Shown piece by piece: positions 1 through 64,000 of a stretch of 64,000 nt of DNA. The notes below the pieces were generated by a model that was given only the letters and a program-made list of their open reading frames with translations, had not been told where the DNA came from and did not search any database. The position numbers and the translations under genes were made by a program. Source of the stretch: Planctomycetota bacterium. GTDB taxonomy: Bacteria > Planctomycetota > UBA1135 > UBA2386. How positions within the stretch are numbered: position 1 is the first letter of the stretch; each line of letters begins with the position of its first letter. The DNA lies in assembly GCA_016713175.1 (NCBI GenBank), contig JADJPQ010000029.1, forward strand, positions 23,703 to 87,702, given 5' to 3'.

Positions 1-1
1 A

Positions 2-1687
2 TCGGCACTGCCGGTCGACATCTCCGGTTGGCAGATCATCAACCGCGATCCGGGCAGCCCGCTGTACGGCGGCGGCGGCACCGACCCGACCCACGTGATC
101 CCGCCCGGCACGATCCTGGCGCCCGGCGCCTACTGGGTGCTCGGCAACATCGCGGTGTTGAACGTCAACCAGGTGTTCGCCGCCAACGGCCTCGAGAACG
201 ACAACGAGTCCATCGAACTGGTCGACACCACCAACGCGATCGTGGACAGCGTCTGCTACGAGATGGGCATCGGCACGTTCGGCCCGCACCCGATCGAAGG
301 CGCCGGTTTCTACGGTGATCTCGCGGTCGGCAATGGTCCGAGTTCCTCGATCGGTCGCCGCGTCGACGGTCTCGACAACGACAACAACGGCCGCGACTTC
401 GCGATGTCGATGGCGGCGACTCCCGGCGCCAGCAACACGGTCACCACGAACGTCGTACCGCTGCTGGAGAGCTTCGACGGCGGCGTCGTCGGCGCGTCGA
501 TCCTGGGCTGGACCCAGGGTTTCGTGCAGCCCAAGTACGTCGACCCGACGCAGGTGAACTCGCAGAACCTGACCGCCAAGCCACTGTCGCCGCAGGGCGG
601 CCTGACGATGTCGACCTGGGACAACACCGGTGGCGGCAACTCCGTCGTGCTGACCAATGCCATGATCGCCGACGTCGTCGTCGAGTCCTACGTCTGGGTC
701 GAGCCGATGATGACCCCGGTCAACCCGGCGCCATACACCCCGTCGGTGCCACCGGTGATGCTCGACAACTACAACATCGGCGACGGCGAGTGGTGGGCCA
801 TGGGCGTCCGCGGCTCGGTGGCCGCCAACGGCAATCCGCCGAACGTCGGCGGCTACTTCGGCACCATCAGCCTCGGTGTCGGCACGCGATATCACTCGGT
901 CACCGGCATCGCCTGGGCGCACTTCCGGACGCCGACCAGTGCGACGCTGTGGTTGATCGACTTCGGCAACGGCAGCACCGCGGCCAACCCGCAGAACTGG
1001 ACCGTGATCGGCGGCCCGATCAACATCGTCGCCGGCCAGAACGACGGCTGGCAGCGCGTGCGCCTGCACGTCCAGGGCAACAAGGTCATCGGCAACTTCG
1101 GCGGCACGTTCGGCTGCGATGACGGCACCCGCTTCGCCGGCTCGACCACGACCACGGACGCCGGCCAGATCTACATCGGCTACCGCGAAGCCGTGCTCTA
1201 CAACAGCAACGGCGTGGCCGGTTGCCACCCGCCGTTGTTCGACCTGTTCGACGTGCACGTGCCGAGCACGACCCAGACGCTGATCGGCACCGGCTCGCCG
1301 ACCTCGGCGGGCACGCCGACGATCGACGCCGACGGCCTGGCGATCCCGGGCTCGGCGAACTTCGCGTTCCTCGGCAGCAACCTGAAGCCGATGGGCTCGC
1401 TGGGCTACGCGTTCTGCGGCCTGGTGCTCGGCTTCTCGTCGCTGCCGACCGGCTTCCCGATCCCGGGGGCACCGGTCACGGCGCTCGGCTACGTGCTGCC
1501 GATCCAGGCGTCGGCAATCGGATTCGCGGATGCGAATGGCAACGTCCGCTTCCCGTTCCCGATCCCTTGCGACCTCAGCTACCGCGGCATCCCGCTGGTG
1601 ACGCAGATCGCCGACTTCGACTTCACCCTGCCCAACGCGTTGCCGATCGGCACGTCGCGCGGCATGGAGATGATCGTCGGCAACTGA
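2..1687 (+). CDS. Secreted lamin-tail-domain (LTD)-like protein, 5' end outside window; ends in the recurrent C-terminal domain
   Basis: Frame 2 is open from base 2 (SALPVDISGWQIINRD...GTILAPGAYWVLGN...NDNESIELVD, LTD-like beta-sandwich motifs). The frame is not Arg-rich and has high GC3. Stop TGA at 1685-1687, followed by a terminator hairpin. Confidence 0.7.
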   Translation, partial: SALPVDISGWQIINRDPGSPLYGGGGTDPTHVIPPGTILAPGAYWVLGNIAVLNVNQVFAANGLENDNESIELVDTTNAIVDSVCYEMGIGTFGPHPIEGAGFYGDLAVGNGPSSSIGRRVDGLDNDNNGRDFAMSMAATPGASNTVTTNVVPLLESFDGGVVGASILGWTQGFVQPKYVDPTQVNSQNLTAKPLSPQGGLTMSTWDNTGGGNSVVLTNAMIADVVVESYVWVEPMMTPVNPAPYTPSVPPVMLDNYNIGDGEWWAMGVRGSVAANGNPPNVGGYFGTISLGVGTRYHSVTGIAWAHFRTPTSATLWLIDFGNGSTAANPQNWTVIGGPINIVAGQNDGWQRVRLHVQGNKVIGNFGGTFGCDDGTRFAGSTTTTDAGQIYIGYREAVLYNSNGVAGCHPPLFDLFDVHVPSTTQTLIGTGSPTSAGTPTIDADGLAIPGSANFAFLGSNLKPMGSLGYAFCGLVLGFSSLPTGFPIPGAPVTALGYVLPIQASAIGFADANGNVRFPFPIPCDLSYRGIPLVTQIADFDFTLPNALPIGTSRGMEMIVGN

Positions 1688-1709
1688 GCGCGCGCAGACG
1701 TCCCGACAA

Positions 1710-1744
1710 CCCCGCTCCGGGTCGAGGCCCGCAGCGGGGTTTTT
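1710..1744 (+). terminator. Rho-independent terminator
   Basis: CCCCGCT (1710-1716) pairs with AGCGGGG (1733-1739), followed directly by TTTTT (1740-1744). It begins 23 nt after the stop codon. Confidence 0.6.
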
Positions 1745-1769
1745 CATTGTCTGGCGACGCCTCCGATCG

Positions 1770-2657
1770 ATGATCGGCGGCATGCGCCAACCCCGCCGCG
1801 TCGCGACGTGCTTGCTGCTGGGCTCCCTCGCCAGCGCCCAGATCCCGCTGCGCTACGACCTGGCCACCAGCCAGCCGTTCCACTACGGCATCACGATCGA
1901 CGCGACGTTCGCGCAAACGCGCGGCGCACAGCGCGCCGAGTTCGGCATGCACTTCGCCCTGCACTTCACGGCCACGCCGGGCGAGACGAAGGACGGCAAG
2001 ACGCAGGTCGCGCATCTGCTGCATCGGGTGCAGGCGCGCTCCACCATGCCGATGGCCAAGGTCGACTGGGACAGCGACCGGAAAGACAGCCAGCCCGGCG
2101 CGCTGCAGAGCCTGGCCGAACTGGTCGGCAAGACGTTCATCGTGCCGGTCGACGAGTATGGCGCGATCGGCCGCGTGCAGGCGCCAACGGGCGTCACAGC
2201 AAAGGCCACCGACGATCTCGGTGCCGGCGATCTCGACACGCTGTTCGGGCAGTACTTCATCGCGCTGCCGAACACGCCGATCGCCGAGGGCGGCTCCTGG
2301 GACGCCGCCGTCAAGATGTTCAACCCGAAGCTCACGGGCGGCGGCGACGTCAAGGTCACCAGCAAGCTCGTGCGCGTGGCCGAAGGCAAAGCGGTCGTCG
2401 AACGCAAGTTCCACGTCGATCCGGCCTCGGCGCCGAAGGCGCCCGGCATGACCGTCACGGTCGACAAAGCCGAGAGCACGTGGATGCTCGACCTGAGCAC
2501 CGGGCGGGTCAGCGGTTCGGTGATGGAACTGGCGTCGACGGTCGCGCGCGAGGGTCAGCAGATCGCGTCGTCGGTGCGGGTGACGGTCAACCCGGAGGCG
2601 GCGCCGGGGCCGAAGACGGGCACGGCAACGCCGGTGCCGGCCAGCGCCGGCAGGTAG
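1770..2657 (+). CDS. Hypothetical secreted protein
   Basis: ATG at 1770 (alternative ATG at 1782). Signal-like N-terminus RVATCLLLGSLASAQ. Balanced composition, unlike the Arg/Pro-rich overlapping frames. No recognisable domain. Confidence 0.55.
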   Translation: MIGGMRQPRRVATCLLLGSLASAQIPLRYDLATSQPFHYGITIDATFAQTRGAQRAEFGMHFALHFTATPGETKDGKTQVAHLLHRVQARSTMPMAKVDWDSDRKDSQPGALQSLAELVGKTFIVPVDEYGAIGRVQAPTGVTAKATDDLGAGDLDTLFGQYFIALPNTPIAEGGSWDAAVKMFNPKLTGGGDVKVTSKLVRVAEGKAVVERKFHVDPASAPKAPGMTVTVDKAESTWMLDLSTGRVSGSVMELASTVAREGQQIASSVRVTVNPEAAPGPKTGTATPVPASAGR

Positions 2658-2660
2658 CGT

Positions 2661-5438
2661 TCAGCGCTCCGTTGCCGCCAGCACGGCGTCATGCACGGCC
2701 TGGCGGACCGCCGCGATCCCGCTGTTCACGCGGGTCGGATGCACGCGGTTGGTCAGCAGCACGACACCGACGCCGCTGCCAGGGTCGCACCACAGCGACG
2801 TGCCGGTGAACCCCGTGTGGCCGAACGCGCCCGCCGGCACCGACGTGCCGCCGAAACCGCCGCTCTGCAGCCGGTCGAACCCGAGCGCGCGGGTCGAACC
2901 GGGCACCAGCCCGGCCGGCGCCACGGCCTGTTGCGCCAGCGCCGACGGCAGGAAACCGCGACCACAGCCGAGGAACGCCACGCCGACGCGGGCGACGTCG
3001 AACGCGGTGCCGAACATCCCGGCATGGCCGGAGATGCCGCCCATCGCGAAGGCATTCTCGTCGTGCACGAAGCCTCGGACGATGCCCCCGCGCGCCGGAT
3101 CGTTCTCGGTCGGCGGCGCCGCCAGCGGTGCGCCGGCGGTTGGCGCAAAGCGCGCTCCGGCCATGCCGAGCGGCGCGAAGACCTCCTGGGCAACGTAGTC
3201 GGCAAACGGCTGGCCGGTGGCGCGTTCGACCACCGCCATCAGCAGCACGAAGCCCAGATCACTGTAGGTCATGGTCGAACCCGGCTCGGTCATCAGGCCC
3301 TCCGCGGCCGCCGCGGCGACGATCGCATCCCTGCCCTGTATGGTCCGGTAGTAGCGTTCGTAGGCCGGCAACCCGCCGGCATGCGCGAGCAGATGGCGGA
3401 TCGTGACCCGTTCCTTGCCGACACCGACGAACGCCGGCAGCCACTTCTGCACCGGATCGTCGAGCGCCAACTTGCCGGCCGCGGCGGCGCGCAGCACCGC
3501 CGGCGTCGTCGCGCAGACTTTCGTCAGCGACGCCAGATCCCAGGGCGTGTCGAGCGTCACCGCCGCCGACTTCGCGTCGTAGTCATGCCGTCCGACCGCC
3601 ACCTGCGCGATCACCACGCCATGGCGTGCGACGACGCACACCGCGCCGGGGAACACCCGCTGCTGCACGGCGTGCGCGAGCAGCCCGTGCAACCGTTCGC
3701 CGAGTTGCGGATCGATGCCATGGTCTGCCGGATCACCGGCCGCGAGATCCCGGCCCGGCAAGAACGTCACGCCGGCACCGGCGGCCGCGACGCCGGGGAT
3801 CGACACCGGCAGTCGACCGGTGGCCGGCTGGCGACCGACGAGCACGTCGGCGACCGCGCGTTCCTGCACTGGCGATCCGGCATAGGCGCACGCGTAGGCC
3901 ACGTTCGCCGGCAGTCCCTGCACCAGGTACGGGTTGCCGAACGAGATCGCCACCACCGGACGATCCGCGGGCAACGCCGCCGCCACCGGTCGCAACGCCG
4001 GCGGCAGGCCGATCGTGCCCGAGAACTCGCGGACCTTGACGTGCATCGCCAGCACGACGCCGTCGGCCGCACGCAGCGCGGTCACCGCCGCGTCGACCTC
4101 GGCCGACGACGACCCCGGATGCAGCCGGAACCGGGCGCCGGTGCGCACGCCGCGCTCGGCCAGAGCCTCGGGCAGAGCCGCGCCCACGGTGGCGTCGTCC
4201 TTGTCGAGCAGCGTCACGATCGCCCAGGGCCGTACCGCCGCCAGCGGCACCAGGCCGGCCGGATCCCGCACCACGGTGACCCCGCGCGCCGCGATTTCGC
4301 CACCGACCGCAGCGCCGGCCGCCGTGCCGACCTGCGCCCGCCAGTCCGCGGCCACGCGACCACCTCCCGACAACAACCCGACCCTGGCCTTCGCGGTCAG
4401 GATCCGCAGCACGGCCTCGTCGAGCCGCGCCATCGGCACGCGCGCGGACTGCACGGCCTGCACCACGGCGTCGCGCGCGGCCTTTGGATCGGGCGGCATC
4501 AACAGCACATCGGCACCCGCCAGCAGCGCCCGCACCGCCACTTCGCCGGCGGGAAAGGCATTCTTGACGCCACCCATCTCCAACGCATCGGTGACCAGAA
4601 GCCCGGTGAACCCCAGTTCGGTGCGCAACACGTCGCCGAGGATCTTGCGGCTCAAGGTCGCCGGCGTCGCCGGATCCTCACCGAGGCCAGGCACCGCCAG
4701 GTGGCCCGTCATCACCGACTCGAGCCCGGCCGCCGCCGCGACCTGGAACGGCCGCAGCTCGATCGAACGCAGCCGTTCGCCGTCGCCCGGCACCGTCGGC
4801 AGCGCCAGATGCGAGTCGGAATCGACGTTGCCATGCCCGGGGAAGTGCTTGCCGCAGGCCAGCAACCCGCTGCTGCGCACGCCGGCCGCGAACGCAGCGC
4901 CCAGCCGCGCGACCAGTTCGGGATCCTCGCCGAAGCTGCGCACGTTGATGATCGGGTTCAGCGGGTTGTTGTTGACGTCGAGCACCGGCGCGAACACCCA
5001 GTGGAAGCCGAGCGCCTTGGCCTCACGGCCGGTCACTTCGCCCATCGCCCGGGCCAGCGCCGCGCGCCGGCCGGCGCCGACCAGCATCTGGTTGCCCATC
5101 TCGGTCGCCCCCGTCAGTCGGAAGGCCACGCCGCCCTCGAAGTCACCGGCCAGGAGCAGCGGCACCTTCGCCGCCGCCTGCAGTTGCGGCACCAGTGCCG
5201 CCGCCTGCTCGACACTGCCGAGACTCAGGATCACGCCGCCGAGCCCGACGTCGGCGACCGCGGTCAGCAGCGCCTTGCCCTTGTCCGTGGTCGGCGTTTC
5301 GCTCGCCAGGCTCCAGCACATGAACAGCTGCCCGGCCTTCTGCTCGAGCGACAGTGTGGCCAGCAGTTCCGCCGGGTCCTGGGCAGGCAGCGGCAGCAGG
5401 GTGATGACGGCAACGAACGGCAACGACGGCAGGCGCAT
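2661..5438 (-). CDS. Glycoside hydrolase family 3 (NagZ-like beta-N-acetylhexosaminidase, N- and C-terminal GH3 domains) fused to a beta-lactamase-fold serine hydrolase
   Basis: ATG at 5438 gives the signal peptide MRLPSLPFVAVITLLPLPAQ. GH3 motif KHFPGHGNVDSDSH. C-terminal third carries SLTK, YSD and HTG motifs (SxxK/YxN/KTG-like). The 178 codons upstream of this ATG in the track ORF are Arg/Gly junk. Confidence 0.85.
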   Translation of the reverse strand: MRLPSLPFVAVITLLPLPAQDPAELLATLSLEQKAGQLFMCWSLASETPTTDKGKALLTAVADVGLGGVILSLGSVEQAAALVPQLQAAAKVPLLLAGDFEGGVAFRLTGATEMGNQMLVGAGRRAALARAMGEVTGREAKALGFHWVFAPVLDVNNNPLNPIINVRSFGEDPELVARLGAAFAAGVRSSGLLACGKHFPGHGNVDSDSHLALPTVPGDGERLRSIELRPFQVAAAAGLESVMTGHLAVPGLGEDPATPATLSRKILGDVLRTELGFTGLLVTDALEMGGVKNAFPAGEVAVRALLAGADVLLMPPDPKAARDAVVQAVQSARVPMARLDEAVLRILTAKARVGLLSGGGRVAADWRAQVGTAAGAAVGGEIAARGVTVVRDPAGLVPLAAVRPWAIVTLLDKDDATVGAALPEALAERGVRTGARFRLHPGSSSAEVDAAVTALRAADGVVLAMHVKVREFSGTIGLPPALRPVAAALPADRPVVAISFGNPYLVQGLPANVAYACAYAGSPVQERAVADVLVGRQPATGRLPVSIPGVAAAGAGVTFLPGRDLAAGDPADHGIDPQLGERLHGLLAHAVQQRVFPGAVCVVARHGVVIAQVAVGRHDYDAKSAAVTLDTPWDLASLTKVCATTPAVLRAAAAGKLALDDPVQKWLPAFVGVGKERVTIRHLLAHAGGLPAYERYYRTIQGRDAIVAAAAAEGLMTEPGSTMTYSDLGFVLLMAVVERATGQPFADYVAQEVFAPLGMAGARFAPTAGAPLAAPPTENDPARGGIVRGFVHDENAFAMGGISGHAGMFGTAFDVARVGVAFLGCGRGFLPSALAQQAVAPAGLVPGSTRALGFDRLQSGGFGGTSVPAGAFGHTGFTGTSLWCDPGSGVGVVLLTNRVHPTRVNSGIAAVRQAVHDAVLAATER

Positions 5439-5494
5439 GCGTTCATCGCAAACGACGCCGCGGCGACACACAACAGCCGGCTGTCCGAAAGCGG

Positions 5495-6253
5495 CTACGC
5501 CCGCGCCGCGCGACCGAGTTCGCTGGCGGCCTCGCGGTCGAGCAGCACCAGCGCGTTGCCGTGCCGCCGCAGCACCGACGCCGGACACGCGGCGCCAACC
5601 TCGCCGTCGAGCATCGCCGCGACCGCCGGCGCCTTGGCCTTGCCGAACGCGCACAGGATCACCCGCCGCGCCTGCAGGATCGTCGCCAATCCGGCCGTGC
5701 ACGCCTGCAGCGGCGGTTCGTCGGGCAGGAACCGCGGCCGCGCATCCTCGCGCGTCGTCGCCGCCAGCGTCGTCACGTGGAAGCCGAGTTCGAACGGCGT
5801 ACCCGGTTCGTTGAACGCCAGATGGCCGTTGCGGCCGATACCGAGCAGTTGCAGCTGGACCCCACCGGCCCGCTGCAGTCGCTGTTCGTGGGCCCGCAGC
5901 GCCGCCTCGGTGCCGTCGTGCGGCACCGGCAGGAACATGCCGGCACGGCGGCGCTCGGCCAAGGCCGGGCAACCGGCCTCCAGTTCGTGCACCATGCCGC
6001 CCTTGCGTTCGGGCGGGAACCCCAGGTACTCGTCGAGGTGCGTCGCCAGCAACGCCGCCAGCGGCAACCGGCCGGCGGCGAATTCGGTCTGCAGCCGTGA
6101 GAACAAGCCCGCGAACGTTGCGCCGGTCGCCAGCCCCAACAACGACCGCTGGCCGGGCAACAACAGCGCGCGGATCTCGTCGAGCACGAGGTCCTGGGCC
6201 TGCGCCGGCGAAGCGGTGATACGAACGTCTGGCGTGGACTCGCGGGCAACCAT
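5495..6253 (-). CDS. nagB: Glucosamine-6-phosphate deaminase
   Basis: Motifs GLATGATFAGLF and LGIGRNGHLAFNEPG. ATG at 6253. Only the last 252 codons of the 695-aa track ORF are used. Confidence 0.85.
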   Translation of the reverse strand: MVARESTPDVRITASPAQAQDLVLDEIRALLLPGQRSLLGLATGATFAGLFSRLQTEFAAGRLPLAALLATHLDEYLGFPPERKGGMVHELEAGCPALAERRRAGMFLPVPHDGTEAALRAHEQRLQRAGGVQLQLLGIGRNGHLAFNEPGTPFELGFHVTTLAATTREDARPRFLPDEPPLQACTAGLATILQARRVILCAFGKAKAPAVAAMLDGEVGAACPASVLRRHGNALVLLDREAASELGRAARA

Positions 6254-6315
6254 CGGGGTGAGGACTGTGCGCGGAAGCCGTGTTGCTGGCAAGTCCTGTC
6301 GGAGAGCCCTTGGCA

Positions 6316-7941
6316 TCAGCCGCCGAACGTCGTCAGGAGCCATGGCAACAGCCGATCCGTCGGCAGCCAATCGCCGGTGTCGGGCGGCAACAGCCCGGGC
6401 GCGCAACCCGAGCGCACGAACGGCAGGATCAGGTCGGCGCGGTTGCTCAGCACATGCAGAGGCACGTCGCGCGTGTGGTCTGGCACCGGCATCACGGCTC
6501 CGATCGGCGGCTGGTGGTCGCCGACGATCAGCACCAGCGACGGTCGCGTCAACAGGGCGACGAAACCGAACACCGCGCGCAGCGTGTACTCGGTCGTCTC
6601 GAGGTACGCCGACACCACTTCCGGATGACGCAGGAAATTCATCGGCCCGAGCGGTCGCGTCGTCGCCGGCGGCACGAACCATTGTTCGCGCGGCGCGCGC
6701 CAGTCGTCGAACAGCCGCGGCACGAACGTGAACGGCGCGTGCGCGGTGGCAGTGACGAACTCGACGAACAACGGCGGCCGGTCGGCCGCCGCGACCCGTT
6801 CCAGCAACACGCGCAGCGAGTACTGATCCGGCGGTCCCCAACCGTGATCGGGGCCGAGGAACGCCAATTGCGGCCGGAACAACTCGTCGTGGAAACCGAA
6901 GAACCTGGCACCCTCGGGCCACGGCGTCGGCATGCCCCCCTGAACGGTCAGGCATCGCCAACCTGCCGCCGCCAGCCGCGCCGGCAACGGCCGCAGCGAC
7001 GACAACAGCAGCCGTTCCCATGTCCGTTGGTCCGGCACCGGCATGCCGCACAGCATCTGCATGTGCGCCAGCCACGAGGCGCCGCCGTAGATCGACGGAC
7101 GCACCCACCGCGTCGCCGAACCGAATCCGGCCGCCGCCAGCCGGGCGTCCTCGGCGCGCAGCAGTTCGCCGAGGCGCTCGCCCAGCACCGGCTGCCGGAA
7201 CGGCGCCCGGCCGTACGATTCGGCGAACACGACGAACACATCGGTACCGCGGAGCTTGCCCAGGTCCTGCGGCAGCGCCGCCAACGTCGCCTCGGCCTGT
7301 CCGATGGCGGTGTCGATCCGTTGCGCGATCGTGCCGGGCGCCAGCCGCTCGCCGACCCAGGCCTGGACGTGGCCGACCAGAGCGAGCAATGCCGACCCCC
7401 GCCAGGCCCATGGGGTCAGGCCCGCCGACGCCGCCAGCATGCGCTGCATCGGCCACACGGCCAGCAGCAGCAGTACGATCGCACCGATCCGCGGTTGTGC
7501 GGCCGCGCGCAGCACCGTGCCGAACGACCAACGCAGCGCCACGACGAGCCCGAGCAGCAGCAGCCCGGCCAGCGTCAGCCAACCGACGCGGGGCGCCGTG
7601 GCCAGATCGTGCAGCAGCAGGTAGGTGAGGTCATCGATCAGCTCGACATCGTCGAGCCGGAACGGCCGATCGAAGCCGAGCTGGATCGCGGCATACGCGG
7701 CCCGGGCCGCGGCAGCCAGCAACAGACCCAGCGTGCAGGCCCAGGCGATGCCCCGGCCAAAGCCGCGCCGCGCCGCCACGGCCACGCCGACGGCCAGCAG
7801 ACCGAGCAGGTCGGCGGCAGGCTGCCGCAACGCCCTGCCGGCTGGCTCGGGCTCCCACGCCATCGGCCACGCCGTGGCGACATGCAGGCATCCGAGCGCC
7901 AACAGCCAACGCCAGACCGGCACGGTCCTCGACTCAGCCAT
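6316..7941 (-). CDS. Membrane-anchored sulfatase/LtaS-like enzyme (alkaline-phosphatase superfamily)
   Basis: N-terminal hydrophobic helices, then a sulfatase-type core (GTDVFVVFAESYG, LIVGDHQPP). ATG at 7941 overlaps the upstream stop by 8 nt (ATGGCTGA). TTG at 7974 is an alternative start. Confidence 0.65.
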   Translation of the reverse strand: MAESRTVPVWRWLLALGCLHVATAWPMAWEPEPAGRALRQPAADLLGLLAVGVAVAARRGFGRGIAWACTLGLLLAAAARAAYAAIQLGFDRPFRLDDVELIDDLTYLLLHDLATAPRVGWLTLAGLLLLGLVVALRWSFGTVLRAAAQPRIGAIVLLLLAVWPMQRMLAASAGLTPWAWRGSALLALVGHVQAWVGERLAPGTIAQRIDTAIGQAEATLAALPQDLGKLRGTDVFVVFAESYGRAPFRQPVLGERLGELLRAEDARLAAAGFGSATRWVRPSIYGGASWLAHMQMLCGMPVPDQRTWERLLLSSLRPLPARLAAAGWRCLTVQGGMPTPWPEGARFFGFHDELFRPQLAFLGPDHGWGPPDQYSLRVLLERVAAADRPPLFVEFVTATAHAPFTFVPRLFDDWRAPREQWFVPPATTRPLGPMNFLRHPEVVSAYLETTEYTLRAVFGFVALLTRPSLVLIVGDHQPPIGAVMPVPDHTRDVPLHVLSNRADLILPFVRSGCAPGLLPPDTGDWLPTDRLLPWLLTTFGG

Positions 7942-9556
7942 CGTCGCGCTCCAGTTCGATCCGCCCGTTCGCAACCACGACCCGACCCGGCAGCGGCTGC
8001 AGTTGTTGCGAGCGAACCGAGAAGCCGACGACGCGATGGCGTCTGCCCGCCGGCATGGCGCCGACCGGAACGGTCAGGCGGAAGGCCACGATCTTGCCGC
8101 CGGACTCGAACTCGGGCAGCGCCACCGCGATCACCCTTGCGGTCGGCTCGTCCGCCAGCAGGAACACCAGGTCCGGCGCCGCTCGCCAACGCGTCGCATG
8201 CACGGTACCGACCACCTGATCGCCATCGATCCGAACGAGCGTGCCGACCGGCAACGCATGCGACGGCGGCGGCGCCAACGACGTCACCGCCGGCAGCCGC
8301 GGCAGCAGTCCGAGCGATCGCAGGGCGGGGATCGCCTGCACGTTGCCCACCGGCACAGGCACGTCGTTGGCCAGGTGTTCGGCGACCGCCACCGCGGCCT
8401 CGCCGCGCCGCAGCACGGCGGCCTGCAGCTTCAGTACTTCGAAGCCGCGGTGCCAATCCTGCACGCCGAGAACGACGGCGCCAGCGACCAACGCCGTCAG
8501 CACCGAGCGCGACAGACAGGCGACGAACACCCCGACCATGCCCGGGGCCAGCAGCGCACCCCCCGGACCGAGTTCGCGCATGGCGGCCGCCGGCAGTTCC
8601 AAGCTACCCCAGCGCTCGGCGTCGAGCACCGCGGCGAACACCGGCCAGGCCACCAGGGCATGGCAGGTCGGCACCAGGCCGGGCGCGGTCGGCGCCCGGA
8701 CCGCGAACGGCCCCATCAGCACGCACAACCACGCCAGCACACCGGCCGCCATCGCGTCCGCATTCAGGTTCGGCAGCAGGTCGGGCAGCCGTTCACCCGT
8801 CGCACGCAGCAGCGCCAGCACCGTCGCTCCAGGCGCCGCCAGCAGCATGGCCAACACCCCCGACGCGGTGTGCGTCGGCGGTGCCGCCGATACCGTCGCG
8901 AGGATGCCGGCCACGGCAACGCAGGCCAAGGCACCAAAACCGTTCGGCTGCCCCGAACGCCGACACCATCGCAGCACGGGAAACGCCAGGGCCAGCCATA
9001 CCGCCGCCCCATGCATGTGGCAGAACGGTGCCAGGAACGCCGCACCGGTCGCCAGCAACAGACATCCGCCTCCAGGCCGACGACCACACAGTGCGTGCAA
9101 CCCGACCAGCAGGCACGCCGTCGCGGCAAAGGCGCCCACCCGTTCGCCGAGCAGCCAGGCGCCGGCGTACGCGGGCGAGAACACCGCCAGCGCCAGCACG
9201 GCCGCCGCGAGACCGGAGAATCCCGGCGCGATCAACCCGACCCGTCGGAGCAGCCGCACCAACAGCAACGTGATGACGACGCCCGCGCCCCAATTGGCCA
9301 GCGCCGCGAGCCCGAGGTCACCGCCCGCCGCCGTCACCGCCAGTCGGTGCAACACGCGCGCGAGCCAATGCGCCGGTCCCTCGCCGAAGTCGCCGAGGTC
9401 CGCCCAGGTGTGCACCGACGGCGACTCCTGCAGCCGCAGACGCCAGGCCACCGGCTCCGGGACCCGGCTGGCCCACGCCAACGTCCACACCAAAGGCAAC
9501 ACCAGCAGCGGAATCGCCACCGCCCAGGGAAGCCAGTTGCGCGCCCGTGAAGTCAT
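7934..9556 (-). CDS. Polytopic inner-membrane protein with soluble C-terminal domain, function unknown
   Basis: About 12 hydrophobic segments (NWLPWAVAIPLLVLPLVWTLAW, GVVITLLLVRLL, LAAAVLALAVFSPAYAGAWLL and others) plus a C-terminus of about 140 aa. ATG at 9556 forms an ATGA overlap with the upstream methyltransferase stop. Confidence 0.6.
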   Translation of the reverse strand: MTSRARNWLPWAVAIPLLVLPLVWTLAWASRVPEPVAWRLRLQESPSVHTWADLGDFGEGPAHWLARVLHRLAVTAAGGDLGLAALANWGAGVVITLLLVRLLRRVGLIAPGFSGLAAAVLALAVFSPAYAGAWLLGERVGAFAATACLLVGLHALCGRRPGGGCLLLATGAAFLAPFCHMHGAAVWLALAFPVLRWCRRSGQPNGFGALACVAVAGILATVSAAPPTHTASGVLAMLLAAPGATVLALLRATGERLPDLLPNLNADAMAAGVLAWLCVLMGPFAVRAPTAPGLVPTCHALVAWPVFAAVLDAERWGSLELPAAAMRELGPGGALLAPGMVGVFVACLSRSVLTALVAGAVVLGVQDWHRGFEVLKLQAAVLRRGEAAVAVAEHLANDVPVPVGNVQAIPALRSLGLLPRLPAVTSLAPPPSHALPVGTLVRIDGDQVVGTVHATRWRAAPDLVFLLADEPTARVIAVALPEFESGGKIVAFRLTVPVGAMPAGRRHRVVGFSVRSQQLQPLPGRVVVANGRIELERDDG

Positions 9557-10404
9557 GCGGTCCCTTGCCGACGGAACGTCAGCGCGAGGTAGCGCACGAG
9601 GCCACGGCCGTACAGGTTCTCGAGCTGCAAGCCGCCGGCGAACGCCCGCAGCAGCGCGCGCTGCGATGTGGTCGGCGTGACGTTCGCCAAGGCCGACAGC
9701 GCCGCCGCCGCGACGCGGCACCACCACCGTGGCCGGCGCGGCACCTGGTCGGTCAGGTCATGGACCGCGGTCGCCGACAAGCCGACCATCGCCGCCGCCG
9801 CGCGCAGTTCGGCGGCGGTGCGCAGGGTCGGTGAATGCCAGGCGCCAGCAAGGCGGCGGAATCCGCGTGCGGTGGTGCCATCGACGCGCAGATCGTCGAC
9901 GACGACGAACGTGCCGCCCGGTCGCAGCGCCGTGCCGATCGCCGCCAGCGCTGCCGGCCAGTCGGCCAGATGGCACAACGATTCGACGGCGATCACCAGG
10001 TCGAACGCCGCGACCGGCAAGGCCGCGAGGCCCTGTTCGCGGAACTCGCAGCGATCCGCCAGCCGCAGTGCTGCCGCCTGTTCGCGAGCGCGCAGGACCT
10101 GGAACGGCGACGGTGTGATGCCGACGTAGCGCCCGGGGCACCTCGCCGCCCAGTGCAACACCGTCGCGCCGAAGCCGCACCCGACATCGAGCACTGCCGG
10201 AGCCGTTGGCGTGCCGGCGTACACCAGGAGCCAGTCGTGCAGGCCGGTCACCCCCGCCGCGGGACCATCGCCTCGAGGAGCGGCAAGCCGCTTGTGCAGT
10301 TCGAGTCCTTGGCCGGCCGGACGGTTGCCGCGTCGCCGCCAGACATGGCGGGCCAGGGCTTCATACATCGCCGCTTGCGCGTTCGCGTCGTGACCTGGCG
10401 TCAT
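9553..10404 (-). CDS. Class I SAM-dependent methyltransferase
   Basis: Motif I VLDVGCGFGATVL, then DLVIAVESLCHL and RPGGTFVVVD. ATGA start/stop overlap at 10401-10404. Confidence 0.8.
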   Translation of the reverse strand: MTPGHDANAQAAMYEALARHVWRRRGNRPAGQGLELHKRLAAPRGDGPAAGVTGLHDWLLVYAGTPTAPAVLDVGCGFGATVLHWAARCPGRYVGITPSPFQVLRAREQAAALRLADRCEFREQGLAALPVAAFDLVIAVESLCHLADWPAALAAIGTALRPGGTFVVVDDLRVDGTTARGFRRLAGAWHSPTLRTAAELRAAAAMVGLSATAVHDLTDQVPRRPRWWCRVAAAALSALANVTPTTSQRALLRAFAGGLQLENLYGRGLVRYLALTFRRQGTA

Positions 10405-11720
10405 CGCGCGTTCCTCAGCACGAACAGGAACTCGTTGCACCAGCGCAGCGGCAACAGGCTGCCGGCGACCGGCTCGTCCTGGCCCGGGCGACGCCGCCGC
10501 CACCACCGTCGCAGCCGTTGCCGCGGCCACTGGTCGGGCACGACGGTGTCGATCGCGAATCCGGCGGCGAGGAACCGCTGCTGCCATTGCGACAGCGTAG
10601 CCGCATCCTGATGGCCCGCCACCTCGCGCCGGCCCAGCAATTCGCGCCACAGCCGCCAGACGAGCGTGTCGGCATTGCGGACGAGGAACACGAACCGGGC
10701 CTCTGGATGCGCGACTCGCCGCATTTCAGCGAGTGCGCGCGGGCGATCGAGGAACCGCTCCAGCGAACCGATGCAGGTCACCGCATCGAACGTCGCATCG
10801 GCGAACGGCAGTTCGAGCGCGGAGCCGGCAACCAGTCGCGCCGCCGGCGCGTTCTCGGCGGCCAGCTGCAGGGCGGCGCGCGACAGGTCGATGCCAATGG
10901 CAATGGCGCCACGTTCGGCGCCCGCACGCAGCAGATGACCGGGCCCACAGGCAACGTCGAGCAGCGTCATGCCGGGCCGGGCACCCAGCAGTTGCAGGTA
11001 GATCGGGTAGGCGTCGTACGGTCGCACGTAGTGCAAGCCGCGCCGGCGGTAGGTCGCATCGAACCACGCGGCAACCGTCGGCTCATCGACGGCGTCGTCG
11101 CGATCGTGGGTCAGCAGGTAGCGCGGCACGGATCGGCGGTAGCGGCGATAGGGCTCGCCGAGCCGCGCGTCCAGATGGTCTTCCTCGAGCAGCACGCGGC
11201 GATGCATGTTGACGGCCCAGACCACCATGCCGACCCAGACCAGTGCACTCGGCAACACCAGCGCCAGCCCGAGCCAGCACAACGCCATGCCACACAGGCC
11301 GGGATTACGCGACCAGCGGAACAACCCATCGGCCGCGGGCACGGCGGCGCGCCGCTGCCGCAGTTGCAGCACCGAGGTGGCCGTCACGAGGCGGCCCAGC
11401 AGGAACAGCACGACGCCGGCCCAGGTGACGCCGACCGACGGCGCGATCACGACACCAGACCAGGCATGCGGGACACCGACCGCGACCAGCGCGGGCGCCA
11501 GGAACGCGACGACCCCGAACACCGTCGGCAACAACCACAGCAGCCCGCGGCGCCACAGCGGTGCCATCCGCACCGCCAACAGCCGTTCGCCGGTGGCGCG
11601 CGTGTCCGCATCCGGCGCGAACAACTGCCAGGTCGATGCCTCGCTCGGGATCGGGAAGCACGTGATCTCGACCAACAGCGACAGATAGCCGAGCAGCAGC
11701 AGCACGTCCGCCAGGGTCAC
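10401..11720 (-). CDS. Fusion of an ICMT/PEMT-superfamily membrane methyltransferase with a class I SAM methyltransferase
   Basis: N-terminal half has TM helices plus FRWSRNPGLCGMALCWLGLAL and EEDHLDARLGEPYRRYRRSVPRYL (ICMT/PEMT-type signature). C-terminal half has LLDVACGPGHLL and FDAVTCIGSLERF. GTG at 11720 was chosen because of the GTGA overlap with the upstream stop. The rest of the 769-aa track ORF overlaps the next gene out of frame. Confidence 0.7.
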   Translation of the reverse strand: MTLADVLLLLGYLSLLVEITCFPIPSEASTWQLFAPDADTRATGERLLAVRMAPLWRRGLLWLLPTVFGVVAFLAPALVAVGVPHAWSGVVIAPSVGVTWAGVVLFLLGRLVTATSVLQLRQRRAAVPAADGLFRWSRNPGLCGMALCWLGLALVLPSALVWVGMVVWAVNMHRRVLLEEDHLDARLGEPYRRYRRSVPRYLLTHDRDDAVDEPTVAAWFDATYRRRGLHYVRPYDAYPIYLQLLGARPGMTLLDVACGPGHLLRAGAERGAIAIGIDLSRAALQLAAENAPAARLVAGSALELPFADATFDAVTCIGSLERFLDRPRALAEMRRVAHPEARFVFLVRNADTLVWRLWRELLGRREVAGHQDAATLSQWQQRFLAAGFAIDTVVPDQWPRQRLRRWWRRRRPGQDEPVAGSLLPLRWCNEFLFVLRNAR

Positions 11721-12421
11721 GCGGTCCTCCGGGTCAGCAACCAGCGGGCATCGGCGCTGAACGACCAGACCAGCAGCACGACCGCCACGGCGGTGGCCGC
11801 ATCGGCGACGACCCGCGGCATCGCCGGACACAGCGCCAGCAGCAACGCCACCATCACCGCGGCGCAAACGCGCCGACCACGCGAGTTGTCGCCATCCTGC
11901 GGTTTCGGCTCGTGCGCCGGGCGCCGGGCCAACGTCATCGCCAGCACGAACCACCAGCGCAGCGCGGGCAACACCAGCACCCAGCGCGCACCACCGATCG
12001 CAACGACCGCGAGCGCCAGACCGAACACGGTGAACTGATCGGTCTCCATGTCGAGGATCGCGCCAACTTCGGAGCCGCCGAACCGCCGAGCCAGAGCGCC
12101 ATCGAGCAGATCGGCCGCCACGACAACCAGGCCAAGCGACCACCACCACCAGTCCGATCCAGGCGCCGCCGGCAGCAGAGCCAGCAGGACACAAAGCAGG
12201 ACCAGGCGGCCGGCGGTGGCACCGTTCGCCGCCGTCGTCCGGGCCTCGAGCAGCAGCCACAGCCAGGCCCACGACGCCGCGATCCCGAACGCGATCCAGT
12301 TGCCGCCGTGTGCCAGGGCCTGCGGCCAGACCGCAGTCGCTCCCAGGACGCCAACACCGACAACCGCCTGCACGCGCAACCAGCGTGTCAGTGCGGCGAC
12401 CGGAAGCGTCAGCGTCGGCAT
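11717..12421 (-). CDS. CDP-alcohol phosphatidyltransferase family protein
   Basis: DLLDGALARRFGGSEVGAILDMETDQF matches D-x2-D-G-x2-A-R-x8-G-x3-D-x3-D. Multiple hydrophobic helices. First gene of the minus-strand operon. Confidence 0.8.
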   Translation of the reverse strand: MPTLTLPVAALTRWLRVQAVVGVGVLGATAVWPQALAHGGNWIAFGIAASWAWLWLLLEARTTAANGATAGRLVLLCVLLALLPAAPGSDWWWWSLGLVVVAADLLDGALARRFGGSEVGAILDMETDQFTVFGLALAVVAIGGARWVLVLPALRWWFVLAMTLARRPAHEPKPQDGDNSRGRRVCAAVMVALLLALCPAMPRVVADAATAVAVVLLVWSFSADARWLLTRRTA

Positions 12422-12474
12422 GCCGCAAGCCTACGCGGCCCGATCGCGCGACGTGGTATGCTGTCCGTCGTCGC

Positions 12475-12502
12475 ACTGCACCTCGGAAACTGCACCTCGG
12501 AA
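12475..12502. repeat. Perfect tandem direct repeat, 2 x 14 bp (ACTGCACCTCGGAA), in a divergent promoter region
   Basis: Copy 1 at 12475-12488 and copy 2 at 12489-12502 are identical. It ends 13 nt upstream of the ATG at 12516. A TGgTATGCT extended -10-like element lies at 12454-12462. Confidence 0.6.
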
Positions 12503-12515
12503 TCCGCCTCGCCCG

Positions 12516-13514
12516 ATGTCGCCCGTACCATCGCCAGATCCGGCTGCCTGGCCGGCGTTGCTCGCCGCCCGAACCCGGCTTCGCCAGACGCCGCAGGACT
12601 TCGCGCTGGTGCAGCGTGCCGGCGGTTGGTCGTGTGCCGCCATCGACGACGACCTGCACGGCGCGGCTGCGGTCGTCTTCGTGGCGATCACCGGCGTGAT
12701 TCCCCTGCACGCGGCGCGATTGGCGATGCCGTGCAGCGTGTTCGTCCCGGGTTCAGGCGCCGCGGCAGCGAGCTGGCTGCATCCGGGTGAACGTCCGGTC
12801 GCCGCCACGACGCTCGACTTCCTGCGCCTCTACCTGCCGGTCCTGGTCGGCTGCGCGACCGCGTGGCGACAGCAGCGCGTGTTCGTCACCGCGCACCTGG
12901 CGCAGACACTCGACGGTCGGATCGCCTGCACCTCCGGCCAATCGCAGTGGATCGGCAACCAGGCCAACCTGATCCACGCCCACCGGCTGCGCGCGCTGCA
13001 CGACGCCGTACTGGTCGGCTGTGGCACGGTCGAGCGCGACGATCCGCAGCTGACGGTACGTCAGGTGGATGGCCCGCAACCGCGCCGCGTCGTGCTGTCC
13101 GGCAGTGGCCGGGTGCTGACCGGTGATTACCGCGTGTTCGCCGCCGCCGGTTGCGTCGTGCTGACCGCGAACCGCCAGGCGGCGCCACGCGCACGCGTCG
13201 ACATCGCGCGGCTGCCAGACGAAGGCGGCCGGCTCGCCGCCGACACCGCCTGCGCGGCGCTGTGGCAGCGCGGCCTGTGGTCATGCTACCTGGAGGGCGG
13301 CGGCACCACCGTGTCGACCTTCCTGCAATCGCGGCGGATCGATCTGCTGCATTTGCACCTGGCGCCGATCGTGCTCGGTTCGGGCATCCCGGGCTTCTCG
13401 CTGCCGGAAGTCGCGACGATTGCCGACGGCACGCGTTTCCAGATGCAGCCGTTCGCCCTCGACGGCCACGTGCTGTTCGAGTGTCGGCCGGAGGCCGACG
13501 TCGCCGCGTCGTGA
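12516..13514 (+). CDS. RibD C-terminal-domain / dihydrofolate-reductase-like reductase with an N-terminal extension
   Basis: VFVTAHLAQTLDGRIA, HRLRALHDAVLVGCGTVERDDPQLTVR, YLEGGGTTVSTFL, IDLLHLHLAPIVLG. ATG at 12516, in frame within the 488-aa track ORF. Confidence 0.7.
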   Translation: MSPVPSPDPAAWPALLAARTRLRQTPQDFALVQRAGGWSCAAIDDDLHGAAAVVFVAITGVIPLHAARLAMPCSVFVPGSGAAAASWLHPGERPVAATTLDFLRLYLPVLVGCATAWRQQRVFVTAHLAQTLDGRIACTSGQSQWIGNQANLIHAHRLRALHDAVLVGCGTVERDDPQLTVRQVDGPQPRRVVLSGSGRVLTGDYRVFAAAGCVVLTANRQAAPRARVDIARLPDEGGRLAADTACAALWQRGLWSCYLEGGGTTVSTFLQSRRIDLLHLHLAPIVLGSGIPGFSLPEVATIADGTRFQMQPFALDGHVLFECRPEADVAAS

Positions 13515-14515
13515 TCCCGGCTCGCGGCTACTTCGCCACCGCACCGGGTCGCGGCGAACTGCGACCGCTGGAACTGCCACCACCGCGGCCCGGCGAATGC
13601 CTGCTGCAAGGCGTGTGTTCGGGCATCAGTGCCGGCACCGAACGCCTGGTCGGCCAGGGCCTCGTTCCCGAACGCGCGTTTGCGGCGATGCGCTGCGCGC
13701 ACATGCGCGGAACGTTCCCGTTCCCGGTCCAGTACGGCTACTGCTGGATCGGCACCGTCGCCGACGGCCCGGACGCAGGCCGGCGGGCCTTCACGATGCA
13801 CCCGCACCAGGACCGCATCGTCGTGCCGCGCGCCGAGCTGCATGGGTTGCCGGACGAACTGCCGGACGCGCGCGCCACGTTGCTGCCCAACCTCGAGACG
13901 GCGCAGAACGCGGTCTGGGATGCCGACCTGACCGGCGATGAACCGGTCCTGATCGTCGGTGGCGGCGTCGTCGGTCTGCTGCTGGCGTTCGTGCTGCGCG
14001 CGCACCGGGGCACCGTGGTGCTCGCCGAACAGCATCCACAGCGCGCCGCTGCCATCGCCTCGTTGCCGTGGCTGCGGCAGGTGCAGCGGCCCGAAGCGGT
14101 GCCACGCGGGGCCTTCGCGGTGGCGTTCCACGCGACGGGCCACGGCGCCGGCCTGCAGACCGCGATCGACGGCCTCGGTTTCGAGGGCCGCGTGGTCGAC
14201 TTGTCGTGGTACGGCACCCGACCCGTCACCCTCGACCTCGGTGGCGACTTCCATTGGCAACGCCTGTCGATCCTGAGCTCGCAGGTCGGCCACGTCGGCA
14301 GGAGCCAGCGCGGGCGCCTGCGGTCGCGCGAACGGATGGCGGCAGTGATCGAACTGGCAGCCCGGCACGGCGGCGACCTCGATCGGCTGGTCGATGGCGC
14401 CGGCATCCCGTTCGCGGCGCTGCCGGCATTCATGTCCGAACTGTGTCGTGGCGCAGCCACCGCCCCGATGGCGGTCGTCGCCCATGGATCCTTGCCCGGA
14501 CGGGCTTTCGAGTAG
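13511..14515 (+). CDS. Medium-chain (zinc-type) alcohol dehydrogenase-like oxidoreductase
   Basis: GVCSGISAGTERLV and the GxGxxG motif LIVGGGVVGLLLAFVL. GTG at 13511 forms a GTGA overlap with the upstream stop. Confidence 0.7.
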   Translation: MIPARGYFATAPGRGELRPLELPPPRPGECLLQGVCSGISAGTERLVGQGLVPERAFAAMRCAHMRGTFPFPVQYGYCWIGTVADGPDAGRRAFTMHPHQDRIVVPRAELHGLPDELPDARATLLPNLETAQNAVWDADLTGDEPVLIVGGGVVGLLLAFVLRAHRGTVVLAEQHPQRAAAIASLPWLRQVQRPEAVPRGAFAVAFHATGHGAGLQTAIDGLGFEGRVVDLSWYGTRPVTLDLGGDFHWQRLSILSSQVGHVGRSQRGRLRSRERMAAVIELAARHGGDLDRLVDGAGIPFAALPAFMSELCRGAATAPMAVVAHGSLPGRAFE

Positions 14516-14595
14516 CCACCGAGCCGGCGGTGCGGCGAGACTACCGGGGCCTTGCGCAGCCTGGCTGCGCCTGCACCGATCGGAGAACCAATCGA

Positions 14596-15777
14596 ATGCT
14601 CAACACCGTGATGCTGTTGTCGGCGCTGATGCCGATTCCCCAGGGCCCGCAGTTCGCGCCACCGGTGCGACTGAAAGGCGGCGACGCGTTCGTCGCCGTG
14701 GAAGCGCCGGGCTTCGCCGCGCCGAGCTGGCACGATGTCGATGGCGACGGCAGGAAGGACCTGGTCGTCGGCCAGTTCCGGGACGGCAAGATGCACCTGT
14801 TCAAGAACGAAGGTGACGGCAAGCTCGCCGCCGGAACCTGGATCATGGCCGAGGGCAACATCGCGCAAGTGCCCGGCGTCTGGTGATGCACGTCGTCGAC
14901 TCCACAGTTCGTGGATCTTGATGGCGACGGCAACCTCGACATCCTGTCCGGTTCGTACTCGCGGGACGGCGAGGACATGGCCGGCCTGTTCCAGGTGCTC
15001 CATGGCAAAGCCGACCGGACCTTCGCCGCCGCGACCGTGTTGAACGGCTCGGACGGGCAGCCGCTGATCCTGCCGACGCGTGGCGGACGCGACAACATCA
15101 CCGACAGGATCTGCACCCGCCCGTTCGCGGTCGATCTCGATGGCGACGGCAAGCTCGACATCGTCAGCGGCAACTTCACCGGCACGTTCGCGTGGTTCCG
15201 CGGCGAAGGCAACGGCAAGTTCACGCCAACGAGCGAACCGCTGCCGGCGACCGGCAAGCTGCAGGTCGATGCCCACAGCGACCCGTTCCTGATCGACTGG
15301 GACGGCGACGGCGACTTCGATCTGCTGAGCGGCTCGTCGGCCGGCGGCGTGTTCCTGTTCGCCAATGACGGCAGCAAGACCGAACCGGAGTTCGGCAAGC
15401 GGCAGACGCTGCTGAAGCCTGCCGGTCACGGCCATGACGGCGACGGCGAACTGGTGTTCGGCGATGCGCACCTGCAGGGCCCGCAGGGCTCGACCCGGGT
15501 CTGGGCCGACGACGTCGATGGCGACGGCAAGCTCGACCTGCTGGTCGGTGACACCGTCACGCTGCACTTCTGCGCCGATGGCGTCGACGAGCAGACTGCG
15601 CGCAGCAAGGACGCCGAGTGGCAGAAGAAGCAGCAGAAGCTGTTCGAGTCGATGACCGGCGACGATGCGGACGCGCGCGCGCAGTTCCAGAAGGCCTGGG
15701 AAGAACTGCGAGCGGAACGCGAAACGTTCCTGCGCGAGCAGATGACCGGCTCGGTCTGGCTGCTGCGGCAGCAGTGA
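14596..15777 (+). CDS. FG-GAP/VCBS repeat protein interrupted by a single in-frame TGA at 14884-14886 (candidate recoding or pseudogene)
   Basis: GGAGA lies 10 nt upstream of the ATG at 14596. Five DxDGDGxxDxxxG blades. Track ORFs 14068-14886 and 14911-15777 share one frame. Read-through gives ...PGVW*CTSSTPQFVDLDGDG. Confidence 0.6.
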
Positions 15778-15789
15778 TCTCCCCCGACC

Positions 15790-15816
15790 GATCGCGGCGC
15801 CGACGGCACCGCGATC
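15790..15816. terminator. Hairpin between convergent genes (possible bidirectional terminator)
   Basis: GATCGCGG (15790-15797) pairs with CCGCGATC (15809-15816) around an 11-nt loop. No T-tract. Confidence 0.35.
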
Positions 15817-15831
15817 AGGCCGGCGCGCGGC

Positions 15832-17664
15832 TCACAGGCGCTCGCCGATGACGGCCCGGCCGTGATTGCTGGCCGCGGCGCCGAGCGCGTTGGCGGCCGG
15901 GTCGAGAGCCAGGCCCTGCTGGAAGATGTCGGCCGAGATCAACGCCGGCAGGTACGGGATCGGAATCGCCCAGGTCGCGACGCCCGCACCGTTCGCCAGC
16001 AGCAACGTCACCGACGCCGGATCGACGTCGATGCTGCAACCGCTGGCGCCCAGCGGGCCCAGGTCGAACGGCAGCGGCAGGCCGGTCGAACTGATCACGC
16101 GGCTGAAGCCGGCGAATGCCACGACCGCGCCGTTGGGCAGCAGGTTCGAGAACTCGCCGACGAACGTCGTGCCCAGCAGCGGCACCTCGAGCGGGCGCAC
16201 CGACCACGCCGGCGTGCTGGCGTTGCTGCCAGGGCAGCCACCCGGGAACAGCGTGTAGAGCGCGCGCGATGCGTTCTGGCCCGGCAGGCAGATCAGGTCG
16301 AGCACGTAGGTGCCGACCTCGTTCTGGAAGCCGGCGGCATCGATCACGTAGCTACCCTGCGGCACTTCCACGTCGAGCAGCGAATACCGACCCGGGCCGC
16401 CGTCGTCATCGAACGCGACGATGCTGCCGTCGAGCCGCCGCAGCGTCAGCGTCGGATCCGCGATCGGCGTGCCGGTCGTGCCCGGACCGTTGGTGACCAC
16501 CAGTCGCGCGTTCTGCGTGACCGTGAACACCCAGAAGTCGCGATCCTGCGCGACGGCGAGGTCGCCGTTGCCGGTGAAGTTGCAGGCAAACTGCGTGGCC
16601 GTCGGCACCGTGTCGTTCGGCTCCTGCGCTTCCTGGATCTGCGCCACCTGGGCCGGTGCACAATCGACGGTCAACGAATAGCGACCGATGCTGTTCTGGA
16701 AGCCGGCCACCGCCACGTGGTAGGTGCCAGCCGCCAGTGGCTGCACGATCCGCGCAAACAACCCCGGGCCGGCATCATCGTCGAACGCGATCTGCACCGT
16801 GCCGGTCGCGTCCCACAGCGTCAGCGTGGAATCCTGCAGCGTCGGGCCGACCTGGCTGCCGCCAGTCGTCGCCACCATCACGCCGGGCTGATCGAGCGTC
16901 ACCGCATACCAATCGCTGTCGCCAGCCGGGTTGATGCTGCCAAACGCCAGCACGCCGCAGGCGCCCAGCGTCGCCGTCGCGGGCTGGTCGTTCGGTTCTG
17001 CGGCCTCCTGCAACACCGTCGGGCCGGCGCTGCACGACACATCCAGCGAGTAGTCGCCGGCGCCGGTGGCACTGAAGTGCCGGACGCGGACGACGTACGT
17101 GCCGGGGACGACGTTGCCGCGGACCACCGAGAACAGACCGCGCGCATCATCGTTGACTGCCAGCAGCTGCTGCGCGGCATCGCGCAACTCGACGACGGTG
17201 TCGGTGACGGCGCCGCCCGGCCCTGGATTGGTGTAGAGCGTCAGCAGTCCAGGTTGCGCCACGGTGAACGTGAACCAGTCGCTGTCGCCGGCGAGCAGCG
17301 CGGCCTCGACGTGGTCGCCGCAGGCGATCGCATTCGCCGATCCGGGGTTGTCGTTCGGTTCGGTTTCGGCGATCGCGGCCTCACCCATGGCCGGCATCGG
17401 GTCGGTGACCACCGTCGACGTCGGCTCAGCGGCCGCGGCGACGGGCAACCCGAGCGCCTGATGCTGCACGGCGACGAACGCCAGCAGACCGGGCTTCTGG
17501 TCACCACCGATGGTCTTGGCGAACGCCGCAAACTCTGCCGCCGTGGCCTTGGCAACGGCCGTTCCGGGCCATTGCCCCGCGATGGCAGACGCCCAATCCT
17601 GGGCAATCACGGAGACCGGCAAAGCCGCAAACAGCGGCAAGAAACGGATGGGATTCGGGATCAT
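15832..17664 (-). CDS. Secreted protein with three tandem pre-peptidase C-terminal (PPC)-like domains plus the recurrent C-terminal domain
   Basis: ATG at 17664 gives the signal peptide MIPNPIRFLPLFAALPVSVIAQ. Three repeats start ETEPNDNPGSAN, AAEPNDQPATAT and AQEPNDTVPTAT, each with a GDxDW(Y/F) motif. C-terminus begins GGCPGSNAS. Confidence 0.8.
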   Translation of the reverse strand: MIPNPIRFLPLFAALPVSVIAQDWASAIAGQWPGTAVAKATAAEFAAFAKTIGGDQKPGLLAFVAVQHQALGLPVAAAAEPTSTVVTDPMPAMGEAAIAETEPNDNPGSANAIACGDHVEAALLAGDSDWFTFTVAQPGLLTLYTNPGPGGAVTDTVVELRDAAQQLLAVNDDARGLFSVVRGNVVPGTYVVRVRHFSATGAGDYSLDVSCSAGPTVLQEAAEPNDQPATATLGACGVLAFGSINPAGDSDWYAVTLDQPGVMVATTGGSQVGPTLQDSTLTLWDATGTVQIAFDDDAGPGLFARIVQPLAAGTYHVAVAGFQNSIGRYSLTVDCAPAQVAQIQEAQEPNDTVPTATQFACNFTGNGDLAVAQDRDFWVFTVTQNARLVVTNGPGTTGTPIADPTLTLRRLDGSIVAFDDDGGPGRYSLLDVEVPQGSYVIDAAGFQNEVGTYVLDLICLPGQNASRALYTLFPGGCPGSNASTPAWSVRPLEVPLLGTTFVGEFSNLLPNGAVVAFAGFSRVISSTGLPLPFDLGPLGASGCSIDVDPASVTLLLANGAGVATWAIPIPYLPALISADIFQQGLALDPAANALGAAASNHGRAVIGERL

Positions 17665-17847
17665 GGTTTCGGATGGCAGGCAGGGTTCTTCACGCTCGCG
17701 ACTGTCGAACAAACCCCGACGAGGGCAGCGTGAATCGCTGAATGGTCCAGCATACGTCGGCGGCTACCGGCAACCACCGGGCGAGCGGCGTATCCGTCGG
17801 CATTCCCAGTGCGTACGCTGGCCGCTCGCGACTATCCTGGCCGGGAC

Positions 17848-18246
17848 ATGGCCAATGCCAGCCCCACGTTCCGCGTCGCCGTCAAGGATCACATCATGGT
17901 CGCGCACAGCTTGCGCGGCGACGTATTCGGCCCGGCGCAGCGGCTGCACGGTGCCACGTATGTGGTGACCAGCGAGTTTGCGACGACGGCGCTCGACCGC
18001 GACGGCATCGTCCTCGACATCGGCCTCGCCCACCGCGTCCTTGGCGACGTATTGGCGCCGCTGCGCTTCCAGAACCTCGACGATCTGTCGCAGTTCGCCG
18101 GTGTCAACACCACGACGGAACGTCTCGCCCAGTGGATCTGGGGCGAACTCGCCGAGCGCGTGCGTCCGCACTTCCGCGGCAGCCTGCGCGTGCAACTCGA
18201 CGAGAGCCACGTCGCCTGGGCCAGCTGCGAAGGACCGCTCGGGTGA
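17848..18246 (+). CDS. 6-pyruvoyl-tetrahydropterin synthase/QueD-family protein, non-canonical active site
   Basis: FRVAVKDHIMVAHSLRG...RLHGATYVV fits the PTPS fold pattern. LHGATY replaces the usual C-x5-HGH, with no Cys upstream. ATG at 17848. Confidence 0.7.
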   Translation: MANASPTFRVAVKDHIMVAHSLRGDVFGPAQRLHGATYVVTSEFATTALDRDGIVLDIGLAHRVLGDVLAPLRFQNLDDLSQFAGVNTTTERLAQWIWGELAERVRPHFRGSLRVQLDESHVAWASCEGPLG

Positions 18247-19220
18247 TCGCGCTGCTCGAGCCGGCGCGCCGCGACGGTCAGTGCTCGGGCGGGTATCGCT
18301 TTCAGGACGAGATCGGGCGCCGGCTGCTGACCAGCGGCCGCGGCCGGCAGTTGCCGCTGCTGCCGAGCGCGCTGCCGGCCGCCGCCGAGGCGGCCGCGGC
18401 GCGCGGCGAGCACCTGGTCCTGGATGGCCTGTTCGCGGCGCTGGGATGTCTGCCACCGTCGCCGCCCTATCACCTGCTGTTGCACACGCCGCTCCCGGCG
18501 GAACTCGCCGCCGCGTGGCTGCCGCGATGCCGCAGCGCGCTGGTGACCGCGCCGGGCACCGCCCGCACGCTGCCGGACAGCACCCGCGTCGCGGTGGTCG
18601 AGCCTGGGCTCGACCCGTGCTTCGTTCCGCACCCGCTACCCCGTTCGCCGGACGCGCCGATCCGACTGATCTGCGTCGGCGCGATCACCAGAACCAAGCG
18701 CCAGCTCGAACTGCTCGAACTGCTCGCCGCCGTGCGCCCGGCGACGCGGCCCATCGGGCTACGACTGCTCGGCGACACCGTCGCCGACCCCGACTACGCC
18801 GCTGCCACCACCCGGCGCGCGGCGGAACTCGGCATCGACTGCGCGTTCGCCTGCGAATCCGAGCCACGCAACGTCGCTGCCCACCTGCAGGCAGCGGATC
18901 TGTGCGTGTCGATGTCCCGCAGCGAATCGTTCGGCATGGCCGTGGCCGAGGCACTGGCTTGCGGCGTGCCGGTGCTGGCGTTCGCGACCGGTCAGTTCGC
19001 GGCCTGGATCGCGCACGAACGCAACGGCTGGCTGTTTGCTCTCGGCGACCACGCCGGCCTGGCGGCACGCCTCGCGATCCTGCTTGCCGATCCGAGCCAC
19101 CTGCTGCGCGCCAGGTCCCTGGCCCGACGACCGCCGCTACCCGACTGGAATGCCGTCACCGAACGCTTCGTCGCCGCCGTGCAGCAAGATCACCTGACCG
19201 ACCCGCCCTTGCCGACGTAA
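18243..19220 (+). CDS. GT-B glycosyltransferase (family 4-like)
   Basis: C-terminal signature SRSESFGMAVAEALACGVPVLA...NGWLF. GTG at 18243 forms a GTGA overlap with the PTPS-like stop. Confidence 0.75.
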   Translation: MIALLEPARRDGQCSGGYRFQDEIGRRLLTSGRGRQLPLLPSALPAAAEAAAARGEHLVLDGLFAALGCLPPSPPYHLLLHTPLPAELAAAWLPRCRSALVTAPGTARTLPDSTRVAVVEPGLDPCFVPHPLPRSPDAPIRLICVGAITRTKRQLELLELLAAVRPATRPIGLRLLGDTVADPDYAAATTRRAAELGIDCAFACESEPRNVAAHLQAADLCVSMSRSESFGMAVAEALACGVPVLAFATGQFAAWIAHERNGWLFALGDHAGLAARLAILLADPSHLLRARSLARRPPLPDWNAVTERFVAAVQQDHLTDPPLPT

Positions 19221-19253
19221 TGCCGGCAGCGCATCCTGCGCCCCGAACCGCAC

Positions 19254-21188
19254 ATGCCGACCCCCGCCCCGAGAGCCCTGGTGTTGTTGTTCCTGTTCGC
19301 GCCCACTGCCGCCTTGCTCGCGCAACGCGGTCGCGACGACCACGCGCGCGCACCCGGCATCCGGCCGGACGTCACGATCTTCAGTCCGTTGGACCTGCCG
19401 ACGCCCAACCAGTTCCGCACCGGCAGCGGTGCCCCGGGCCCGGCGTACTGGCAGCAGCAGGTCGACTACAAGATCGCGGTGTCGCTCGACCCGGCCACGC
19501 GCACGATCGCCGGCAAGGAGCACATCACCTACCACAACAACTCGCCGGACCCGCTCGACTACGTCTGGGTCCACCTCGAGCAGAACATCCTGCGCAAGGA
19601 CAGCATCGGCGCCCAGATCGACGGCGGCGCGGCGGTCGGCGGTCCGACCGATCACAACGACGGCATGCAGGTCGCGCTCGTGGCGAGCGGCCAGTCGGTG
19701 CTGCCGTTCACCGTCTACGACACGTTGATGCGCGTCGATCTGCTCAGCCCGCTGGCGCCGGGTGCCCGCTACGAGTTCGACATCCATTGGTCGTTCGTGG
19801 TGCCGCGCCAGGTGTTCCGCCGCTACGGCACGATGGACGTCAAGGACGGCACGATCTGGGAACTGGCGCAGTGGTTCCCGGCGGTCGCGGTCTACGACGA
19901 CGTGCACGGCTGGAACACGCTGCCCTACATCGGCACGGGCGAGTTCTACACCAACTTCGGCAACTACGATCTGCACATCACCGTGCCGCGCAATCACCTG
20001 GTGGTCGCTTCAGGTGTGCTGCAGAACAGCGAGGAGGTGTTCACCGAGACCCAGCAGCAACGGCTGGCGCAGGCGCGCCAGACCCAGGACACCGTGCTGA
20101 TCCGCGGCCCCGAAGAAGTGGCCGATCCGGCGTCACGGCCGGCCGGCGATGGGCCAGTGACCTGGAAGTTCCGCGCCCAGAACGTCCGCACGGTCGCCTG
20201 GGCGTCGTCGGAGGCATTCATCCTGGATGCCTGCACCGCCAGCACCGGCACGCTGGTGCAGTCGGCCTATGCCCGCGACTCGCTGCCGGTCTGGGGCAAG
20301 TCGACGCAGATGCTGCGGACGGCGATCGAGGGCTACAGCAAGCGCTGGTTCCCCTACCCGTATCCCGTCGCCACCAACGTCGGCGGCATCGAAGGCGGCA
20401 TGGAGTACCCGATGATCATCTTCTGCAGCGGCCAGAACCGCCGGAACGATCGCGGCCTCTACGGCGTCACCACGCACGAGATCGGGCACAACTGGTTCCC
20501 GATGCTGATCAACACCGACGAGCGGCGCCACGCGTGGATGGACGAAGGCTTCAACACGTTCATCAACAAGTACTCGACCGTCGAGTGGTTCCCGAACGCG
20601 AAGACCCCCAACCCGGGCGACTTCGCCGGCATGCTGCGCGCGCCGGGGGTGCCGATCGTGACCCACGCCGACCGGCTGAACGGCATGCAGCTCGGCCTCT
20701 TGCAGTACGAGAAGACCGGCGTCGGGCTGCAGATCCTGCGCGAATCGGTGCTCGGCGAAGAACGCTTCGACTTCGCGTTCCGCACCTACATCCGCCGCTG
20801 GGCGTTCAAGTCGCCGCAGCCGGCCGACTTCTTCCGGACCATGGAGGACGCATCCGGCCAGGATCTGGCGTGGTTCTTCCGCGGCTGGTTCCTCGAGGAC
20901 GCGCTGTTCGACCAGGCGGTGGTGTCGGTCCGGCAGGGTGATGCCGAAAAGCCGGCACGGGTGAGCTTCGAGAACCTCGAGCGGATGGTGCTGCCCCTGT
21001 CGTTCCGCGCCACGTTCGCCGACGGTCGGGTCGAGGATCGCAGGCTGCCGGTCGAGGCGTGGTTCCAGTCGGATCGACTGACCGTGACGCTCGAGCAGCC
21101 AGGCGAGGTCAAGGAGATCAAGGTCGACCCGAACCGTCGCCTGCCCGACATCAAGCGCGACAACAACAGCTGGCAGGCGGGCAACTGA
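19254..21188 (+). CDS. M1-family zinc metallopeptidase, secreted
   Basis: HEIGHNWF...WMDEGFNTF (HExxH plus a distal E). Signal peptide MPTPAPRALVLLFLFAPTAALLAQ. Confidence 0.85.
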   Translation: MPTPAPRALVLLFLFAPTAALLAQRGRDDHARAPGIRPDVTIFSPLDLPTPNQFRTGSGAPGPAYWQQQVDYKIAVSLDPATRTIAGKEHITYHNNSPDPLDYVWVHLEQNILRKDSIGAQIDGGAAVGGPTDHNDGMQVALVASGQSVLPFTVYDTLMRVDLLSPLAPGARYEFDIHWSFVVPRQVFRRYGTMDVKDGTIWELAQWFPAVAVYDDVHGWNTLPYIGTGEFYTNFGNYDLHITVPRNHLVVASGVLQNSEEVFTETQQQRLAQARQTQDTVLIRGPEEVADPASRPAGDGPVTWKFRAQNVRTVAWASSEAFILDACTASTGTLVQSAYARDSLPVWGKSTQMLRTAIEGYSKRWFPYPYPVATNVGGIEGGMEYPMIIFCSGQNRRNDRGLYGVTTHEIGHNWFPMLINTDERRHAWMDEGFNTFINKYSTVEWFPNAKTPNPGDFAGMLRAPGVPIVTHADRLNGMQLGLLQYEKTGVGLQILRESVLGEERFDFAFRTYIRRWAFKSPQPADFFRTMEDASGQDLAWFFRGWFLEDALFDQAVVSVRQGDAEKPARVSFENLERMVLPLSFRATFADGRVEDRRLPVEAWFQSDRLTVTLEQPGEVKEIKVDPNRRLPDIKRDNNSWQAGN

Positions 21189-21314
21189 CACGACCCCTGG
21201 AGGGTGATTGCGCACAGCCGTATCTATTTGGGAATACAGGACTTGTCACGTTCTTGCGAAGGAGGATCGGTGTTGCCCGCCGGTGAAACGCGCAGCACCT
21301 ACACTGGGTGAACC

Positions 21315-23183
21315 ATGCCCATTCCCACCCGTCTCGGTGCCGGGGCGCTGCTGCTCGCAGCGCTGCCCGCGCAGTCTTTTGCTGACCTCACGACCGCCAC
21401 ACCACTCGCCGGTGTGCCACTCTGCAGCGTTGCAACCGGTTGCGGCCTCGCGGCCGGCGACTTCGATCGCGACGGCGATCAGGACCTCGTCGTTCCCGGC
21501 AATCCCGGCCAGACGATCCGCTACTTCCGCAACGACGGCGCCTTCGTCCTGACCGACGAGAGCGCCGGCTGCGGCCTCGGCAACGCCGCGACCGCGCGCG
21601 GCTGCGCCGTCGGTGACGTCGACAACGATGGCGATCTCGACCTGTTCATCGCCAACTGGCGGTCGGCGTCCAGCCTGTTCCTGAACGACGGTTCCGGGCA
21701 CTTCACCGAAGTGGCCGCGGCCCGCGGCATCACCCACAACCGGTCGTCGTTCTCGTGCAACTTCGGCGACTACGACCGCGATGGCTGGCTCGACCTGTAC
21801 ATCGGCAATCACTACGGGCCGAGCACGGTGCAGGAGCCCAACATCCTGTACCGCAACTCCGGCCATGGCCACTTCGTCGACGTCACCACGGCCGCAGGGG
21901 TCGGCGACCTGGCCCCGACCTTCGCGTCGGCGTTCATGGACTACGACGAAGACGGCTGGCCGGACATCCTGACCATCAACGACAAGGGCCGGTTGCCGGT
22001 GCTGCCGACCCACCTGTACCGCAACAACCGCAACGGCACGTTCACCGAGATCGGCGCCAGCGTCGGCGCCGACTTCTTCATCGACGGCATGGGTCTCGAC
22101 TTCACCGACGCGTTCAACGACGGCGGTGTCGACTTCTATGCCAGCGACACGCCGCCGGATCACCTGTTCGCGGTCTGGAACCCGGCCACCGGTCGCTATG
22201 TCGATGCGACCAGCCGCTTCGGCATGTTGGCCAACACGCCGGCCGGTTGGGCCTGCAACTTCTTCGACTACGACAACGACGGCTGGCAGGACGTGCACAT
22301 CGTGCACATGATCACGGCCAACCACGTGTTCCGGAATCCCGGCGCACCGGCCGCCGCGAACGTGCCGTGGGCGAACGTCGCGAGCACCATCGGCCTGGCA
22401 CAGCCATGGGAGCAGTTCGTCACGCTGCTGGCCGACTTCGACAATGACGGCGGCATCGATGTCTGCGACCGGTATCAGGTCAGCGGGCCGACGACCCAGG
22501 CGCCGCGCGGGCTCGGCCTGCTGCGCAACCAGGTGGTCCGCGGCAACTGGTTGAAGTTCGCCACGGTCGGCACGGTCTCCAACCGCGACGGCATCGGCGC
22601 GCGGGTCGACGTGATCACCGGCAATCAGCGGCAACGGCAATGGGTCCGCAGCGGCACCGGCTTCCTCGGTTCGTCCGACCTGCGCGTGCACTTCGGACTC
22701 GGCACCGCGATGCACGCCGACCACGTCGAGATCACCTGGCCGTCGGGTCAGGTGCAGCACCTGACGCACGTCGCGGCCAACCAGATCGTCACCGTCACCG
22801 AGCCGAAGTTCGCGCTGCGGGCGCCGGCCACCGTCGGCGGCAGCACCGCGCTCGATCTGGCGATCGCCAGCGACGCCGGCCTCGCCTACGCGATGGCGCT
22901 GGCACTGACCGACCAACCGCGCACGGGGTTGCCTGATGGCCGTTTCCTGCCGCTGACGTTCGATGCGCTGTCGATCCTGACTCTGGCTCCGGGCAACGCG
23001 GTGCTGCCGGGTTGCCAGGGCATCCTCGATGCGCAGGGTGCGGCCAGTTCGGCGTTGCATGTGCCGTCGCTGCCGATCCTGCACGGGATGACCATCTACG
23101 CGACGGCGGTGACGTTCGATCCGCCCCACTTCCCGGTGGTCAAGACCCTGTTCCCCGAGCCGGTCCGGATCGCGTTGCCGTAG
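21315..23183 (+). CDS. FG-GAP repeat / ASPIC-UnbV (CRTAC1-like) secreted protein with the recurrent C-terminal domain
   Basis: Repeated DxDxDGxxD(L/I) blades. UnbV-like NRDGIGARVDV...GTGFLGSSDLRVHFGLG. Signal peptide LLLAALPAQS. Confidence 0.85.
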   Translation: MPIPTRLGAGALLLAALPAQSFADLTTATPLAGVPLCSVATGCGLAAGDFDRDGDQDLVVPGNPGQTIRYFRNDGAFVLTDESAGCGLGNAATARGCAVGDVDNDGDLDLFIANWRSASSLFLNDGSGHFTEVAAARGITHNRSSFSCNFGDYDRDGWLDLYIGNHYGPSTVQEPNILYRNSGHGHFVDVTTAAGVGDLAPTFASAFMDYDEDGWPDILTINDKGRLPVLPTHLYRNNRNGTFTEIGASVGADFFIDGMGLDFTDAFNDGGVDFYASDTPPDHLFAVWNPATGRYVDATSRFGMLANTPAGWACNFFDYDNDGWQDVHIVHMITANHVFRNPGAPAAANVPWANVASTIGLAQPWEQFVTLLADFDNDGGIDVCDRYQVSGPTTQAPRGLGLLRNQVVRGNWLKFATVGTVSNRDGIGARVDVITGNQRQRQWVRSGTGFLGSSDLRVHFGLGTAMHADHVEITWPSGQVQHLTHVAANQIVTVTEPKFALRAPATVGGSTALDLAIASDAGLAYAMALALTDQPRTGLPDGRFLPLTFDALSILTLAPGNAVLPGCQGILDAQGAASSALHVPSLPILHGMTIYATAVTFDPPHFPVVKTLFPEPVRIALP

Positions 23184-23339
23184 TCACGGCACGACGATCC
23201 GCACCGCCGGCGGCGCGGCGGCCGCGGCTCGATGACATCAGGGAAACGCCGCGGGCGGCGTTCCGTCACCGCCGCGGCGTGGCGCGAACGCTGTCCGCCG
23301 CCGCCGACCCTCGTCGCTCCTTCGGGTGGAACCAAGACC

Positions 23340-24407
23340 ATGAACTCCACCCGCTTCACGCGTTCCCTCCTGCTGGCCATCGCCAGCCTCCCCACCACCC
23401 TGGCCGCGCAACGCCTGGTCGCCATCGACGCCAACGGCACGTTGGCAGTCGTCGACAAGGCCACCGGAGCGTTGATCCCCGGCGCCAACGTGATTCCCGC
23501 AGTCGGCACGACGTCCGGCATGGCCCGCGACCTCGTGAGCGGCACCGCCTGGGTGATCTCCAGCACCAGCGATGCGCTTTACACCCTCGACCTCCCGTCC
23601 GGCAACACCGCCCTGGTCGGTCCGTTCGGCGACCCGGCTTTCGTCATGCACGGCCTCGAATGGGACGGCAGCAGCCAGACCCTGTTCGCCACGTCAGCGC
23701 ACAACGGCGGCCTCTATCGTCTGGACACCACGACCGGGGCGGCGACGCTGATCGGCCTGACCAGCCTGCCCGGCTTCCTGAACCTCGCCTACGACGCCGC
23801 CGATGACGTGATGTTCCTGACCTCGTCGGGCACCGACGCGCTGTACACCGTCGACCGGGCCACCGGTGCGGTGACCGGCGTCGGGCCGCTCAGCGGACCG
23901 CCCAGCATCAACGGACTCGCCTGGGACAGCGACCTCGACATCCTGTGGGGTGTCGACAACATCCAGGATCAGTTGTTCGCCATCGACCAGCGCACCGGCC
24001 GCGCGCTGTCGATCGGCGCAACCGCCGGCAACCTGCTCGGCCTGTGCTACGTCCCGGGCGGCAACGCCAGTGTCGTGCGGCACGAACACGGCTGCGGCAA
24101 CACCACGATCGTCGTGACCGGCACCCCGCGACCCGGTGGCGTCGTGCACACGCGTCTGGGCAATGCCGCCGGCGTGCCGCTGATCGGCCTGGGGCTCCTG
24201 CCGACGAACACGCCATTCTGCACCTGCACGATCGGCCACGAGTGGTCGGCCTCGTTCTTCGGCAACGCCAACATGCTGGCCGTGCCGCCGGGCCCGGCGT
24301 TCGTCGGCGTCAGCTTCGCGGTGCAGGGTGCCGCGGTGTTCGCGCCTGGAGGCTGCGCCGATCCGATGGTGAACCTGACCGACACGCTGGTCGTCACGAT
24401 CGGCTGA
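23340..24407 (+). CDS. Secreted repeat (beta-propeller-like) protein with the recurrent C-terminal domain
   Basis: ATG at 23340 gives the signal MNSTRFTRSLLLAIASLPTTLAAQ. Periodic ALYTLD, GLYRLD, ALYTVD and QLFAID motifs. C-terminus begins HGCGNTT. Confidence 0.6.
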   Translation: MNSTRFTRSLLLAIASLPTTLAAQRLVAIDANGTLAVVDKATGALIPGANVIPAVGTTSGMARDLVSGTAWVISSTSDALYTLDLPSGNTALVGPFGDPAFVMHGLEWDGSSQTLFATSAHNGGLYRLDTTTGAATLIGLTSLPGFLNLAYDAADDVMFLTSSGTDALYTVDRATGAVTGVGPLSGPPSINGLAWDSDLDILWGVDNIQDQLFAIDQRTGRALSIGATAGNLLGLCYVPGGNASVVRHEHGCGNTTIVVTGTPRPGGVVHTRLGNAAGVPLIGLGLLPTNTPFCTCTIGHEWSASFFGNANMLAVPPGPAFVGVSFAVQGAAVFAPGGCADPMVNLTDTLVVTIG

Positions 24408-25268
24408 TCAGGCGCCGAGCAACCCCCAGATCGCGACCAGGCTCAGCACATCGAGCCGGTTGTGTTCGAGCACGCGGTCGATCGGCCCGGTGCCATCGCG
24501 GATCCAATCGAAGAACGCGGCCGGCGCTTCGCTGCCCGGCAAGTCGTCGTCGCGCCACAGGCCGAGCTTGCATTCCTCGACGGTGCGCAGCCGGACGTCA
24601 CTGAGTTCCTTGCCCCACTGCCGCCGCGCGATGTGGTACAGGTCGAGATGGCGCTCGGTCAGCACCGGCGCCACCTGCTTGTGCACGAGCAGGCGCGCGG
24701 CGATCCGATGGCGATCGAAGCTCTTGCCGACGAACGTCACCGGCACCGGCCGCGCTGCCAGGTGCTCGGCAAACCACGACAGCAACGCCGGCTCCTCGCC
24801 GAAGTCGCGCAGGAACGCCTGCTCGAGCACGACGCCGTCGGTGGTCAGGAAGGCGACGCCGAACGCGAACACGACGGTGCCGGCGCCGCCGGCGAGTCCG
24901 GTGGTTTCGGTGTCGAGGAACAGCACGCGATCCTGCTGCACGGCCGCAGGATCCGCGAGTCGGCCAAGCGCCGCGACCCGCGCCGGATCGGCATCGCGCG
25001 CCGCCGCCAGCGAACGTTCGCCATGCGGATGCGACCACGGATAGCACAGCCGCCGCCGCCACAAGGGCCCGTGCGGCGTGACGATCTCCTCGCCGGCCGG
25101 TAGCGCCACCTTGCTGCGTGGCTTGACGAAGCCGGCGAAGCGCCGCTGCAGGAACGCACGGACTTCCGGGCGCGAAGCGTCGGCCGGCGGCGCGGCCTCC
25201 GGTGGCGGCACCGTGCGATCCTGGACCTTGAACACCCGCCGCAGCTTGTCGCGATCAGGCGCCACCAT
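24408..25268 (-). CDS. RNase H-fold exonuclease, MrfB/YprB-like
   Basis: VLFLDTETTGLAGGAGT (DEDD-type Exo I motif), then HNRLDVLSL near the C-terminus. ATG at 25268 overlaps the helicase stop by 1 nt (TGATG). Confidence 0.7.
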   Translation of the reverse strand: MVAPDRDKLRRVFKVQDRTVPPPEAAPPADASRPEVRAFLQRRFAGFVKPRSKVALPAGEEIVTPHGPLWRRRLCYPWSHPHGERSLAAARDADPARVAALGRLADPAAVQQDRVLFLDTETTGLAGGAGTVVFAFGVAFLTTDGVVLEQAFLRDFGEEPALLSWFAEHLAARPVPVTFVGKSFDRHRIAARLLVHKQVAPVLTERHLDLYHIARRQWGKELSDVRLRTVEECKLGLWRDDDLPGSEAPAAFFDWIRDGTGPIDRVLEHNRLDVLSLVAIWGLLGA

Positions 25269-27553
25269 CAGCGGGACTCCGCCAGCATCGCCCGCAGGAT
25301 GGCGACCGCCACGCTCTTGCTGCGGTTGCCCAGGCTCGGCGCCGGACCGATGCAGCCCGGACACCCGCTGCGGCAGCGACACTTCTCGGCAACGCCGAGT
25401 GCGGCGCGCAGGATCTCGCGGTGCGTGTGGAACAGCCGTTCGGCCAGACCGACGCCGCACGGCACGCGGTCGTACAGCACCAACGTCGGCGCCTCGAAGT
25501 GCGGGTGCAGCACCTCGGCCAGCACCCGGACATCACCCGGATCGACATGCAGGAACAACGGCACCAGCCCCTGCAGCAATTCGCCGACGCCGTGCAGGCA
25601 GCTCGCCTCGCCACCGCGCTGCAGCCCCAGTCGCGCGACCAATTCGGGCCGCAACGCCAGCGCGCACGCTTCGGTGTCGAACTCCTCCGGCGGCAGGTTG
25701 ATGTCGCCGATGCCGACGTTCTCGCGCGAGTAGAACTTGATCTTCTTGAACGCCTTGGCGAGCGTGCTGACGTGCACTTCGCCGCGGTGCGCGTCGTAGC
25801 CGGCATGTGGCTGCGTCTCGTCGATGCGCAGCACCCGCACCTCGGTCTCGGTGTCGGCTTCGGTGTAGTAGTCGGCATCGACCTTGCGGACGAACGCGCG
25901 CCGGTCGTGCCAGTCGAGCCGCTCGACCAGATACGTCTCGCCCTGCAGACCGTAGATCGCGCCCTGGTGCACCTCGACGATCGCCGACGGCCGATCGATC
26001 TCGGCCAGCACCTTCCGCGACTCGACGTCCTGGATGGTCACGTTGTCCAGATCGGCGGCGTTCAGGCTGACACCCTCCGCCGGATAGGTGTCACTGGCGT
26101 AGTGCCAACGGCCGCCCTGGTGCACCAGCACGCCGAGATCCTGCGCCAGAAACGTCAGCACGTCGGCGACGCCGGGCGCCTGGCCGAAGCCATCGCCGTC
26201 GGCAAACGGCAGTTCGAACGCCGCACAGCGCACGTGGTTGGTCAGGATGATGGCGTTGTCCGGATCGATCGACACCTGTTCGCGCGGCGCATCGAACAGG
26301 TAGCCCGGATCGTGCATCAGGTACTGGTCCATCGCCGCCGAACGCGCGACGAACACCACGGCGCTCTCCTGCGTCCGCCGCCCGACGCGGCCGGCGCGCT
26401 GGAACGTCGAACTGACGGTGCCGGGGTAGCCGACCAGCACGCAGACATCGAGGCTGCCGATGTCGACGCCGAGTTCGAGCGCGCTGGTCGACACCACCGT
26501 CTTGATGCTGCCGTCCCGCAAGCCGCGTTCGATCTTGCGCCGCAGCTCCGGCAGGTAACCGCCGCGATAGCCGGCGACCTGCTGCTGGTCGACGTGGCGC
26601 TTGCCGGCTTCGTCGCGCAGGTATTTCAGCAGCACCTCGGTGCCATTGCGCGAGCGGGCGAAGAAGATCGTCTGCAGGCCGCTCTGCAGCAGTTCGCCGC
26701 CGAGCTGCCGCGCCGCTTCGCTGGCCGGCACCCGCAGTCCCGAGGCCTCGCTGAGCAACCGCGGATTCAGGAACAGGAAGTGCTTGGCGCCACGCGGCGA
26801 ACCGTCCTCGTCGACGACCTCGACCGGCCGTTCGAACAGCCGCTTGCCGTGTTCGCCGGGATTGCTGATCGTCGCCGACGCCCCGCAGAACACCGGGTTG
26901 CTGCCGTAGTGCCGGCAGATGCGCTGCAACCGCCGCAACACGTTGGCGACGTGCGAACCGTAGATGCCCGACAGCGTGTGCAGTTCGTCGACGACGATGG
27001 TGCGCAGACCGGCGAACAGGCCCTGCCACTTGGTGTGGTTGGGCAGGATGCCGGCATGCAGCATGTGCGGGTTGGTCAGCACCAGCGCGCCGCGGTCGCG
27101 CAGCGCCTGGCGGATCGGCGGCGGCGTATCGCCATCGTAGACGGCGACAGTCAGGTCCGGCCGACCGACGCCGAGCAGCAGCCGTTCGAGTTCGGCCATC
27201 TGGTCGCGGGCCAGCGCCTTGGTCGGAAACACGTAGAGAGCGCGCGCGTCGAGGCCTTCGCGCACGAGGCCATCGAGCACTGGCAGGTGATAGCACAACG
27301 ACTTGCCCGACGCCGTGCCGGTGGCGACGACCACGTCGCGCCGCGCGTGCAGCAGGTCGGCGGCCTGGCGCTGGTGCGAATACAATTCGACGATGCCGCG
27401 CGCCTCGACCGCGGATTTCAGCCGCGGCTCGACCCAGTCGGGGAACGGTTGCAGCCGCGCCGGCCGCGGCGGCTGCCGATGGCAGGCTTCGACCACGCCC
27501 GGCGGCTCGCCCTCACCCGCACGCAACTTGCGTACGAAGTCACTCAGGTCCAT
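25268..27553 (-). CDS. DEAD/DEAH-box helicase with a C-terminal DUF1998-type Cys4 domain, MrfA/YprA-like
   Basis: Walker A TGTASGKS and motif II VVDELH, with helicase C motifs. C-terminus CRCRSGCPGC. ATG at 27553 (GTG at 27580 is an alternative). Confidence 0.85.
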   Translation of the reverse strand: MDLSDFVRKLRAGEGEPPGVVEACHRQPPRPARLQPFPDWVEPRLKSAVEARGIVELYSHQRQAADLLHARRDVVVATGTASGKSLCYHLPVLDGLVREGLDARALYVFPTKALARDQMAELERLLLGVGRPDLTVAVYDGDTPPPIRQALRDRGALVLTNPHMLHAGILPNHTKWQGLFAGLRTIVVDELHTLSGIYGSHVANVLRRLQRICRHYGSNPVFCGASATISNPGEHGKRLFERPVEVVDEDGSPRGAKHFLFLNPRLLSEASGLRVPASEAARQLGGELLQSGLQTIFFARSRNGTEVLLKYLRDEAGKRHVDQQQVAGYRGGYLPELRRKIERGLRDGSIKTVVSTSALELGVDIGSLDVCVLVGYPGTVSSTFQRAGRVGRRTQESAVVFVARSAAMDQYLMHDPGYLFDAPREQVSIDPDNAIILTNHVRCAAFELPFADGDGFGQAPGVADVLTFLAQDLGVLVHQGGRWHYASDTYPAEGVSLNAADLDNVTIQDVESRKVLAEIDRPSAIVEVHQGAIYGLQGETYLVERLDWHDRRAFVRKVDADYYTEADTETEVRVLRIDETQPHAGYDAHRGEVHVSTLAKAFKKIKFYSRENVGIGDINLPPEEFDTEACALALRPELVARLGLQRGGEASCLHGVGELLQGLVPLFLHVDPGDVRVLAEVLHPHFEAPTLVLYDRVPCGVGLAERLFHTHREILRAALGVAEKCRCRSGCPGCIGPAPSLGNRSKSVAVAILRAMLAESR

Positions 27554-27658
27554 GTCCGGACCTCCGCGAACCAGTACCACCCATGGCGACGCATGCTACG
27601 CCCCCCGGCCCATCGGCGACACATCGCGCCGACCTGATGCGGTCGGTATCGTGCACCG

Positions 27659-29020
27659 ATGCCTTCCGGTCCTTCCCGCCGCGATTTCCTCGTGGGCGCC
27701 GCCGGCGCCGCCTCCCTCGCCTCGCTGCCCGGCCGCGCGCCGGCCGCGTTCAAGCACCGTTCCCCGAACGCTCGCCTGCGGATCGCGCAGATCGGCTGCG
27801 GCGGCAAGGGCCTGTCCGACATGCAGGCCTGCGCCCAGAACCACGACATCGTCGCGCTCTGCGACGTCGACGACGGCAAGGCGGCGAATGCGCGCAACGA
27901 ACAGGCGAAGGCGACCTTCTACCATGATTGGCGCGACCTGCTCGATCGCGAGAAGCTCGACGCGGTGGTGATCTCGACCCCTGATCACATGCACGCCATT
28001 CCGGCGTTGTGCGCGATGCAGCTCGGCTTGCACGTGTTCGTGCAGAAGCCGCTGGTGCACACGGTCGAGGAAGCGCGCGCACTGTTGGCGGCCAGCAAGA
28101 AGTTCAAGGTCGTCACCTCGATGGGCAACCAGGGCACCTGCCTGCCCGGATTCCGCGAGGCCGCCGAGGTCGTCCGCAGCGGCGCGATCGGCCAGGTCAC
28201 CGAGGTGCATGTGTGGACCGACCGGCCGGAGAATGGCAAGGTGTCGTTCTGGTCACAGGGCATCGAGCGTCCCAAGCACATCGACGCGATCCCGGCGACC
28301 TTCCGCTGGGACCTGTGGCTTGGCGCCGCCGCCTACCGGCCGTTCGCTGGCCCGCGCAAGGACACGCCGTTCCGCGGCTATGCGCCGTTCCACTGGCGCG
28401 GCTTCTGGGACTTCGGCACCGGCGCGATCGGCGACATGGCCTGCCACGTCGCCAACCTGCCGTACTTCGCGCTCGAACTCGGCTCGCCTGAATGGGTCGA
28501 AGCCGAGTCGTCGGGCGTCAACGACGAGACCGGGCCCAAGCAGTCGACGATCCGCTGCCAGTTCCCGGCCAACGGCAAGCGCGGGAAGGTCCTGTTCACC
28601 TGGTACGACGGTGGCCGGGTCCCGCCGCAGGATCTGCTGCCCGGCGTCGTCTGGCGCGGCGGTGGTTTCCTGCTGAAGGGCACCGAGGGCACGCTGTACT
28701 CGCCGACCGACTACGGCGAGAGCTACGATCTCTACCCGAAGGAGAAGTTCGCCGACTACAAGAAGCCGGATCCGACGTTGCCGCGCGTCGACGGCATCCA
28801 CGCCGAATGGCTCGATTGCATCGCGACGGGCAAGCAGCCGATGGCGAGCTTCGACTACGCGGCGCCGTTCACCGAAGCGATGCTGCTCGGCAATGTCGCG
28901 CTGCGGGTCGGCAAGCGGATTGCCTGGGATCCGGCCGCGATGCGTTGCCCGGGCACTCCCGAGGCCGATCGGTTCCTGCGCAAGGAGTACCGGCGCGAAT
29001 TCCAGTTGCCGCGAGTCTGA
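27659..29020 (+). CDS. Gfo/Idh/MocA-family oxidoreductase with twin-arginine signal
   Basis: SRRDFLVGAAGAASLA (TAT motif). Rossmann motif RIAQIGCGGKG. DAVVISTPDHMH. Confidence 0.85.
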   Translation: MPSGPSRRDFLVGAAGAASLASLPGRAPAAFKHRSPNARLRIAQIGCGGKGLSDMQACAQNHDIVALCDVDDGKAANARNEQAKATFYHDWRDLLDREKLDAVVISTPDHMHAIPALCAMQLGLHVFVQKPLVHTVEEARALLAASKKFKVVTSMGNQGTCLPGFREAAEVVRSGAIGQVTEVHVWTDRPENGKVSFWSQGIERPKHIDAIPATFRWDLWLGAAAYRPFAGPRKDTPFRGYAPFHWRGFWDFGTGAIGDMACHVANLPYFALELGSPEWVEAESSGVNDETGPKQSTIRCQFPANGKRGKVLFTWYDGGRVPPQDLLPGVVWRGGGFLLKGTEGTLYSPTDYGESYDLYPKEKFADYKKPDPTLPRVDGIHAEWLDCIATGKQPMASFDYAAPFTEAMLLGNVALRVGKRIAWDPAAMRCPGTPEADRFLRKEYRREFQLPRV

Positions 29021-29062
29021 GGGTCTGCCGGCAGGACGGTTGCCGGAGGCGCGCCCGTTGGA

Positions 29063-30094
29063 CTACGTGCGCGCACGCCGGCCGAATACTTCGGCGATCG
29101 AACCGGCTTCGAGCACGGCGATCGCCCAACGGTCGATGTCGGCCGCCGAAGCCTGCTCGACGCGCGTCTTGATCCGTGCAGGCACGACGCCAAAGCGCGC
29201 GCGCAGCAGACGGAGCAGCAATTCGGCGCGGCCGAGGGCCTTGCCTTTCGCCGTACCACGGGCTTCGCCACGCGCTTCGCCACGCGCTTCGCCACGCGCT
29301 TCGCCGCGCGCCTCACCCTTTGCCAACAGCTTCTGTGCAGTACTCATGATCGAACACTCCCGTCGCCGCAACACCGTCTCGAACGCCCGCAGCAACCGCG
29401 CAGGGGTCACTTCGGTCGTCCGCAGGAAGTAAGAGCATAGCCGCTCGATCGCCGCCCGGCCGCCTGTACCATTGTCGACTGCACGGATCAGGTCGCCCCA
29501 ACGGTGCACCGCCGCCAGCGCCTGCCGCGCCGAATACGTCCGCAGGAATCGAAGGCACAGCAGCACCAGCTTCGCGAGTGCGGTCATGACCCTGCGCCGC
29601 AGCGCCTCCTCGGTCACCCGGCTCAGATCGTCCACCGGCAGTCCCAGTCCGGGCAGCCAGCGGAGCAAAGCGGCGATCGCCTGGGGCGGCACCTCGAGCA
29701 GGCGCAACAGTTGCCTGCCACCAGGAAAAGGCGTCGGCGCATGCCAGAGCAAGATTGGAATCCAGCCAATCGGCGAGTCGTCGGCAACGCGAACATCCTC
29801 GGACAGATGCCGGACGTAGCGCTCGATCTGCCGACGCACTCTCGGGTCGCGATAGCTCTTGTGTTCGGGACAGAGCCCGACCCGTAGCCTGCAACCACGG
29901 ACCCGGATCGCGAACGCCAGGTCCAACCGGTGCACCCGCAAACGCCGATCGACGACAGCATCCTGGAGCGAGACCAGGGTCCGCCAGTCGAGCACCGCAA
30001 CCAGTTCCTTTGGCAGTACGGAACGAAGCCAGCCCGCGGCGTGCCGCGGCGCCGAGAATGTGCTTTGGAACAGGTGATCGTGGTGATTGCCCAT
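29063..30094 (-). CDS. Rpn-family (YhgA-like, PD-(D/E)XK) recombination-promoting nuclease / putative transposase
   Basis: N-terminus HHDHLFQSTFSAPRHAAGWLRSVLP matches the Rpn consensus start. C-terminal DUF4351-like tail LLLRLLRARFG...D. ATG at 30094. Confidence 0.7.
   Translation of the reverse strand: MGNHHDHLFQSTFSAPRHAAGWLRSVLPKELVAVLDWRTLVSLQDAVVDRRLRVHRLDLAFAIRVRGCRLRVGLCPEHKSYRDPRVRRQIERYVRHLSEDVRVADDSPIGWIPILLWHAPTPFPGGRQLLRLLEVPPQAIAALLRWLPGLGLPVDDLSRVTEEALRRRVMTALAKLVLLCLRFLRTYSARQALAAVHRWGDLIRAVDNGTGGRAAIERLCSYFLRTTEVTPARLLRAFETVLRRRECSIMSTAQKLLAKGEARGEARGEARGEARGEARGTAKGKALGRAELLLRLLRARFGVVPARIKTRVEQASAADIDRWAIAVLEAGSIAEVFGRRART
29258..29317 (-). repeat. In-frame 12-bp tandem repeat x5 encoding (GEAR)5 inside the Rpn gene
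   Basis: The plus strand reads CTTCGCCACGCG three times perfectly (29263-29298), with degenerate flanking units. Translation is GEARGEARGEARGEARGEAR. Confidence 0.85.
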
Positions 30095-30173
30095 GGGTCC
30101 TCCTCTCTCCAAGAGGGGGGACGGGGGCAGACACCGAGCGGAATTCCAGCGCCGCGAAGGCGCCGGGACCGTG

Positions 30174-32003
30174 TCAGAACCAGTCGGCGAGCGTGACCCG
30201 GCGCTCGGCACCACCGCCGATCCGAATCGTGACGACCGTGCCCGCCGCCGCCTCCCTCACGGCCTGAAACCGTTGGCGGAAGCTGCGCACGTCGACGGCG
30301 ACACCGTCGATCGCGGTGATCCGGTCGCCGGCACGCAGGCCAGCCTCGGCTGCCGGGCTGCCGGCACCGACGTGCTCCAGCACCACGGCACCGTCCTGTT
30401 CGACCGGCGTGAGCCCAAGTCGATCGGCCCGGAACGACCGCGTCACCGCGTCGGCAGCCGGCACCAGCAACAGGCGCTTGCCGGCATGGTCGAACGTCAC
30501 CACGAACCGGCTCAGCAGTCCGGCACCCAGCGTGCCGTCACTGGTGGCCGACGCCATCGCGCCGCGCGGATCGGTCGCCAGCGACACCGGCACCGCGGCG
30601 AACTGCACGCCGGCGAACGTCACGGCGTGCGCCCGCGCCTGCTTGGCGAGCACGAACCCGCCGACGCCGGAGACGGTCCGTTCGCCCAGCCGCTCCCAGC
30701 GTTGCAGCAGCCCGTTCTCCCGCACGTACGGCAGATGGAACATCACCGTGTCGCCGGAGCCGGTGTCGACCATGCACCAGCACGGCGGCAGATCCTCGAG
30801 CTGCAGCTGCACCATCACGTGTCCGTCGTCCAACGGCCGAAGCGGCAGTTCGTGGGCACCCGCGGGCGGCACGAAGTTGTCCGGCTCGTGCAGCACCAGG
30901 CGGCTCTGCGCGTAGTCGACGGTGACTGGTCGGGCATGGAACAGCTCCTTGCCGAGGATCACCGGCATCCGTCGGCCGATCTTGCGATGCACCTCGCCGA
31001 GGTCGAGGATCGCGACCGTCAGCGGCGGCAGTTCGAGATCCCCCAGACGCAACGTCACCCCGCGGCACAACTGCACCGGGCGACCCTCGCCGCCGACACC
31101 GCGCGCGGTCACCTGCCCCTGTCCCTTCAGCCCGGCCGCCGCAGCCAGTTCCTGGTCGACGACGGTGATGCCAGCCCCGGAGTCGACGACGATGTCGGTG
31201 TCGACCTCGCCGATCCGACCGCGCGCGAACAGGTAGCGGCCCTCGTGCAGATCCAGGGGCACGACGACCGGCCCGGAGGTGCCCGCCACGGCCGGCGCCG
31301 CGACCGCCGGCCGCGCCAGCTCGGCGACCGGCAGCTCGGCGAGGGGGCGGATCGACTGCCAGCGGATCCGCTGCGTGTCGCCGCCGCGCACCTCCTGCGC
31401 GAACGAGATGCGCACGCCGCCCACCTGCCGCCAGTCGGCGAACCCGGTCTGCCGCCGCCGGCCGTCGAACTCCCGTTCGCTGCGATGGAGGGCCCCATCG
31501 CCGTCGATCCAGAGCTGCCGTTGCCCGCCCAGGTCGTCGGCCGGCAGCGCGATCACGTCGACCGCGACGCCGTCGATCTGGTCCGTGCGCACCCAGGTCG
31601 CCCTGCTGGCGGGCTCGCCCACGGCATGATCCAGGAACGCCAGCGCGAGGTCGCCGCGAAGGCGCGCGACGTCGGCTGCCGGCAGTCCCTCCAACTGCCC
31701 GCTCGCATTGCGCCGCCAGCCTCCGACCGCATCGATGCCTTCGCCGCCGGCGATCGTGCCGAGGTCGTACTGCTGGCGCACGTAGCCGTCGCGGTGCAGG
31801 GTCACGGTCAGACCACCGTGCAGACCGGAGGCCTCCAGTTCGCCGGTGAGCTGCAGGCCCTGGATCGCCTGCCACGCCGTCGCTCCCCCGCACCAGGCAA
31901 GGTGGCGCGCCAACACGGCGGCGGCCTGGTCGGAATCGGGCGACGTGCCTCGACAACCGGCAAGCCCCAGGACGACACAGAACAGGCTGCGGAATGCACT
32001 CAT
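30174..32003 (-). CDS. Lipoprotein with two retropepsin-like aspartic protease domains and a C-terminal PDZ domain
   Basis: Lipobox LGLAGC after the ATG at 32003. Two catalytic-type motifs, VVDSGAG and MVDTGSG. PDZ-like GSPAAEAGLRAGDRITAIDG. Confidence 0.75.
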   Translation of the reverse strand: MSAFRSLFCVVLGLAGCRGTSPDSDQAAAVLARHLAWCGGATAWQAIQGLQLTGELEASGLHGGLTVTLHRDGYVRQQYDLGTIAGGEGIDAVGGWRRNASGQLEGLPAADVARLRGDLALAFLDHAVGEPASRATWVRTDQIDGVAVDVIALPADDLGGQRQLWIDGDGALHRSEREFDGRRRQTGFADWRQVGGVRISFAQEVRGGDTQRIRWQSIRPLAELPVAELARPAVAAPAVAGTSGPVVVPLDLHEGRYLFARGRIGEVDTDIVVDSGAGITVVDQELAAAAGLKGQGQVTARGVGGEGRPVQLCRGVTLRLGDLELPPLTVAILDLGEVHRKIGRRMPVILGKELFHARPVTVDYAQSRLVLHEPDNFVPPAGAHELPLRPLDDGHVMVQLQLEDLPPCWCMVDTGSGDTVMFHLPYVRENGLLQRWERLGERTVSGVGGFVLAKQARAHAVTFAGVQFAAVPVSLATDPRGAMASATSDGTLGAGLLSRFVVTFDHAGKRLLLVPAADAVTRSFRADRLGLTPVEQDGAVVLEHVGAGSPAAEAGLRAGDRITAIDGVAVDVRSFRQRFQAVREAAAGTVVTIRIGGGAERRVTLADWF

Positions 32004-32851
32004 CTCGAAGTCCTCACGTCGGCGAGTCGTTGGCGCAGGGTCGAGAGACCCGGCAGTTCGCCGTGCAACACGGAAAGCGTCGCCAGCGAGCGACCACGCC
32101 GGCCGCGGAGCACGCCATTCGCCGCGGTCCGCTGGATCTCGTTCGCCAGATGGTTGTGGTGCATGCACGACAGGAAGTCGCTCGCCGACCAGACCGCCTG
32201 ATGCACGGTGCGCAGATCGGCCGACAGCAGCGCCAGCAGGTGCTCGCTGGCATCGACGACCACGCTGAGCTGTTGCCCGGGCCAGACCGTCAGCGCCGTC
32301 GAGGGGTCACGCATCCGGACGCACTCCACGCGCGGCAAGTCCACGTCCTCGTAGACCTTGACGACGACGCGTACGCCGCGACGGGCCGCCGCCCGCAGGT
32401 CGTCGCGCAGCGCCCGCAGCGGCGCCGGGAACACATCCGCCAGCGCCACGCGGGTCGCCGCCCGCAACAGTTCGCGGGCCCGCTGCAGCACCGCATCGGC
32501 GTCCTCGAGCCGCCAGACCCGGTCATCGGGCGCCCGGCCGCGCAGTGCGGCCAGCGCGGATCTCGCCGTCGCCGCATGACGCTCGAAGTCGCGGCGCCGG
32601 GACGTCAGCAGTTCGTCCACCGGCACCGCTCGGCAGCGGCGCGAACGCCCGTCGTCGACGACCACTGCACCCTTGCGCTGCAGACTGGCGACGGCCTTGT
32701 AGGTGTTGGCGACCGGCAGGTCGACCTGGCGCGCCAGCGCGTAGCCGGTGCAGTCGGGCTGCTGCAGCAACGCGCAGTAGACGACGGTCTCGGCGCCGGT
32801 GAAGCCCAGCTCGGCGAAGGCCTCGGTCAGTGCGGGGTCGGGTCGACGCAT
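32000..32851 (-). CDS. TrmB-family transcriptional regulator
   Basis: N-terminal winged helix LGFTGAETVVYCALLQQPDCTGYALARQVDLPVANTYKAVASLQRKGAV. Its stop forms an ATGA overlap with the protease gene start (32000-32003). Confidence 0.75.
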   Translation of the reverse strand: MRRPDPALTEAFAELGFTGAETVVYCALLQQPDCTGYALARQVDLPVANTYKAVASLQRKGAVVVDDGRSRRCRAVPVDELLTSRRRDFERHAATARSALAALRGRAPDDRVWRLEDADAVLQRARELLRAATRVALADVFPAPLRALRDDLRAAARRGVRVVVKVYEDVDLPRVECVRMRDPSTALTVWPGQQLSVVVDASEHLLALLSADLRTVHQAVWSASDFLSCMHHNHLANEIQRTAANGVLRGRRGRSLATLSVLHGELPGLSTLRQRLADVRTSR

Positions 32852-32876
32852 AGTAGCTATTACTACTACTAGTCAT
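32851..32876. promoter_or_regulatory. AT-rich inverted repeat at the trmB-like start (candidate operator/promoter)
   Basis: TAGTAG-CTATTA-CTACTA (32851-32868), followed by ACTAGT. This is the only strongly AT-rich stretch in the region and abuts the ATG at 32851. Confidence 0.4.
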
Positions 32877-32993
32877 GGTGGCCCGCGCGCCAGGACAACT
32901 GTCGCGGAACCTCGCCCGGACCCAGCGTCCGCCCCACTGGCCCTGCCGGCCCCGCGTGCTTGCGCGCAACCGCCGTCTGGCATAGCCTTGCAC

Positions 32994-33005
32994 TGCCAAT
33001 TGGCA
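32994..33005. promoter_or_regulatory. Perfect 12-bp palindrome TGCCAATTGGCA upstream of the antitoxin gene (candidate autoregulatory operator)
   Basis: Palindrome read directly from the sequence. It ends 11 nt before the ATG at 33017 and overlaps the AAGGAA ribosome-binding region. Confidence 0.45.
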
Positions 33006-33016
33006 AACCAAGGAAC

Positions 33017-33466
33017 ATGGCCCACCCCGCCTCCCGGCTCGACGACGACCGCCCCCCACACTGGTACGCCGCACTGATCGGCCTGCCGGCAACGCATCAC
33101 CTGGCGCTGGTCGAGAAGCTGCGCGCCGGCCTGCCGTTCAAGCATCTGCAGAAGTTCGCCGCGAGCATCGACCTGCCGTGGGCCCTCGTCTGCCCGCTGG
33201 TCGGCCTCAGCACCCGGACTTTGGAGCGTCGGCGCCGCACCGGCCGGCTCAGCACGGCCGAGTCCGACCGGCTGCTGGCAACGACGCGCGTGGTCGCCCT
33301 GGCGTTGCGGCTGTTCGGCGAACAGCGCGACCGTGCCCGCAGCTGGCTGTTGGCGCCACAACGGGCCCTTGGCGACGCCACGCCACTCGAACTCGCCGCC
33401 ACCGACTTCGGGGCACGCGAGGTCGAAGCACTGATCGGCCGGCTGGAACACGGCGTGTTCGCGTGA
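33017..33466 (+). CDS. Xre-like antitoxin with an MbcA/ParS (DUF2384) toxin-binding domain
   Basis: C-terminus WLLAPQRALGDATPLELAATDFGAREVEALIGRLEHGVFA. ATG at 33017 is preceded by AAGGAA. Confidence 0.8.
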   Translation: MAHPASRLDDDRPPHWYAALIGLPATHHLALVEKLRAGLPFKHLQKFAASIDLPWALVCPLVGLSTRTLERRRRTGRLSTAESDRLLATTRVVALALRLFGEQRDRARSWLLAPQRALGDATPLELAATDFGAREVEALIGRLEHGVFA

Positions 33467-33954
33467 GCCGGCCGCCGCTGCCCGAACACTCGATCACCGC
33501 CTGGCGGATCACCAAAGCCCGCTGTCGCGAACAGGCGTTCGATGGCGAAGGTGCGCGGCGCTTTGGCGGTCGCTGGAACACCGCCGGCACGCGGATGATC
33601 TACACTGCCCAGTCGCGCTCGCTCGCGATCCTGGAACTGCTGGCCCATCTCGGCGACCCCCGGACGTTGAGCGAGAACTACGTGCTGATCGACGTCACCT
33701 TCGCCACGTCAATGGCGACCTGGACCGACACCGCCGACCTGCCGGCTGACTGGCACCGTTCGCCGCCGCCGCCGGCCGTGCCACTGTTCGGCGATCGTTG
33801 GGCCCGGCAACGGCGTTCGGTCGCGCTGCTGGTGCCGAGCGCCGTCTGTCCGGGCGAGCACAACTGGCTGCTGAACCCCGACCATCCGCAGTTCGCGCAG
33901 GTTGTCCGCGGCAAGCCCCAGGGGCTGGATCTCGACCCGCGACTGTTGCGCTGA
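33463..33954 (+). CDS. RES-domain toxin (MbcT/ParT family)
   Basis: ARRFGGRWNTAG (Arg), LAILELL (Glu) and LLVPSAV (Ser) are in the RES order. GTG at 33463 forms a GTGA overlap with the antitoxin stop. Confidence 0.85.
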   Translation: MSRPPLPEHSITAWRITKARCREQAFDGEGARRFGGRWNTAGTRMIYTAQSRSLAILELLAHLGDPRTLSENYVLIDVTFATSMATWTDTADLPADWHRSPPPPAVPLFGDRWARQRRSVALLVPSAVCPGEHNWLLNPDHPQFAQVVRGKPQGLDLDPRLLR

Positions 33955-34019
33955 CGCGTTTGCCATCAAGCCATCGCCGCGGAACTGCCGATGGCAACGC
34001 CGGAGTCGAGGTGCTCCGC

Positions 34020-35306
34020 ATGGCCGAAGTCGCACCGTTCCCGCTGCCTGTGCCCGAGATCCACGTCTGGGTCGCCTACCTGACCGCGCGCTGCAACTAC
34101 GCGTGCGACTACTGCATCCAGAAGCCGCAGATGATCCCGGGTCAGCGGCGCAAGCCGTGGGGCCGCTACCAGGAACTGACCGGCCGGCAATGGGTCGACG
34201 CGCTGAACGCGTTCCCGGTCCGCCCCGAGCATCCGCTGATCCTGACCGGGGGCGAGCCGTCGCTGCACCAGGACTTCGCCTTCATCGCCAGCCGGCTCGA
34301 GGGCTACACCCTCGACATGACGTCGAACCTGACGTTCGACATCGATGCACTGGCCAGGGAAATGCGCGCCCACGGCAAGCGCTTCGTCACCAGCTTCCAC
34401 ACCTACCATCCGAAGTTCGCCCGGCCCGAACAATGGCTCGAACAGGCCGAACGGTTGCGCGATTCGGGCATCGTCGACCAGCCGACGTTCTCGATGGTCA
34501 ACCTGCAGCGGTTCCCGCATTTCCGCGACGACGAGCACGACGCCAACCTGCGACGTCTGACCGAGCTCGCCGACCGCCGAGGGCTGCTGTACCAGTTCAA
34601 CGAGTTCCGCGGCACCCACATGGGCCTGCCGTACGAACGCAGCCAGAAACACGCGATCGACTGCACCAGCGCCTGGGTCAACATCGACCCCGAGGGCAAT
34701 GTCTTCAATTGCCAGTACCACCTGACCGAGCGCAAGCACGCGTTCGGCAACATCACGGCGATCGCGGCCTGCCGGCCGCTGCCGAAGATGGGCGAGTTCT
34801 TCGCCTGCCAGGACTTCGGCTACTGCGATCCGTGCCACGAGAACAGCGGCCACGGCGCGTTCCGCGATGGGCAGGGTCAGGTGTTCCGTCGCACGGCCAA
34901 TGATGCGCGCGTCTACCTGAAGTGGATGGAGCCGGCCGCGATCCGCGCGGTGGCACAGCGCTATGTCGTCCAGGGCAACGCCGACGAGGCCGAACACGCG
35001 CTGCTGGCCGCGATCGGCAAGGAACGCGATGCCGGCAGCGACGGCGCCGAGACCTGGGCCGACCTCGGCGTCACGCTGTACGACATCGGCAAGAAGCGGC
35101 AGAGCCTCGCGGCGCTGCTGCACGCGATCGACGGCGGCATCACGCGCACCGAGACCGTGGCCAGCGCGCTGCTGGTCGCGCGCGAACTCGGCCTCCTGGA
35201 TCACGCCAAGGCCACGATCCTACGGCACGTGCCGGCGCAGGTCCTGGCGCGGATCGAGGCCGCGGTCGCCGCCGTGCGCAGCGAGTCGCTGCCTGCGCGT
35301 TCGTGA
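34020..35306 (+). CDS. Radical SAM enzyme with a SPASM/twitch-like Cys region and a helical (TPR-like) C-terminal tail
   Basis: CNYACDYC (CxxxCxxC), LILTGGEPSL, then VNIDPEGNVFNCQYH...FGNI...FFACQDFGYCDPC. ATG at 34020. Confidence 0.75.
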   Translation: MAEVAPFPLPVPEIHVWVAYLTARCNYACDYCIQKPQMIPGQRRKPWGRYQELTGRQWVDALNAFPVRPEHPLILTGGEPSLHQDFAFIASRLEGYTLDMTSNLTFDIDALAREMRAHGKRFVTSFHTYHPKFARPEQWLEQAERLRDSGIVDQPTFSMVNLQRFPHFRDDEHDANLRRLTELADRRGLLYQFNEFRGTHMGLPYERSQKHAIDCTSAWVNIDPEGNVFNCQYHLTERKHAFGNITAIAACRPLPKMGEFFACQDFGYCDPCHENSGHGAFRDGQGQVFRRTANDARVYLKWMEPAAIRAVAQRYVVQGNADEAEHALLAAIGKERDAGSDGAETWADLGVTLYDIGKKRQSLAALLHAIDGGITRTETVASALLVARELGLLDHAKATILRHVPAQVLARIEAAVAAVRSESLPARS

Positions 35307-35307
35307 G

Positions 35308-36186
35308 ATGGACGTCCTCGTCGACTACCAGGGCAACTGGGGCCTCGGCGACCTGCTGTGCAGTGATCCGCTGATCCTCGGGCTGCAGGAACGGCACGGC
35401 CCGGACACCCGGGTGTTCGTGCGCGGCAAGTGCGGCAACGTGCTGCACAACCCGCTCGTGCAGGGACTGGCCCGCACCGGGCAGCGCTTCGACCGGATCG
35501 TCGAGGTCAAGCTGTTCACGCACATGGCCGGCGCCGACTACGCCCGCCTGGAAGCACTGCCGAGCCTGATCGGCCACATGTGCAGCTACGGCGAGGTCGC
35601 GCCGGGCGACCGCCGACCGCGTCTGCATCTGCAACCCGACGACCTGGCGATCCTGCGCACGCTGGCACTGCCGGCGCGACGGCCGCGGATCGCGATCTGT
35701 GCCGACTTCGTCGACCCGTTGCGGCACTGGCCGGTCGAACGCTGGCACCAGGTGGCCACGGTGCTGCACCAGGCCGGCGCGACCGTGATCGGGATCGGCA
35801 CCACCGAACGGCTGCCCCACGGCCTCGATCTGATCGGCAAGCTGTCGATCCGGCAGACGGCAGCGGTGCTGACGGCCTGCGACTTGTTCGTCGGCAACAA
35901 CTCCGGGCCGTTCCACTACGCCCAAGCCGCCGGATTGCCGTGCGTGGCGCTGTTCTCGCTGGCGACGCCGAGCCGATTCGTGCATCCGGGTGCGGTCGTG
36001 CACCCGGTGCAGGCGGACGGACTCCCGTGCCTGCACTGCATGACCCGGTGCTTTGCGGCAATGCAACGGACCGGCTGCATCGCGACGCCGCGCGGTCGCT
36101 GCATGCTCGACATTCCGGTGGAGCGTGTGCTCGAGGCCATCGACCTGGCCCTGACCGCCCTGCCAGCCTCCATGGCGCGGGGCTGA
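35308..36186 (+). CDS. Glycosyltransferase family 9 (heptosyltransferase-like) with a C-terminal Cys cluster
   Basis: GT9 C-terminal pattern LSIRQTAAVLTACDLFVGNNSGPFHYAQAAGLPCVALF. Cys cluster CLHCMTRCFAAMQRTGCIATPRGRC. The ATG lies 1 nt after the upstream stop. Confidence 0.75.
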   Translation: MDVLVDYQGNWGLGDLLCSDPLILGLQERHGPDTRVFVRGKCGNVLHNPLVQGLARTGQRFDRIVEVKLFTHMAGADYARLEALPSLIGHMCSYGEVAPGDRRPRLHLQPDDLAILRTLALPARRPRIAICADFVDPLRHWPVERWHQVATVLHQAGATVIGIGTTERLPHGLDLIGKLSIRQTAAVLTACDLFVGNNSGPFHYAQAAGLPCVALFSLATPSRFVHPGAVVHPVQADGLPCLHCMTRCFAAMQRTGCIATPRGRCMLDIPVERVLEAIDLALTALPASMARG

Positions 36187-36297
36187 CGCATTTCCGGCCC
36201 TCGCGGCAGAATTGCCCGTGCGCCGCCAGGGATCCCGTTCTTGCCTGGGTAGGCGCCGCCCCCTGCCGGGTGCCCAACACCGAGTTCCCCGAACACC

Positions 36298-37533
36298 ATG
36301 AAGTCCCTCCTGCTCCCTCTCGCCGGCCTGGCGCTCGCCACCGCCGCCCTCGCCCAGACCCCTGACAACCTGATCGGCATCACCCGCACGACACCGATCC
36401 TCGCGCAACGCGACCACGCGGGTTGTGCCAACCTGCCGTTCTGCAACCCGCCCGGATTCCCGGCCGCGCCGGCCGTTCCGTACGCCGGTGGCACCGCGTG
36501 GGAACCGGCCCGCGAGGCGGCCTGGATCAGCAACGGGTTCCTGATGGCACTGGTCCGGCCGGGCGCCTGCAACTACCTGTGCCCGCCGTTCCCGGCGCCG
36601 CTGGTGTCGCCGAACGCGATGGTCACCGGCCTGGAACACTGCGAGAGCATCAACGAGACCTGGATCCTGGACTCGTTCGGCAACATCTATCGCTGTCCGT
36701 ACGCCTGTCCGCTGGTGCCGGTCGCGGTCTGCAACACCGGCCTGCCGCTGACCGCGACGAGCGCCACCGGCGGCCTCGCCGTCGACGAGAAGAACCGGAT
36801 CGTGTTCTACACCTACACCGACTGGACGACCTCCGCGACCCGCCTGTTCATGGCCACGATGGCGGCGCCGTGCACACCGTTCCAGATCGTCGCCGTGCCC
36901 GGTTGCGGCGGCATGCTGCTGCGCGGCGTCACCGGCCTGGCCGTCGATGCGTGCTCGCAGACCCTCTACCTGACCGACGGCGTCACCACGATGGGCTGGT
37001 CGTACACCGTGGCCGGTGGGCCGACGGTCGTGTTCGGCGCGCAGACCTGCTGCACGCTGCCGCCGCCGATGCCCGGTGACCAGATGATCGGCCTCGCGGT
37101 CCGGTCCGGCCGTCCGACCAGCACCGGCGCCACCTGCGCCAACGGCGCCTGCCCGGCTTGCCCGATGCTGCACGGGACAATCGGCAGCCCCAACCTCGGC
37201 AACGCCAACTTCACGCTCGATCTGCAGAGCGCGCCGCTCGGCGCGCTGGCCTGGTGCATCGTCGGCGTCGGCCCGTGCGTGCCGCCCGGTCCGTTCTTCC
37301 CGCCGCTGTGCGGTCCGATCCAGGCCGGTCCGATGCTCGGCACGCTCGGTCCGGTGCCGACCGGCGGCGGCGTCGGCTGCGGCGGCAGCGCCGCGTTCCC
37401 ACTCGGTCTGCCCATGATCCCGGGTCTGTGCGGCGCGGTGCTCAGTTCGCAGTGCGTCGCGTTCTGCTCGGCCGGCGGCATGATCGGCACGTCGCTGAGC
37501 AACTGCCTGACCTGGCAGATCCAGAGCAACTGA
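36298..37533 (+). CDS. Cys-rich secreted protein with the recurrent C-terminal domain
   Basis: Signal peptide MKSLLLPLAGLALATAALAQ. About 30 Cys. C-terminus contains SPNLGNANFTLDLQSAPLGALAW. Confidence 0.65.
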   Translation: MKSLLLPLAGLALATAALAQTPDNLIGITRTTPILAQRDHAGCANLPFCNPPGFPAAPAVPYAGGTAWEPAREAAWISNGFLMALVRPGACNYLCPPFPAPLVSPNAMVTGLEHCESINETWILDSFGNIYRCPYACPLVPVAVCNTGLPLTATSATGGLAVDEKNRIVFYTYTDWTTSATRLFMATMAAPCTPFQIVAVPGCGGMLLRGVTGLAVDACSQTLYLTDGVTTMGWSYTVAGGPTVVFGAQTCCTLPPPMPGDQMIGLAVRSGRPTSTGATCANGACPACPMLHGTIGSPNLGNANFTLDLQSAPLGALAWCIVGVGPCVPPGPFFPPLCGPIQAGPMLGTLGPVPTGGGVGCGGSAAFPLGLPMIPGLCGAVLSSQCVAFCSAGGMIGTSLSNCLTWQIQSN

Positions 37534-37556
37534 TCGCCGACGGCGCCCGCCCCGCG

Positions 37557-38159
37557 TCACCGCGGCGGATCGGGCGCATCGAGCAGCGCCGCCAGGCGCG
37601 CCAGGCCGCGGTAGACCAGGTTGCGCACGGCCCCTTCGCTGCGCTGCATCGCCGCGGCCAGGTCCGGATAGTCGACGCCCAGCATCTTGTGCGCGACGAC
37701 TGCCTCGCGGTAGTCGGGCTCGATCCGATCGAATGCCGCCTCGACGCGAGCCAGTTCTTCGCGCGCACTGGCGTGCCGGCTCGGGGTGCAGATCGAAGCG
37801 TAGTGCGACAGCACACTGGCCGCGCCGGCCGAGTCCGCCGCCGGCTGTTCGCGCCGGATGTCGCGCTTGTGCGCCTGCCAGTACTCGCGCCGGTTGATGA
37901 TCTTGTGCAGCGCGTGGCGGGCCAGCCAGTGGCGGAACTGTGGTTCGCCGCGGAACTCGAACCGGTCCAGATCGGCGAGCGCCTCGCCACACACCGACTG
38001 CACCAGATCGCAGATCGACTCGCGGGCCCGCACCGCGGCGCCGGCCTGCAGCCGGACGTAGGCTTCGAGTTGCGGCAAGGCGCGAACCAGCAGGTCGCCG
38101 AGCGCCTGCCGATCGCCGGCCGCGGCGCGCTGCAGCAGGGATGGCGACGGGTCGTTCAC
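37557..38159 (-). CDS. ECF-type RNA polymerase sigma factor
   Basis: Region 2 is DLVQSVCGEAL...FRHWLARHALHKIIN. Region 4 is DYPDLAAAMQRSEGAVRNLVYRGLARL. GTG at 38159 forms a GTGA overlap with the upstream stop. Confidence 0.8.
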   Translation of the reverse strand: MNDPSPSLLQRAAAGDRQALGDLLVRALPQLEAYVRLQAGAAVRARESICDLVQSVCGEALADLDRFEFRGEPQFRHWLARHALHKIINRREYWQAHKRDIRREQPAADSAGAASVLSHYASICTPSRHASAREELARVEAAFDRIEPDYREAVVAHKMLGVDYPDLAAAMQRSEGAVRNLVYRGLARLAALLDAPDPPR

Positions 38160-39661
38160 AGGCTAATGCGCAACAGCCGCGACAGCATCACCGAGTTGCC
38201 GTCGGCTGCGACCCACTGGAAGTCCATCTGCGCGCCCCACAGACCGCCCTGCGGCGGCGACGGAATCGACCAGGGCACGGTCAACGTCGGCGCGGACACG
38301 ATGCCGACCGTCAAGGTCACCGCGGACGCCAACGGCAGGTTCATGCCGTTCGGGCCCGGGAAGCCCAGCAGCAGGCCATACAGTCCTACACCGAAGGTCG
38401 TCGGCAGCCCGCTGACCGACACTGCGTAGGAACTGGTGACCGGCGCCGAGGTCGTCGCGAACACCGAGCCATGCATCGTCGTCGGGAACGGCACGTCGCC
38501 ACGACAGTCCTTCAGATACGCGGCCACCCATGGCGTCGGCCCGCCGTTGCCGGGATCGAGTTCGCACACGGCATCGATGTCACCCGTTCCACCGGCGCCC
38601 GCGACCTTGGCAACCGGCTGAACGCCGTCGGTGCCTGGATCGTAGAGCAACGGCCGGGCCGTCACGAACGTCGGGGGTGTCGGTGCCGGGTGCAGCGCAA
38701 ACCCGGCGACCATCAGTTGATGGCCGAGCAGGTTGCGCGCGGGCGTGCGACGCAGCGACAGCAGCAGCTTGCCGCCACCATCGACCGCCAACGCATCGAT
38801 GTCGTCGTCGAAGTTCAAGCCGAGTTCGGCGTAGGTGGCGAAGACATCCGGCGTCGACCATCCCGCACCGGTCCAGCGCAGGTGCAGGATCGTCGCGCCA
38901 CTTGGCAACGGATGCGTCACCGGCACGCTACCGCGCGTCTGGAACCAGCTCTGGATGGTCGGATTGGTCGTCGTGCTCGCGAACGCGTGGGGCAGCGAGA
39001 AGAAGAAGAACGGGTTCGGGTCGAGCGCGCCGTCGGCGATGCCACTTTCGTAGGCCGGAAAGAACGCGTCGAAGTCGCCCAGCTCTGGCAGCGTCAGCGT
39101 CGCGCGGAAGCCGATCTCGGCGCTGTCGTTCGCCCGTTCGGCAACTGCGATCTCCGCGCATGCCGGCACGACCGAAAGGTCGCTGCCCGGCACGAAGAAC
39201 GTGAACATGTCGCCACCACACCCCTCGGCCCGGCCGTGCTCCTGCACCACCACCGGGGCGTCGCCGCCCGGGGTCTCACGCGTGACCGAGAAGGCGATCG
39301 CACTCCAGCCGCCCCAGCTCGGGACGGTGACCATGCCGGTCGACGGATCGGCCCAGATGCCGTTGTACTGCGAGGACACCGCATCCAGCCGGAAACCGGT
39401 CGGCAGCGGCGACAGCCCGGCGAACAGCGCCGCCATCGTGAAGTCGGGCGCCGCGGTCGGCGTGTCGACCAACGGCGTGAACCCGGCGCGCTTCAGGTAG
39501 GTCCGGCGTTGCACCAGCAACCGACCGTCCGTGGTCGGTCCCGGTCCACGCGTCTCGTCGTTGCCGACGACGAAGATGGCCGGCAACCCGACGAACGGAC
39601 CGGTACTGACCTGGGCGCCGAGGCCCACGGCAAACACCCCGATGACCAAGGGTATGCGCAT
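38156..39661 (-). CDS. Secreted hypothetical protein (weaker member of the C-terminal-domain set)
   Basis: ATG at 39661 is preceded by AGGAG. Signal peptide MRIPLVIGVFAVGLGAQ. No known domain recognised. Confidence 0.65.
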   Translation of the reverse strand: MRIPLVIGVFAVGLGAQVSTGPFVGLPAIFVVGNDETRGPGPTTDGRLLVQRRTYLKRAGFTPLVDTPTAAPDFTMAALFAGLSPLPTGFRLDAVSSQYNGIWADPSTGMVTVPSWGGWSAIAFSVTRETPGGDAPVVVQEHGRAEGCGGDMFTFFVPGSDLSVVPACAEIAVAERANDSAEIGFRATLTLPELGDFDAFFPAYESGIADGALDPNPFFFFSLPHAFASTTTNPTIQSWFQTRGSVPVTHPLPSGATILHLRWTGAGWSTPDVFATYAELGLNFDDDIDALAVDGGGKLLLSLRRTPARNLLGHQLMVAGFALHPAPTPPTFVTARPLLYDPGTDGVQPVAKVAGAGGTGDIDAVCELDPGNGGPTPWVAAYLKDCRGDVPFPTTMHGSVFATTSAPVTSSYAVSVSGLPTTFGVGLYGLLLGFPGPNGMNLPLASAVTLTVGIVSAPTLTVPWSIPSPPQGGLWGAQMDFQWVAADGNSVMLSRLLRISL

Positions 39662-39729
39662 GACGACTCCTGGACAAAACGACACCGACAAGCGAGACGA
39701 ACGCTGGTCGGCAGCATACCCATCCCCGG

Positions 39730-42369
39730 TCAACGCGGGCGGTCCGGCTCGATCTCGCGGCACAACCGCAGGCCCGAACTGGCGCCAGCCGTGGTCACCG
39801 CCACCGCGTTGCGCAGCGTCGCTCGCGCCGCCAACCAGGTCGACATGAAGGAACCGCCGCGCAGATCCCGGCGCGATGGTTCCAGCACCTCCCCGGCCCG
39901 AACCGGTTCGACGGCGCCGTCACCGTGGCGCGGTCGCGCGTCGACGTACTTGTGGTACGGGTCGGCCGTGTACTCCCTGACGTTGCCGAGCATGTGATGC
40001 AACCCGAATGGGTTGGCCCGCAGCGAGTCCACCGGCGCCGTCAGCGGCCAGGTGTCATCGAACGGCACTGCCCCGCCCTCCCCCTGCGGGACGCCTTTGC
40101 CCCGCACGAAGGATTCATCCGCCAGGTTCTCAGCGCCCTCGATCGGCGTCACCGAGTAACCGGTCCACCACGGTGCGTCGCCATGGGCCCGTGCCGCATG
40201 CTCCCACCGCGCCGACGACGGCAGACAACCACCGAGTCGTCGCGCGGCTTCGGCTGCCGCCCGCCAATCGATCGTGTTGACCGGATGCACCGGTGTCACC
40301 CCACGCGCCCCCGAACTCTCGGCGCTGAACTGTGACGGATTGCTGCGAAACAGCCGCCCCCACTGTGCCTGCGTCAATTCGTACTTGGCCAGGAAGTACG
40401 GCTCCAGCCGAACGCGCAGCGCGCGCCCAGGCGAGCCCCCTTCCGCTGTCGCTTCGTACTCCGAGTCGTGCGGTGCATACGGCAGCCGAGCATCGGTCGG
40501 CGCCACGCCGAGCGTCACCTCCCCACCCGGAATCAGCACCAGCACGACCCCAGTGTCCGCCTCGATCCGCCACCGCCCATCGACCCGCTCGGGCAACCGT
40601 TCGTCGGGTTGCAGCAGCGCGAACTCCCACAGACCGGACGTCGGATCCGGCCCCAGTGGCCACAACCCGACCTGCGGCAGCAGATGCAAGCCACCATAGC
40701 GCTCGGCAATCGCCGCGCTCGCGTTCGCCCAAGCCGCGGACTGTTCGTCGACGCTGCGCTGTCGCAGCGAAGCGGCAAAGGCACGGCGGCTGGCGACCGC
40801 CGTGCTCACCCCATCGGTCTGCAGCCGCGTCAACTCGGCCAGCAGCAGACCGATCTGGCGGTGCAAGAACGCATCGCGCGGCGATACCTGCTGCAACTCA
40901 CCGTCGACGACCACACCACCGGCCGCCACGTCGTCGCGTTGCGCTTCGAACCTCGGTCGTTGCGCCACGATCGCCTCGTACTCGGTGAGCCAGCGATCCA
41001 TCGCCCCCAACTGCGCCGGCAGCGCCGGCCAGGTGTCGGTCGGCGCACGCGCCACCAGTCGTTCGAGGTCGAGGGCGACCTGCAGCGTGTCGAAACGATC
41101 GAGGCTCCGCACCGCCTGCGCGCGGGACTCGAGGGACACGACCAGCGCCACCAACAACCCGAGAACCGTCAGCAGCGACGCCGCCACCACGACGCGATGG
41201 CGGCGGACGAATTTCCGGACGTGATAGAACGTCGACGGCGGGCCGGCCATCACCGGTCGGCCGGCCAGATGCCGCCGCAGATCGGCCGCCAGCTCGGACA
41301 CCGACGCGTAACGTTCGTTGCGTTCGCGGGCGATCGCCTTGCCGACGATCCAATCGAGGTCACCGCGCAGTTGTCGTTCGAGTGCGGCCACCGTGGTGCC
41401 CGTTGCCGCCGTGATCGCCTCGGCGATGCCCGGTTCACGCAATCGCCGACTCGGCGGCAACGGCGTCCCGACCGCGATCGCCTGTTGCATCGCCAGGAAC
41501 CCCTGCTGCCGCAACGTCGCGAAGTCGAACGGCAGGACGCCGCACAGCAGTTCGTAGGCGATCGTGCCGAGCGCGTAGACATCGGCCCGCGTGTCGACCC
41601 CGTCCGGCCCCGGCAGCGCCTGCTCCGGGCTCATGTACTCCGGGGTGCCGAGTACCTGCCCCGCTTCGGTCAACATCGCGCCGGCCAGCGGTTCCTGCAG
41701 CGCCTTGGCCAGGCCGAAGTCGATCACCTTGACCACCGGCCCGGTGCGTTCGCAGACCAGCACGTTGCCGGGTTTCAGATCGCGATGCAGGATGCCGCGC
41801 TGATGCGCATGCTGCACGGCGTCGCACAGCTGCAGCAGCAGGTGCAGACGTGCAGGCACGGCCAAGCGCCGCTCCTTGCAGAACACCTGCAATGGCTGGC
41901 CGTCGACGAACTCCATCGCAAACCACGGTCGGCCGTCGTCCGTCGTACCCGCCTCGAACACCTGGGCGATGCCGGGGTGGCTGAGCTGCGCCAGAGCCTG
42001 TCGTTCCGCCTGGAAGCGGGCCAGCGCATGCCCGCCGCCGAGCCGTTCGTGCATCAGCTTCAGCGCCACCAGACGCCGGACCGGTTGCTCCTGATCGGCC
42101 AGCCACACCTGCCCCATCCCGCCGGCCCCGAGTTCGCGCCGCAGCGTGAACGCGCCGATGCGGCGATCGGCGATCGTCGGCTTGTCGAGCAGCCCCATCC
42201 GCTGCAGCGCGGTGTAGCGCCGTCGCAGGGCGTCGGCATGCTCGGGATGGCGCGCGCACAGTTCCGGCAACGGATCCCCACCGCCGTGGCTGAACCGCGC
42301 CAGACAATCTGCCAACAACGTCTCCAACGACGGCGGATCGCGATCGGGGACGGACGACGCGGAGGCCAT
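39730..42369 (-). CDS. Ser/Thr protein kinase with a TM segment and a C-terminal FGE-sulfatase (SUMF1-like) domain
   Basis: GAGGMGQVWLA, HRDLKPGNVL, DFGLAK, SPEQ. C-terminus RGGSF...LRLCRE, of FGE type. ATG at 42369. Confidence 0.85.
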   Translation of the reverse strand: MASASSVPDRDPPSLETLLADCLARFSHGGGDPLPELCARHPEHADALRRRYTALQRMGLLDKPTIADRRIGAFTLRRELGAGGMGQVWLADQEQPVRRLVALKLMHERLGGGHALARFQAERQALAQLSHPGIAQVFEAGTTDDGRPWFAMEFVDGQPLQVFCKERRLAVPARLHLLLQLCDAVQHAHQRGILHRDLKPGNVLVCERTGPVVKVIDFGLAKALQEPLAGAMLTEAGQVLGTPEYMSPEQALPGPDGVDTRADVYALGTIAYELLCGVLPFDFATLRQQGFLAMQQAIAVGTPLPPSRRLREPGIAEAITAATGTTVAALERQLRGDLDWIVGKAIARERNERYASVSELAADLRRHLAGRPVMAGPPSTFYHVRKFVRRHRVVVAASLLTVLGLLVALVVSLESRAQAVRSLDRFDTLQVALDLERLVARAPTDTWPALPAQLGAMDRWLTEYEAIVAQRPRFEAQRDDVAAGGVVVDGELQQVSPRDAFLHRQIGLLLAELTRLQTDGVSTAVASRRAFAASLRQRSVDEQSAAWANASAAIAERYGGLHLLPQVGLWPLGPDPTSGLWEFALLQPDERLPERVDGRWRIEADTGVVLVLIPGGEVTLGVAPTDARLPYAPHDSEYEATAEGGSPGRALRVRLEPYFLAKYELTQAQWGRLFRSNPSQFSAESSGARGVTPVHPVNTIDWRAAAEAARRLGGCLPSSARWEHAARAHGDAPWWTGYSVTPIEGAENLADESFVRGKGVPQGEGGAVPFDDTWPLTAPVDSLRANPFGLHHMLGNVREYTADPYHKYVDARPRHGDGAVEPVRAGEVLEPSRRDLRGGSFMSTWLAARATLRNAVAVTTAGASSGLRLCREIEPDRPR

Positions 42370-42406
42370 CCCCTGACCATACCGCCGCGGCAACCGCGCG
42401 AAACCG

Positions 42407-42435
42407 GGTGACAGATCCCGGTCTCGGCTGCTGGT
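42407..42435 (+). promoter_or_regulatory. Bipartite motif GGTGACAG-N13-CTGCTGGT (candidate promoter), copy 1
   Basis: Lies 51 nt upstream of the ATG at 42486. The same architecture occurs at 48559-48587 and 49575-49603 on the minus strand. Confidence 0.45.
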
Positions 42436-42485
42436 TCCGGTGGAGCCGGCTCCCGGCCCCATCCCCTGATCAACCGAGGTCTGCG

Positions 42486-43646
42486 ATGAACCGTCTGCCT
42501 GGTCTGTGCGTACTCTTGTCCGTTCCTTTGGCCCACCTGACCGCCCAGAACCTGCTGAGCTACCGCCCGAACGGCCCCCTGAGCCGCCTGCTCGAGGCGC
42601 CGGCGGCGAGCCCGGCCTGGGTGCCCCCCGGGGGCGGCCCGGGCGTCGGCGTCGGCGTGATGAACGGCCCGCCGCGGCCGGTGCCGCCGGCGCTGCTCGG
42701 CGCGGTCGAGGTCGACAGCACCAGTGGACTGGTGTTCTCCACCAACGGGCAGCTCAGCATCGAGCGTTCGTTCTACCCACGTCTGGGCTGCACGCCGCCG
42801 GCAGCGCTGCCCTCGCTGCCGATACCTGCGCCCGTTGGCTCCGTGACTGGCATGGCATTCGATCCGGTGCTTCACCACCTGTTCTTGACCAACGGCGGAA
42901 TGATCTTCGAGGTCGACCCGGCCGCCGGCATGACCATCGTGTGCATGTGGCCGGCGGCGATCCTGAACATCCTGACCGGGCTCGACTTCGACCCCGCGCA
43001 TCCCGATCGCCTGATGGCTGTGACTTCGGCTGGGGAAGTGGCGATCTACAGCCGCTGCGGCATGCTGCTGTCGGCGGTCGGCCCGGGCTACCCGTTTCCG
43101 GGTGGTAACGCCGTCGGCATTGCCCGCGACCGATCGGACTGCGTTGCCTCGTCGGTGTACGTGCTGTGGGACAACGGCGATACCTACGACCACGGCCTCA
43201 GCGCGCTGCACCACGCTGGCGGCGGTGGCCGTGTCGGCCTGACCTACGCTGCGACGCCGACCTACCTGCCGAGCGCCGGGGCCTGCGGCGGCAGCGATCC
43301 GGACGGTCGGATTGCGCAGTTCGCGGTCGAAGACGAACCCGGCTTCGCCATCGAGGTGTGCGGCCTGGCGGCGGGCTTGCCGTTCGCGGCGCTGTTGATC
43401 GACCTGCCGCCGGCACCGATCGGGGTCGCGCTGCCGGGCATCTGCGGCACGACGTGGGTACCGATCCCGGCACTGTTCGTCGGCTTCGCACCGGTTGCCC
43501 CGGGCGCGACGACCGCATCGGTACCGTTGCCGCTGCCGCCGGGCCTGTGCGGCCTGCGGCTCTACGCGCAGTGGTTCGCGCCGTGTGCCGGCCCGTGTGG
43601 GTATGCGACCTCGGACGGCATGCAACTCGAGATCTCGCGACGGTAG
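42486..43646 (+). CDS. Secreted protein, paralog-like to 36298-37533, with the recurrent C-terminal domain
   Basis: Signal peptide MNRLPGLCVLLSVPLAHLTAQ. VTGMAFDP...LFLTNGG resembles VTGLEHC...ILDSFGN of 36298-37533. C-terminus contains GACGGS...LPGICGTTW...LYAQW. Confidence 0.65.
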   Translation: MNRLPGLCVLLSVPLAHLTAQNLLSYRPNGPLSRLLEAPAASPAWVPPGGGPGVGVGVMNGPPRPVPPALLGAVEVDSTSGLVFSTNGQLSIERSFYPRLGCTPPAALPSLPIPAPVGSVTGMAFDPVLHHLFLTNGGMIFEVDPAAGMTIVCMWPAAILNILTGLDFDPAHPDRLMAVTSAGEVAIYSRCGMLLSAVGPGYPFPGGNAVGIARDRSDCVASSVYVLWDNGDTYDHGLSALHHAGGGGRVGLTYAATPTYLPSAGACGGSDPDGRIAQFAVEDEPGFAIEVCGLAAGLPFAALLIDLPPAPIGVALPGICGTTWVPIPALFVGFAPVAPGATTASVPLPLPPGLCGLRLYAQWFAPCAGPCGYATSDGMQLEISRR

Positions 43647-43718
43647 GGCGAAACCCGGCGAGGCGCCGGGGCTAACATCGAAGGCGCCGCGGGCCCGGGT
43701 CGGCGCCAACAACGAGCC

Positions 43719-46508
43719 GTGAACGACGTCGACGAACCGGATGGCACGCTGGACGAAGCCGATGCCCGGCGCCTGGAAAGCCTGGTCGCGATGTGCCTTG
43801 CCGCTCACGAAGCCGGCGATGCATCTGCTTTCGAACGAACCCAGGCCAGCGCCCAGCGCCTGCGACCCTGGCTGCAGCGTCGACTGTCGACGTTGCAGCG
43901 GCTCGGTATGACGACCGCGACATCGCCGATGAACATCGGTCCGTACCGCCTGGTCCGCGTGATCGGCGAGGGCGGCATGGGGACGGTCTGGCTTGCCGAA
44001 CAACAACAGCCCGTGCGACGACAAGTCGCGGTCAAAGTGATCCGGGCTGGCCTGAACAGCGACGCGCTGCTCGCTCGTTTCGCCGGCGAACGCCAGGCGC
44101 TGGCGATGATGGATCACGACGGGATCGCCAAGGTGTTCGACGGCGGCACCACGCCGGCGGGGGCGCCCTACTTCGCGATGGAACTGGTGCACGGCGAGCC
44201 GCTGACGGCGTTCTGCGATCGCCATCGACTGGACCTGCGGGCGCGGATCGGCCTGCTTCGCCAGGTCTGCGCGGCAGTCACGCACGCTCACCAGAAAGGG
44301 GTGATCCACCGCGATCTGAAGCCCGGCAACATGCTGGTGAGTGGCGATGCAGCCAACCCACGGGTCAAGGTCATCGACTTCGGACTCGCCAAGATCCTCG
44401 CCGACGGCGTGGCCGAGGGGAACGCGACCAGCCCCGGTCACCTGCTCGGGACTCCTGGCTACATCGCGCCCGAACAAGCGGGCCCGGCCAACCTCGATCT
44501 CGACATCCGCGTCGACATCTGGTCCCTCGGCGCCGTGGCCTACGAACTGTTGGCCGGCTTGCAGCCGTTCTCGATGCCGCGACGGCGCGACGGCGGGCTC
44601 GCCCAGCTGCAGCGCCGATTGCAGGCGGGCCCGGTGCCGGCCAGCAGTCGCTTCGCCGCCCTGCCGGTGGCCACGGCATCGACGATCGCGACCCACCGAC
44701 GAACGTCGACGACCAGATTGCGGCGCTCGCTGCACGGCGACCTCGACTGGATCCTCAACCTGGCCTTGGACCCTGATCGCGAGCGCCGCTACCCCTCGGC
44801 CGCAGCCTTCGCCGAAGACCTGCAGCGTCATCTCGACGAACTGCCGGTGATCGCCGGCCCACCGGGAACGGCATACCGACTGCGCAAAGCGCTGTCCCGC
44901 TATCGTCACGTCGTGGCCGTGGCGGCGTTGGTATTGGTCACCCTGCTGGCCGGACTGCTGACCACGTGGCGGCAGTATCGCCGCGCCGAGCGCGAGGCCA
45001 CCTCCAACGCCAGGCTGGTGCAGGAACTGCATGCGGCCATCCGTGCTGAGACCGCTGCCAGGGTCGAAGTCGAGAACCAGAACCGGTTGCTGGAGGAGGT
45101 CGTCAGCTTTCTCGGCGAGCAGCTCGGTGACGTCGATCCGGCCGCAATCGGTCGCGGCTGGCGGCATGCCCTCCTGGCCGCCGTCGACGAACCGCAGCGC
45201 GCGGCGGTGACCGAACTGCTGGCGGACGTACCGTTCACCGACCTGGCGGTCTCGTCGCTGTGCGACCACCAGTTGGCCCATGCGCTGGTCGCGATCGACC
45301 AACGGTTCGCGACCCAGCCGTGTACGCGAGCGCAACTGCTGCAAACCGTCGCGGACGTCCTGCGCTCGATCGGAGCCAACGCGGCAGCCATCGCGCCGCA
45401 AACCACGGCGGCCACCTTGCGGCAGGCCGAACTGGGCGACGGCCACCCGGACACCCTGAGGAGCCTCGGCAACCTGGCCCTGTTGTTCCACGAACTGGCG
45501 CAGCCAGACGCGGCGGCGCCGCTGTTCGCGCGCGCGTTCGCGATCAGCCAGCGCACGCTTGGCGACGAGCATCCCGCCACACTGCTGGCCCGGGCCAATT
45601 TCGGCAGTTTCCTGCTGGCCAGCGGTGAGCTTGCTGCTGCCGAGGAGCATCTGGTGGAAGTTCTGCGGCAACGGACCTTGCACGGCGTCGACGCCGACAC
45701 CACCGCCTCGGCCCATCAGGCCATGGCCAGGCTGCGCGCCGCACAGCGACAACCGCAGGCGGCGCGTACGCATGCCGAAATGGCGCTGGCCGCCCGGCGA
45801 CGCGCGCTGGGCAACGACCATCCGGCCACGCTCGCGGCGCTCGTCAACGTCGGCGCACTGCAACGCCAGACCGGTGACCTGGATGCGGCGCACACGACGC
45901 TCGTCGACGCGGTCGATCGACTCGGTCGACAACGTGGCCAGGAACACCCGGAGACGGCAACCGCCCGGCACAACCTGGCCGCGGTGCTGGCGGCGCGCGG
46001 CCAACTCGATGCGGCCGTTGCGCACTACGAAGCCGCCGCCGCGGTGCGCCTCGCCACTCGCGGCCGGGCGCATCTCGAGACCCTGACCACCGCGATCAAC
46101 CTCGCCGGCGTACTGCTGCGCTTGCACCGCCCCAAGCGGGCGATCGACCTGCTGACACCAACCACCGCTGCCGCCCGTCGAGTGTTGGTCGGCGGCCATC
46201 TGCAGCACCGTGTCCTGTGGTTGCGCACGCTCGGCACCGCACACGCTCAGATCGGCACCCCGGCTGACCTGGCGGCGGCGAGTGACTGCCTGAGCGAAGC
46301 GCAGGAGCTGTTCGAGGCCAGTCCGATCGCCGACCCGCAGCAGGCACACCGCAACGCGCGTCAGCTGGTTGCGGTGTACTCGGCCCGGCGGCAGCACGAA
46401 TCGACGCCAGAGATCGAACAGGGATTGGAGCGTTGGCGTCGGCGAGTGGCCGACCCGACAGCCGGGTCAGCGGAAGTCAAGAGCGCCAGCGGACATCGGC
46501 CTCAGTAG
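43719..46508 (+). CDS. Ser/Thr protein kinase with a TM segment and C-terminal TPR repeats
   Basis: GEGGMGTVWLA, HRDLKPGNML, DFGLAK, APEQ. Repeated ...HPDTLRSLGNLA... and ...HPATL... TPR-like units. GTG start at 43719. Confidence 0.85.
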   Translation: MNDVDEPDGTLDEADARRLESLVAMCLAAHEAGDASAFERTQASAQRLRPWLQRRLSTLQRLGMTTATSPMNIGPYRLVRVIGEGGMGTVWLAEQQQPVRRQVAVKVIRAGLNSDALLARFAGERQALAMMDHDGIAKVFDGGTTPAGAPYFAMELVHGEPLTAFCDRHRLDLRARIGLLRQVCAAVTHAHQKGVIHRDLKPGNMLVSGDAANPRVKVIDFGLAKILADGVAEGNATSPGHLLGTPGYIAPEQAGPANLDLDIRVDIWSLGAVAYELLAGLQPFSMPRRRDGGLAQLQRRLQAGPVPASSRFAALPVATASTIATHRRTSTTRLRRSLHGDLDWILNLALDPDRERRYPSAAAFAEDLQRHLDELPVIAGPPGTAYRLRKALSRYRHVVAVAALVLVTLLAGLLTTWRQYRRAEREATSNARLVQELHAAIRAETAARVEVENQNRLLEEVVSFLGEQLGDVDPAAIGRGWRHALLAAVDEPQRAAVTELLADVPFTDLAVSSLCDHQLAHALVAIDQRFATQPCTRAQLLQTVADVLRSIGANAAAIAPQTTAATLRQAELGDGHPDTLRSLGNLALLFHELAQPDAAAPLFARAFAISQRTLGDEHPATLLARANFGSFLLASGELAAAEEHLVEVLRQRTLHGVDADTTASAHQAMARLRAAQRQPQAARTHAEMALAARRRALGNDHPATLAALVNVGALQRQTGDLDAAHTTLVDAVDRLGRQRGQEHPETATARHNLAAVLAARGQLDAAVAHYEAAAAVRLATRGRAHLETLTTAINLAGVLLRLHRPKRAIDLLTPTTAAARRVLVGGHLQHRVLWLRTLGTAHAQIGTPADLAAASDCLSEAQELFEASPIADPQQAHRNARQLVAVYSARRQHESTPEIEQGLERWRRRVADPTAGSAEVKSASGHRPQ

Positions 46509-46570
46509 GCCGATCGCCACCGGGCCGACAAGCCTGCTGCCGCGGGCCCGGCCGATCGTTCATCGTTCCC

Positions 46571-46592
46571 GCCCGGCAGTGGTCTGTCGGGC
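46571..46592. terminator. Hairpin between convergent genes (possible bidirectional terminator)
   Basis: GCCCGGCAG (46571-46579) pairs with CUGUCGGGC (46584-46592): 9 bp including one G-U, with a UGGU loop. It abuts the stop of the minus-strand gene. No T-tract. Confidence 0.4.
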
Positions 46593-48509
46593 CTAGTAGG
46601 CAGTCCCCAGGGTGCTGACCTCGATCAGCACGGCGTTGGTCAAACCAATGCCACATGGCTGACTGCCATCGATGGTCGCTCCTTGCAGCACGAGTTCCAA
46701 CCCGAACCCGGGATGCGGCAGCTGCATCGTCTGCAACAACCCGACCGTCAGCGGCTGATCGAACACCAGAGCGGAGAACGGGGAACCCGAGCAGCCGAGC
46801 AGTTGCTGCGGACCGGGCACACCGAACCCGGCCAGCAGGAATGTCGCGGGTGCGGTCGAGTCGATCTGCACTGGTTGGCCAGCCAGCACCGTGACGCGCC
46901 GGCCGAGGCCGCCGATGCTGCCGTTCACCGTCAGCGGTGCGCCGGGCAGAGTGCCGGCGGCCGCGCCGACAAACAGCGTCGGCAGTGGGTCGACGCCGAG
47001 ACCCCGTACCACCAGGTGTCCCGGATTGGCCTTCCAGTTGCTGTTGGCCAGCGTCATGCCTTCGACCCAGTCCATCGCGGTCGGTGACACGCGATAGCGG
47101 AGGACCACCTGCTCGGCCGTGACCATCTGGAACTGCCCGTTGCCAACGGCGATCTCGAACTGCGCCGCGGCACCGAAATCGAGAGTCGCGAACAGGCCGC
47201 GCGACAGGATCGACCCGGGATGGTCGTCTTCACCCTGCTTGTAGTCGACAATGATGATGATGTCGCCGTGGATGATGTAGCCATCGCGAACGACCGGTTC
47301 GTCGGGATTGACGGTGCGACTCGCCACCCGCGCAACCTCGACACCGCCGGAATAGCAGAAGATGTCCGCGACGACCGGCGCGGTGCCGAACACCGCCGAG
47401 AAGTCCTGGCGAATCGCCGTAGCGTTGCCCTCCCTGGTAAACGCCAGACGCCCGAGTTCCTGACCCGACTGGCCACCGCGGGCGCCAAGAACGGTCAGTT
47501 CGAAGCGATCGCCGCTGTCGATCGGCAGACCAATGGGCAAGTCGAACATCGCGCACCGCGCGCGGCCGAAGTCGATGGCGATTCCATCACCGGGAGCCTG
47601 CAGGTTCTGCACCTGCAGATCCTGGCCGTGGACCAGCGCCAGGTTGCCGGTGCCAACCGTCGTCACGCCAAAGCCGGCGACCGCACTGCCGGCATCGACG
47701 ATATCGAAGTGCGACATGGTGTCGCTGGTCGTGAACACGCTGACCTGGTCGAACGCGGTAACGGGCACGAGATCCCGTGAGATGATCCGCACCATGTCGG
47801 CGTGGATCGGCGGCTGCGTGTCGACCGTGATTGGCACCTCCTGCTGGAACACGAACGACTCGCCCACCGAGGGATCCGGGAACGGTGGCGTCCACCACCA
47901 CCGCGGTGACGTCCGACACCACGACGACGGCGGCTCGAAGACGAGGTGATCCGGCACCGCCGTCGGCGGCAGTTCGATCTCGAAGTCGTGCCCCGGTCCG
48001 AAGTCCATCTGGCCGACGATCTGGTTGCGTGCAAACAGCACCACCGAGACGCCATTGGCCTGAACCGCCGGCCGGATCGGACGAACGCGCCAGCCGGCAT
48101 GGTCGCGCGCAATGCGGGTCCGATCCAGCGGCGACAGCGCGACTCCTTGCCGGACACCGCGCAGCGGCACGAACAACGACGTGCCGATCGGCACGTTGCC
48201 GAGGTCGAGCACCAACGCCAGCCCCAAGCACCCTCGCGACGTGAACGAGGCACCCCAGGCCGAACCCGCCGCCGCGGCCGGATCCCGGCTCGCCCGCACG
48301 AGTTCCCCGGTGCGCGTGGCGGCCGCAAGCTTCTGCACGAGACCAGCGGCATAGGGGCCAACGTCATGCCCGGTGAACCGGGTGGCCTGCGCGGCGAGTT
48401 CGTCGCCGCCCAAAGCCATCCCCAGCCACAGCGCGGCCAGGCTGCCAATGCGCGAACGATCGCCCGACAACAAGCACGCCGGGGATCCCTTGCACCGATT
48501 CGTAGACAT
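46593..48509 (-). CDS. Large secreted hypothetical protein with the recurrent C-terminal domain
   Basis: ATG at 48509. Hydrophobic leader IGSLAALWLGMALGG. C-terminus LLGCSGSPFSALVFDQP...LVLQGATIDG...GLTNAVLIEV. Confidence 0.6.
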   Translation of the reverse strand: MSTNRCKGSPACLLSGDRSRIGSLAALWLGMALGGDELAAQATRFTGHDVGPYAAGLVQKLAAATRTGELVRASRDPAAAAGSAWGASFTSRGCLGLALVLDLGNVPIGTSLFVPLRGVRQGVALSPLDRTRIARDHAGWRVRPIRPAVQANGVSVVLFARNQIVGQMDFGPGHDFEIELPPTAVPDHLVFEPPSSWCRTSPRWWWTPPFPDPSVGESFVFQQEVPITVDTQPPIHADMVRIISRDLVPVTAFDQVSVFTTSDTMSHFDIVDAGSAVAGFGVTTVGTGNLALVHGQDLQVQNLQAPGDGIAIDFGRARCAMFDLPIGLPIDSGDRFELTVLGARGGQSGQELGRLAFTREGNATAIRQDFSAVFGTAPVVADIFCYSGGVEVARVASRTVNPDEPVVRDGYIIHGDIIIIVDYKQGEDDHPGSILSRGLFATLDFGAAAQFEIAVGNGQFQMVTAEQVVLRYRVSPTAMDWVEGMTLANSNWKANPGHLVVRGLGVDPLPTLFVGAAAGTLPGAPLTVNGSIGGLGRRVTVLAGQPVQIDSTAPATFLLAGFGVPGPQQLLGCSGSPFSALVFDQPLTVGLLQTMQLPHPGFGLELVLQGATIDGSQPCGIGLTNAVLIEVSTLGTAY

Positions 48510-48558
48510 CCAAACACCTCATGGGTTGATGGGTGCACGACAACCGGCACCCGACGAC

Positions 48559-48587
48559 CTCAGCAGGCGTTCGGCCCGTTCGTCACG
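48559..48587 (-). promoter_or_regulatory. Bipartite motif CGTGACGA-N13-CTGCTGAG (candidate promoter), copy 3
   Basis: Minus-strand reading. Its CTGCTG half lies 50 nt upstream of the ATG at 48509. Confidence 0.4.
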
Positions 48588-48613
48588 CGGGTTCGGCCGA
48601 AAACCGGATCCGA

Positions 48614-49549
48614 TCAGCGCGCCAGCCGCAGGCCGTTGCTGGTCAGCACCCGGCCGTCCGCCAAGAAGGCCACACCCTGCACATGCAGTGCGACCCCGGG
48701 AGGCGGCGCGAGATCCGGCAAGTTCAGCGTCGCGATGCCTGCCAGCGTCGGAACCGCGGCGACGAACGAGGCCTCGGTCAACTGTTGGCAGTACGGTGCC
48801 CACGGCAGCGGCATCGCCATCGACGTCAGCCCGGCGATGAACAACACCGGCTCGGCGCCACCGGACTGGCACCGCAGGCGAATCTGTCCCTCGCTCGGCC
48901 GATCCCCGGTCAACGCCATGCACGCAGAGCCATACGGAACCAACGGCGGCGGCTCGACAGCAACCGACAGATCGACCTCGGTCCGTTCGACGATGGCGTA
49001 GAAGACAGCCACGCCGCCGGATGAAGCGGCCATCCGCACTACGGTGCCGCCTGCCGGGACGCGGACAACGAACTCACGCCGAACCTCAGCCGTGGCCCCC
49101 GACCCTGAGTACTCGAGCACGCCATCGACCCCGACATCGATGGTCACACTGCCGCCGAACAGAGTGCCGCCGTTGGTCAGGTGGCGCAGCCGCAAGCGCG
49201 TCCAGCCGGTAGCGGTCTCGGCGATCTGCAGGTCGACCTGGGCAGAACATTGGAACTGACCACTGCCGCTGGTCCAGCTCAGCAAGGCGCTGCCAGTCAC
49301 GCGAAGCCCGAGTGCGACCGTGCCGATCGGCTGCGCCGGCAGCCACCCGACGCCAGCCGACGCCGTCGATTGGACGCCAACCGCGGAGACCGCGGCACCG
49401 CCGGCCGGCAGCGGAGCCGGGCCGGAGCGGTCGAGGACACCGTTGGCATCCGCCACCAACGTCGCCGCAGCCGACACCACGGGTGCCTGACCGGTGGTGG
49501 GCCGCAGGCAGAGGGAGCACAACAACGACACGGCAACTCGCAACTTCAT
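48614..49549 (-). CDS. Secreted hypothetical protein with the recurrent C-terminal domain
   Basis: ATG at 49549 gives the signal MKLRVAVSLLCSLCLRPTTGQA. C-terminus YGSACMALTG...LHVQGVAFLADG...SNGLRL. Confidence 0.6.
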   Translation of the reverse strand: MKLRVAVSLLCSLCLRPTTGQAPVVSAAATLVADANGVLDRSGPAPLPAGGAAVSAVGVQSTASAGVGWLPAQPIGTVALGLRVTGSALLSWTSGSGQFQCSAQVDLQIAETATGWTRLRLRHLTNGGTLFGGSVTIDVGVDGVLEYSGSGATAEVRREFVVRVPAGGTVVRMAASSGGVAVFYAIVERTEVDLSVAVEPPPLVPYGSACMALTGDRPSEGQIRLRCQSGGAEPVLFIAGLTSMAMPLPWAPYCQQLTEASFVAAVPTLAGIATLNLPDLAPPPGVALHVQGVAFLADGRVLTSNGLRLAR

Positions 49550-49574
49550 GGTTCGCCTCGGGTGGTACGACCCC

Positions 49575-49603
49575 ATCAGCAGGCCCAAGGAGCAACTGTC
49601 ACC
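49575..49603 (-). promoter_or_regulatory. Bipartite motif GGTGACAG-N13-CTGCTGAT (candidate promoter), copy 2
   Basis: Minus-strand reading. It lies 26 nt upstream of the ATG at 49549, within the divergent region shared with the ECF sigma gene. Confidence 0.45.
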
Positions 49604-49719
49604 GACATTCGCGCCGATCCAGTGTTGGCCTGCTCGCAACGGGTCGGGCTCCGCCGGTGACTGGGGCGTCCCGCCAGATCTTGCGAGGCACGCGGCAGAC
49701 CTTACCCTCTGCGTCGCCC

Positions 49720-50259
49720 ATGCCCGCCCCTTCACGGCTCGACGACCTGCGCGGCTGGTTCGAACAGCACGCGTCGGTACTGTACTGTTGGCTGCGCGCC
49801 CGCGTCAAACCGTCGCTGCGCGCCGATTTCGACGCCGAGGACCTGCTGCAGGAAGTGTGGCTGCGAGCCGTGCGCGTGCTGCCGGACACGCCGGTCGCCA
49901 ACCCGCGCGCCTGGCTGCTGTCGATCGCCGGCTACGTGTTCCTGGAAGCCATGCGCGGATGGCAGCGACGCGCGCGACTCCTGGCGGTGAGCGCGGATGG
50001 CAGCCAGGTCGACGTCACCGACGAAGTCACGACGATGACGCGCCGGGTCGCGCGCGACGAACTGCGCCAGCGATTCTTCGCGTCGCTCGACAACCTCGAC
50101 GACGACGATCGCCAATTGCTGCTGCAGCATGGCCTCGAAGGCCGCTCCTTGGCACAGGTGAGCGAACGGCTCGGCATCTCGACCGAGGCCGCCTACAAGC
50201 GCTGGCAGCGGTTGCGCGCCCAGCTGATGCAGCTCGGTTCACCGGCGGACCTGATGTAG
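49720..50259 (+). CDS. ECF-type RNA polymerase sigma factor
   Basis: Region 2 is DLLQEVWLRAV...AWLLSIAGYVFLEAMR. Region 4 is RSLAQVSERLGISTEAAYKRWQRLRAQL. ATG at 49720. Confidence 0.8.
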   Translation: MPAPSRLDDLRGWFEQHASVLYCWLRARVKPSLRADFDAEDLLQEVWLRAVRVLPDTPVANPRAWLLSIAGYVFLEAMRGWQRRARLLAVSADGSQVDVTDEVTTMTRRVARDELRQRFFASLDNLDDDDRQLLLQHGLEGRSLAQVSERLGISTEAAYKRWQRLRAQLMQLGSPADLM

Positions 50260-50448
50260 CTCAGCGACACCGCCGCCCAGGCCGGCCTCGCGACGTCGGC
50301 GCTGCGCTCGTTCGTATTCCTCGGCCACTGCGGTCGCCGCGCGTGGGAACTGCTGCAGGTAATGCGCCAACGGTCGATCCCGGCCGGCGGCGAGATCCGC
50401 CGCCAGCCGATCCAGGAAGTTCAGCAGCTCGAGTGGATCGTCGTTCAA
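50239..50448 (-). CDS. Small (69 aa) protein resembling the N-terminal leader of the two Ser/Thr kinases
   Basis: TTG start with GGGAG 5 nt upstream. High GC3 over the first 45 codons or so. PLELLNFLDRLAADLAAGRDRPLAHYLQQFP compares with SLETLLADCLARFSHGGGDPLPELCARHP of the kinase at 42369. It overlaps the sigma gene 3' end by 21 nt (convergent). Confidence 0.4.
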   Translation of the reverse strand: MNDDPLELLNFLDRLAADLAAGRDRPLAHYLQQFPRAATAVAEEYERAQRRRREAGLGGGVAELHQVRR

Positions 50449-50475
50449 ACGAGTCTCCCGCTCGCGCGGGGCTGG

Positions 50476-50769
50476 TCAGCGCAGCCGGCGGGTGATCGCG
50501 AGGATGTTGCCACCGGACAGCGTCGAGGTCAGTTGTGTCGGCGCGCCAGTGGCGGCATCGAGGTCGTAGATGCGGACCTGGTCGAAGTTGCTGACGAACA
50601 GCTTGCGACCCAGGTCCGACACGGCGAGGCACTTGGCACCCGGGAACGGCGCCAGCAGTTCGGCGGTGAACGGAATCGGGGCGCTGGCAGCGACGTAGGC
50701 ACCATCGCCCTCCGCTGCCTCCAGCACCAGCAGCTGCCAGCCCGACGTGGGGAACGCCGGCGCCGCCAT
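50476..50769 (-). CDS. Hypothetical protein (97 aa)
   Basis: Very high GC3 (about 88% by hand count). The opposite-strand ORF is Arg-rich shadow. An alternative ATG lies at 50826. Confidence 0.45.
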   Translation of the reverse strand: MAAPAFPTSGWQLLVLEAAEGDGAYVAASAPIPFTAELLAPFPGAKCLAVSDLGRKLFVSNFDQVRIYDLDAATGAPTQLTSTLSGGNILAITRRLR

Positions 50770-51010
50770 CAGACACGACCGTTCGCCCGCGGCGGCGCGT
50801 CGGCGGTGAACGTGCGTGCGTTGCATCGTGGAACTCCGGTGGTGACGGATACGGTGCGGGTGCGCACCGACCTCGTTGAGCAGTGGCACCGGACGCCACC
50901 GACTGGACAATCCGGGCCAACGATTTCCGCGCTCCCCCCATGGGCGGGCGCCCGCCGCTATCATCGTCGACCTGCGCGGTATCCATGCCATCGCCGCGCA
51001 AGGAGGCTGC

Positions 51011-51551
51011 ATGGCGTTCGGTTGGTTCCGGCAGCGCCGGTCCGCACTGGCCCTGCCCGCAGAGGATCCCCGTTCCAGCATCCCGCTGTTGCACGATCGC
51101 GTGCAGGCGGCACTCGGCAACCCCGGCACGTATCTGTGCCGACCGCAACCCGGCGGCGAATTGTTGCGCGGACTCGGCGCGACCACCCCGCTGCTGCGCT
51201 GGCAATGGCAATCGGGTCATCGCGATGAACTCGCGGTGCTCGCTGCCAGCGCCGCCGAGTCGTGGCTTTGCATCGAACGCAACCGCAACGGCGAGACGAT
51301 CTGCCAGGTCGGTGGCCTGCTGCCCGCTGCGGTCGTCGCCGATCCGTGGCGCCTGGCGAACACGCTGCAGAAGCTGTTCGACGCCAATCTGCGACTCGAC
51401 CCGCCACTGCTCGACAGCGCCCCGGACGCGATCACGTGCAGCGAACGGCTGCCGGCCCGCCACGCCGAGGCGTTGTTCGCGATCGCCTTGCGGCAGTTGC
51501 CCGGGCCCGACCGGGTCGACGGCGCGGCGTTCGCGGACTGGTGGGCGCGCG

Positions 51552-51577
<26 letters not shown>
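51011..51577 (+). CDS. Hypothetical protein
   Basis: Strong AGGAGG (51001-51006) lies 4 nt before the ATG at 51011. Balanced composition. The 3' end overlaps the aspS 3' end by 26 nt (convergent). Confidence 0.55.
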
Positions 51578-53354
<1,777 letters not shown>

Positions 53355-53532
53355 GTCGCTACTTGCCTTGCCAACCAGTGGGGCGGCGAGTCGTATCCGC
53401 GCTGGGGGATCCGGTCCACGGCGAACCGTGTGCAGTCCCACCGTAACCAAAGCCGATGGCCGTGATATTGTCCGTTGCGTCGGAGGACTCCTGCAGCCGG
53501 CGCTCCTGCTTCCCACGGTCCGTATCCTGCCG

Positions 53533-55797
53533 ATGCCAACGCCGTTCTTGCGTGGCCACCTGCCACCACACGCCTTCGGCGTGGGTCTGCTGACTGTTCG
53601 TACGCTGCTTGGGCAGGCCGATTGGCAGGAGCAGGTCCGGTTCGTCCCGATCGCGGACGCCGCCTGCGCGCTCGACCCGGTGCGCAACCAGATCGTGGTG
53701 TTCGGCGGCGACGACGGCGCCCGCCGGGTCGCCCACACCTGGGTCTGGAACGGCACCGGCTTCGACCGGCGCGCACCGACGACCTCGCCAGCCGCCCGTT
53801 CGGGCCATGCCGCCGCATTCGACGCGACCCGGCAGCGGCTGGTCCTGTTCGGCGGCGCCGGCACCCAAGGCGACCTCGCCGACACCTGGCTCTGGGATGG
53901 GACCAACTGGGCGCAGGCCAGCCCTGCCGGCGCACCGCTGGCGCGGCACGGCCACGCCATGGCCTGGTTGAACGGTGCCAACCGGATCGTGCTGTTTGGC
54001 GGCGCACGGACGGCGGCGCTGCGGCAGGACACCTGGGAATGGAACGGCACGACCTGGACGCAGCGTTCGCCGGCCCATGTACCGCCAGCGCGCGAACGCG
54101 CGGCGATGGCCACCCAGGGCTCCGGCCAACCCCTGTTGTTCGGTGGCCAAGGCGGCGGTGGCCCGTTGGCGGATACCTGGTCCTGGAACGGTGTCGATTG
54201 GGTCGGCCAGGCGGCCGGTCCGTCGGCTCGCGCCGGCGCGACCTTGACGGCGACCCCGGGCGGCGGCCTGGTCCTGGCCGGCGGGGCCGATGCTCTCGGA
54301 CTGCGCACCGACACCTGGACCTGGAACGGCTCGAACTGGAGCGCACGCACGGTCGCCGGCCTGCAGCCGCGGCAGGGTGCCACCAGCGCGTTCGATCCGG
54401 CGCTCGGCCAGGCATTGGTGATCGGCGGCGTCAGCACCGGCAATGCCCGGCTCGACGATGCGGTCAGCTACACCGGCTCCACGTGGCAGACCCGGACCGT
54501 TGCCGACGACCCGCTGGCGCGCAGCGGCCACGCGATGTGCATGGATCCGCAACGCAGCCGGCTGGTGCTGTTCGGCGGTGCCGACGGCGCCGCCCGGACC
54601 CTCGGCGACACCTGGGAATGGGATGGCTTGCGGTGGCACCTGCTGCCGACCGCGATCGCGCCGACGCCCCGCCAGTTCCACGCCCTCGCCTTCGATCCGA
54701 TCCGCAACCGGACGTTGCTGTTCGGCGGTCGCGATCTCGGCGGTGGTCGCGACGACACCTGGGAGTGGGATGGTTTCGCCTGGAACCTGCTACAGCCGCC
54801 GATCGCGCCGCCGCCACGGCAGTTCCATGCCCTGTGCGCCGCGGGCTCGGCAACGCTGCTGTTGTTCGGCGGCATCGACAACGCCTTCGCGTCGCTCGGT
54901 GACACCTGGCAGTGGAACGGCAGCACTTGGACCGAACTGTTCGTGCCGGGGCCGAGTCCACGCGAATACCACGCGATGGCCTGGGATCCCGAACGGGCCC
55001 AGGTCGTACTGTTCGGCGGCCGCGACAGCACCGCGGCGCGCAACGACACCTGGACGTTTGCCAACGGCGTCTGGACGCTCCGCACGCCCGCGGCGTCGCC
55101 GTCCCCACGCCTGTACCACAGCATGACCTACGCGCAGGAGCGCGACCGGGTACTGCTGGCCTTCGGCCTCGACGCCGCGTTCCTGCCGCTGGCCGACACC
55201 TGGGAGTGGAACGGCGCGACCTGGCAACTGCGGACCACCGGCACGGCCGTGGAAGCACGCTACGGCGCGGCCCTGGCCCACGAACCGACGGCGAAACGGA
55301 CCTTGCTGTTCGGCGGCAGCAATCTGACGGCGGCGTTCCCGCACACGTGGATCTACCGCTCGCAACCACCCGCCGACTTCACGACCTATGGCACCGGCTG
55401 CGCCGGCTCCGCCGGCGTGCCAAGGCTTGGTCCGGCCGGCAACAGCCGGCCGTGGCTCGGCGATCTGTTCACCGTGCAGATCGACAATCTGCCCGCGACC
55501 GCCGGTGCGATGCTGATGGTGTTCGGGTTCTCCGACCAGACCTGGAACGGACAACCGCTGCCGATCGCGCTGGCCTCCTTCGGGCTGCCCGGCTGCCAGG
55601 CCTGGTTGTCGATCGACGAGTTCTTCCTGTCGCTGCACACCGGCTCGACGCACCGGTTCGCCTGGGTGATCCCCAACCAGACGAACCTGCTCGGCGTGCG
55701 CTACCACAAGCAGGCGCTGGTGCTCGATGCTGGCGCCGGCAATCCGTTCGGCGGCTCGATCAGCAACGCCGGCACCGCGACGCTCGGCCGGCGCTGA
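53533..55797 (+). CDS. Kelch-repeat (beta-propeller) protein with the recurrent C-terminal domain
   Basis: More than 10 repeats of the type R.GHA...D..R.R.VLFGG....L.DTWEWDG..W. C-terminus YGTGCAGSAGVPRL...GFS...PLPIALASFGLPGC. ATG at 53533. Confidence 0.8.
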   Translation: MPTPFLRGHLPPHAFGVGLLTVRTLLGQADWQEQVRFVPIADAACALDPVRNQIVVFGGDDGARRVAHTWVWNGTGFDRRAPTTSPAARSGHAAAFDATRQRLVLFGGAGTQGDLADTWLWDGTNWAQASPAGAPLARHGHAMAWLNGANRIVLFGGARTAALRQDTWEWNGTTWTQRSPAHVPPARERAAMATQGSGQPLLFGGQGGGGPLADTWSWNGVDWVGQAAGPSARAGATLTATPGGGLVLAGGADALGLRTDTWTWNGSNWSARTVAGLQPRQGATSAFDPALGQALVIGGVSTGNARLDDAVSYTGSTWQTRTVADDPLARSGHAMCMDPQRSRLVLFGGADGAARTLGDTWEWDGLRWHLLPTAIAPTPRQFHALAFDPIRNRTLLFGGRDLGGGRDDTWEWDGFAWNLLQPPIAPPPRQFHALCAAGSATLLLFGGIDNAFASLGDTWQWNGSTWTELFVPGPSPREYHAMAWDPERAQVVLFGGRDSTAARNDTWTFANGVWTLRTPAASPSPRLYHSMTYAQERDRVLLAFGLDAAFLPLADTWEWNGATWQLRTTGTAVEARYGAALAHEPTAKRTLLFGGSNLTAAFPHTWIYRSQPPADFTTYGTGCAGSAGVPRLGPAGNSRPWLGDLFTVQIDNLPATAGAMLMVFGFSDQTWNGQPLPIALASFGLPGCQAWLSIDEFFLSLHTGSTHRFAWVIPNQTNLLGVRYHKQALVLDAGAGNPFGGSISNAGTATLGRR

Positions 55798-55801
55798 ACG
55801 T

Positions 55802-56587
55802 TCACCAGGGTGCACCGATGAGGTCGATGCCGGCGATCAGCTCGTCGCAGCGCCGCGCGATGCGCAGGGCCTGACCGGTGACCGCCGCATCGCGGCCTGC
55901 CGAGGCGATGCCGTGCAGGTGCTGTGCCGCCGCCAACAGGTGGCCCCGCGCCTGACGCACGGCCAGCCCCTGGCGCACCCGACTCTCGAGGTCGGCAGCG
56001 ACCTGCCAGGCCTGATCGACGGCCGCCTGTGCCCATGGCGCCACGGCCTTGCCCTGCAACGCCCGCAGCTGCAGCACCAGCAACGGCTCGGCCAGCACCA
56101 TCGGGGGCGCGAAATCCGTGGGCAGCGCGATCGGCGGGTGGAGCCCGGTCGTCGCGGCGTTCAGCGCGAGCAGCTCTTCGCCGATCGCCAACGCCTCATC
56201 GAGCCGCGGATCCCACGCTCGCGCGCGGCCGGCCGGAGCCCGCAGATCGCCGAGCGCCACCAGTTCGCGCAGCAGCCACTGCCCGGCCTGCACGGCGCCG
56301 ACGTGGGTCGTCAGCACGGCGCGAGCCTCTCGCAGCGTCGCGAGCGCAGTCGGCTCGCGGGTCGCCACGCTGGTCCGCATTGCGCGCACCGTGGCGACCG
56401 CATCGCCGTCGGCGGTCGCGACCAGCACCGACAGATTGGCGATCGCCAGCCCCCGCCAGGCCTCGGCCGTGAACGCCTGCGGCTCGGTGGTCACGGCAAA
56501 CGCCTGGATCGAGGCGAGCGGCGCTCGCTCTTCGACCGAGCGCACCCCCGGCAATTCCGCCAGGACCCCACGGGCCCTGCTCGCCAT
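55802..56587 (-). CDS. Hypothetical Ala/Leu-rich helical protein
   Basis: ATG at 56587. The opposite-strand ORFs are Arg-rich shadows. No motif recognised. Confidence 0.5.
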   Translation of the reverse strand: MASRARGVLAELPGVRSVEERAPLASIQAFAVTTEPQAFTAEAWRGLAIANLSVLVATADGDAVATVRAMRTSVATREPTALATLREARAVLTTHVGAVQAGQWLLRELVALGDLRAPAGRARAWDPRLDEALAIGEELLALNAATTGLHPPIALPTDFAPPMVLAEPLLVLQLRALQGKAVAPWAQAAVDQAWQVAADLESRVRQGLAVRQARGHLLAAAQHLHGIASAGRDAAVTGQALRIARRCDELIAGIDLIGAPW

Positions 56588-56590
56588 GCT

Positions 56591-56830
56591 TCAACACAGG
56601 AAAGCGACCTCGACATGCCAGCGGTCGGCGGCGACCGGCATCGGTGCCCGCAAAGCGGCATCCTGGCCCACCAACCCGGTGCACAAGAGAAGGCTGGCCC
56701 ACTTGTCGAACATGCAGCGCAGATGTCGTGACGCCGAACGGACCTTGCGCACGGAATCGTCGGGATCGAACACTGTCGTCCAGGCCCATGCGACTGCGCC
56801 CTGTTCGGTCGGGGTGGCCATGCGGTGCAT
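56591..56830 (-). CDS. Possible small protein (79 aa)
   Basis: Its stop lies 3 nt before the next ATG (56587). GC3 is about 77% by hand count. No homology recognised. Confidence 0.3.
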   Translation of the reverse strand: MHRMATPTEQGAVAWAWTTVFDPDDSVRKVRSASRHLRCMFDKWASLLLCTGLVGQDAALRAPMPVAADRWHVEVAFLC

Positions 56831-56920
56831 GCCCCATGGATGTCGCGTTGGCGTCACCGCCTTGCACCGGACGCGAAGTGTGTTCCGATCCAAGGCTCCC
56901 CCCTGCCCACGGAGCCTTCC

Positions 56921-58711
56921 ATGCTGGTACCGAGTCTGCTCGCCCCCACCCTGTCCGCACTGGCCACGGCCTTGCCGGGCGACATCGATCCCGCCCTGCA
57001 AGCGGTGCTCGCCAACCTGAAGCCGAACGAACAGACGACGGTGTTCGTCTACCTGAGGGATCAGGTGCCGCTGACCGACACGGTCGCTGCCCTGGACCGG
57101 ATGAACGCCACGCGGCAGTTCCGCCACTGGCTGGTCGTCAGTTCGCTGCAGGACCTGGCCGCCGGCACGCAGCCGCCGGTCAAGCGCGTGCTCGACGAAC
57201 TCGACGCCATCGGCGAGGTCAGCATGGTGACGCCGTTCTGGATCTTCAACGGCTTCGCGGTCCGCGGCACCCGCGGTGCGATCGAGCGGCTGGCGCTGCT
57301 GCCGGCGGTCGGCCAGATCGTCTGGGCCGGCTCCGACCAGCCCGGCACCCAGGACGCCATCGACATCGAAGAACTCGCGCCGGCGCCGCTGCCGCTGCCG
57401 GTGCCCGAAACCGGCCTGACCGAGTGCAAGGCCGACTTCCTGTGGAACCTCGGCTTCACCGGCACCAGCGCGCTGGTCGCCAACGTCGACACCGGTGTCG
57501 ACGGCAATCATCCGGCTCTCCGTTCGCGCTGGCGCGGTCTGCTGCCCGGGGTGCCGGCGAGTGCCGCGTGGCACGACGTGATCACCAACACGACGTTCCC
57601 GGTCGGTCGCGGCAGCCATGGCACGCACACGATGGGCACGATCTGCGGCGACGATGGGCTCGGCAACCAGATCGGCATGGCGCCCGGCGCCCGCTGGATT
57701 GCCAGCAATCCGATCGATGCGTCGGGCACCCGCGCGCAGAAGAACGTCTGGTACAACCAGGGCATCCAGTGGATGGCCGATCCGGACGGCAATCCGCTGA
57801 CCGTCGACGACGTGCCGGATGTCTGCAGCAACAGCTGGGGCGTGCGCGATGCGGCCAATGGCGTCGGTCCGTGTTCGCCGGTGTTCTACGCGTCGCTGGA
57901 CGCCGCCGAAGCGAGCACCGTGGTGTTCTGCTGGTCGGCCGGCAACGAGGGTGCCACCGGCCCGCGCGTGCCTGCTGATCGGGTCGCGTCGCCGACCAAC
58001 ACGTTCACCGTCGGTGCGCTGGAGCCAGGCAGCCTGGTGATCGCCAGCTACAGCAGCCGTGGCCCGAGCACCTGCGCGGCGACTGGCAACATCAAGCCGG
58101 AAGTCTCGGCTCGCGGCTCGTCGGTCCGGAGTTCGGTGCCGGGCGGCGGCTACTCGCTGCTGTCGGGCACGTCGATGGCCTGCCCGCACGTCGCTGGCGC
58201 GGTGGCGCTGCTGCGCGATGTCTGGCCGGAGATCTCGGTCACCCGCGCCAAGACGTTGCTGATGGACACCGCGGTCGACCTCGGCACCGCCGGTGAGGAC
58301 AACACGTTCGGTTTCGGGCGCATCGATCTGCAACGCGCCTACAATCAACTGATCGCGGAACGGCCGGTCGTCGCGGTGTCGGCCATGGGCACGCGGCAGG
58401 TCATCCGACCGGGACAGACGGCGTGGACGCACGTCGCGCTGTCGAGTTGGAGCCCCAATGCGGAGACCGTGACCCTGGCGCTCGAACTGTGGATCGACGG
58501 TGGCCCAACGGGTCTCTATTTCCTGGCACCGACGACGATCACGATCCCCGCGGGCTTCCACAACCGCACCACACCGTTCGCGATCCCGTTCCCGATTCCG
58601 GCGAACATCGACCCGCAGTTCCTGAACCGGCCGATCGAGGTTCGGGCGTCGGCGGTGCAGGGCATGACCGAGATCTCCGCTGCCGGCTATCGGTTCGTGA
58701 TCCAGCCGTAA
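56921..58711 (+). CDS. Subtilisin-like (S8) serine protease with propeptide
   Basis: Catalytic triad contexts VANVDTGVD, HGTHTMGT and GTSMACPHVAG. GGAG lies 6 nt before the ATG at 56921. Confidence 0.85.
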   Translation: MLVPSLLAPTLSALATALPGDIDPALQAVLANLKPNEQTTVFVYLRDQVPLTDTVAALDRMNATRQFRHWLVVSSLQDLAAGTQPPVKRVLDELDAIGEVSMVTPFWIFNGFAVRGTRGAIERLALLPAVGQIVWAGSDQPGTQDAIDIEELAPAPLPLPVPETGLTECKADFLWNLGFTGTSALVANVDTGVDGNHPALRSRWRGLLPGVPASAAWHDVITNTTFPVGRGSHGTHTMGTICGDDGLGNQIGMAPGARWIASNPIDASGTRAQKNVWYNQGIQWMADPDGNPLTVDDVPDVCSNSWGVRDAANGVGPCSPVFYASLDAAEASTVVFCWSAGNEGATGPRVPADRVASPTNTFTVGALEPGSLVIASYSSRGPSTCAATGNIKPEVSARGSSVRSSVPGGGYSLLSGTSMACPHVAGAVALLRDVWPEISVTRAKTLLMDTAVDLGTAGEDNTFGFGRIDLQRAYNQLIAERPVVAVSAMGTRQVIRPGQTAWTHVALSSWSPNAETVTLALELWIDGGPTGLYFLAPTTITIPAGFHNRTTPFAIPFPIPANIDPQFLNRPIEVRASAVQGMTEISAAGYRFVIQP

Positions 58712-58714
58712 CGT

Positions 58715-60406
58715 TCAGCGGCCATGCAGCCACGCGGTCGCGATCGCCCGCAGGCGCTCGACGCGCTCGCGGTCGGTCGCGGCCAGATCGGACTGTTCTG
58801 CGGGATCGGCCAGCAGGTCGAACAGCTGGTCGCGGCCGGTGGTCACGGTGTGCACCAGCTTCCAGCACCCATCGCGGACGCCGACCTGCAAGTCGCCCCA
58901 GTCGGTGAAGAAGCACACCGGCCGCGACGCCGCGTCCTGCAGCAGAGAACGGCCCTGATGGCCTGGATCGGCGGCGACGCCGAGCAGGTCGAGCACCGTC
59001 GGCGCGACGTCGAGGTGGCAACACGGCACGGTCCAGCGCGGCAGCCCCGAGGTCAGGCCAGGCGCATGCAGCAGCCACGGCACGCGGACGTTCTCGTCGT
59101 ACAGCGCGAACGTGTGGCCGACATTGCCGTCGTGCTCGCCGAACGCCTGGCCGTGATCGCCGATCACGCACAGCAGCAGTTCTGCCGCCGGTCGACGGCG
59201 ACAGAGTTCCTGCCACAGCGTGCGCAGATTGCGGTCGCACCAATGCAGCGCATTGCGGTAGCAGTCGAGTTCGTTGTCGTACGGGAACGGCCCACCCGGC
59301 GGACTCGCATACGGATGGTGGCCGGCGATCGGCAGCCAGGCGGCGACGAACGGCGCGTTCGCCGGCAGCGTGTCGACCCACGCGAGCAACGCGGCCACTG
59401 CGGACTCTTCGTCGATGCCGAAGCTCGATTCGCGTTCGCCGCTGATCGTCGCGGCATCGGCGAGATGGTGGAAGCCTCCCGGGGCGAGCACGTGCTCCAT
59501 GCCCAGGAACGCGAACCTGCCGGCGTGGACCAGCGCGCTGCGGTAGCCCTTGGGCGCCAACGCCTCCGCCAACGACGGCACGGCGAGCTCGCGGTACTGT
59601 TCCGGCCGGCGGTCTGGCGCCGGCGCGACGGCATGCAGGATCGCCAATTGTCCGAGGATGCTCTCGGGATAGACACAGTACGCATCGGTGGCGAGGAGCG
59701 AATCGGCGGCCAGCCCGGTCAGGAACGGCATCGGGTCCTGGTCGGCGCCGTAGCTGCGCAGGAACCGCGGCGCCGCCGACTCGAGCACGACGAACACCAC
59801 CGAACGACTGCGCGCGGCGCCCCGCAACGGCGACAACGGCGATGGGGCTGAAGTCACGGGTGCGAGCGGCGGTGCCGCGTCCGGCAGCGACCGCGGCATC
59901 GCCGACCGGATCAGTTCGAGCAGCGCGTTGCGATGCGCCGGACTCGCCGGCGGCGGCAACCACCACCAGGCGGCCAACGACGCCGCGGCCAGTGCGATGG
60001 CGAACCGGCACCGACGGTGGGATACGGCGCCCGGACTGCCGACGCGCAGCAGTGCGACACCACCGATCGCCAGCACCAGCACCGCCGGCCAGAGGATCTC
60101 GATCCGCAGGTAGTGCCGCATCGAGTCCCCCATGGCCTCATCGGCGCCCTGCAGCATCGGCAGCGCCAGCGGACGTCCGATCGCGACGACCAGCGCCGCG
60201 TTGGCAGCGGTCCATGCGACCAACACTGCGAACAGGATCCGCATGCAGACTCGCGGCAACCACGGTGCGAGCGCCACCAGGACCAGGGCCACGACGACAT
60301 CGTCGGCGAGCACCAGCGGCAACTCGGCGATCGGCGGCGGCGGCACGTGCAGCAGCGCCGCGGCTTTGGCCACGAGCAGTACCGTCAGCACCGCGATCCC
60401 GTTCAT
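58715..60406 (-). CDS. Membrane-anchored sulfatase/LtaS-like enzyme (alkaline-phosphatase superfamily)
   Basis: 4-5 N-terminal TM helices, then SVVFVVLESAAPRFL and VIGDHGQAFGEH...ALYDENVRVP. Confidence 0.75.
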   Translation of the reverse strand: MNGIAVLTVLLVAKAAALLHVPPPPIAELPLVLADDVVVALVLVALAPWLPRVCMRILFAVLVAWTAANAALVVAIGRPLALPMLQGADEAMGDSMRHYLRIEILWPAVLVLAIGGVALLRVGSPGAVSHRRCRFAIALAAASLAAWWWLPPPASPAHRNALLELIRSAMPRSLPDAAPPLAPVTSAPSPLSPLRGAARSRSVVFVVLESAAPRFLRSYGADQDPMPFLTGLAADSLLATDAYCVYPESILGQLAILHAVAPAPDRRPEQYRELAVPSLAEALAPKGYRSALVHAGRFAFLGMEHVLAPGGFHHLADAATISGERESSFGIDEESAVAALLAWVDTLPANAPFVAAWLPIAGHHPYASPPGGPFPYDNELDCYRNALHWCDRNLRTLWQELCRRRPAAELLLCVIGDHGQAFGEHDGNVGHTFALYDENVRVPWLLHAPGLTSGLPRWTVPCCHLDVAPTVLDLLGVAADPGHQGRSLLQDAASRPVCFFTDWGDLQVGVRDGCWKLVHTVTTGRDQLFDLLADPAEQSDLAATDRERVERLRAIATAWLHGR

Positions 60407-60412
60407 CCTCGC

Positions 60413-61216
60413 CTACTTCCTCGCCGCCTCGGCCTGGCCGACCACGAACATCGCCTCGGCCACCGGTGTCCGTTCGGCCTTCAGGTGCAGGACGTGCACA
60501 CGCCAGACGATCTTCTCGCCGGCTTGCAGCGCCATCTCGGTGGTCCACTTCGTGGTGCCCTGGCCGGGCTCCACCGGCGGGCTGGCGAAGCGCTCGCCGT
60601 CGCCGACCTGCACTTCGAAGACGTAGCGCAGGTCCTTCTGGTCCGCGAGGCAGTTCTTGCACTCGAACGTCACGTCGCGCCCCGGCCGGCGATTGGCACT
60701 GGCCTTGGGTCCGTTGGCATCGAGCGGCGAAAGCGGCGTCGGCAACAGCCGCAGTTCGCGAACGGGACCGTAGTCGAGGGTCCCGACCTCGCGGATTCCC
60801 CAGCCGAGCGGGTAGGGCGCTGGCTCGGTGGCTGCCTGACCGGCCACGATCACGCGCGGCGGATGTTCGTGCTGCTCGTAGCGCGAACCGAATGCGACGA
60901 TCCGACCGGTGCCGGCGACCTTGGCAAGATCACGCCATTCGGCGATCGATTGGTCTTTCTTGTCGCTTGCGGTGAAGGTCAACCGACCGCGGACCGGCGA
61001 ACGGTAGTAATCGCCGCCATGGCCGACGGCGAGGCAGAACGCCCCTTCGATCTCGACGCGATCGGGGTTGTTGGCGTCGGGCAGCAGCGCCACCCTGTCG
61101 AGCAGCGCGTAGACGCCAGCCGGATCGCTTGGCAGCGCCGGCGGCTCAGCGGGCGACCACAGAGTCGGCAACAACAGGAGCGGGAGCAGCGGGAACGAGT
61201 GCATCATCGACATCAC
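60413..61216 (-). CDS. Secreted hypothetical protein
   Basis: Signal peptide MMSMMHSFPLLPLLLLPTLWSPA. Spaced 6 nt and 8 nt from its operon neighbours. Confidence 0.6.
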   Translation of the reverse strand: MMSMMHSFPLLPLLLLPTLWSPAEPPALPSDPAGVYALLDRVALLPDANNPDRVEIEGAFCLAVGHGGDYYRSPVRGRLTFTASDKKDQSIAEWRDLAKVAGTGRIVAFGSRYEQHEHPPRVIVAGQAATEPAPYPLGWGIREVGTLDYGPVRELRLLPTPLSPLDANGPKASANRRPGRDVTFECKNCLADQKDLRYVFEVQVGDGERFASPPVEPGQGTTKWTTEMALQAGEKIVWRVHVLHLKAERTPVAEAMFVVGQAEAARK

Positions 61217-61224
61217 CTCGAAGA

Positions 61225-62184
61225 TCAGGACGTCGCACCAGCCGCGGCGTTAGCGACGCCTGGCAGGCGGGCGAGAATCGTCTCGCCGGCGCGGACCCGC
61301 TGGCCCGGTCGCGCGACCAGTTGCAGACCCGGTACGTCCGGCACGAACACCTCGGTGCGCGAACCGAACTTGATCAGGCCGAAACGCTGACCGGCAGCCA
61401 CCCGTTCGCCGGTGCGCAACACGCAGCAGATCCGCTGCGCCGCGGGCCCGGCGATCTGGCGGACGACGACCGGCAGGCCGTCGTCGGTGCGCAGCCAGGT
61501 CAGCAGCTGTTCGTTGGCGTCGGTCTTGCCGATCCGATACGTCGCCCGTCGCGCGCCGGGCCGGTAGTCGAAGCCGATCGCCTCGCCAGCAACCGGGGCG
61601 CGATTGACGTGCACGTCGAACAGCGACAAGAACACGCCAAGCCGCACCGCGGGACCGGCAAAGAACGGACACGCCGCCTCGCGGCGCACGTCGTCGAGCA
61701 CGCCATCGGCCGCCGCCAACACCGCATCCGGATCGGCCGGCGGGCACCGTTCCGGGTCGCGGAAGAACCACACCGTGAACGCCAGCGGCAGCAGTGCCAC
61801 CGGCAGCAACCACCACGACCAGATCGACGCGACGCCACCGGCAGCAGCCGAGACCAGAGCCGCCAGCAGCAGTTCGGGACGCGCGAGCCGCACCAGGCCG
61901 AGGCCATCGGCGAACAGCACCGGTTCGCGACCGTCTGGCGGCCGCAGCCCGCAGACATTGCGGACCCAACGCAAATCGGCGGCCTCGACGACATCATGCG
62001 GACAGTCCGCGCACTCGCCGCGCAGCGCAGCGCGAGCGGCAGCCAATCGCTGCGGCGCCAGCGAACGACGGAGCCACCGCCGGATCCGCCGAACGAACAG
62101 CGCCAGCTGCGCCGCCGGTCCGATGCCCGGCTGCACGCAGCGCACGTGCGGCGGCCAGCCGGATGGCAACACCGCGCGGGTCAT
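61225..62184 (-). CDS. psd: Phosphatidylserine decarboxylase-related protein (short Asd type) with an N-terminal extension of about 95 aa
   Basis: FFRDPER...VHVNRAP..G...GLIKFGSRTEVF (self-cleavage GS(T) motif). ATG at 62184 forms an ATGA overlap with the upstream stop. Whether the N-terminal extension is translated is uncertain. Confidence 0.7.
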   Translation of the reverse strand: MTRAVLPSGWPPHVRCVQPGIGPAAQLALFVRRIRRWLRRSLAPQRLAAARAALRGECADCPHDVVEAADLRWVRNVCGLRPPDGREPVLFADGLGLVRLARPELLLAALVSAAAGGVASIWSWWLLPVALLPLAFTVWFFRDPERCPPADPDAVLAAADGVLDDVRREAACPFFAGPAVRLGVFLSLFDVHVNRAPVAGEAIGFDYRPGARRATYRIGKTDANEQLLTWLRTDDGLPVVVRQIAGPAAQRICCVLRTGERVAAGQRFGLIKFGSRTEVFVPDVPGLQLVARPGQRVRAGETILARLPGVANAAAGATS

Positions 62185-63284
62185 CCGCAGACCAGCGCCG
62201 GCTCGCCGACGACGAGATTCAGCCGCTTGCCGAGCCACCAGCCGACGACCTGGCCGCGACCGCGCGGTCGCCACAGCCAATCGTGGATCAACGTCAGCGG
62301 CGCCGGTGGACGTCGGTAGCAGCGCTCGCGATCACCATGCAGCGCCAGCGGCACCACCACCAGATCCGCCGGCACCGAGTCCCCGGGCACGAAAGTGCCG
62401 ACCTGCGTCGTGACTCCCGGGGGCAACCATGGCAGTGCAGCGCGCAGGTGCGAGGCGTCGGCATCCACGATCACGATCGCCGCGTCGGGCCATAGCTCGC
62501 GCAGCAGGATCGCCGAACGTGGAAACAGACCGCCGCCGATGATCACCACCCGATGCGGCACCGGCACGCCGGCGAGCACCTCCTGCAAGGCCTCGCGATG
62601 CGCCGCCAGCACGGCGCGACGAAGCCACGCGAACCTGGGCAGCAACCGCTCCAGCAGGCACAACCACGGCCGATCGAGCCAGCGCAGCACCGGCGGCCAG
62701 CGGCTCGTCCGGGCATCGACGGCACGGCGCGCCGGCAGGTCGCGGAAGTGGACGCGCGGCGCGCGGTGGTGTTCGACGTGATAACCGTCGTTCAAGAACA
62801 GCGTGTTCCACCACGCCGCGTGGATGCTGGTCGTGCCGCCGCGGTGCTCGCCACGGCCCTGCAACGCGCACAAGAGCTGGCCGACGCCGAAGCCCGGCAA
62901 CCATGCCGCCAGGAACCACGTCGGCTGCAGCCACGCCCACGCCACCCACATCGCCAGCGCCGCCAACACTTCGCGAGCCAATCCCCGTTCGCGCCGCCAG
63001 TGCCAACGCACATCGCGATGATGCGCCAGATGCCACTGCCGCCACAACCGCTGCGGGAAGCCGAGCAGCAACGTCAGGCCCAGGGAGAACCCATCGTCGA
63101 GCCTCCTGGTGGCGAAGAACCGCCGATGCGTGAACTGATGGGCGATGGTGTTGGCGTTCCACCACAGCAGCACCGCGACGACCCACCACGGCGGCTGCGC
63201 CAGCAACACGCCGGCATGGACCGCGGTCAACGCGACCGGCAGGCGGTCACGGCGGTCGCGCAGGAATGTGACCCGGGAGGTCAT
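62181..63284 (-). CDS. Fatty-acid desaturase/hydroxylase-family membrane protein fused to a Rossmann-like C-terminal domain
   Basis: Three His boxes: HQFTH, HLAHH and HVEHH. C-terminal part has RVVIIGGGLFPRSAILLRELWPDAAIVIVDAD. ATG at 63284. Confidence 0.7.
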   Translation of the reverse strand: MTSRVTFLRDRRDRLPVALTAVHAGVLLAQPPWWVVAVLLWWNANTIAHQFTHRRFFATRRLDDGFSLGLTLLLGFPQRLWRQWHLAHHRDVRWHWRRERGLAREVLAALAMWVAWAWLQPTWFLAAWLPGFGVGQLLCALQGRGEHRGGTTSIHAAWWNTLFLNDGYHVEHHRAPRVHFRDLPARRAVDARTSRWPPVLRWLDRPWLCLLERLLPRFAWLRRAVLAAHREALQEVLAGVPVPHRVVIIGGGLFPRSAILLRELWPDAAIVIVDADASHLRAALPWLPPGVTTQVGTFVPGDSVPADLVVVPLALHGDRERCYRRPPAPLTLIHDWLWRPRGRGQVVGWWLGKRLNLVVGEPALVCG

Positions 63285-63330
63285 GGCGTCGCCTGGACGT
63301 CGGCGACGGCGCGATGTTAGCGTCGAGCCC

Positions 63331-63750
63331 GTGTCCGCCGATGACCTCGCCTCCGCGTTCGCCGCCGTGCCGTGCAATCGGTTCCTCGGCCTGCTGCTGC
63401 TCAGCCGCTCGGCCAAACGCACCGAACTCGAATTGCCGGTGCGACCCGAGTTCCTGCAGGAAGAAGGCGTGGTCCAGGGCGGCATCCTGACGGCGCTGGC
63501 CGACATGGCGGCGGTCTATCTGCTGTGGCCCGACCTCGGACCAGACCGTTCGATGACCGGTACCGATGCGGCGATGCGCTTCCTGGCGGCGGCGTTGCCC
63601 GGACGTGGACCGCTGCGCGCGATCGGCACGCGCCTGCGGTCGGGACGGACGCTGACCGTCTGCGAGAGCGAGGTGTTCCAGGCCGGCGAACGGATCGCCA
63701 AGGGCACGTTCACGTTCCTGCTGCGACCGCGACGACCCGCGAACCCGTGA
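63331..63750 (+). CDS. PaaI-family (hotdog-fold) thioesterase
   Basis: LELPVRPEFLQEEGVVQGGILTALADMAA...GRTLTVCESEV. GTG at 63331. Confidence 0.7.
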   Translation: MSADDLASAFAAVPCNRFLGLLLLSRSAKRTELELPVRPEFLQEEGVVQGGILTALADMAAVYLLWPDLGPDRSMTGTDAAMRFLAAALPGRGPLRAIGTRLRSGRTLTVCESEVFQAGERIAKGTFTFLLRPRRPANP

Positions 63751-64000
63751 ACGACGACCTGCGCATCGATGGCCCGCCGGACGCGGCGACGACGATCGTG
63801 CTGGCGCACGGCGCTGGTGCTGGCATGGATCACGAGTTCCTGGCGACGTTCGCGCAGGGGCTGGCCGCGGTCGGGCTGCGGGTGATCCGCTTCGAGTTTC
63901 CGTACATGGCGGCGCGGCGCCGCGGCGAACGGCGCCCGCCGGATCGGTTGCCGGTGCTGCAGCAGCGCTTTGCCGACGTCGCTGCCCAGGGCGGTCCGCC
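63747..64000 (+). CDS. Alpha/beta-fold hydrolase (COG3571-like), 3' end outside window
   Basis: My own translation gives VNDDLRIDGPPDAATTIVLAHGAGAGMDHEFL...RFEFPYMAARRRGERRPPD. GTG at 63747 forms a GTGA overlap with the thioesterase stop. Confidence 0.6.
   Translation, partial: MNDDLRIDGPPDAATTIVLAHGAGAGMDHEFLATFAQGLAAVGLRVIRFEFPYMAARRRGERRPPDRLPVLQQRFADVAAQGGP

Follow-up and report, generated by a model that had tools for sequence, protein, structure and literature searches.

ECF (group 4 sigma-70) sigma factors usually control the transcription of their own genes, and group-level predictions of ECF promoters usually rely on this autoregulation. Sigma factors of this type that are linked to protein kinases are abundant in Planctomycetes. 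In the literature searched, neither a published target promoter nor an experimentally defined promoter or regulon was found for the planctomycetal kinase-linked groups. The described Ser/Thr-kinase-activated ECFs, such as ECF43 (EcfP/PknT and EcfK/PknS) and the planctomycetal ECF59-62 and ECF217, are encoded together with a membrane kinase of the Hanks type. Kinase-activated ECFs are stated to be characterized by the replacement of the acidic DAED motif by S/T (PMC8103513, PMC8999054), and ECF promoters are recognized by an AAC in the -35 element and a CGT in the -10 element (PMC8103513).

The window analyzed here, a 64-kb stretch of planctomycetal DNA, contains a cluster of kinase, sigma factor, and secreted-protein genes, in which three of the intergenic regions carry the same bipartite motif. 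The features concerned are the following, in order of position.

37557-38159, minus strand: sig1, an ECF sigma factor of 200 aa, last gene of the STK1-tail4-sig1 operon and proposed reader of the motif.
38156-39661, minus strand: tail4, a secreted protein of 501 aa encoded between STK1 and sig1, without the motif upstream.
39730-42369, minus strand: STK1, a Ser/Thr kinase with a transmembrane segment and an FGE-sulfatase domain, first gene of the operon.
42399..42433, plus strand: site 1, with CGAA at 42399-42402, N5, GTGAC at 42408-42412 (-35-like), N15, and CTGCTG at 42428-42433 (-10-like).
42486-43646, plus strand: P3, a secreted protein of 386 aa with a signal peptide (...LTA|QN), conserved target gene of the motif.
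43719-46508, plus strand: STK2, a membrane Ser/Thr kinase that contains TPR repeats, encoded 72 nt 3' of P3.
46593-48509, minus strand: P5, a near-orphan secreted protein (638 aa) whose gene follows site 3.
48561..48595, minus strand: site 3, with CGAA at 48595-48592, GTGAC at 48586-48582, and CTGCTG at 48566-48561.
48614-49549, minus strand: P6, a secreted orphan (311 aa) whose gene follows site 2.
49577..49611, minus strand: site 2, with CGAA at 49611-49608, GTGAC at 49602-49598, and CTGCTG at 49582-49577.
49720-50259, plus strand: sig2, a second ECF sigma factor, with a canonical DAED, divergent from P6.

The pattern SGTGACRR-N13-CTGCTGR occurs in three exact copies, all intergenic and oriented toward the downstream gene. 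A sequence-only reading of the window had placed these copies upstream of three secreted-protein genes, with a constant 13-nt spacer, and this description holds. The copies are found in place at 42407-42434 (+), 49603-49576 (-), and 48587-48560 (-), the 13-nt spacer between the two octamers is present in all three and equals GTGAC-N15-CTGCTG, and the octamer end is 50, 25, and 49 nt away from the start codons at 42486, 49549, and 48509, respectively. The two lone GTGAC words that it had reported near 49656 and 50851 were also found. Site 1 lies 52 nt ahead of the P3 start codon, in the 116 nt that separate the divergent STK1 and P3 genes. Site 2 is 27 nt from the ATG of P6 and lies between this gene and the divergent sig2, and site 3, 51 nt from the ATG of P5, is located in the 104-nt interval that follows P6. 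Each of the three ATGs is preceded, 6-7 nt ahead, by a GAGG ribosome-binding site. In addition, CGAA stands exactly 5 nt 5' of GTGAC in all three copies. Scanning the window with the extended pattern CGAA-N5-GTGAC-N15-CTGCTG gives three matches without mismatch, none with one or two mismatches, and background only at three to four. The three sites match the full 15-position pattern at 15/15, and the regions upstream of all other cluster genes reach at most 10/15, the motif being absent upstream of sig1, sig2, STK1, STK2, and tail4.

The sequence-only reading had also considered such a fixed-spacing pair unlikely by chance. Within the window alone, this could not be sustained by window-wide searches, and it became established once orthologues were compared. 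Any match to the exact pattern was seen in 0/100 shuffles, but the argument is circular, the pattern having been taken from the very copies tested. An unbiased triple-alignment search of 41 gene 5' regions (300 nt each) did not reach significance: a different triple, presumably due to chance, obtained 10.64 against a null of 9.72 +/- 0.49, and the motif triple scored 10.38 on a closely similar scale. The window-wide dyad permutation test was not significant either; for this test, a null drawn from random real segments was invalid, as the segments overlapped. When only the seven intergenic regions located upstream of genes in the sigma/kinase cluster were searched, the best alignment was the P3/P5/P6 triple, whose score was reached in none of 91 shuffles (p ~0.002 by Gumbel fit). 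In a leave-one-out procedure, the consensus of any two copies ranked the third best or tied-best among 128,000 window positions. A repeat or mobile-element origin was rejected, the repeat search yielding chance-level GC-rich families among which the sites were not singled out.

Orthologues of P3, with 44-55% identity, are present in seven other uncultured Planctomycetota lineages (loci L118, L121, L122, L124, L126, L127, and L128), and GTGAC-N15-CTGCT(G/C) is found upstream of all seven of these independent genes, about 40-55 nt before the start. In the six loci scanned whole, the core was observed six times against 0.09 expected, once per locus and each time upstream of P3. When 4+4 dyads were compared over seven upstream regions (the window and the six orthologous loci scanned whole), only sub-dyads of the motif were common to all seven, the maximum over 200 shuffles being 5. 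Among the orthologous sites, the spacers and flanks are fully diverged, at background conservation, and the site alignment contains no conserved columns beyond the GTGAC and CTGCTG blocks. The GTGAC-N15-CTGCTS spacing is invariant at ten sites (three in the window and seven orthologous), located 27-54 nt before the ATGs, and the motif is always on the strand of its gene. Outside the window, CGAA is replaced by AGAA in the closest orthologue (L118), and nothing stands at that position in the others; being unconserved outside this genome, it is not part of the conserved core. This selective conservation is, at the level of sequence comparison, the decisive evidence that the motif is non-random and functional, and the alignments indicate that the core upstream of P3 is under selection. 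The comparison rests on site 1 and P3, sites 2 and 3 having no orthologous counterparts. From a methodological point of view, a motif that is statistically marginal in one 64-kb window thus became decisive after comparison of orthologous upstream regions.

P3 has no Pfam or NCBIfam match. Its N-terminal part is beta-propeller-like, and the AlphaFold2 model (pLDDT 69.8) matches generic WD40-type beta-propellers with a TM of ~0.3, giving no functional lead. STK2 is possibly co-transcribed with P3 from site 1. The only match to P6 among 5.8 billion protein clusters is P6 itself, and for P5, 1.84 billion representatives yielded three remote relatives. The contig DNA upstream of one of these (L116), read by eye, appears to code for the N-terminal part of an unrelated protein and is uninformative for that reason; another (L117) adjoins an ECF sigma gene and a kinase gene, yet lacks the motif. 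The C-terminal tail attributed to the three secreted proteins in the sequence-only reading is weakly supported by pairwise BLASTP (E 0.016-0.4), and an HMM of these tails recovers a fourth protein (E=0.003).

The genomic context of P3 is itself conserved. The P3 orthologues adjoin orthologues of STK1-tail4-sig1 in L124, L126, and L127, and STK1-like kinases in L128 and L118, the STK1 orthologues located beside P3 orthologues being 50-58% identical. The conserved operon encodes a Ser/Thr kinase that carries an FGE-sulfatase domain, a secreted protein of about 500 aa, and an ECF sigma factor. In the window, the tail4 stop overlaps the GTG start of sig1 (GTGA). In region 2.2, sig1 reads S-I-C-D where the acidic DAED core-binding motif is expected. 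Its family counts at least 390 members in public data; Ser or Thr occupies the first DAED position in 110/120 members, and a sigma-4 helix is near-invariant in 104/120. The nearest NCBIfam model, TIGR02984, scores 112 bits on sig1, below its 184-bit cut-off. Pfam and NCBIfam searches of the neighboring genes, which include that of tail4, a protein without assigned function, gave no anti-sigma domain. STK1 is a candidate activator of sig1.

The motif being kept in seven other planctomycetes, it is most likely the promoter of a kinase-controlled alternative sigma factor encoded nearby. More precisely, the sites are probably ECF-type -35/-10 promoters read by a kinase-activated sig1. The asymmetric bipartite core, the fixed 15-nt spacer, the orientation and position of the sites, and the kinase-ECF linkage make the alternative-sigma (ECF) promoter, one of the possibilities raised from the sequence alone, the best-supported reading. 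GTGAC(R) would be the -35 element and CTGCT(G/C), 15 nt downstream, the -10 element. The predicted transcription start, ~6-8 nt downstream of CTGCTG, would leave leaders of ~20-45 nt that carry the GAGG. Because CTGCTG of site 2 is only 27 nt away from the ATG, the start there must lie directly after it; in 8/10 leaders, a stem-loop is found that begins 3-9 nt downstream of CTGCTG. In the proposed mechanism, the membrane kinase STK1 would sense an external cue through its extracytoplasmic FGE-sulfatase domain and phosphorylate the Ser of the S-I-C-D sequence of sig1, the most likely reader. Phosphorylated sig1 would then be able to bind core polymerase, and its holoenzyme would transcribe P3 (perhaps with STK2), P6, and P5. 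The STK1-tail4-sig1 operon, without the motif, apparently relies on an ordinary TAnnnT promoter.

The identity of the reading sigma factor is the point at which another explanation has most weight. Sites 2 and 3 adjoin sig2 and not sig1, since they flank or follow P6, the gene divergent from sig2, and this argues against sig1 as reader. Moreover, L121 and L122 keep the motif with no sigma gene in the flanks covered. Conversely, L129, a locus with a sig1-family member (65% identity) that was picked blindly as a prediction test, has no kinase, P3, or motif in the surrounding 15.6 kb, an outcome against the sig1 reading. A promoter read by another sigma factor, either sig2 or one encoded elsewhere in these genomes, nevertheless appears rather unlikely. 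The orthologues of sig1 and STK1 are repeatedly linked to P3, whereas no sig2 orthologue was found beside any P3 orthologue. The nearest relatives of sig2 in representative genomes and JGI metagenomes are only 45% identical and are found in other contexts, at loci with neither tail-protein homologues nor the motif. There is no detectable similarity between sig2 and sig1, and the role of sig2 in the system is uncertain. Recognition of the sites by sig1 is, thus, preferred to recognition by sig2 or a distant sigma factor.

That the motif is a conventional transcription-factor site for an activator or a repressor, the true promoter lying elsewhere or overlapping it, is distinctly improbable. Such a site would fit the spacing in the window, where CGAA, GTGAC, and CTGCTG are about one and two helical turns apart and, therefore, on one DNA face, as well as the two-component system adjoining the P3 orthologue in L122. 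The boxes also deviate from the canonical AAC/CGT consensus of ECF promoters (PMC8103513). Against this, the blocks have neither dyad nor direct-repeat symmetry, and the suggestion of a dimeric regulator site, made from the sequence alone, finds no support, GTGAC and CTGCTG being neither inverted nor direct repeats. Sigma factors are the only DNA-binding regulators conserved near P3, and site 2 is so close to the ATG (27 nt) that it must overlap the promoter itself. In agreement with the earlier remark that the motif is not sigma-70-like, no sigma-70-type promoter is predicted in the three intergenic regions. The housekeeping sigma-70 (TTGACA-N16-18-TATAAT-like) was discarded, its single predicted site in 37000-52000 lying outside the three gaps, and so was sigma-54, as the 15-nt block spacing is, by sequence reading, incompatible with GG-N10-GC. 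The recurrent hairpins just 3' of the motif could point to a transcribed cis-regulatory RNA in the 5' leader, but this is very unlikely: a search of 36000-52000 against Rfam gave no match at E<=1, the three sites share a weak consensus fold (-5.95 kcal/mol) in which the conserved blocks are unpaired, GTGAC has no complementarity to CTGCTG, and neither conservation nor covariation is seen in the spacer. Least credible of all is a chance coincidence, which could be argued from the non-significant triple search in the window and the many spurious repeat families of GC-rich DNA. It is contradicted by the cluster-restricted search and, above all, by the presence of the motif in 7/7 orthologous upstream regions with diverged flanks, and is effectively refuted for site 1. 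An ECF-type promoter read by sig1, thus, remains the best explanation of the sites.

This reading could, tentatively, give a first defined target promoter and a conserved output gene to a large uncharacterised planctomycetal ECF family, which would combine a conserved Ser/Thr at the first DAED Asp, activation by a receptor kinase whose sensor domain is FGE-sulfatase-like, non-canonical GTGAC/CTGCTG boxes, no autoregulation, and a secreted beta-propeller output. P3 itself may feed back on the extracytoplasmic domain of the kinase. The basis of group-level promoter predictions, autoregulation, is absent from this system. The GTGAC-N15-CTGCTS motif, together with its target gene and a candidate kinase/sigma pair, constitutes an experimentally testable entry point, uncultured lineages included.

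Compared with known systems, the sites resemble ECF promoters (e.g., GGAAC-N16/17-CGTC) in their architecture, a pair of short, asymmetric boxes around a spacer whose length is fixed and whose sequence is not conserved; the blocks are 15 nt apart here, or 16-17 nt when counted to the inner bases. Like ECF target promoters, they stand directly upstream of a short predicted leader and of genes for exported proteins, next to ECF sigma genes. They differ by a GAC, instead of AAC, in the -35-like box and by a CTGCT(G/C) -10-like box without CGT, both at 10/10 sites. Unlike in canonical ECF systems, no autoregulation site is seen, the sigma factor's own operon lacking the motif. As ECF sigma factors are usually autoregulated, its absence upstream of sig1, sig2, and both kinase genes counts, like the deviating boxes, against the ECF reading. 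The mycobacterial SigJ/ECF41 promoter is GTCACA-N16-CGTC; its -35 element is superficially similar (GTCACA versus GTGACA) and its spacer comparable in length, but this is a resemblance only, since the central -35 base differs, the -10 elements are unrelated, and sig1, with its 200 aa, has no ECF41-type C-terminal extension. An additional gene for a secreted protein of ~500 aa, between kinase and sigma factor, distinguishes the operon from those of kinase-activated ECFs. With these it shares the replaced DAED with Ser/Thr at the first position and the co-encoded membrane Hanks-type kinase, so that sig1 is likened, by its features and not by ECF-group models, to ECF43 and to ECF59-62/ECF217, the latter also sharing its planctomycete host.

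The window comes from an uncultured Planctomycetes MAG (239-kb contig; locus tags IPK26_30055 to 30070). Its sigma/kinase cluster, annotated from Pfam and NCBIfam, is listed below with the three motif copies that precede P3, P6 and P5 (sites 1, 2 and 3, respectively).

Genes and motif copies of the cluster
37557-38159 (-), sig1, ECF sigma factor
38156-39661 (-), tail4, secreted protein, 501 aa
39730-42369 (-), STK1, Ser/Thr kinase: Pkinase, transmembrane segment, FGE-sulfatase domain
42407-42434 (+), site 1, octamer and second half: GGTGACAG-N13-CTGCTGG; with CGAA, 42399-42433
42486-43646 (+), P3, secreted protein, 386 aa
43719-46508 (+), STK2, Ser/Thr kinase: Pkinase, transmembrane segment, TPR; 72 nt downstream of P3
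46593-48509 (-), P5, secreted protein, 638 aa
48587-48560 (-), site 3: CGTGACGA-N13-CTGCTGA; with CGAA, 48561-48595
48614-49549 (-), P6, secreted protein, 311 aa
49603-49576 (-), site 2: GGTGACAG-N13-CTGCTGA; with CGAA, 49577-49611
49720-50259 (+), sig2, ECF sigma factor

Re-reading the sequence returned exactly the three copies with a 13-nt spacer described in the sequence-only reading. Their invariant core, GTGAC-N15-CTGCTG, is intergenic in each case and oriented like the gene that follows, with 52 nt between its end and the ATG of P3 (42486), 27 nt for P6 (49549) and 51 nt for P5 (48509). Each ATG follows a GAGG at 6-7 nt, and two of the starts match public gene calls (386 and 311 aa). CGAA is found exactly 5 nt 5' of GTGAC in all three copies (42399-42402, 49608-49611 and 48592-48595). 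A window scan with the 15 specified positions of CGAA-N5-GTGAC-N15-CTGCTG gave three perfect matches and nothing at one or two mismatches, hits at three or four being at background level; upstream of sig1, sig2, STK1, STK2 and tail4, the best match reached at most 10 of 15.

Elsewhere in the map, the tail4 stop and the sig1 GTG start overlap (GTGA, 38156-38159, -), which suggests translational coupling. An aspartyl-tRNA synthetase frame (51552-54443, -) stays open for some 390 codons ahead of the first domain recognised in it and overlaps a Kelch-repeat gene frame (53209-55797, +); the added length is probably not real but an over-long reading frame in GC-rich DNA. Among the annotated ORFs near a gene for an Xre/MbcA/ParS-type antitoxin (32873-33466, +), none is an obvious RES-domain toxin partner.

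The motif had been called unlikely by chance, a claim that the window evidence supports only in part. No match was found in 100 shuffles with the originally proposed pattern, but this test is circular, and unbiased tests were therefore run. In a search for the best three-way gapless alignment among the 300-nt 5' regions of 41 genes, the motif did not stand out: another triple, presumably fortuitous, scored 10.64 (null 9.72 ± 0.49; reached by 8 of 150 shuffles), while the motif triple scored 10.38 in a cluster-restricted search, whose scale is closely similar. GC-rich DNA yields many such coincidences, as the repeat search also indicated. When only the seven intergenic regions upstream of cluster genes were searched, P3/P5/P6 formed the top triple, with a score reached by none of 91 shuffles (Gumbel fit, p ~0.002). 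In leave-one-out scans of the 128,000 window positions, none scored above the omitted copy against a consensus of the other two, whichever copy was left out. By itself, the window evidence is suggestive, not decisive.

Homologues of P3 provide the stronger test. Eight were found (44-55% identity), all from other MAGs of the Planctomycetota, and seven independent loci were compared (L118, L121, L122, L124, L126, L127 and L128). GTGAC, exactly 15 nt and CTGCT(G/C) occur in all seven, on the orthologue's strand and about 40-55 nt before its ATG. Nine sites aligned on GTGAC (L128, with the same core, was outside this alignment) show near-maximal information in both blocks and background elsewhere, spacer included. 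Scanned in full on both strands, six loci (63 kb) contain one core each, always upstream of P3, with 0.09 expected. A de novo search for 4+4 dyads spaced 0-30 nt apart retrieved only four sub-dyads of the motif as common to all seven upstream regions (window and six loci), the maximum sharing in 200 shuffles being five regions. On these alignments, the core is a clean phylogenetic footprint under purifying selection. Chance, which the orthologues exclude for site 1, is a negligible explanation. The CGAA block is absent from the orthologues other than the closest, L118, which has AGAA; it could be an upstream element particular to this lineage, or coincidental.

P3 also travels with an operon encoding a kinase with an FGE-sulfatase domain, a secreted protein of about 500 aa and an ECF sigma factor (STK1-tail4-sig1; 37557-42369, -, in the window), which is kept in several uncultured Planctomycetota in varying orientation.

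Neighbours of P3 orthologues (percentages are identities)
L124 (operon 7407-11717) and L127 (2065-6176): convergent with P3; STK1 50%, tail4 34-37%, sig1 61-64%
L126 (operon 4039-8447): same genes after P3, same strand; STK1 53%, tail4 43%, start of a sigma
L128: STK1-like kinase, 58%, in the window's arrangement (divergent from P3)
L118: STK1-like kinase, 56%, one gene away from P3

No counterparts of sig2, P5 or P6 occur in these loci. In L126, the 535-nt gap immediately 5' of the P3 orthologue contains an uncalled sigma-like ORF (2274-2639, -) with 40% identity to sig1 residues 41-158, possibly an additional sigma gene or a remnant.

The common C-terminal tail proposed for the secreted proteins, seen by eye in P3, P5 and P6, was recovered in tail4 by a tail HMM (E=0.003), but pairwise similarity is weak (E 0.016-0.4); much stronger is the N-terminal likeness between P3 residues 53-155 and tail4 residues 13-116 (BLASTP E=2e-5). 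Predicted signal peptides end in (A/G)-Q in all four secreted proteins and every P3 orthologue, so the mature proteins would start with Gln. P6 is an orphan in the protein-cluster search and P5 nearly so. A full-length P5 homologue (P0006) from another metagenome (L117, 1-2979) lies beside a convergent ECF sigma gene and, in divergent orientation, the N-terminal part of a Ser/Thr kinase; this pairing of such secreted proteins with sigma and kinase genes thus recurs, and the motif is absent there.

The best supported reading of the motif is an ECF-type promoter, in which GTGAC(R) would be the -35 and CTGCT(G/C) the -10 element. The boxes are asymmetric, their spacing is compatible with ECF promoters, and the 27 nt between the site 2 core and its ATG would force the transcription start to a position just after CTGCTG. 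No sigma-70-type promoter was predicted in the gaps carrying the sites, in agreement with the earlier view that the motif does not look like one of this type. A non-sigma regulator bound to the motif is unlikely: the blocks lack symmetry, which leaves the proposed dimeric site unsupported, no conserved regulator lies nearby, and site 2 leaves no room for a separate promoter. An RNA element is very improbable, given no Rfam match and no structure involving the blocks. The promoter reading is further supported by GC-rich stem-loops that start 3-9 nt past CTGCTG in 8 of 10 leaders (window 42439-42463, +, and 48552-48531, -; L118, L121, L124, L126, L127 and L128), each individually weak (z -0.8 to -2.2) and often ending in GGCCAT(T/C)CC. 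Hairpins are often found at mRNA 5' ends, and these are possibly 5'-terminal stabilising ones.

Within the ECF-promoter reading, the reader would most probably be STK1-phosphorylated sig1, acting on P3, possibly with STK2, and in the window genome also on P6 and P5. That a different sigma, either sig2 or one encoded elsewhere, reads the motif is a less likely alternative: in L121 and L122, the motif is kept but the retrieved flanks contain no sigma gene, and L129, a sig1-family locus (65% identity) chosen blindly as a prediction test, has no kinase, P3 or motif in the surrounding 15.6 kb. Against it, STK1/sig1 orthologues are linked to P3 and sig2 is not. Representative genomes and metagenomes, scanned once each, yielded no close relatives of sig2 (best 45% identity), and the loci of those relatives lack both the secreted proteins and the motif. 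As sig1 and sig2 share no detectable similarity, one motif is unlikely to serve both.

The kinase/sigma operon itself seems to use an ordinary promoter, judging from TAnnnT -10-like hexamers (TATGGT, TAGAGT, TACAAT) 6-20 nt ahead of the start codons of STK1-type genes in the window (TATGGT, 42381-42376, -), L128 (~625-640) and L118 (~590-610); its mRNA may be leaderless or near-leaderless in the window and L128. No autoregulatory motif copy lies upstream of sig1 or sig2.

In kinase-regulated ECFs, the DAED of region 2.2 is replaced by uncharged residues, and a phosphorylated Thr (ECF43) or Ser (ECF59/60) restores the charge for RNA polymerase core binding (PMC8103513, PMC8999054, PMC13147305); the kinase-associated groups named are ECF43, ECF59-62, ECF217, ECF267 and ECF283 (PMC7826278). 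The canonical D-A-E-D is present in sig2; in sig1 and its orthologues, the corresponding residues are S-(I/L)-x-D (S-I-C-D in sig1 itself). Among the best 120 of 390 sig1-family members, 110 have Ser/Thr at the first DAED position, a sign that phosphorylation may activate a large family of ECF sigmas beyond ECF43; the sigma-4 helix RSEGAVRNLVYRG is kept in 104. The motif boxes differ from the hallmark AAC/CGT boxes of ECF promoters (PMC8103513), and the best supported interpretation from sequence comparison is an ECF-type promoter with non-canonical boxes and a small regulon, both belonging to a planctomycetal family of kinase-activated sigmas.

Follow-up and report, generated by a model that had tools for sequence, protein, structure and literature searches.

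Enzymes of the LtaS/EptA type modify bacterial envelopes and influence resistance to antibiotics and immune defences. To our knowledge, the donor of every characterised enzyme of this type is an ordinary membrane lipid. Phosphatidylethanolamine (PE) is the head-group donor of the phosphoethanolamine transferases EptA/MCR-1, EptC, PptA and BcsG, which modify lipid A, glycans, cellulose or proteins. The lipoteichoic-acid synthases LtaS and LtaP are glycerol-phosphate transferases using phosphatidylglycerol; the uncharacterised LtaS-like Vibrio protein VP1736 is grouped with them here.

Three further groups of described proteins resemble products of the locus. Membrane His-box di-iron enzymes (acyl-lipid desaturases, AlkB alkane hydroxylase, carotenoid ketolases) contain HxxxH, HxxHH and HxxHH boxes. 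Class I SAM transferases (BelI/CysG, phosphoethanolamine N-methyltransferase, MtNAS) contain a seven-strand Rossmann-like core in which strand 1 leads into a glycine-rich loop and strand 2 is followed by an acidic residue. Short-type (archaeal/Bacillus-like) phosphatidylserine decarboxylases (Psd) contain PF02666 with its Asp, His and Gly-Ser self-cleavage motifs. Relatives of all these enzymes were found in one minus-strand operon of four tightly coupled genes, spanning positions 58715-63284 of the window (the whole analysed stretch of 64,000 nucleotides):

62181 to 63284, minus strand: des-MT, a 367-aa fusion protein
61225 to 62184, minus strand: psd, a 319-aa short-type phosphatidylserine decarboxylase
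60413 to 61216, minus strand: sec, a 267-aa predicted exported protein
58715 to 60406, minus strand: sulf, a 563-aa LtaS-like enzyme of the alkaline-phosphatase superfamily

The four-gene operon and its proteins

An ATGA overlap between des-MT and psd was read directly from the sequence at 62181-62184, followed by gaps of 8 nt (psd/sec) and 6 nt (sec/sulf) in the ORF coordinates. The operon was limited upstream by a divergent hotdog-thioesterase gene and downstream by a convergent S8 peptidase gene. The original prediction of a tightly spaced operon of membrane-lipid-type enzymes was borne out.

Residues ~1-215 of des-MT are predicted to form a four-helix His-box di-iron membrane domain of the FA_desaturase/AlkB fold. 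The N-terminal half matched PF00487 at 1e-13 (51.8 bits against the Pfam cut-off of 29.7), and FtAlkB was its best structural match by VIA (Z 12.7, 191 residues, rmsd 2.8). The three expected His boxes were present as HQFTH, HLAHH and HVEHH, and H49/H53, H85/H88/H89, E146/H147 and H169/H172/H173 were invariant in 40 homologues; the three-His-box, four-helix membrane core that marks the PF00487 superfamily was found. The boxes are those of the described di-iron enzymes, whereas the des-MT domain is much shorter (about 215 aa), contains an extra invariant EH pair, has no NCBIfam assignment (no equivalog match was found for des-MT) and has a SAM-fold domain permanently attached.

This second domain, at residues ~243-360, had been called Rossmann-like; it was found to be real and conserved, and is better named a minimal class I SAM-methyltransferase fold. 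It contained invariant GGGLFPR (250-256), D307 and H334/W336 in the same 40 homologues, and D274 and D335 were shared by at least 90% of them. In the AF2 model of des-MT (pLDDT 91), the core strands occupied residues 245-249, 269-274, 292-295, 308-311, 330-336, 343-348 and 353-359. Foldseek ranked methyltransferases first (BelI/CysG SAM methyltransferases, E 2e-6), and profile alignment with SAM-bound BelI placed GGGLFPR on GAGTGLL (motif I) and D274 on the motif II Asp. In the model, the seven-strand fold, the glycine-rich motif I and the acidic motif II residue all appear to be present. The core is that of the described class I transferases, whereas its length is only about 120 aa, the substrate-binding cap is absent and no Pfam match was found even at E 10, nor any Pfam methyltransferase family. 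By VIA, matches of the C-terminal half at Z about 11-12 included both nicotianamine-synthase-like folds and methyltransferases; the best single match was the nicotianamine-synthase-like 3fpe (Z 11.7, 165 residues, rmsd 3.9), and many ordinary methyltransferases came within 1 Z unit of it. Given this tie with a nicotianamine-synthase-like aminocarboxypropyl transferase and the missing Pfam methyltransferase match, methyl transfer is a candidate activity of the domain.

A frameshift or assembly artefact was rejected as the origin of the fusion, since 762 des-MT homologues were found at E<=0.001 and the best 120 of the 762 cover 88-100% of the query. The SAM-fold domain was matched by only 280 representative clusters among 1.84 billion, and public annotations label the fusion "fatty acid desaturase".

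The psd product matched PF02666 at 8e-33 (114 bits against the Pfam cut-off of 22) and the NCBIfam Psd models at up to 7e-51, in each case below the equivalog cut-off, and in this it departs from the described short-type enzymes. The motifs ADG, DVHVNRAP and FGSRTE (the cleavage site) were found to align with 11 planctomycete Psd proteins; the pyruvoyl-forming Gly-Ser site and the catalytic Asp and His are predicted to be present, and the enzyme, correctly recognised beforehand as a short-type Psd, looks catalytically intact. The protein contained two hydrophobic helices. Its N-terminal extension of ~95 aa, also foreseen, is conserved in other planctomycete Psd proteins and is common to the operon Psd, one planctomycete family and the genome G083. 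A second, housekeeping Psd was found at G000:C29:208830-209819 in the same genome, and in 40 of 41 relatives, so the operon Psd is an extra copy, embedded in a gene cassette.

The sec product contained a signal peptide, a conserved domain of ~130 aa that belongs to no known family, and a planctomycete-specific fn3/Ig-like C-terminal domain. No Pfam or NCBIfam match was found, in agreement with its earlier description as an unknown secreted protein. S30, G58 and G77 were invariant among 27 aligned sequences, accompanied by conserved SDPxGxY, RGYLY, EWxDL and GFGSR motifs. The AF2 model reached pLDDT 80, in which residues 178-263 seem to resemble fn3 (Z about 8).

The sulf product matched PF00884 at 3e-24 over residues 203-477. 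About five hydrophobic segments were found near the N-terminus (3-21, 29-47, 43-61, 57-75 and 102-120), which suggests that a membrane anchor precedes the catalytic domain and that the latter is extracytoplasmic. The LES, YPES, AGHHPY and GDHG motifs were invariant in 21 homologues, including E209, S249 at the nucleophile position, D417 and H418. The three best full-domain profile matches in the PDB were VP1736, LtaP and LtaS (5e-25 to 4e-24), and S249 aligned with the catalytic Thr of the LtaS GKTSD motif and with a Ser in VP1736. The multi-helix anchor, metal-binding Glu, Thr/Ser nucleophile and Asp-His pair of LtaS-type enzymes are all recognisable in sulf, as judged from its sequence.

EptA/MCR-1, EptC, PptA and BcsG were absent from the 60 best PDB profile matches listed. 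A type I (formylglycine) sulfatase was rejected, the C/S-x-P-x-R motif being absent at the nucleophile position; S249 of the invariant YPES is followed by I-L-G-Q, which contains neither the Pro nor the Arg. Matches to solved sulfatases covered essentially only the C-terminal half (residues ~343-574), which resembles choline sulfatases. From its sequence, sulf is classed as LtaS-like rather than as a true sulfatase.

In comparison with LtaS/LtaP and VP1736 (PDB 2w8d, 4uop, 4uoo, 3lxq), sulf contained the same N-terminal multi-helix anchor, extracytoplasmic alkaline-phosphatase fold, Glu (LES), nucleophile position and Asp-His (GDH). The nucleophile is Ser in sulf and VP1736 but Thr in LtaS and LtaP. 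Unlike LtaS, sulf was always paired with the His-box/SAM-fold fusion and the small exported protein, and its gene linkage points to PE, in place of phosphatidylglycerol, as donor. EptA/MCR-1, EptC, PptA and BcsG belong to the same superfamily and have the same architecture; their PE-donor chemistry would make sense of a Psd linkage. The hosts of sulf are diderm soil bacteria, from which no lipoteichoic acid is known.

The three-gene cassette and its recurrent decarboxylase

In a collection of species genomes, sec, des-MT and sulf were found adjacent on one strand in most of 28 loci, whose hosts were Acidobacteriota, Tepidisphaeraceae, Myxococcota and single MAGs labelled Chloroflexota, Verrucomicrobia and Heliobacteriaceae. 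The cassette was also present in four further planctomycete genomes. It was rare within each phylum, and all-against-all clustering of the neighbourhoods revealed nothing else that was widely conserved around it. A database protein of 971 aa (P0217) contained the FA_desaturase, SAM-fold and sulfatase domains in one chain. The three genes are a conserved module with a patchy, probably horizontal, distribution over several phyla of soil and sludge bacteria. RNA-Seq libraries of one activated-sludge study contained short contigs identical to parts of des, psd and sulf; expression of the cassette in activated sludge is possible, and DNA carry-over may also explain the contigs.

This distribution bears on the plainest reading of the operon, as a fatty-acid desaturase, a Psd, a hypothetical protein and a sulfate-ester hydrolase that are ordinary unrelated neighbours. 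The public name of the fusion, the Pfam Sulfatase match of the last gene and its choline-sulfatase-like C-terminal half agree with such a reading. It is hardly credible, however, given the synteny kept across phyla, the invariant SAM-fold fusion, the existence of a des-sulf fusion protein, the N-terminal multi-helix anchor of sulf and its Glu and Ser at the positions of the LtaS metal ligand and catalytic Thr.

Psd was found to be a recurrent add-on of the cassette, adjoining the fusion or its SAM-fold domain alone in four separate arrangements. In the first, psd lies within the operon in the present genome (G000) and in G083, which alone among the other genomes shares the order des-psd-sec-sulf; the two des proteins are sisters in the tree, and G021 contained an in-frame relic of a des-psd fusion. 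In the second, the sole Psd of the genome is a divergent neighbour of des (G028 and G036). The third, des followed by psd, occurred in two Myxococcota MAGs, in one of which the psd is a second copy followed by a sulfatase-family gene. In the fourth (G104), a stand-alone SAM-fold domain lies immediately upstream of the only Psd of the genome. The recurrent linkage suggests that the cassette acts on PE. Most cassettes, about 30 of 40 loci, lacked a Psd in their neighbourhood, and PE may therefore be only one feedstock among others.

A different use of the decarboxylase can be considered, in which the SAM-fold domain attaches the 3-amino-3-carboxypropyl group from SAM to a lipid head group, the Psd-type pyruvoyl enzyme removes the carboxyl group, and sulf passes on the resulting aminopropyl-type head group. 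The match to 3fpe, the GGGLFPR loop, which is atypical for methyltransferases, and the extra, divergent nature of the cassette Psd in G000, G083 and a Myxococcales MAG are in its favour. The reading is nevertheless very unlikely: many ordinary methyltransferases scored as well as 3fpe within 1 Z unit, Foldseek placed methyltransferases first, and the linked Psd, being the sole copy in G028, G036 and G104, must there also perform ordinary phosphatidylserine decarboxylation.

Relation to the first locus

A first locus at 9.5-12.4 kb of the window contained a CDP-OH_P_transf gene, a PEMT-plus-methyltransferase gene and another methyltransferase gene. In the original prediction, the CDP-alcohol transferase, the operon Psd and three methyltransferase domains formed one PS-to-PE-to-methyl-PE/PC pathway split between the two loci. 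Their presence in one window, the gene content of the first locus and an apparently active operon Psd speak for this pathway, but the co-occurrence that it implies failed across genomes. Of 40 relatives, 12 had strong matches (E<=1e-67) to the PEMT/methyltransferase gene, and among these 12 the cassette occurred in G018 alone; both loci were present in 1 relative, the first locus only in 11, the cassette only in 2 and neither in 26. In G028 and G036, which have the cassette, first-locus matches were weak (about 1e-15) and of a generic methyltransferase kind. At a threshold of E<=1e-20, neither G083 nor four other planctomycetes with the cassette (these four 91-96% complete) gave a match to the first locus; of the 8 other cassette-bearing genomes tested, it was not found in 7. 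None of its genes lay within 8 kb of the fusion gene in the 28 loci from other phyla. Ordinary PE synthesis can rely on the housekeeping Psd, which 40 of 41 relatives have kept. The split pathway is unsupported and judged highly improbable. The predicted paralogy of sulf to an enzyme of the first locus also failed, BLASTP against the two unassigned first-locus proteins giving E 1.5 and 0.54; the LtaS-like nature of sulf, by profile matches and active-site residues, stood.

A possible route from PE to the envelope

We give an even chance to the reading that the operon is a lineage-specific version of a three-gene envelope-lipid module for PE tailoring and head-group transfer, which recruited a dedicated second Psd. 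The extra Psd would raise or localise the supply of PE, which the fusion would tailor on the cytoplasmic face, by O2-dependent oxidation (desaturation or hydroxylation) in the His-box domain and by SAM-dependent alkylation, most simply methylation, in the C-terminal domain. The lipid would then flip, and the LtaS-like enzyme would take the phospho-head group via the Ser249 nucleophile and pass it to an extracytoplasmic acceptor; the small exported protein may be a partner of the transfer step or the acceptor. The analysis shows the identities of the genes, the folds of their domains, the conservation of catalytic residues and of the cassette, and the repeated linkage to Psd; PE as the substrate, the reaction at each step, the direction in which the head group moves and the part played by the exported protein are inferred.

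Cassette conservation, the P0217 fusion, the Psd linkage, the SAM fold, the LtaS-type active site and possible expression count for this reading. Against it count the catalytic domain of sulf, closer in sequence to LtaS, LtaP and VP1736 than to the PE-using enzymes, the SAM-fold domain outside the Pfam methyltransferase families and its nicotianamine-synthase-like tie, the loci without Psd, and a literature in which no paper or experiment ties any cassette member to a product.

Remodelling of a membrane lipid without transfer was also weighed. PE-specific acyl desaturation would be followed by double-bond methylation (cyclopropane/mid-chain methyl type), and the LtaS-like enzyme and the exported protein would trim the modified lipid, or turn it over, in the outer leaflet. 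A His-box desaturase-type domain fused to a SAM-fold domain is a logical pairing for double-bond methylation, and the Psd linkage fits head-group-specific acyl modification; PE- or PG-specific desaturases are known. However, the SAM-fold domain lies outside the CMAS/cyclopropane-synthase family, and remodelling alone does not explain why an LtaS-type enzyme with its nucleophile and metal site intact is an obligatory partner, nor why a des-sulf fusion protein exists. This remodelling is considered rather unlikely.

A variant with transfer, somewhat less probable still, is a protein or envelope "phosphoform" system, in which the fusion would make from PE an aminophospholipid oxidised and SAM-alkylated at or close to its head group, and sulf would move this unusual phospho-head group onto sec, perhaps at Ser30, or onto an envelope glycan. 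Such a system would parallel PptA or EptC but would add a dedicated step that tailors the donor lipid. The invariant Ser30 of sec lies beside the predicted signal-peptide cleavage site.

The new observation is Psd as a recurrent add-on of the cassette. A tempting but unsupported pathway reconstruction is removed from the annotation of this genome. In several phyla of uncultured soil and sludge bacteria, an LtaS-like enzyme is locked to a small exported protein and to a fusion that, by its inferred chemistry, would oxidise lipid and use SAM. That Psd has been recruited repeatedly is the first concrete hint at a substrate, PE, and makes an anonymous module testable.

The four-gene operon and its boundaries

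The tight four-gene minus-strand unit claimed at 58715-63284 was borne out by the ORF coordinates, with one ATGA overlap followed by gaps of 8 and 6 nt. The window was found to contain 70% G+C and lies on contig C29 of an uncultured planctomycete MAG (7.9 Mb, 90% complete); near-identical DNA was present in activated-sludge metagenomes from several studies. The operon and its neighbours were as follows.

62181-63284, minus strand: des-MT, a His-box membrane iron domain fused to a SAM-fold domain
61225-62184, minus strand: psd, phosphatidylserine decarboxylase (Psd)
60413-61216, minus strand: sec, exported protein
58715-60406, minus strand: sulf, LtaS-like enzyme
63145-64370 (L009:6848-8073 in the extracted locus), plus strand: hotdog (4HBT) thioesterase gene and Abhydrolase_11 gene, divergent, forming the upstream boundary
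56825-58711, plus strand: subtilase (Peptidase_S8) gene, convergent, forming the downstream boundary

The long minus-strand ORFs covering 63145-64370 were found not to be genes. A longer des-MT ORF of 441 aa (start 63506) was rejected because the homologues do not extend upstream of the ATG at 63284 and the divergent thioesterase gene fills the stretch before it. No copy of the GTGAC-N15-CTGCTG motif was found upstream of the operon. RNA-Seq libraries from a single activated-sludge study contained short exact contigs of des-MT, psd and sulf at low depth, none of them spanning any gene junction of the operon; they are compatible with transcription, and DNA carry-over is possible.

Proteins encoded by the operon

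The N-terminal 215 residues of des-MT were found to match PF00487 and contained three His boxes and an EH pair, all of whose histidines were invariant in 40 homologues. In the AF2 model (pLDDT 91), the membrane half resembled AlkB by structure comparison with VIA (Z 12.7, 191 residues, rmsd 2.8). The C-terminal part, originally described as a Rossmann-like region, proved to be a real domain, and its description was refined to a minimal seven-strand class I SAM-transferase fold. This domain matched SAM-bound BelI by Foldseek (E 2e-6) as well as in a profile search of PDB sequences (E 0.005), in which GGGLFPR aligned with motif I and D274 with motif II. With VIA a nicotianamine-synthase-like enzyme came out on top, level with many methyltransferases, so the domain may transfer either a methyl or another group from SAM. 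The SAM-fold domain had no Pfam match at E≤10 and matched only 280 representative clusters of 1.84 billion, nearly all of the same fused architecture or its fragments. The fusion is genuine and not an artefact, as 762 homologues were found at E≤0.001, the best 120 of which covered 88-100% of the query with 46-72% identity; among these 120, the most specific annotation was 'fatty acid desaturase'.

The psd product was found to contain the Asp, His and Gly-Ser motifs. Its N-terminal extension had no Pfam match at E≤10 and was conserved in the related genome G083 (55% identity overall) and also in a different planctomycete family, whose Psd proteins aligned across residues 7-307 with 33-37% identity. 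The operon psd is an extra copy, and a different Psd was found at C29:208830-209819 and in 40 of 41 relatives.

The sulf product contained about five N-terminal hydrophobic segments followed by a PF00884 domain, in which LES, YPES, AGHHPY and GDHG were invariant among 21 homologues. In a profile search of the PDB, VP1736, LtaP and LtaS ranked first across the whole domain and S249 was aligned with the catalytic Thr of LtaS, whereas true sulfatases matched essentially only in the C-terminal half. No formylglycine motif was found. On these sequence comparisons, sulf is therefore assigned as an LtaS-type transferase-like enzyme with a putative Ser nucleophile and not as a sulfatase. The LtaS-like identity proposed for the last operon gene thus stood, and its proposed paralogy with an enzyme of the first locus, the other lipid gene group of the window, did not, since no paralogy was detectable with the unassigned first-locus proteins.

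The description of sec as a secreted protein of no known family was upheld by a signal peptide in its relatives and by the lack of a Pfam or NCBIfam match (Pfam also at E≤10). In 26 relatives the signal peptide was followed by a conserved domain of about 130 aa, with an invariant Ser at the predicted mature N-terminus. Most relatives contained 144-183 aa, and the planctomycete forms carried an extra fn3-like domain. Foldseek and VIA with the sec model found matches for its fn3-like C-terminal domain alone, which leaves the conserved N-terminal domain unplaced. Searches of the ESM Atlas gave only unnamed clusters, all below 0.85. Complex prediction with sulf 185-563 and sec 28-160 gave scores of 0.00, 0.51 and 0.00, which are evidence neither way.

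Distribution of the cassette and recurrence of Psd

Scanning a single genome from each species gave 28 loci, and in most of these sec, des-MT and sulf (the cassette) were same-strand neighbours. Their records carried the labels Acidobacteriota, Tepidisphaeraceae, Myxococcota, Chloroflexota, Verrucomicrobia and Heliobacteriaceae; those of Chloroflexota, Verrucomicrobia and Heliobacteriaceae are single MAGs each and may be binning errors. Neighbourhood clustering found nothing besides the trio to be widely conserved around the cassette. The cassette was rare and patchy where sampled. It turned up in 4 of the 41 close relatives, in 7 of 401 Planctomycetota genomes and in 2 of 301 genomes sampled as belonging to the phylum of a Bryobacterales MAG, and its rarity led to the idea of a common acidobacterial trait being dropped. 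The des-MT tree contained 35 rows, with L037, L040, the G104 sequence and the G021 relic left out as split, partial or C-terminal-only matches. Planctomycete sequences were found in several places on an unresolved backbone, a scatter that would fit horizontal spread.

Several individual loci are recorded here. The des-MT sequences of L035 (Limnocylindrales MAG) and L029 (Heliobacteriaceae MAG) were nested in or beside acidobacterial clades with full support, a placement explained either by recent transfer or by misbinned contigs. A Peptidase_S8 gene was also found beside the cassette of G018 (L010:11741-14770, plus strand), placed between sec and sulf, and none was seen at cassettes of other phyla. 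In a Myxococcales cassette (L039:13034-15619, plus strand), a second sulfatase-family gene was found right after the first, with a Ser/Thr kinase-WD40 gene and an FHA gene upstream. The metagenomic protein P0217 (971 aa) contained FA_desaturase, SAM-fold and Sulfatase domains on one chain, possibly a natural des-sulf fusion, with a missed stop or frameshift as the alternative.

Psd recurred beside the cassette, or beside its SAM-fold domain alone, in four arrangements.

Arrangement 1 (in-operon, family f1), G083: des, psd, opposite-strand methyltransferase gene, sec, sulf
L057:12430-12900 (G083), minus strand: ordinary class I methyltransferase gene (Methyltransf_25/11), inserted between psd and sec
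L049:7273-7569 (G021:C45, family f1): des-psd relic, with des residues 35-92 (His boxes 1 and 2) joined in-frame to psd residues ~172-207
Arrangement 2, G028 and G036: the genome's only Psd as divergent neighbour of des
Arrangement 3, two Myxococcota MAGs: psd after des
Arrangement 4, L058:6386-7943 (G104:C192): stand-alone SAM-fold domain directly before the genome's only Psd, of long type

The present genome and G083 were sisters in the des tree. The relic, with masked or garbled sequence after its psd part, has the appearance of a degraded des-psd unit and comes from a third genus. In one of the two Myxococcota MAGs, psd was a second copy followed by a sulfatase-family gene. In G104, a planctomycete of 58% G+C, the SAM-fold ORF (263 aa) lacked His boxes and had a single hydrophobic helix, and the two-gene unit was flanked by unrelated genes for RecQ, a DEAD-box helicase and ferritin. 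As only one or two of a genome's several thousand genes encode a Psd, four separate adjacencies in about 40 loci are far above chance by our own estimate, which is not a formal test.

The first locus and the proposed role of the module

The gene content claimed for the first locus was confirmed.

6316-12421: first locus, with a CDP-alcohol transferase, a PEMT-plus-methyltransferase gene and a further methyltransferase
11694-11720, minus strand: fourth exact match to the GTGAC-N15-CTGCTG motif, here with a 16-nt spacer, where the CDP-alcohol transferase and PEMT/methyltransferase genes meet, in or at coding sequence

Many relatives gave separate matches to the PEMT half and to the class I methyltransferase half, at neighbouring but distinct coordinates; either the fusion itself or the way the ORF was called may therefore be peculiar to the present genome. 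Strong matches to the first locus were found in 12 of 40 relatives, only one of which contained the cassette; the locus is common in the family and apparently inherited vertically. It was not found in G083 nor in four other cassette genomes, and the cassette-bearing G028 and G036 gave weak, generic matches only. The original prediction had joined both loci into a PS-to-PE-to-methyl-PE pathway and had named lack of co-occurrence as its refutation; co-occurrence was lacking, and the cross-locus pathway is rejected.

The recurrent Psd linkage suggests that the module, specifically its SAM-fold domain, may act on the product or substrate of Psd, an aminophospholipid and most simply phosphatidylethanolamine (PE). 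Together with the LtaS-type enzyme, it favours a scheme, as proposed chemistry only, in which the donor lipid would first be tailored and its head group then transferred by sulf, with sec as a possible partner or acceptor. Two points argue for caution on PE: the sulf sequence appears closer to LtaS than to EptA-type enzymes, and most cassettes were found without Psd. A full-text literature search found no paper on the sec, des-MT, sulf and psd gene combination. The operon is a real and in part novel form of a lipid or envelope module that occurs in several phyla and is so far uncharacterised, and its recruitment of Psd provides a directly testable substrate hypothesis.
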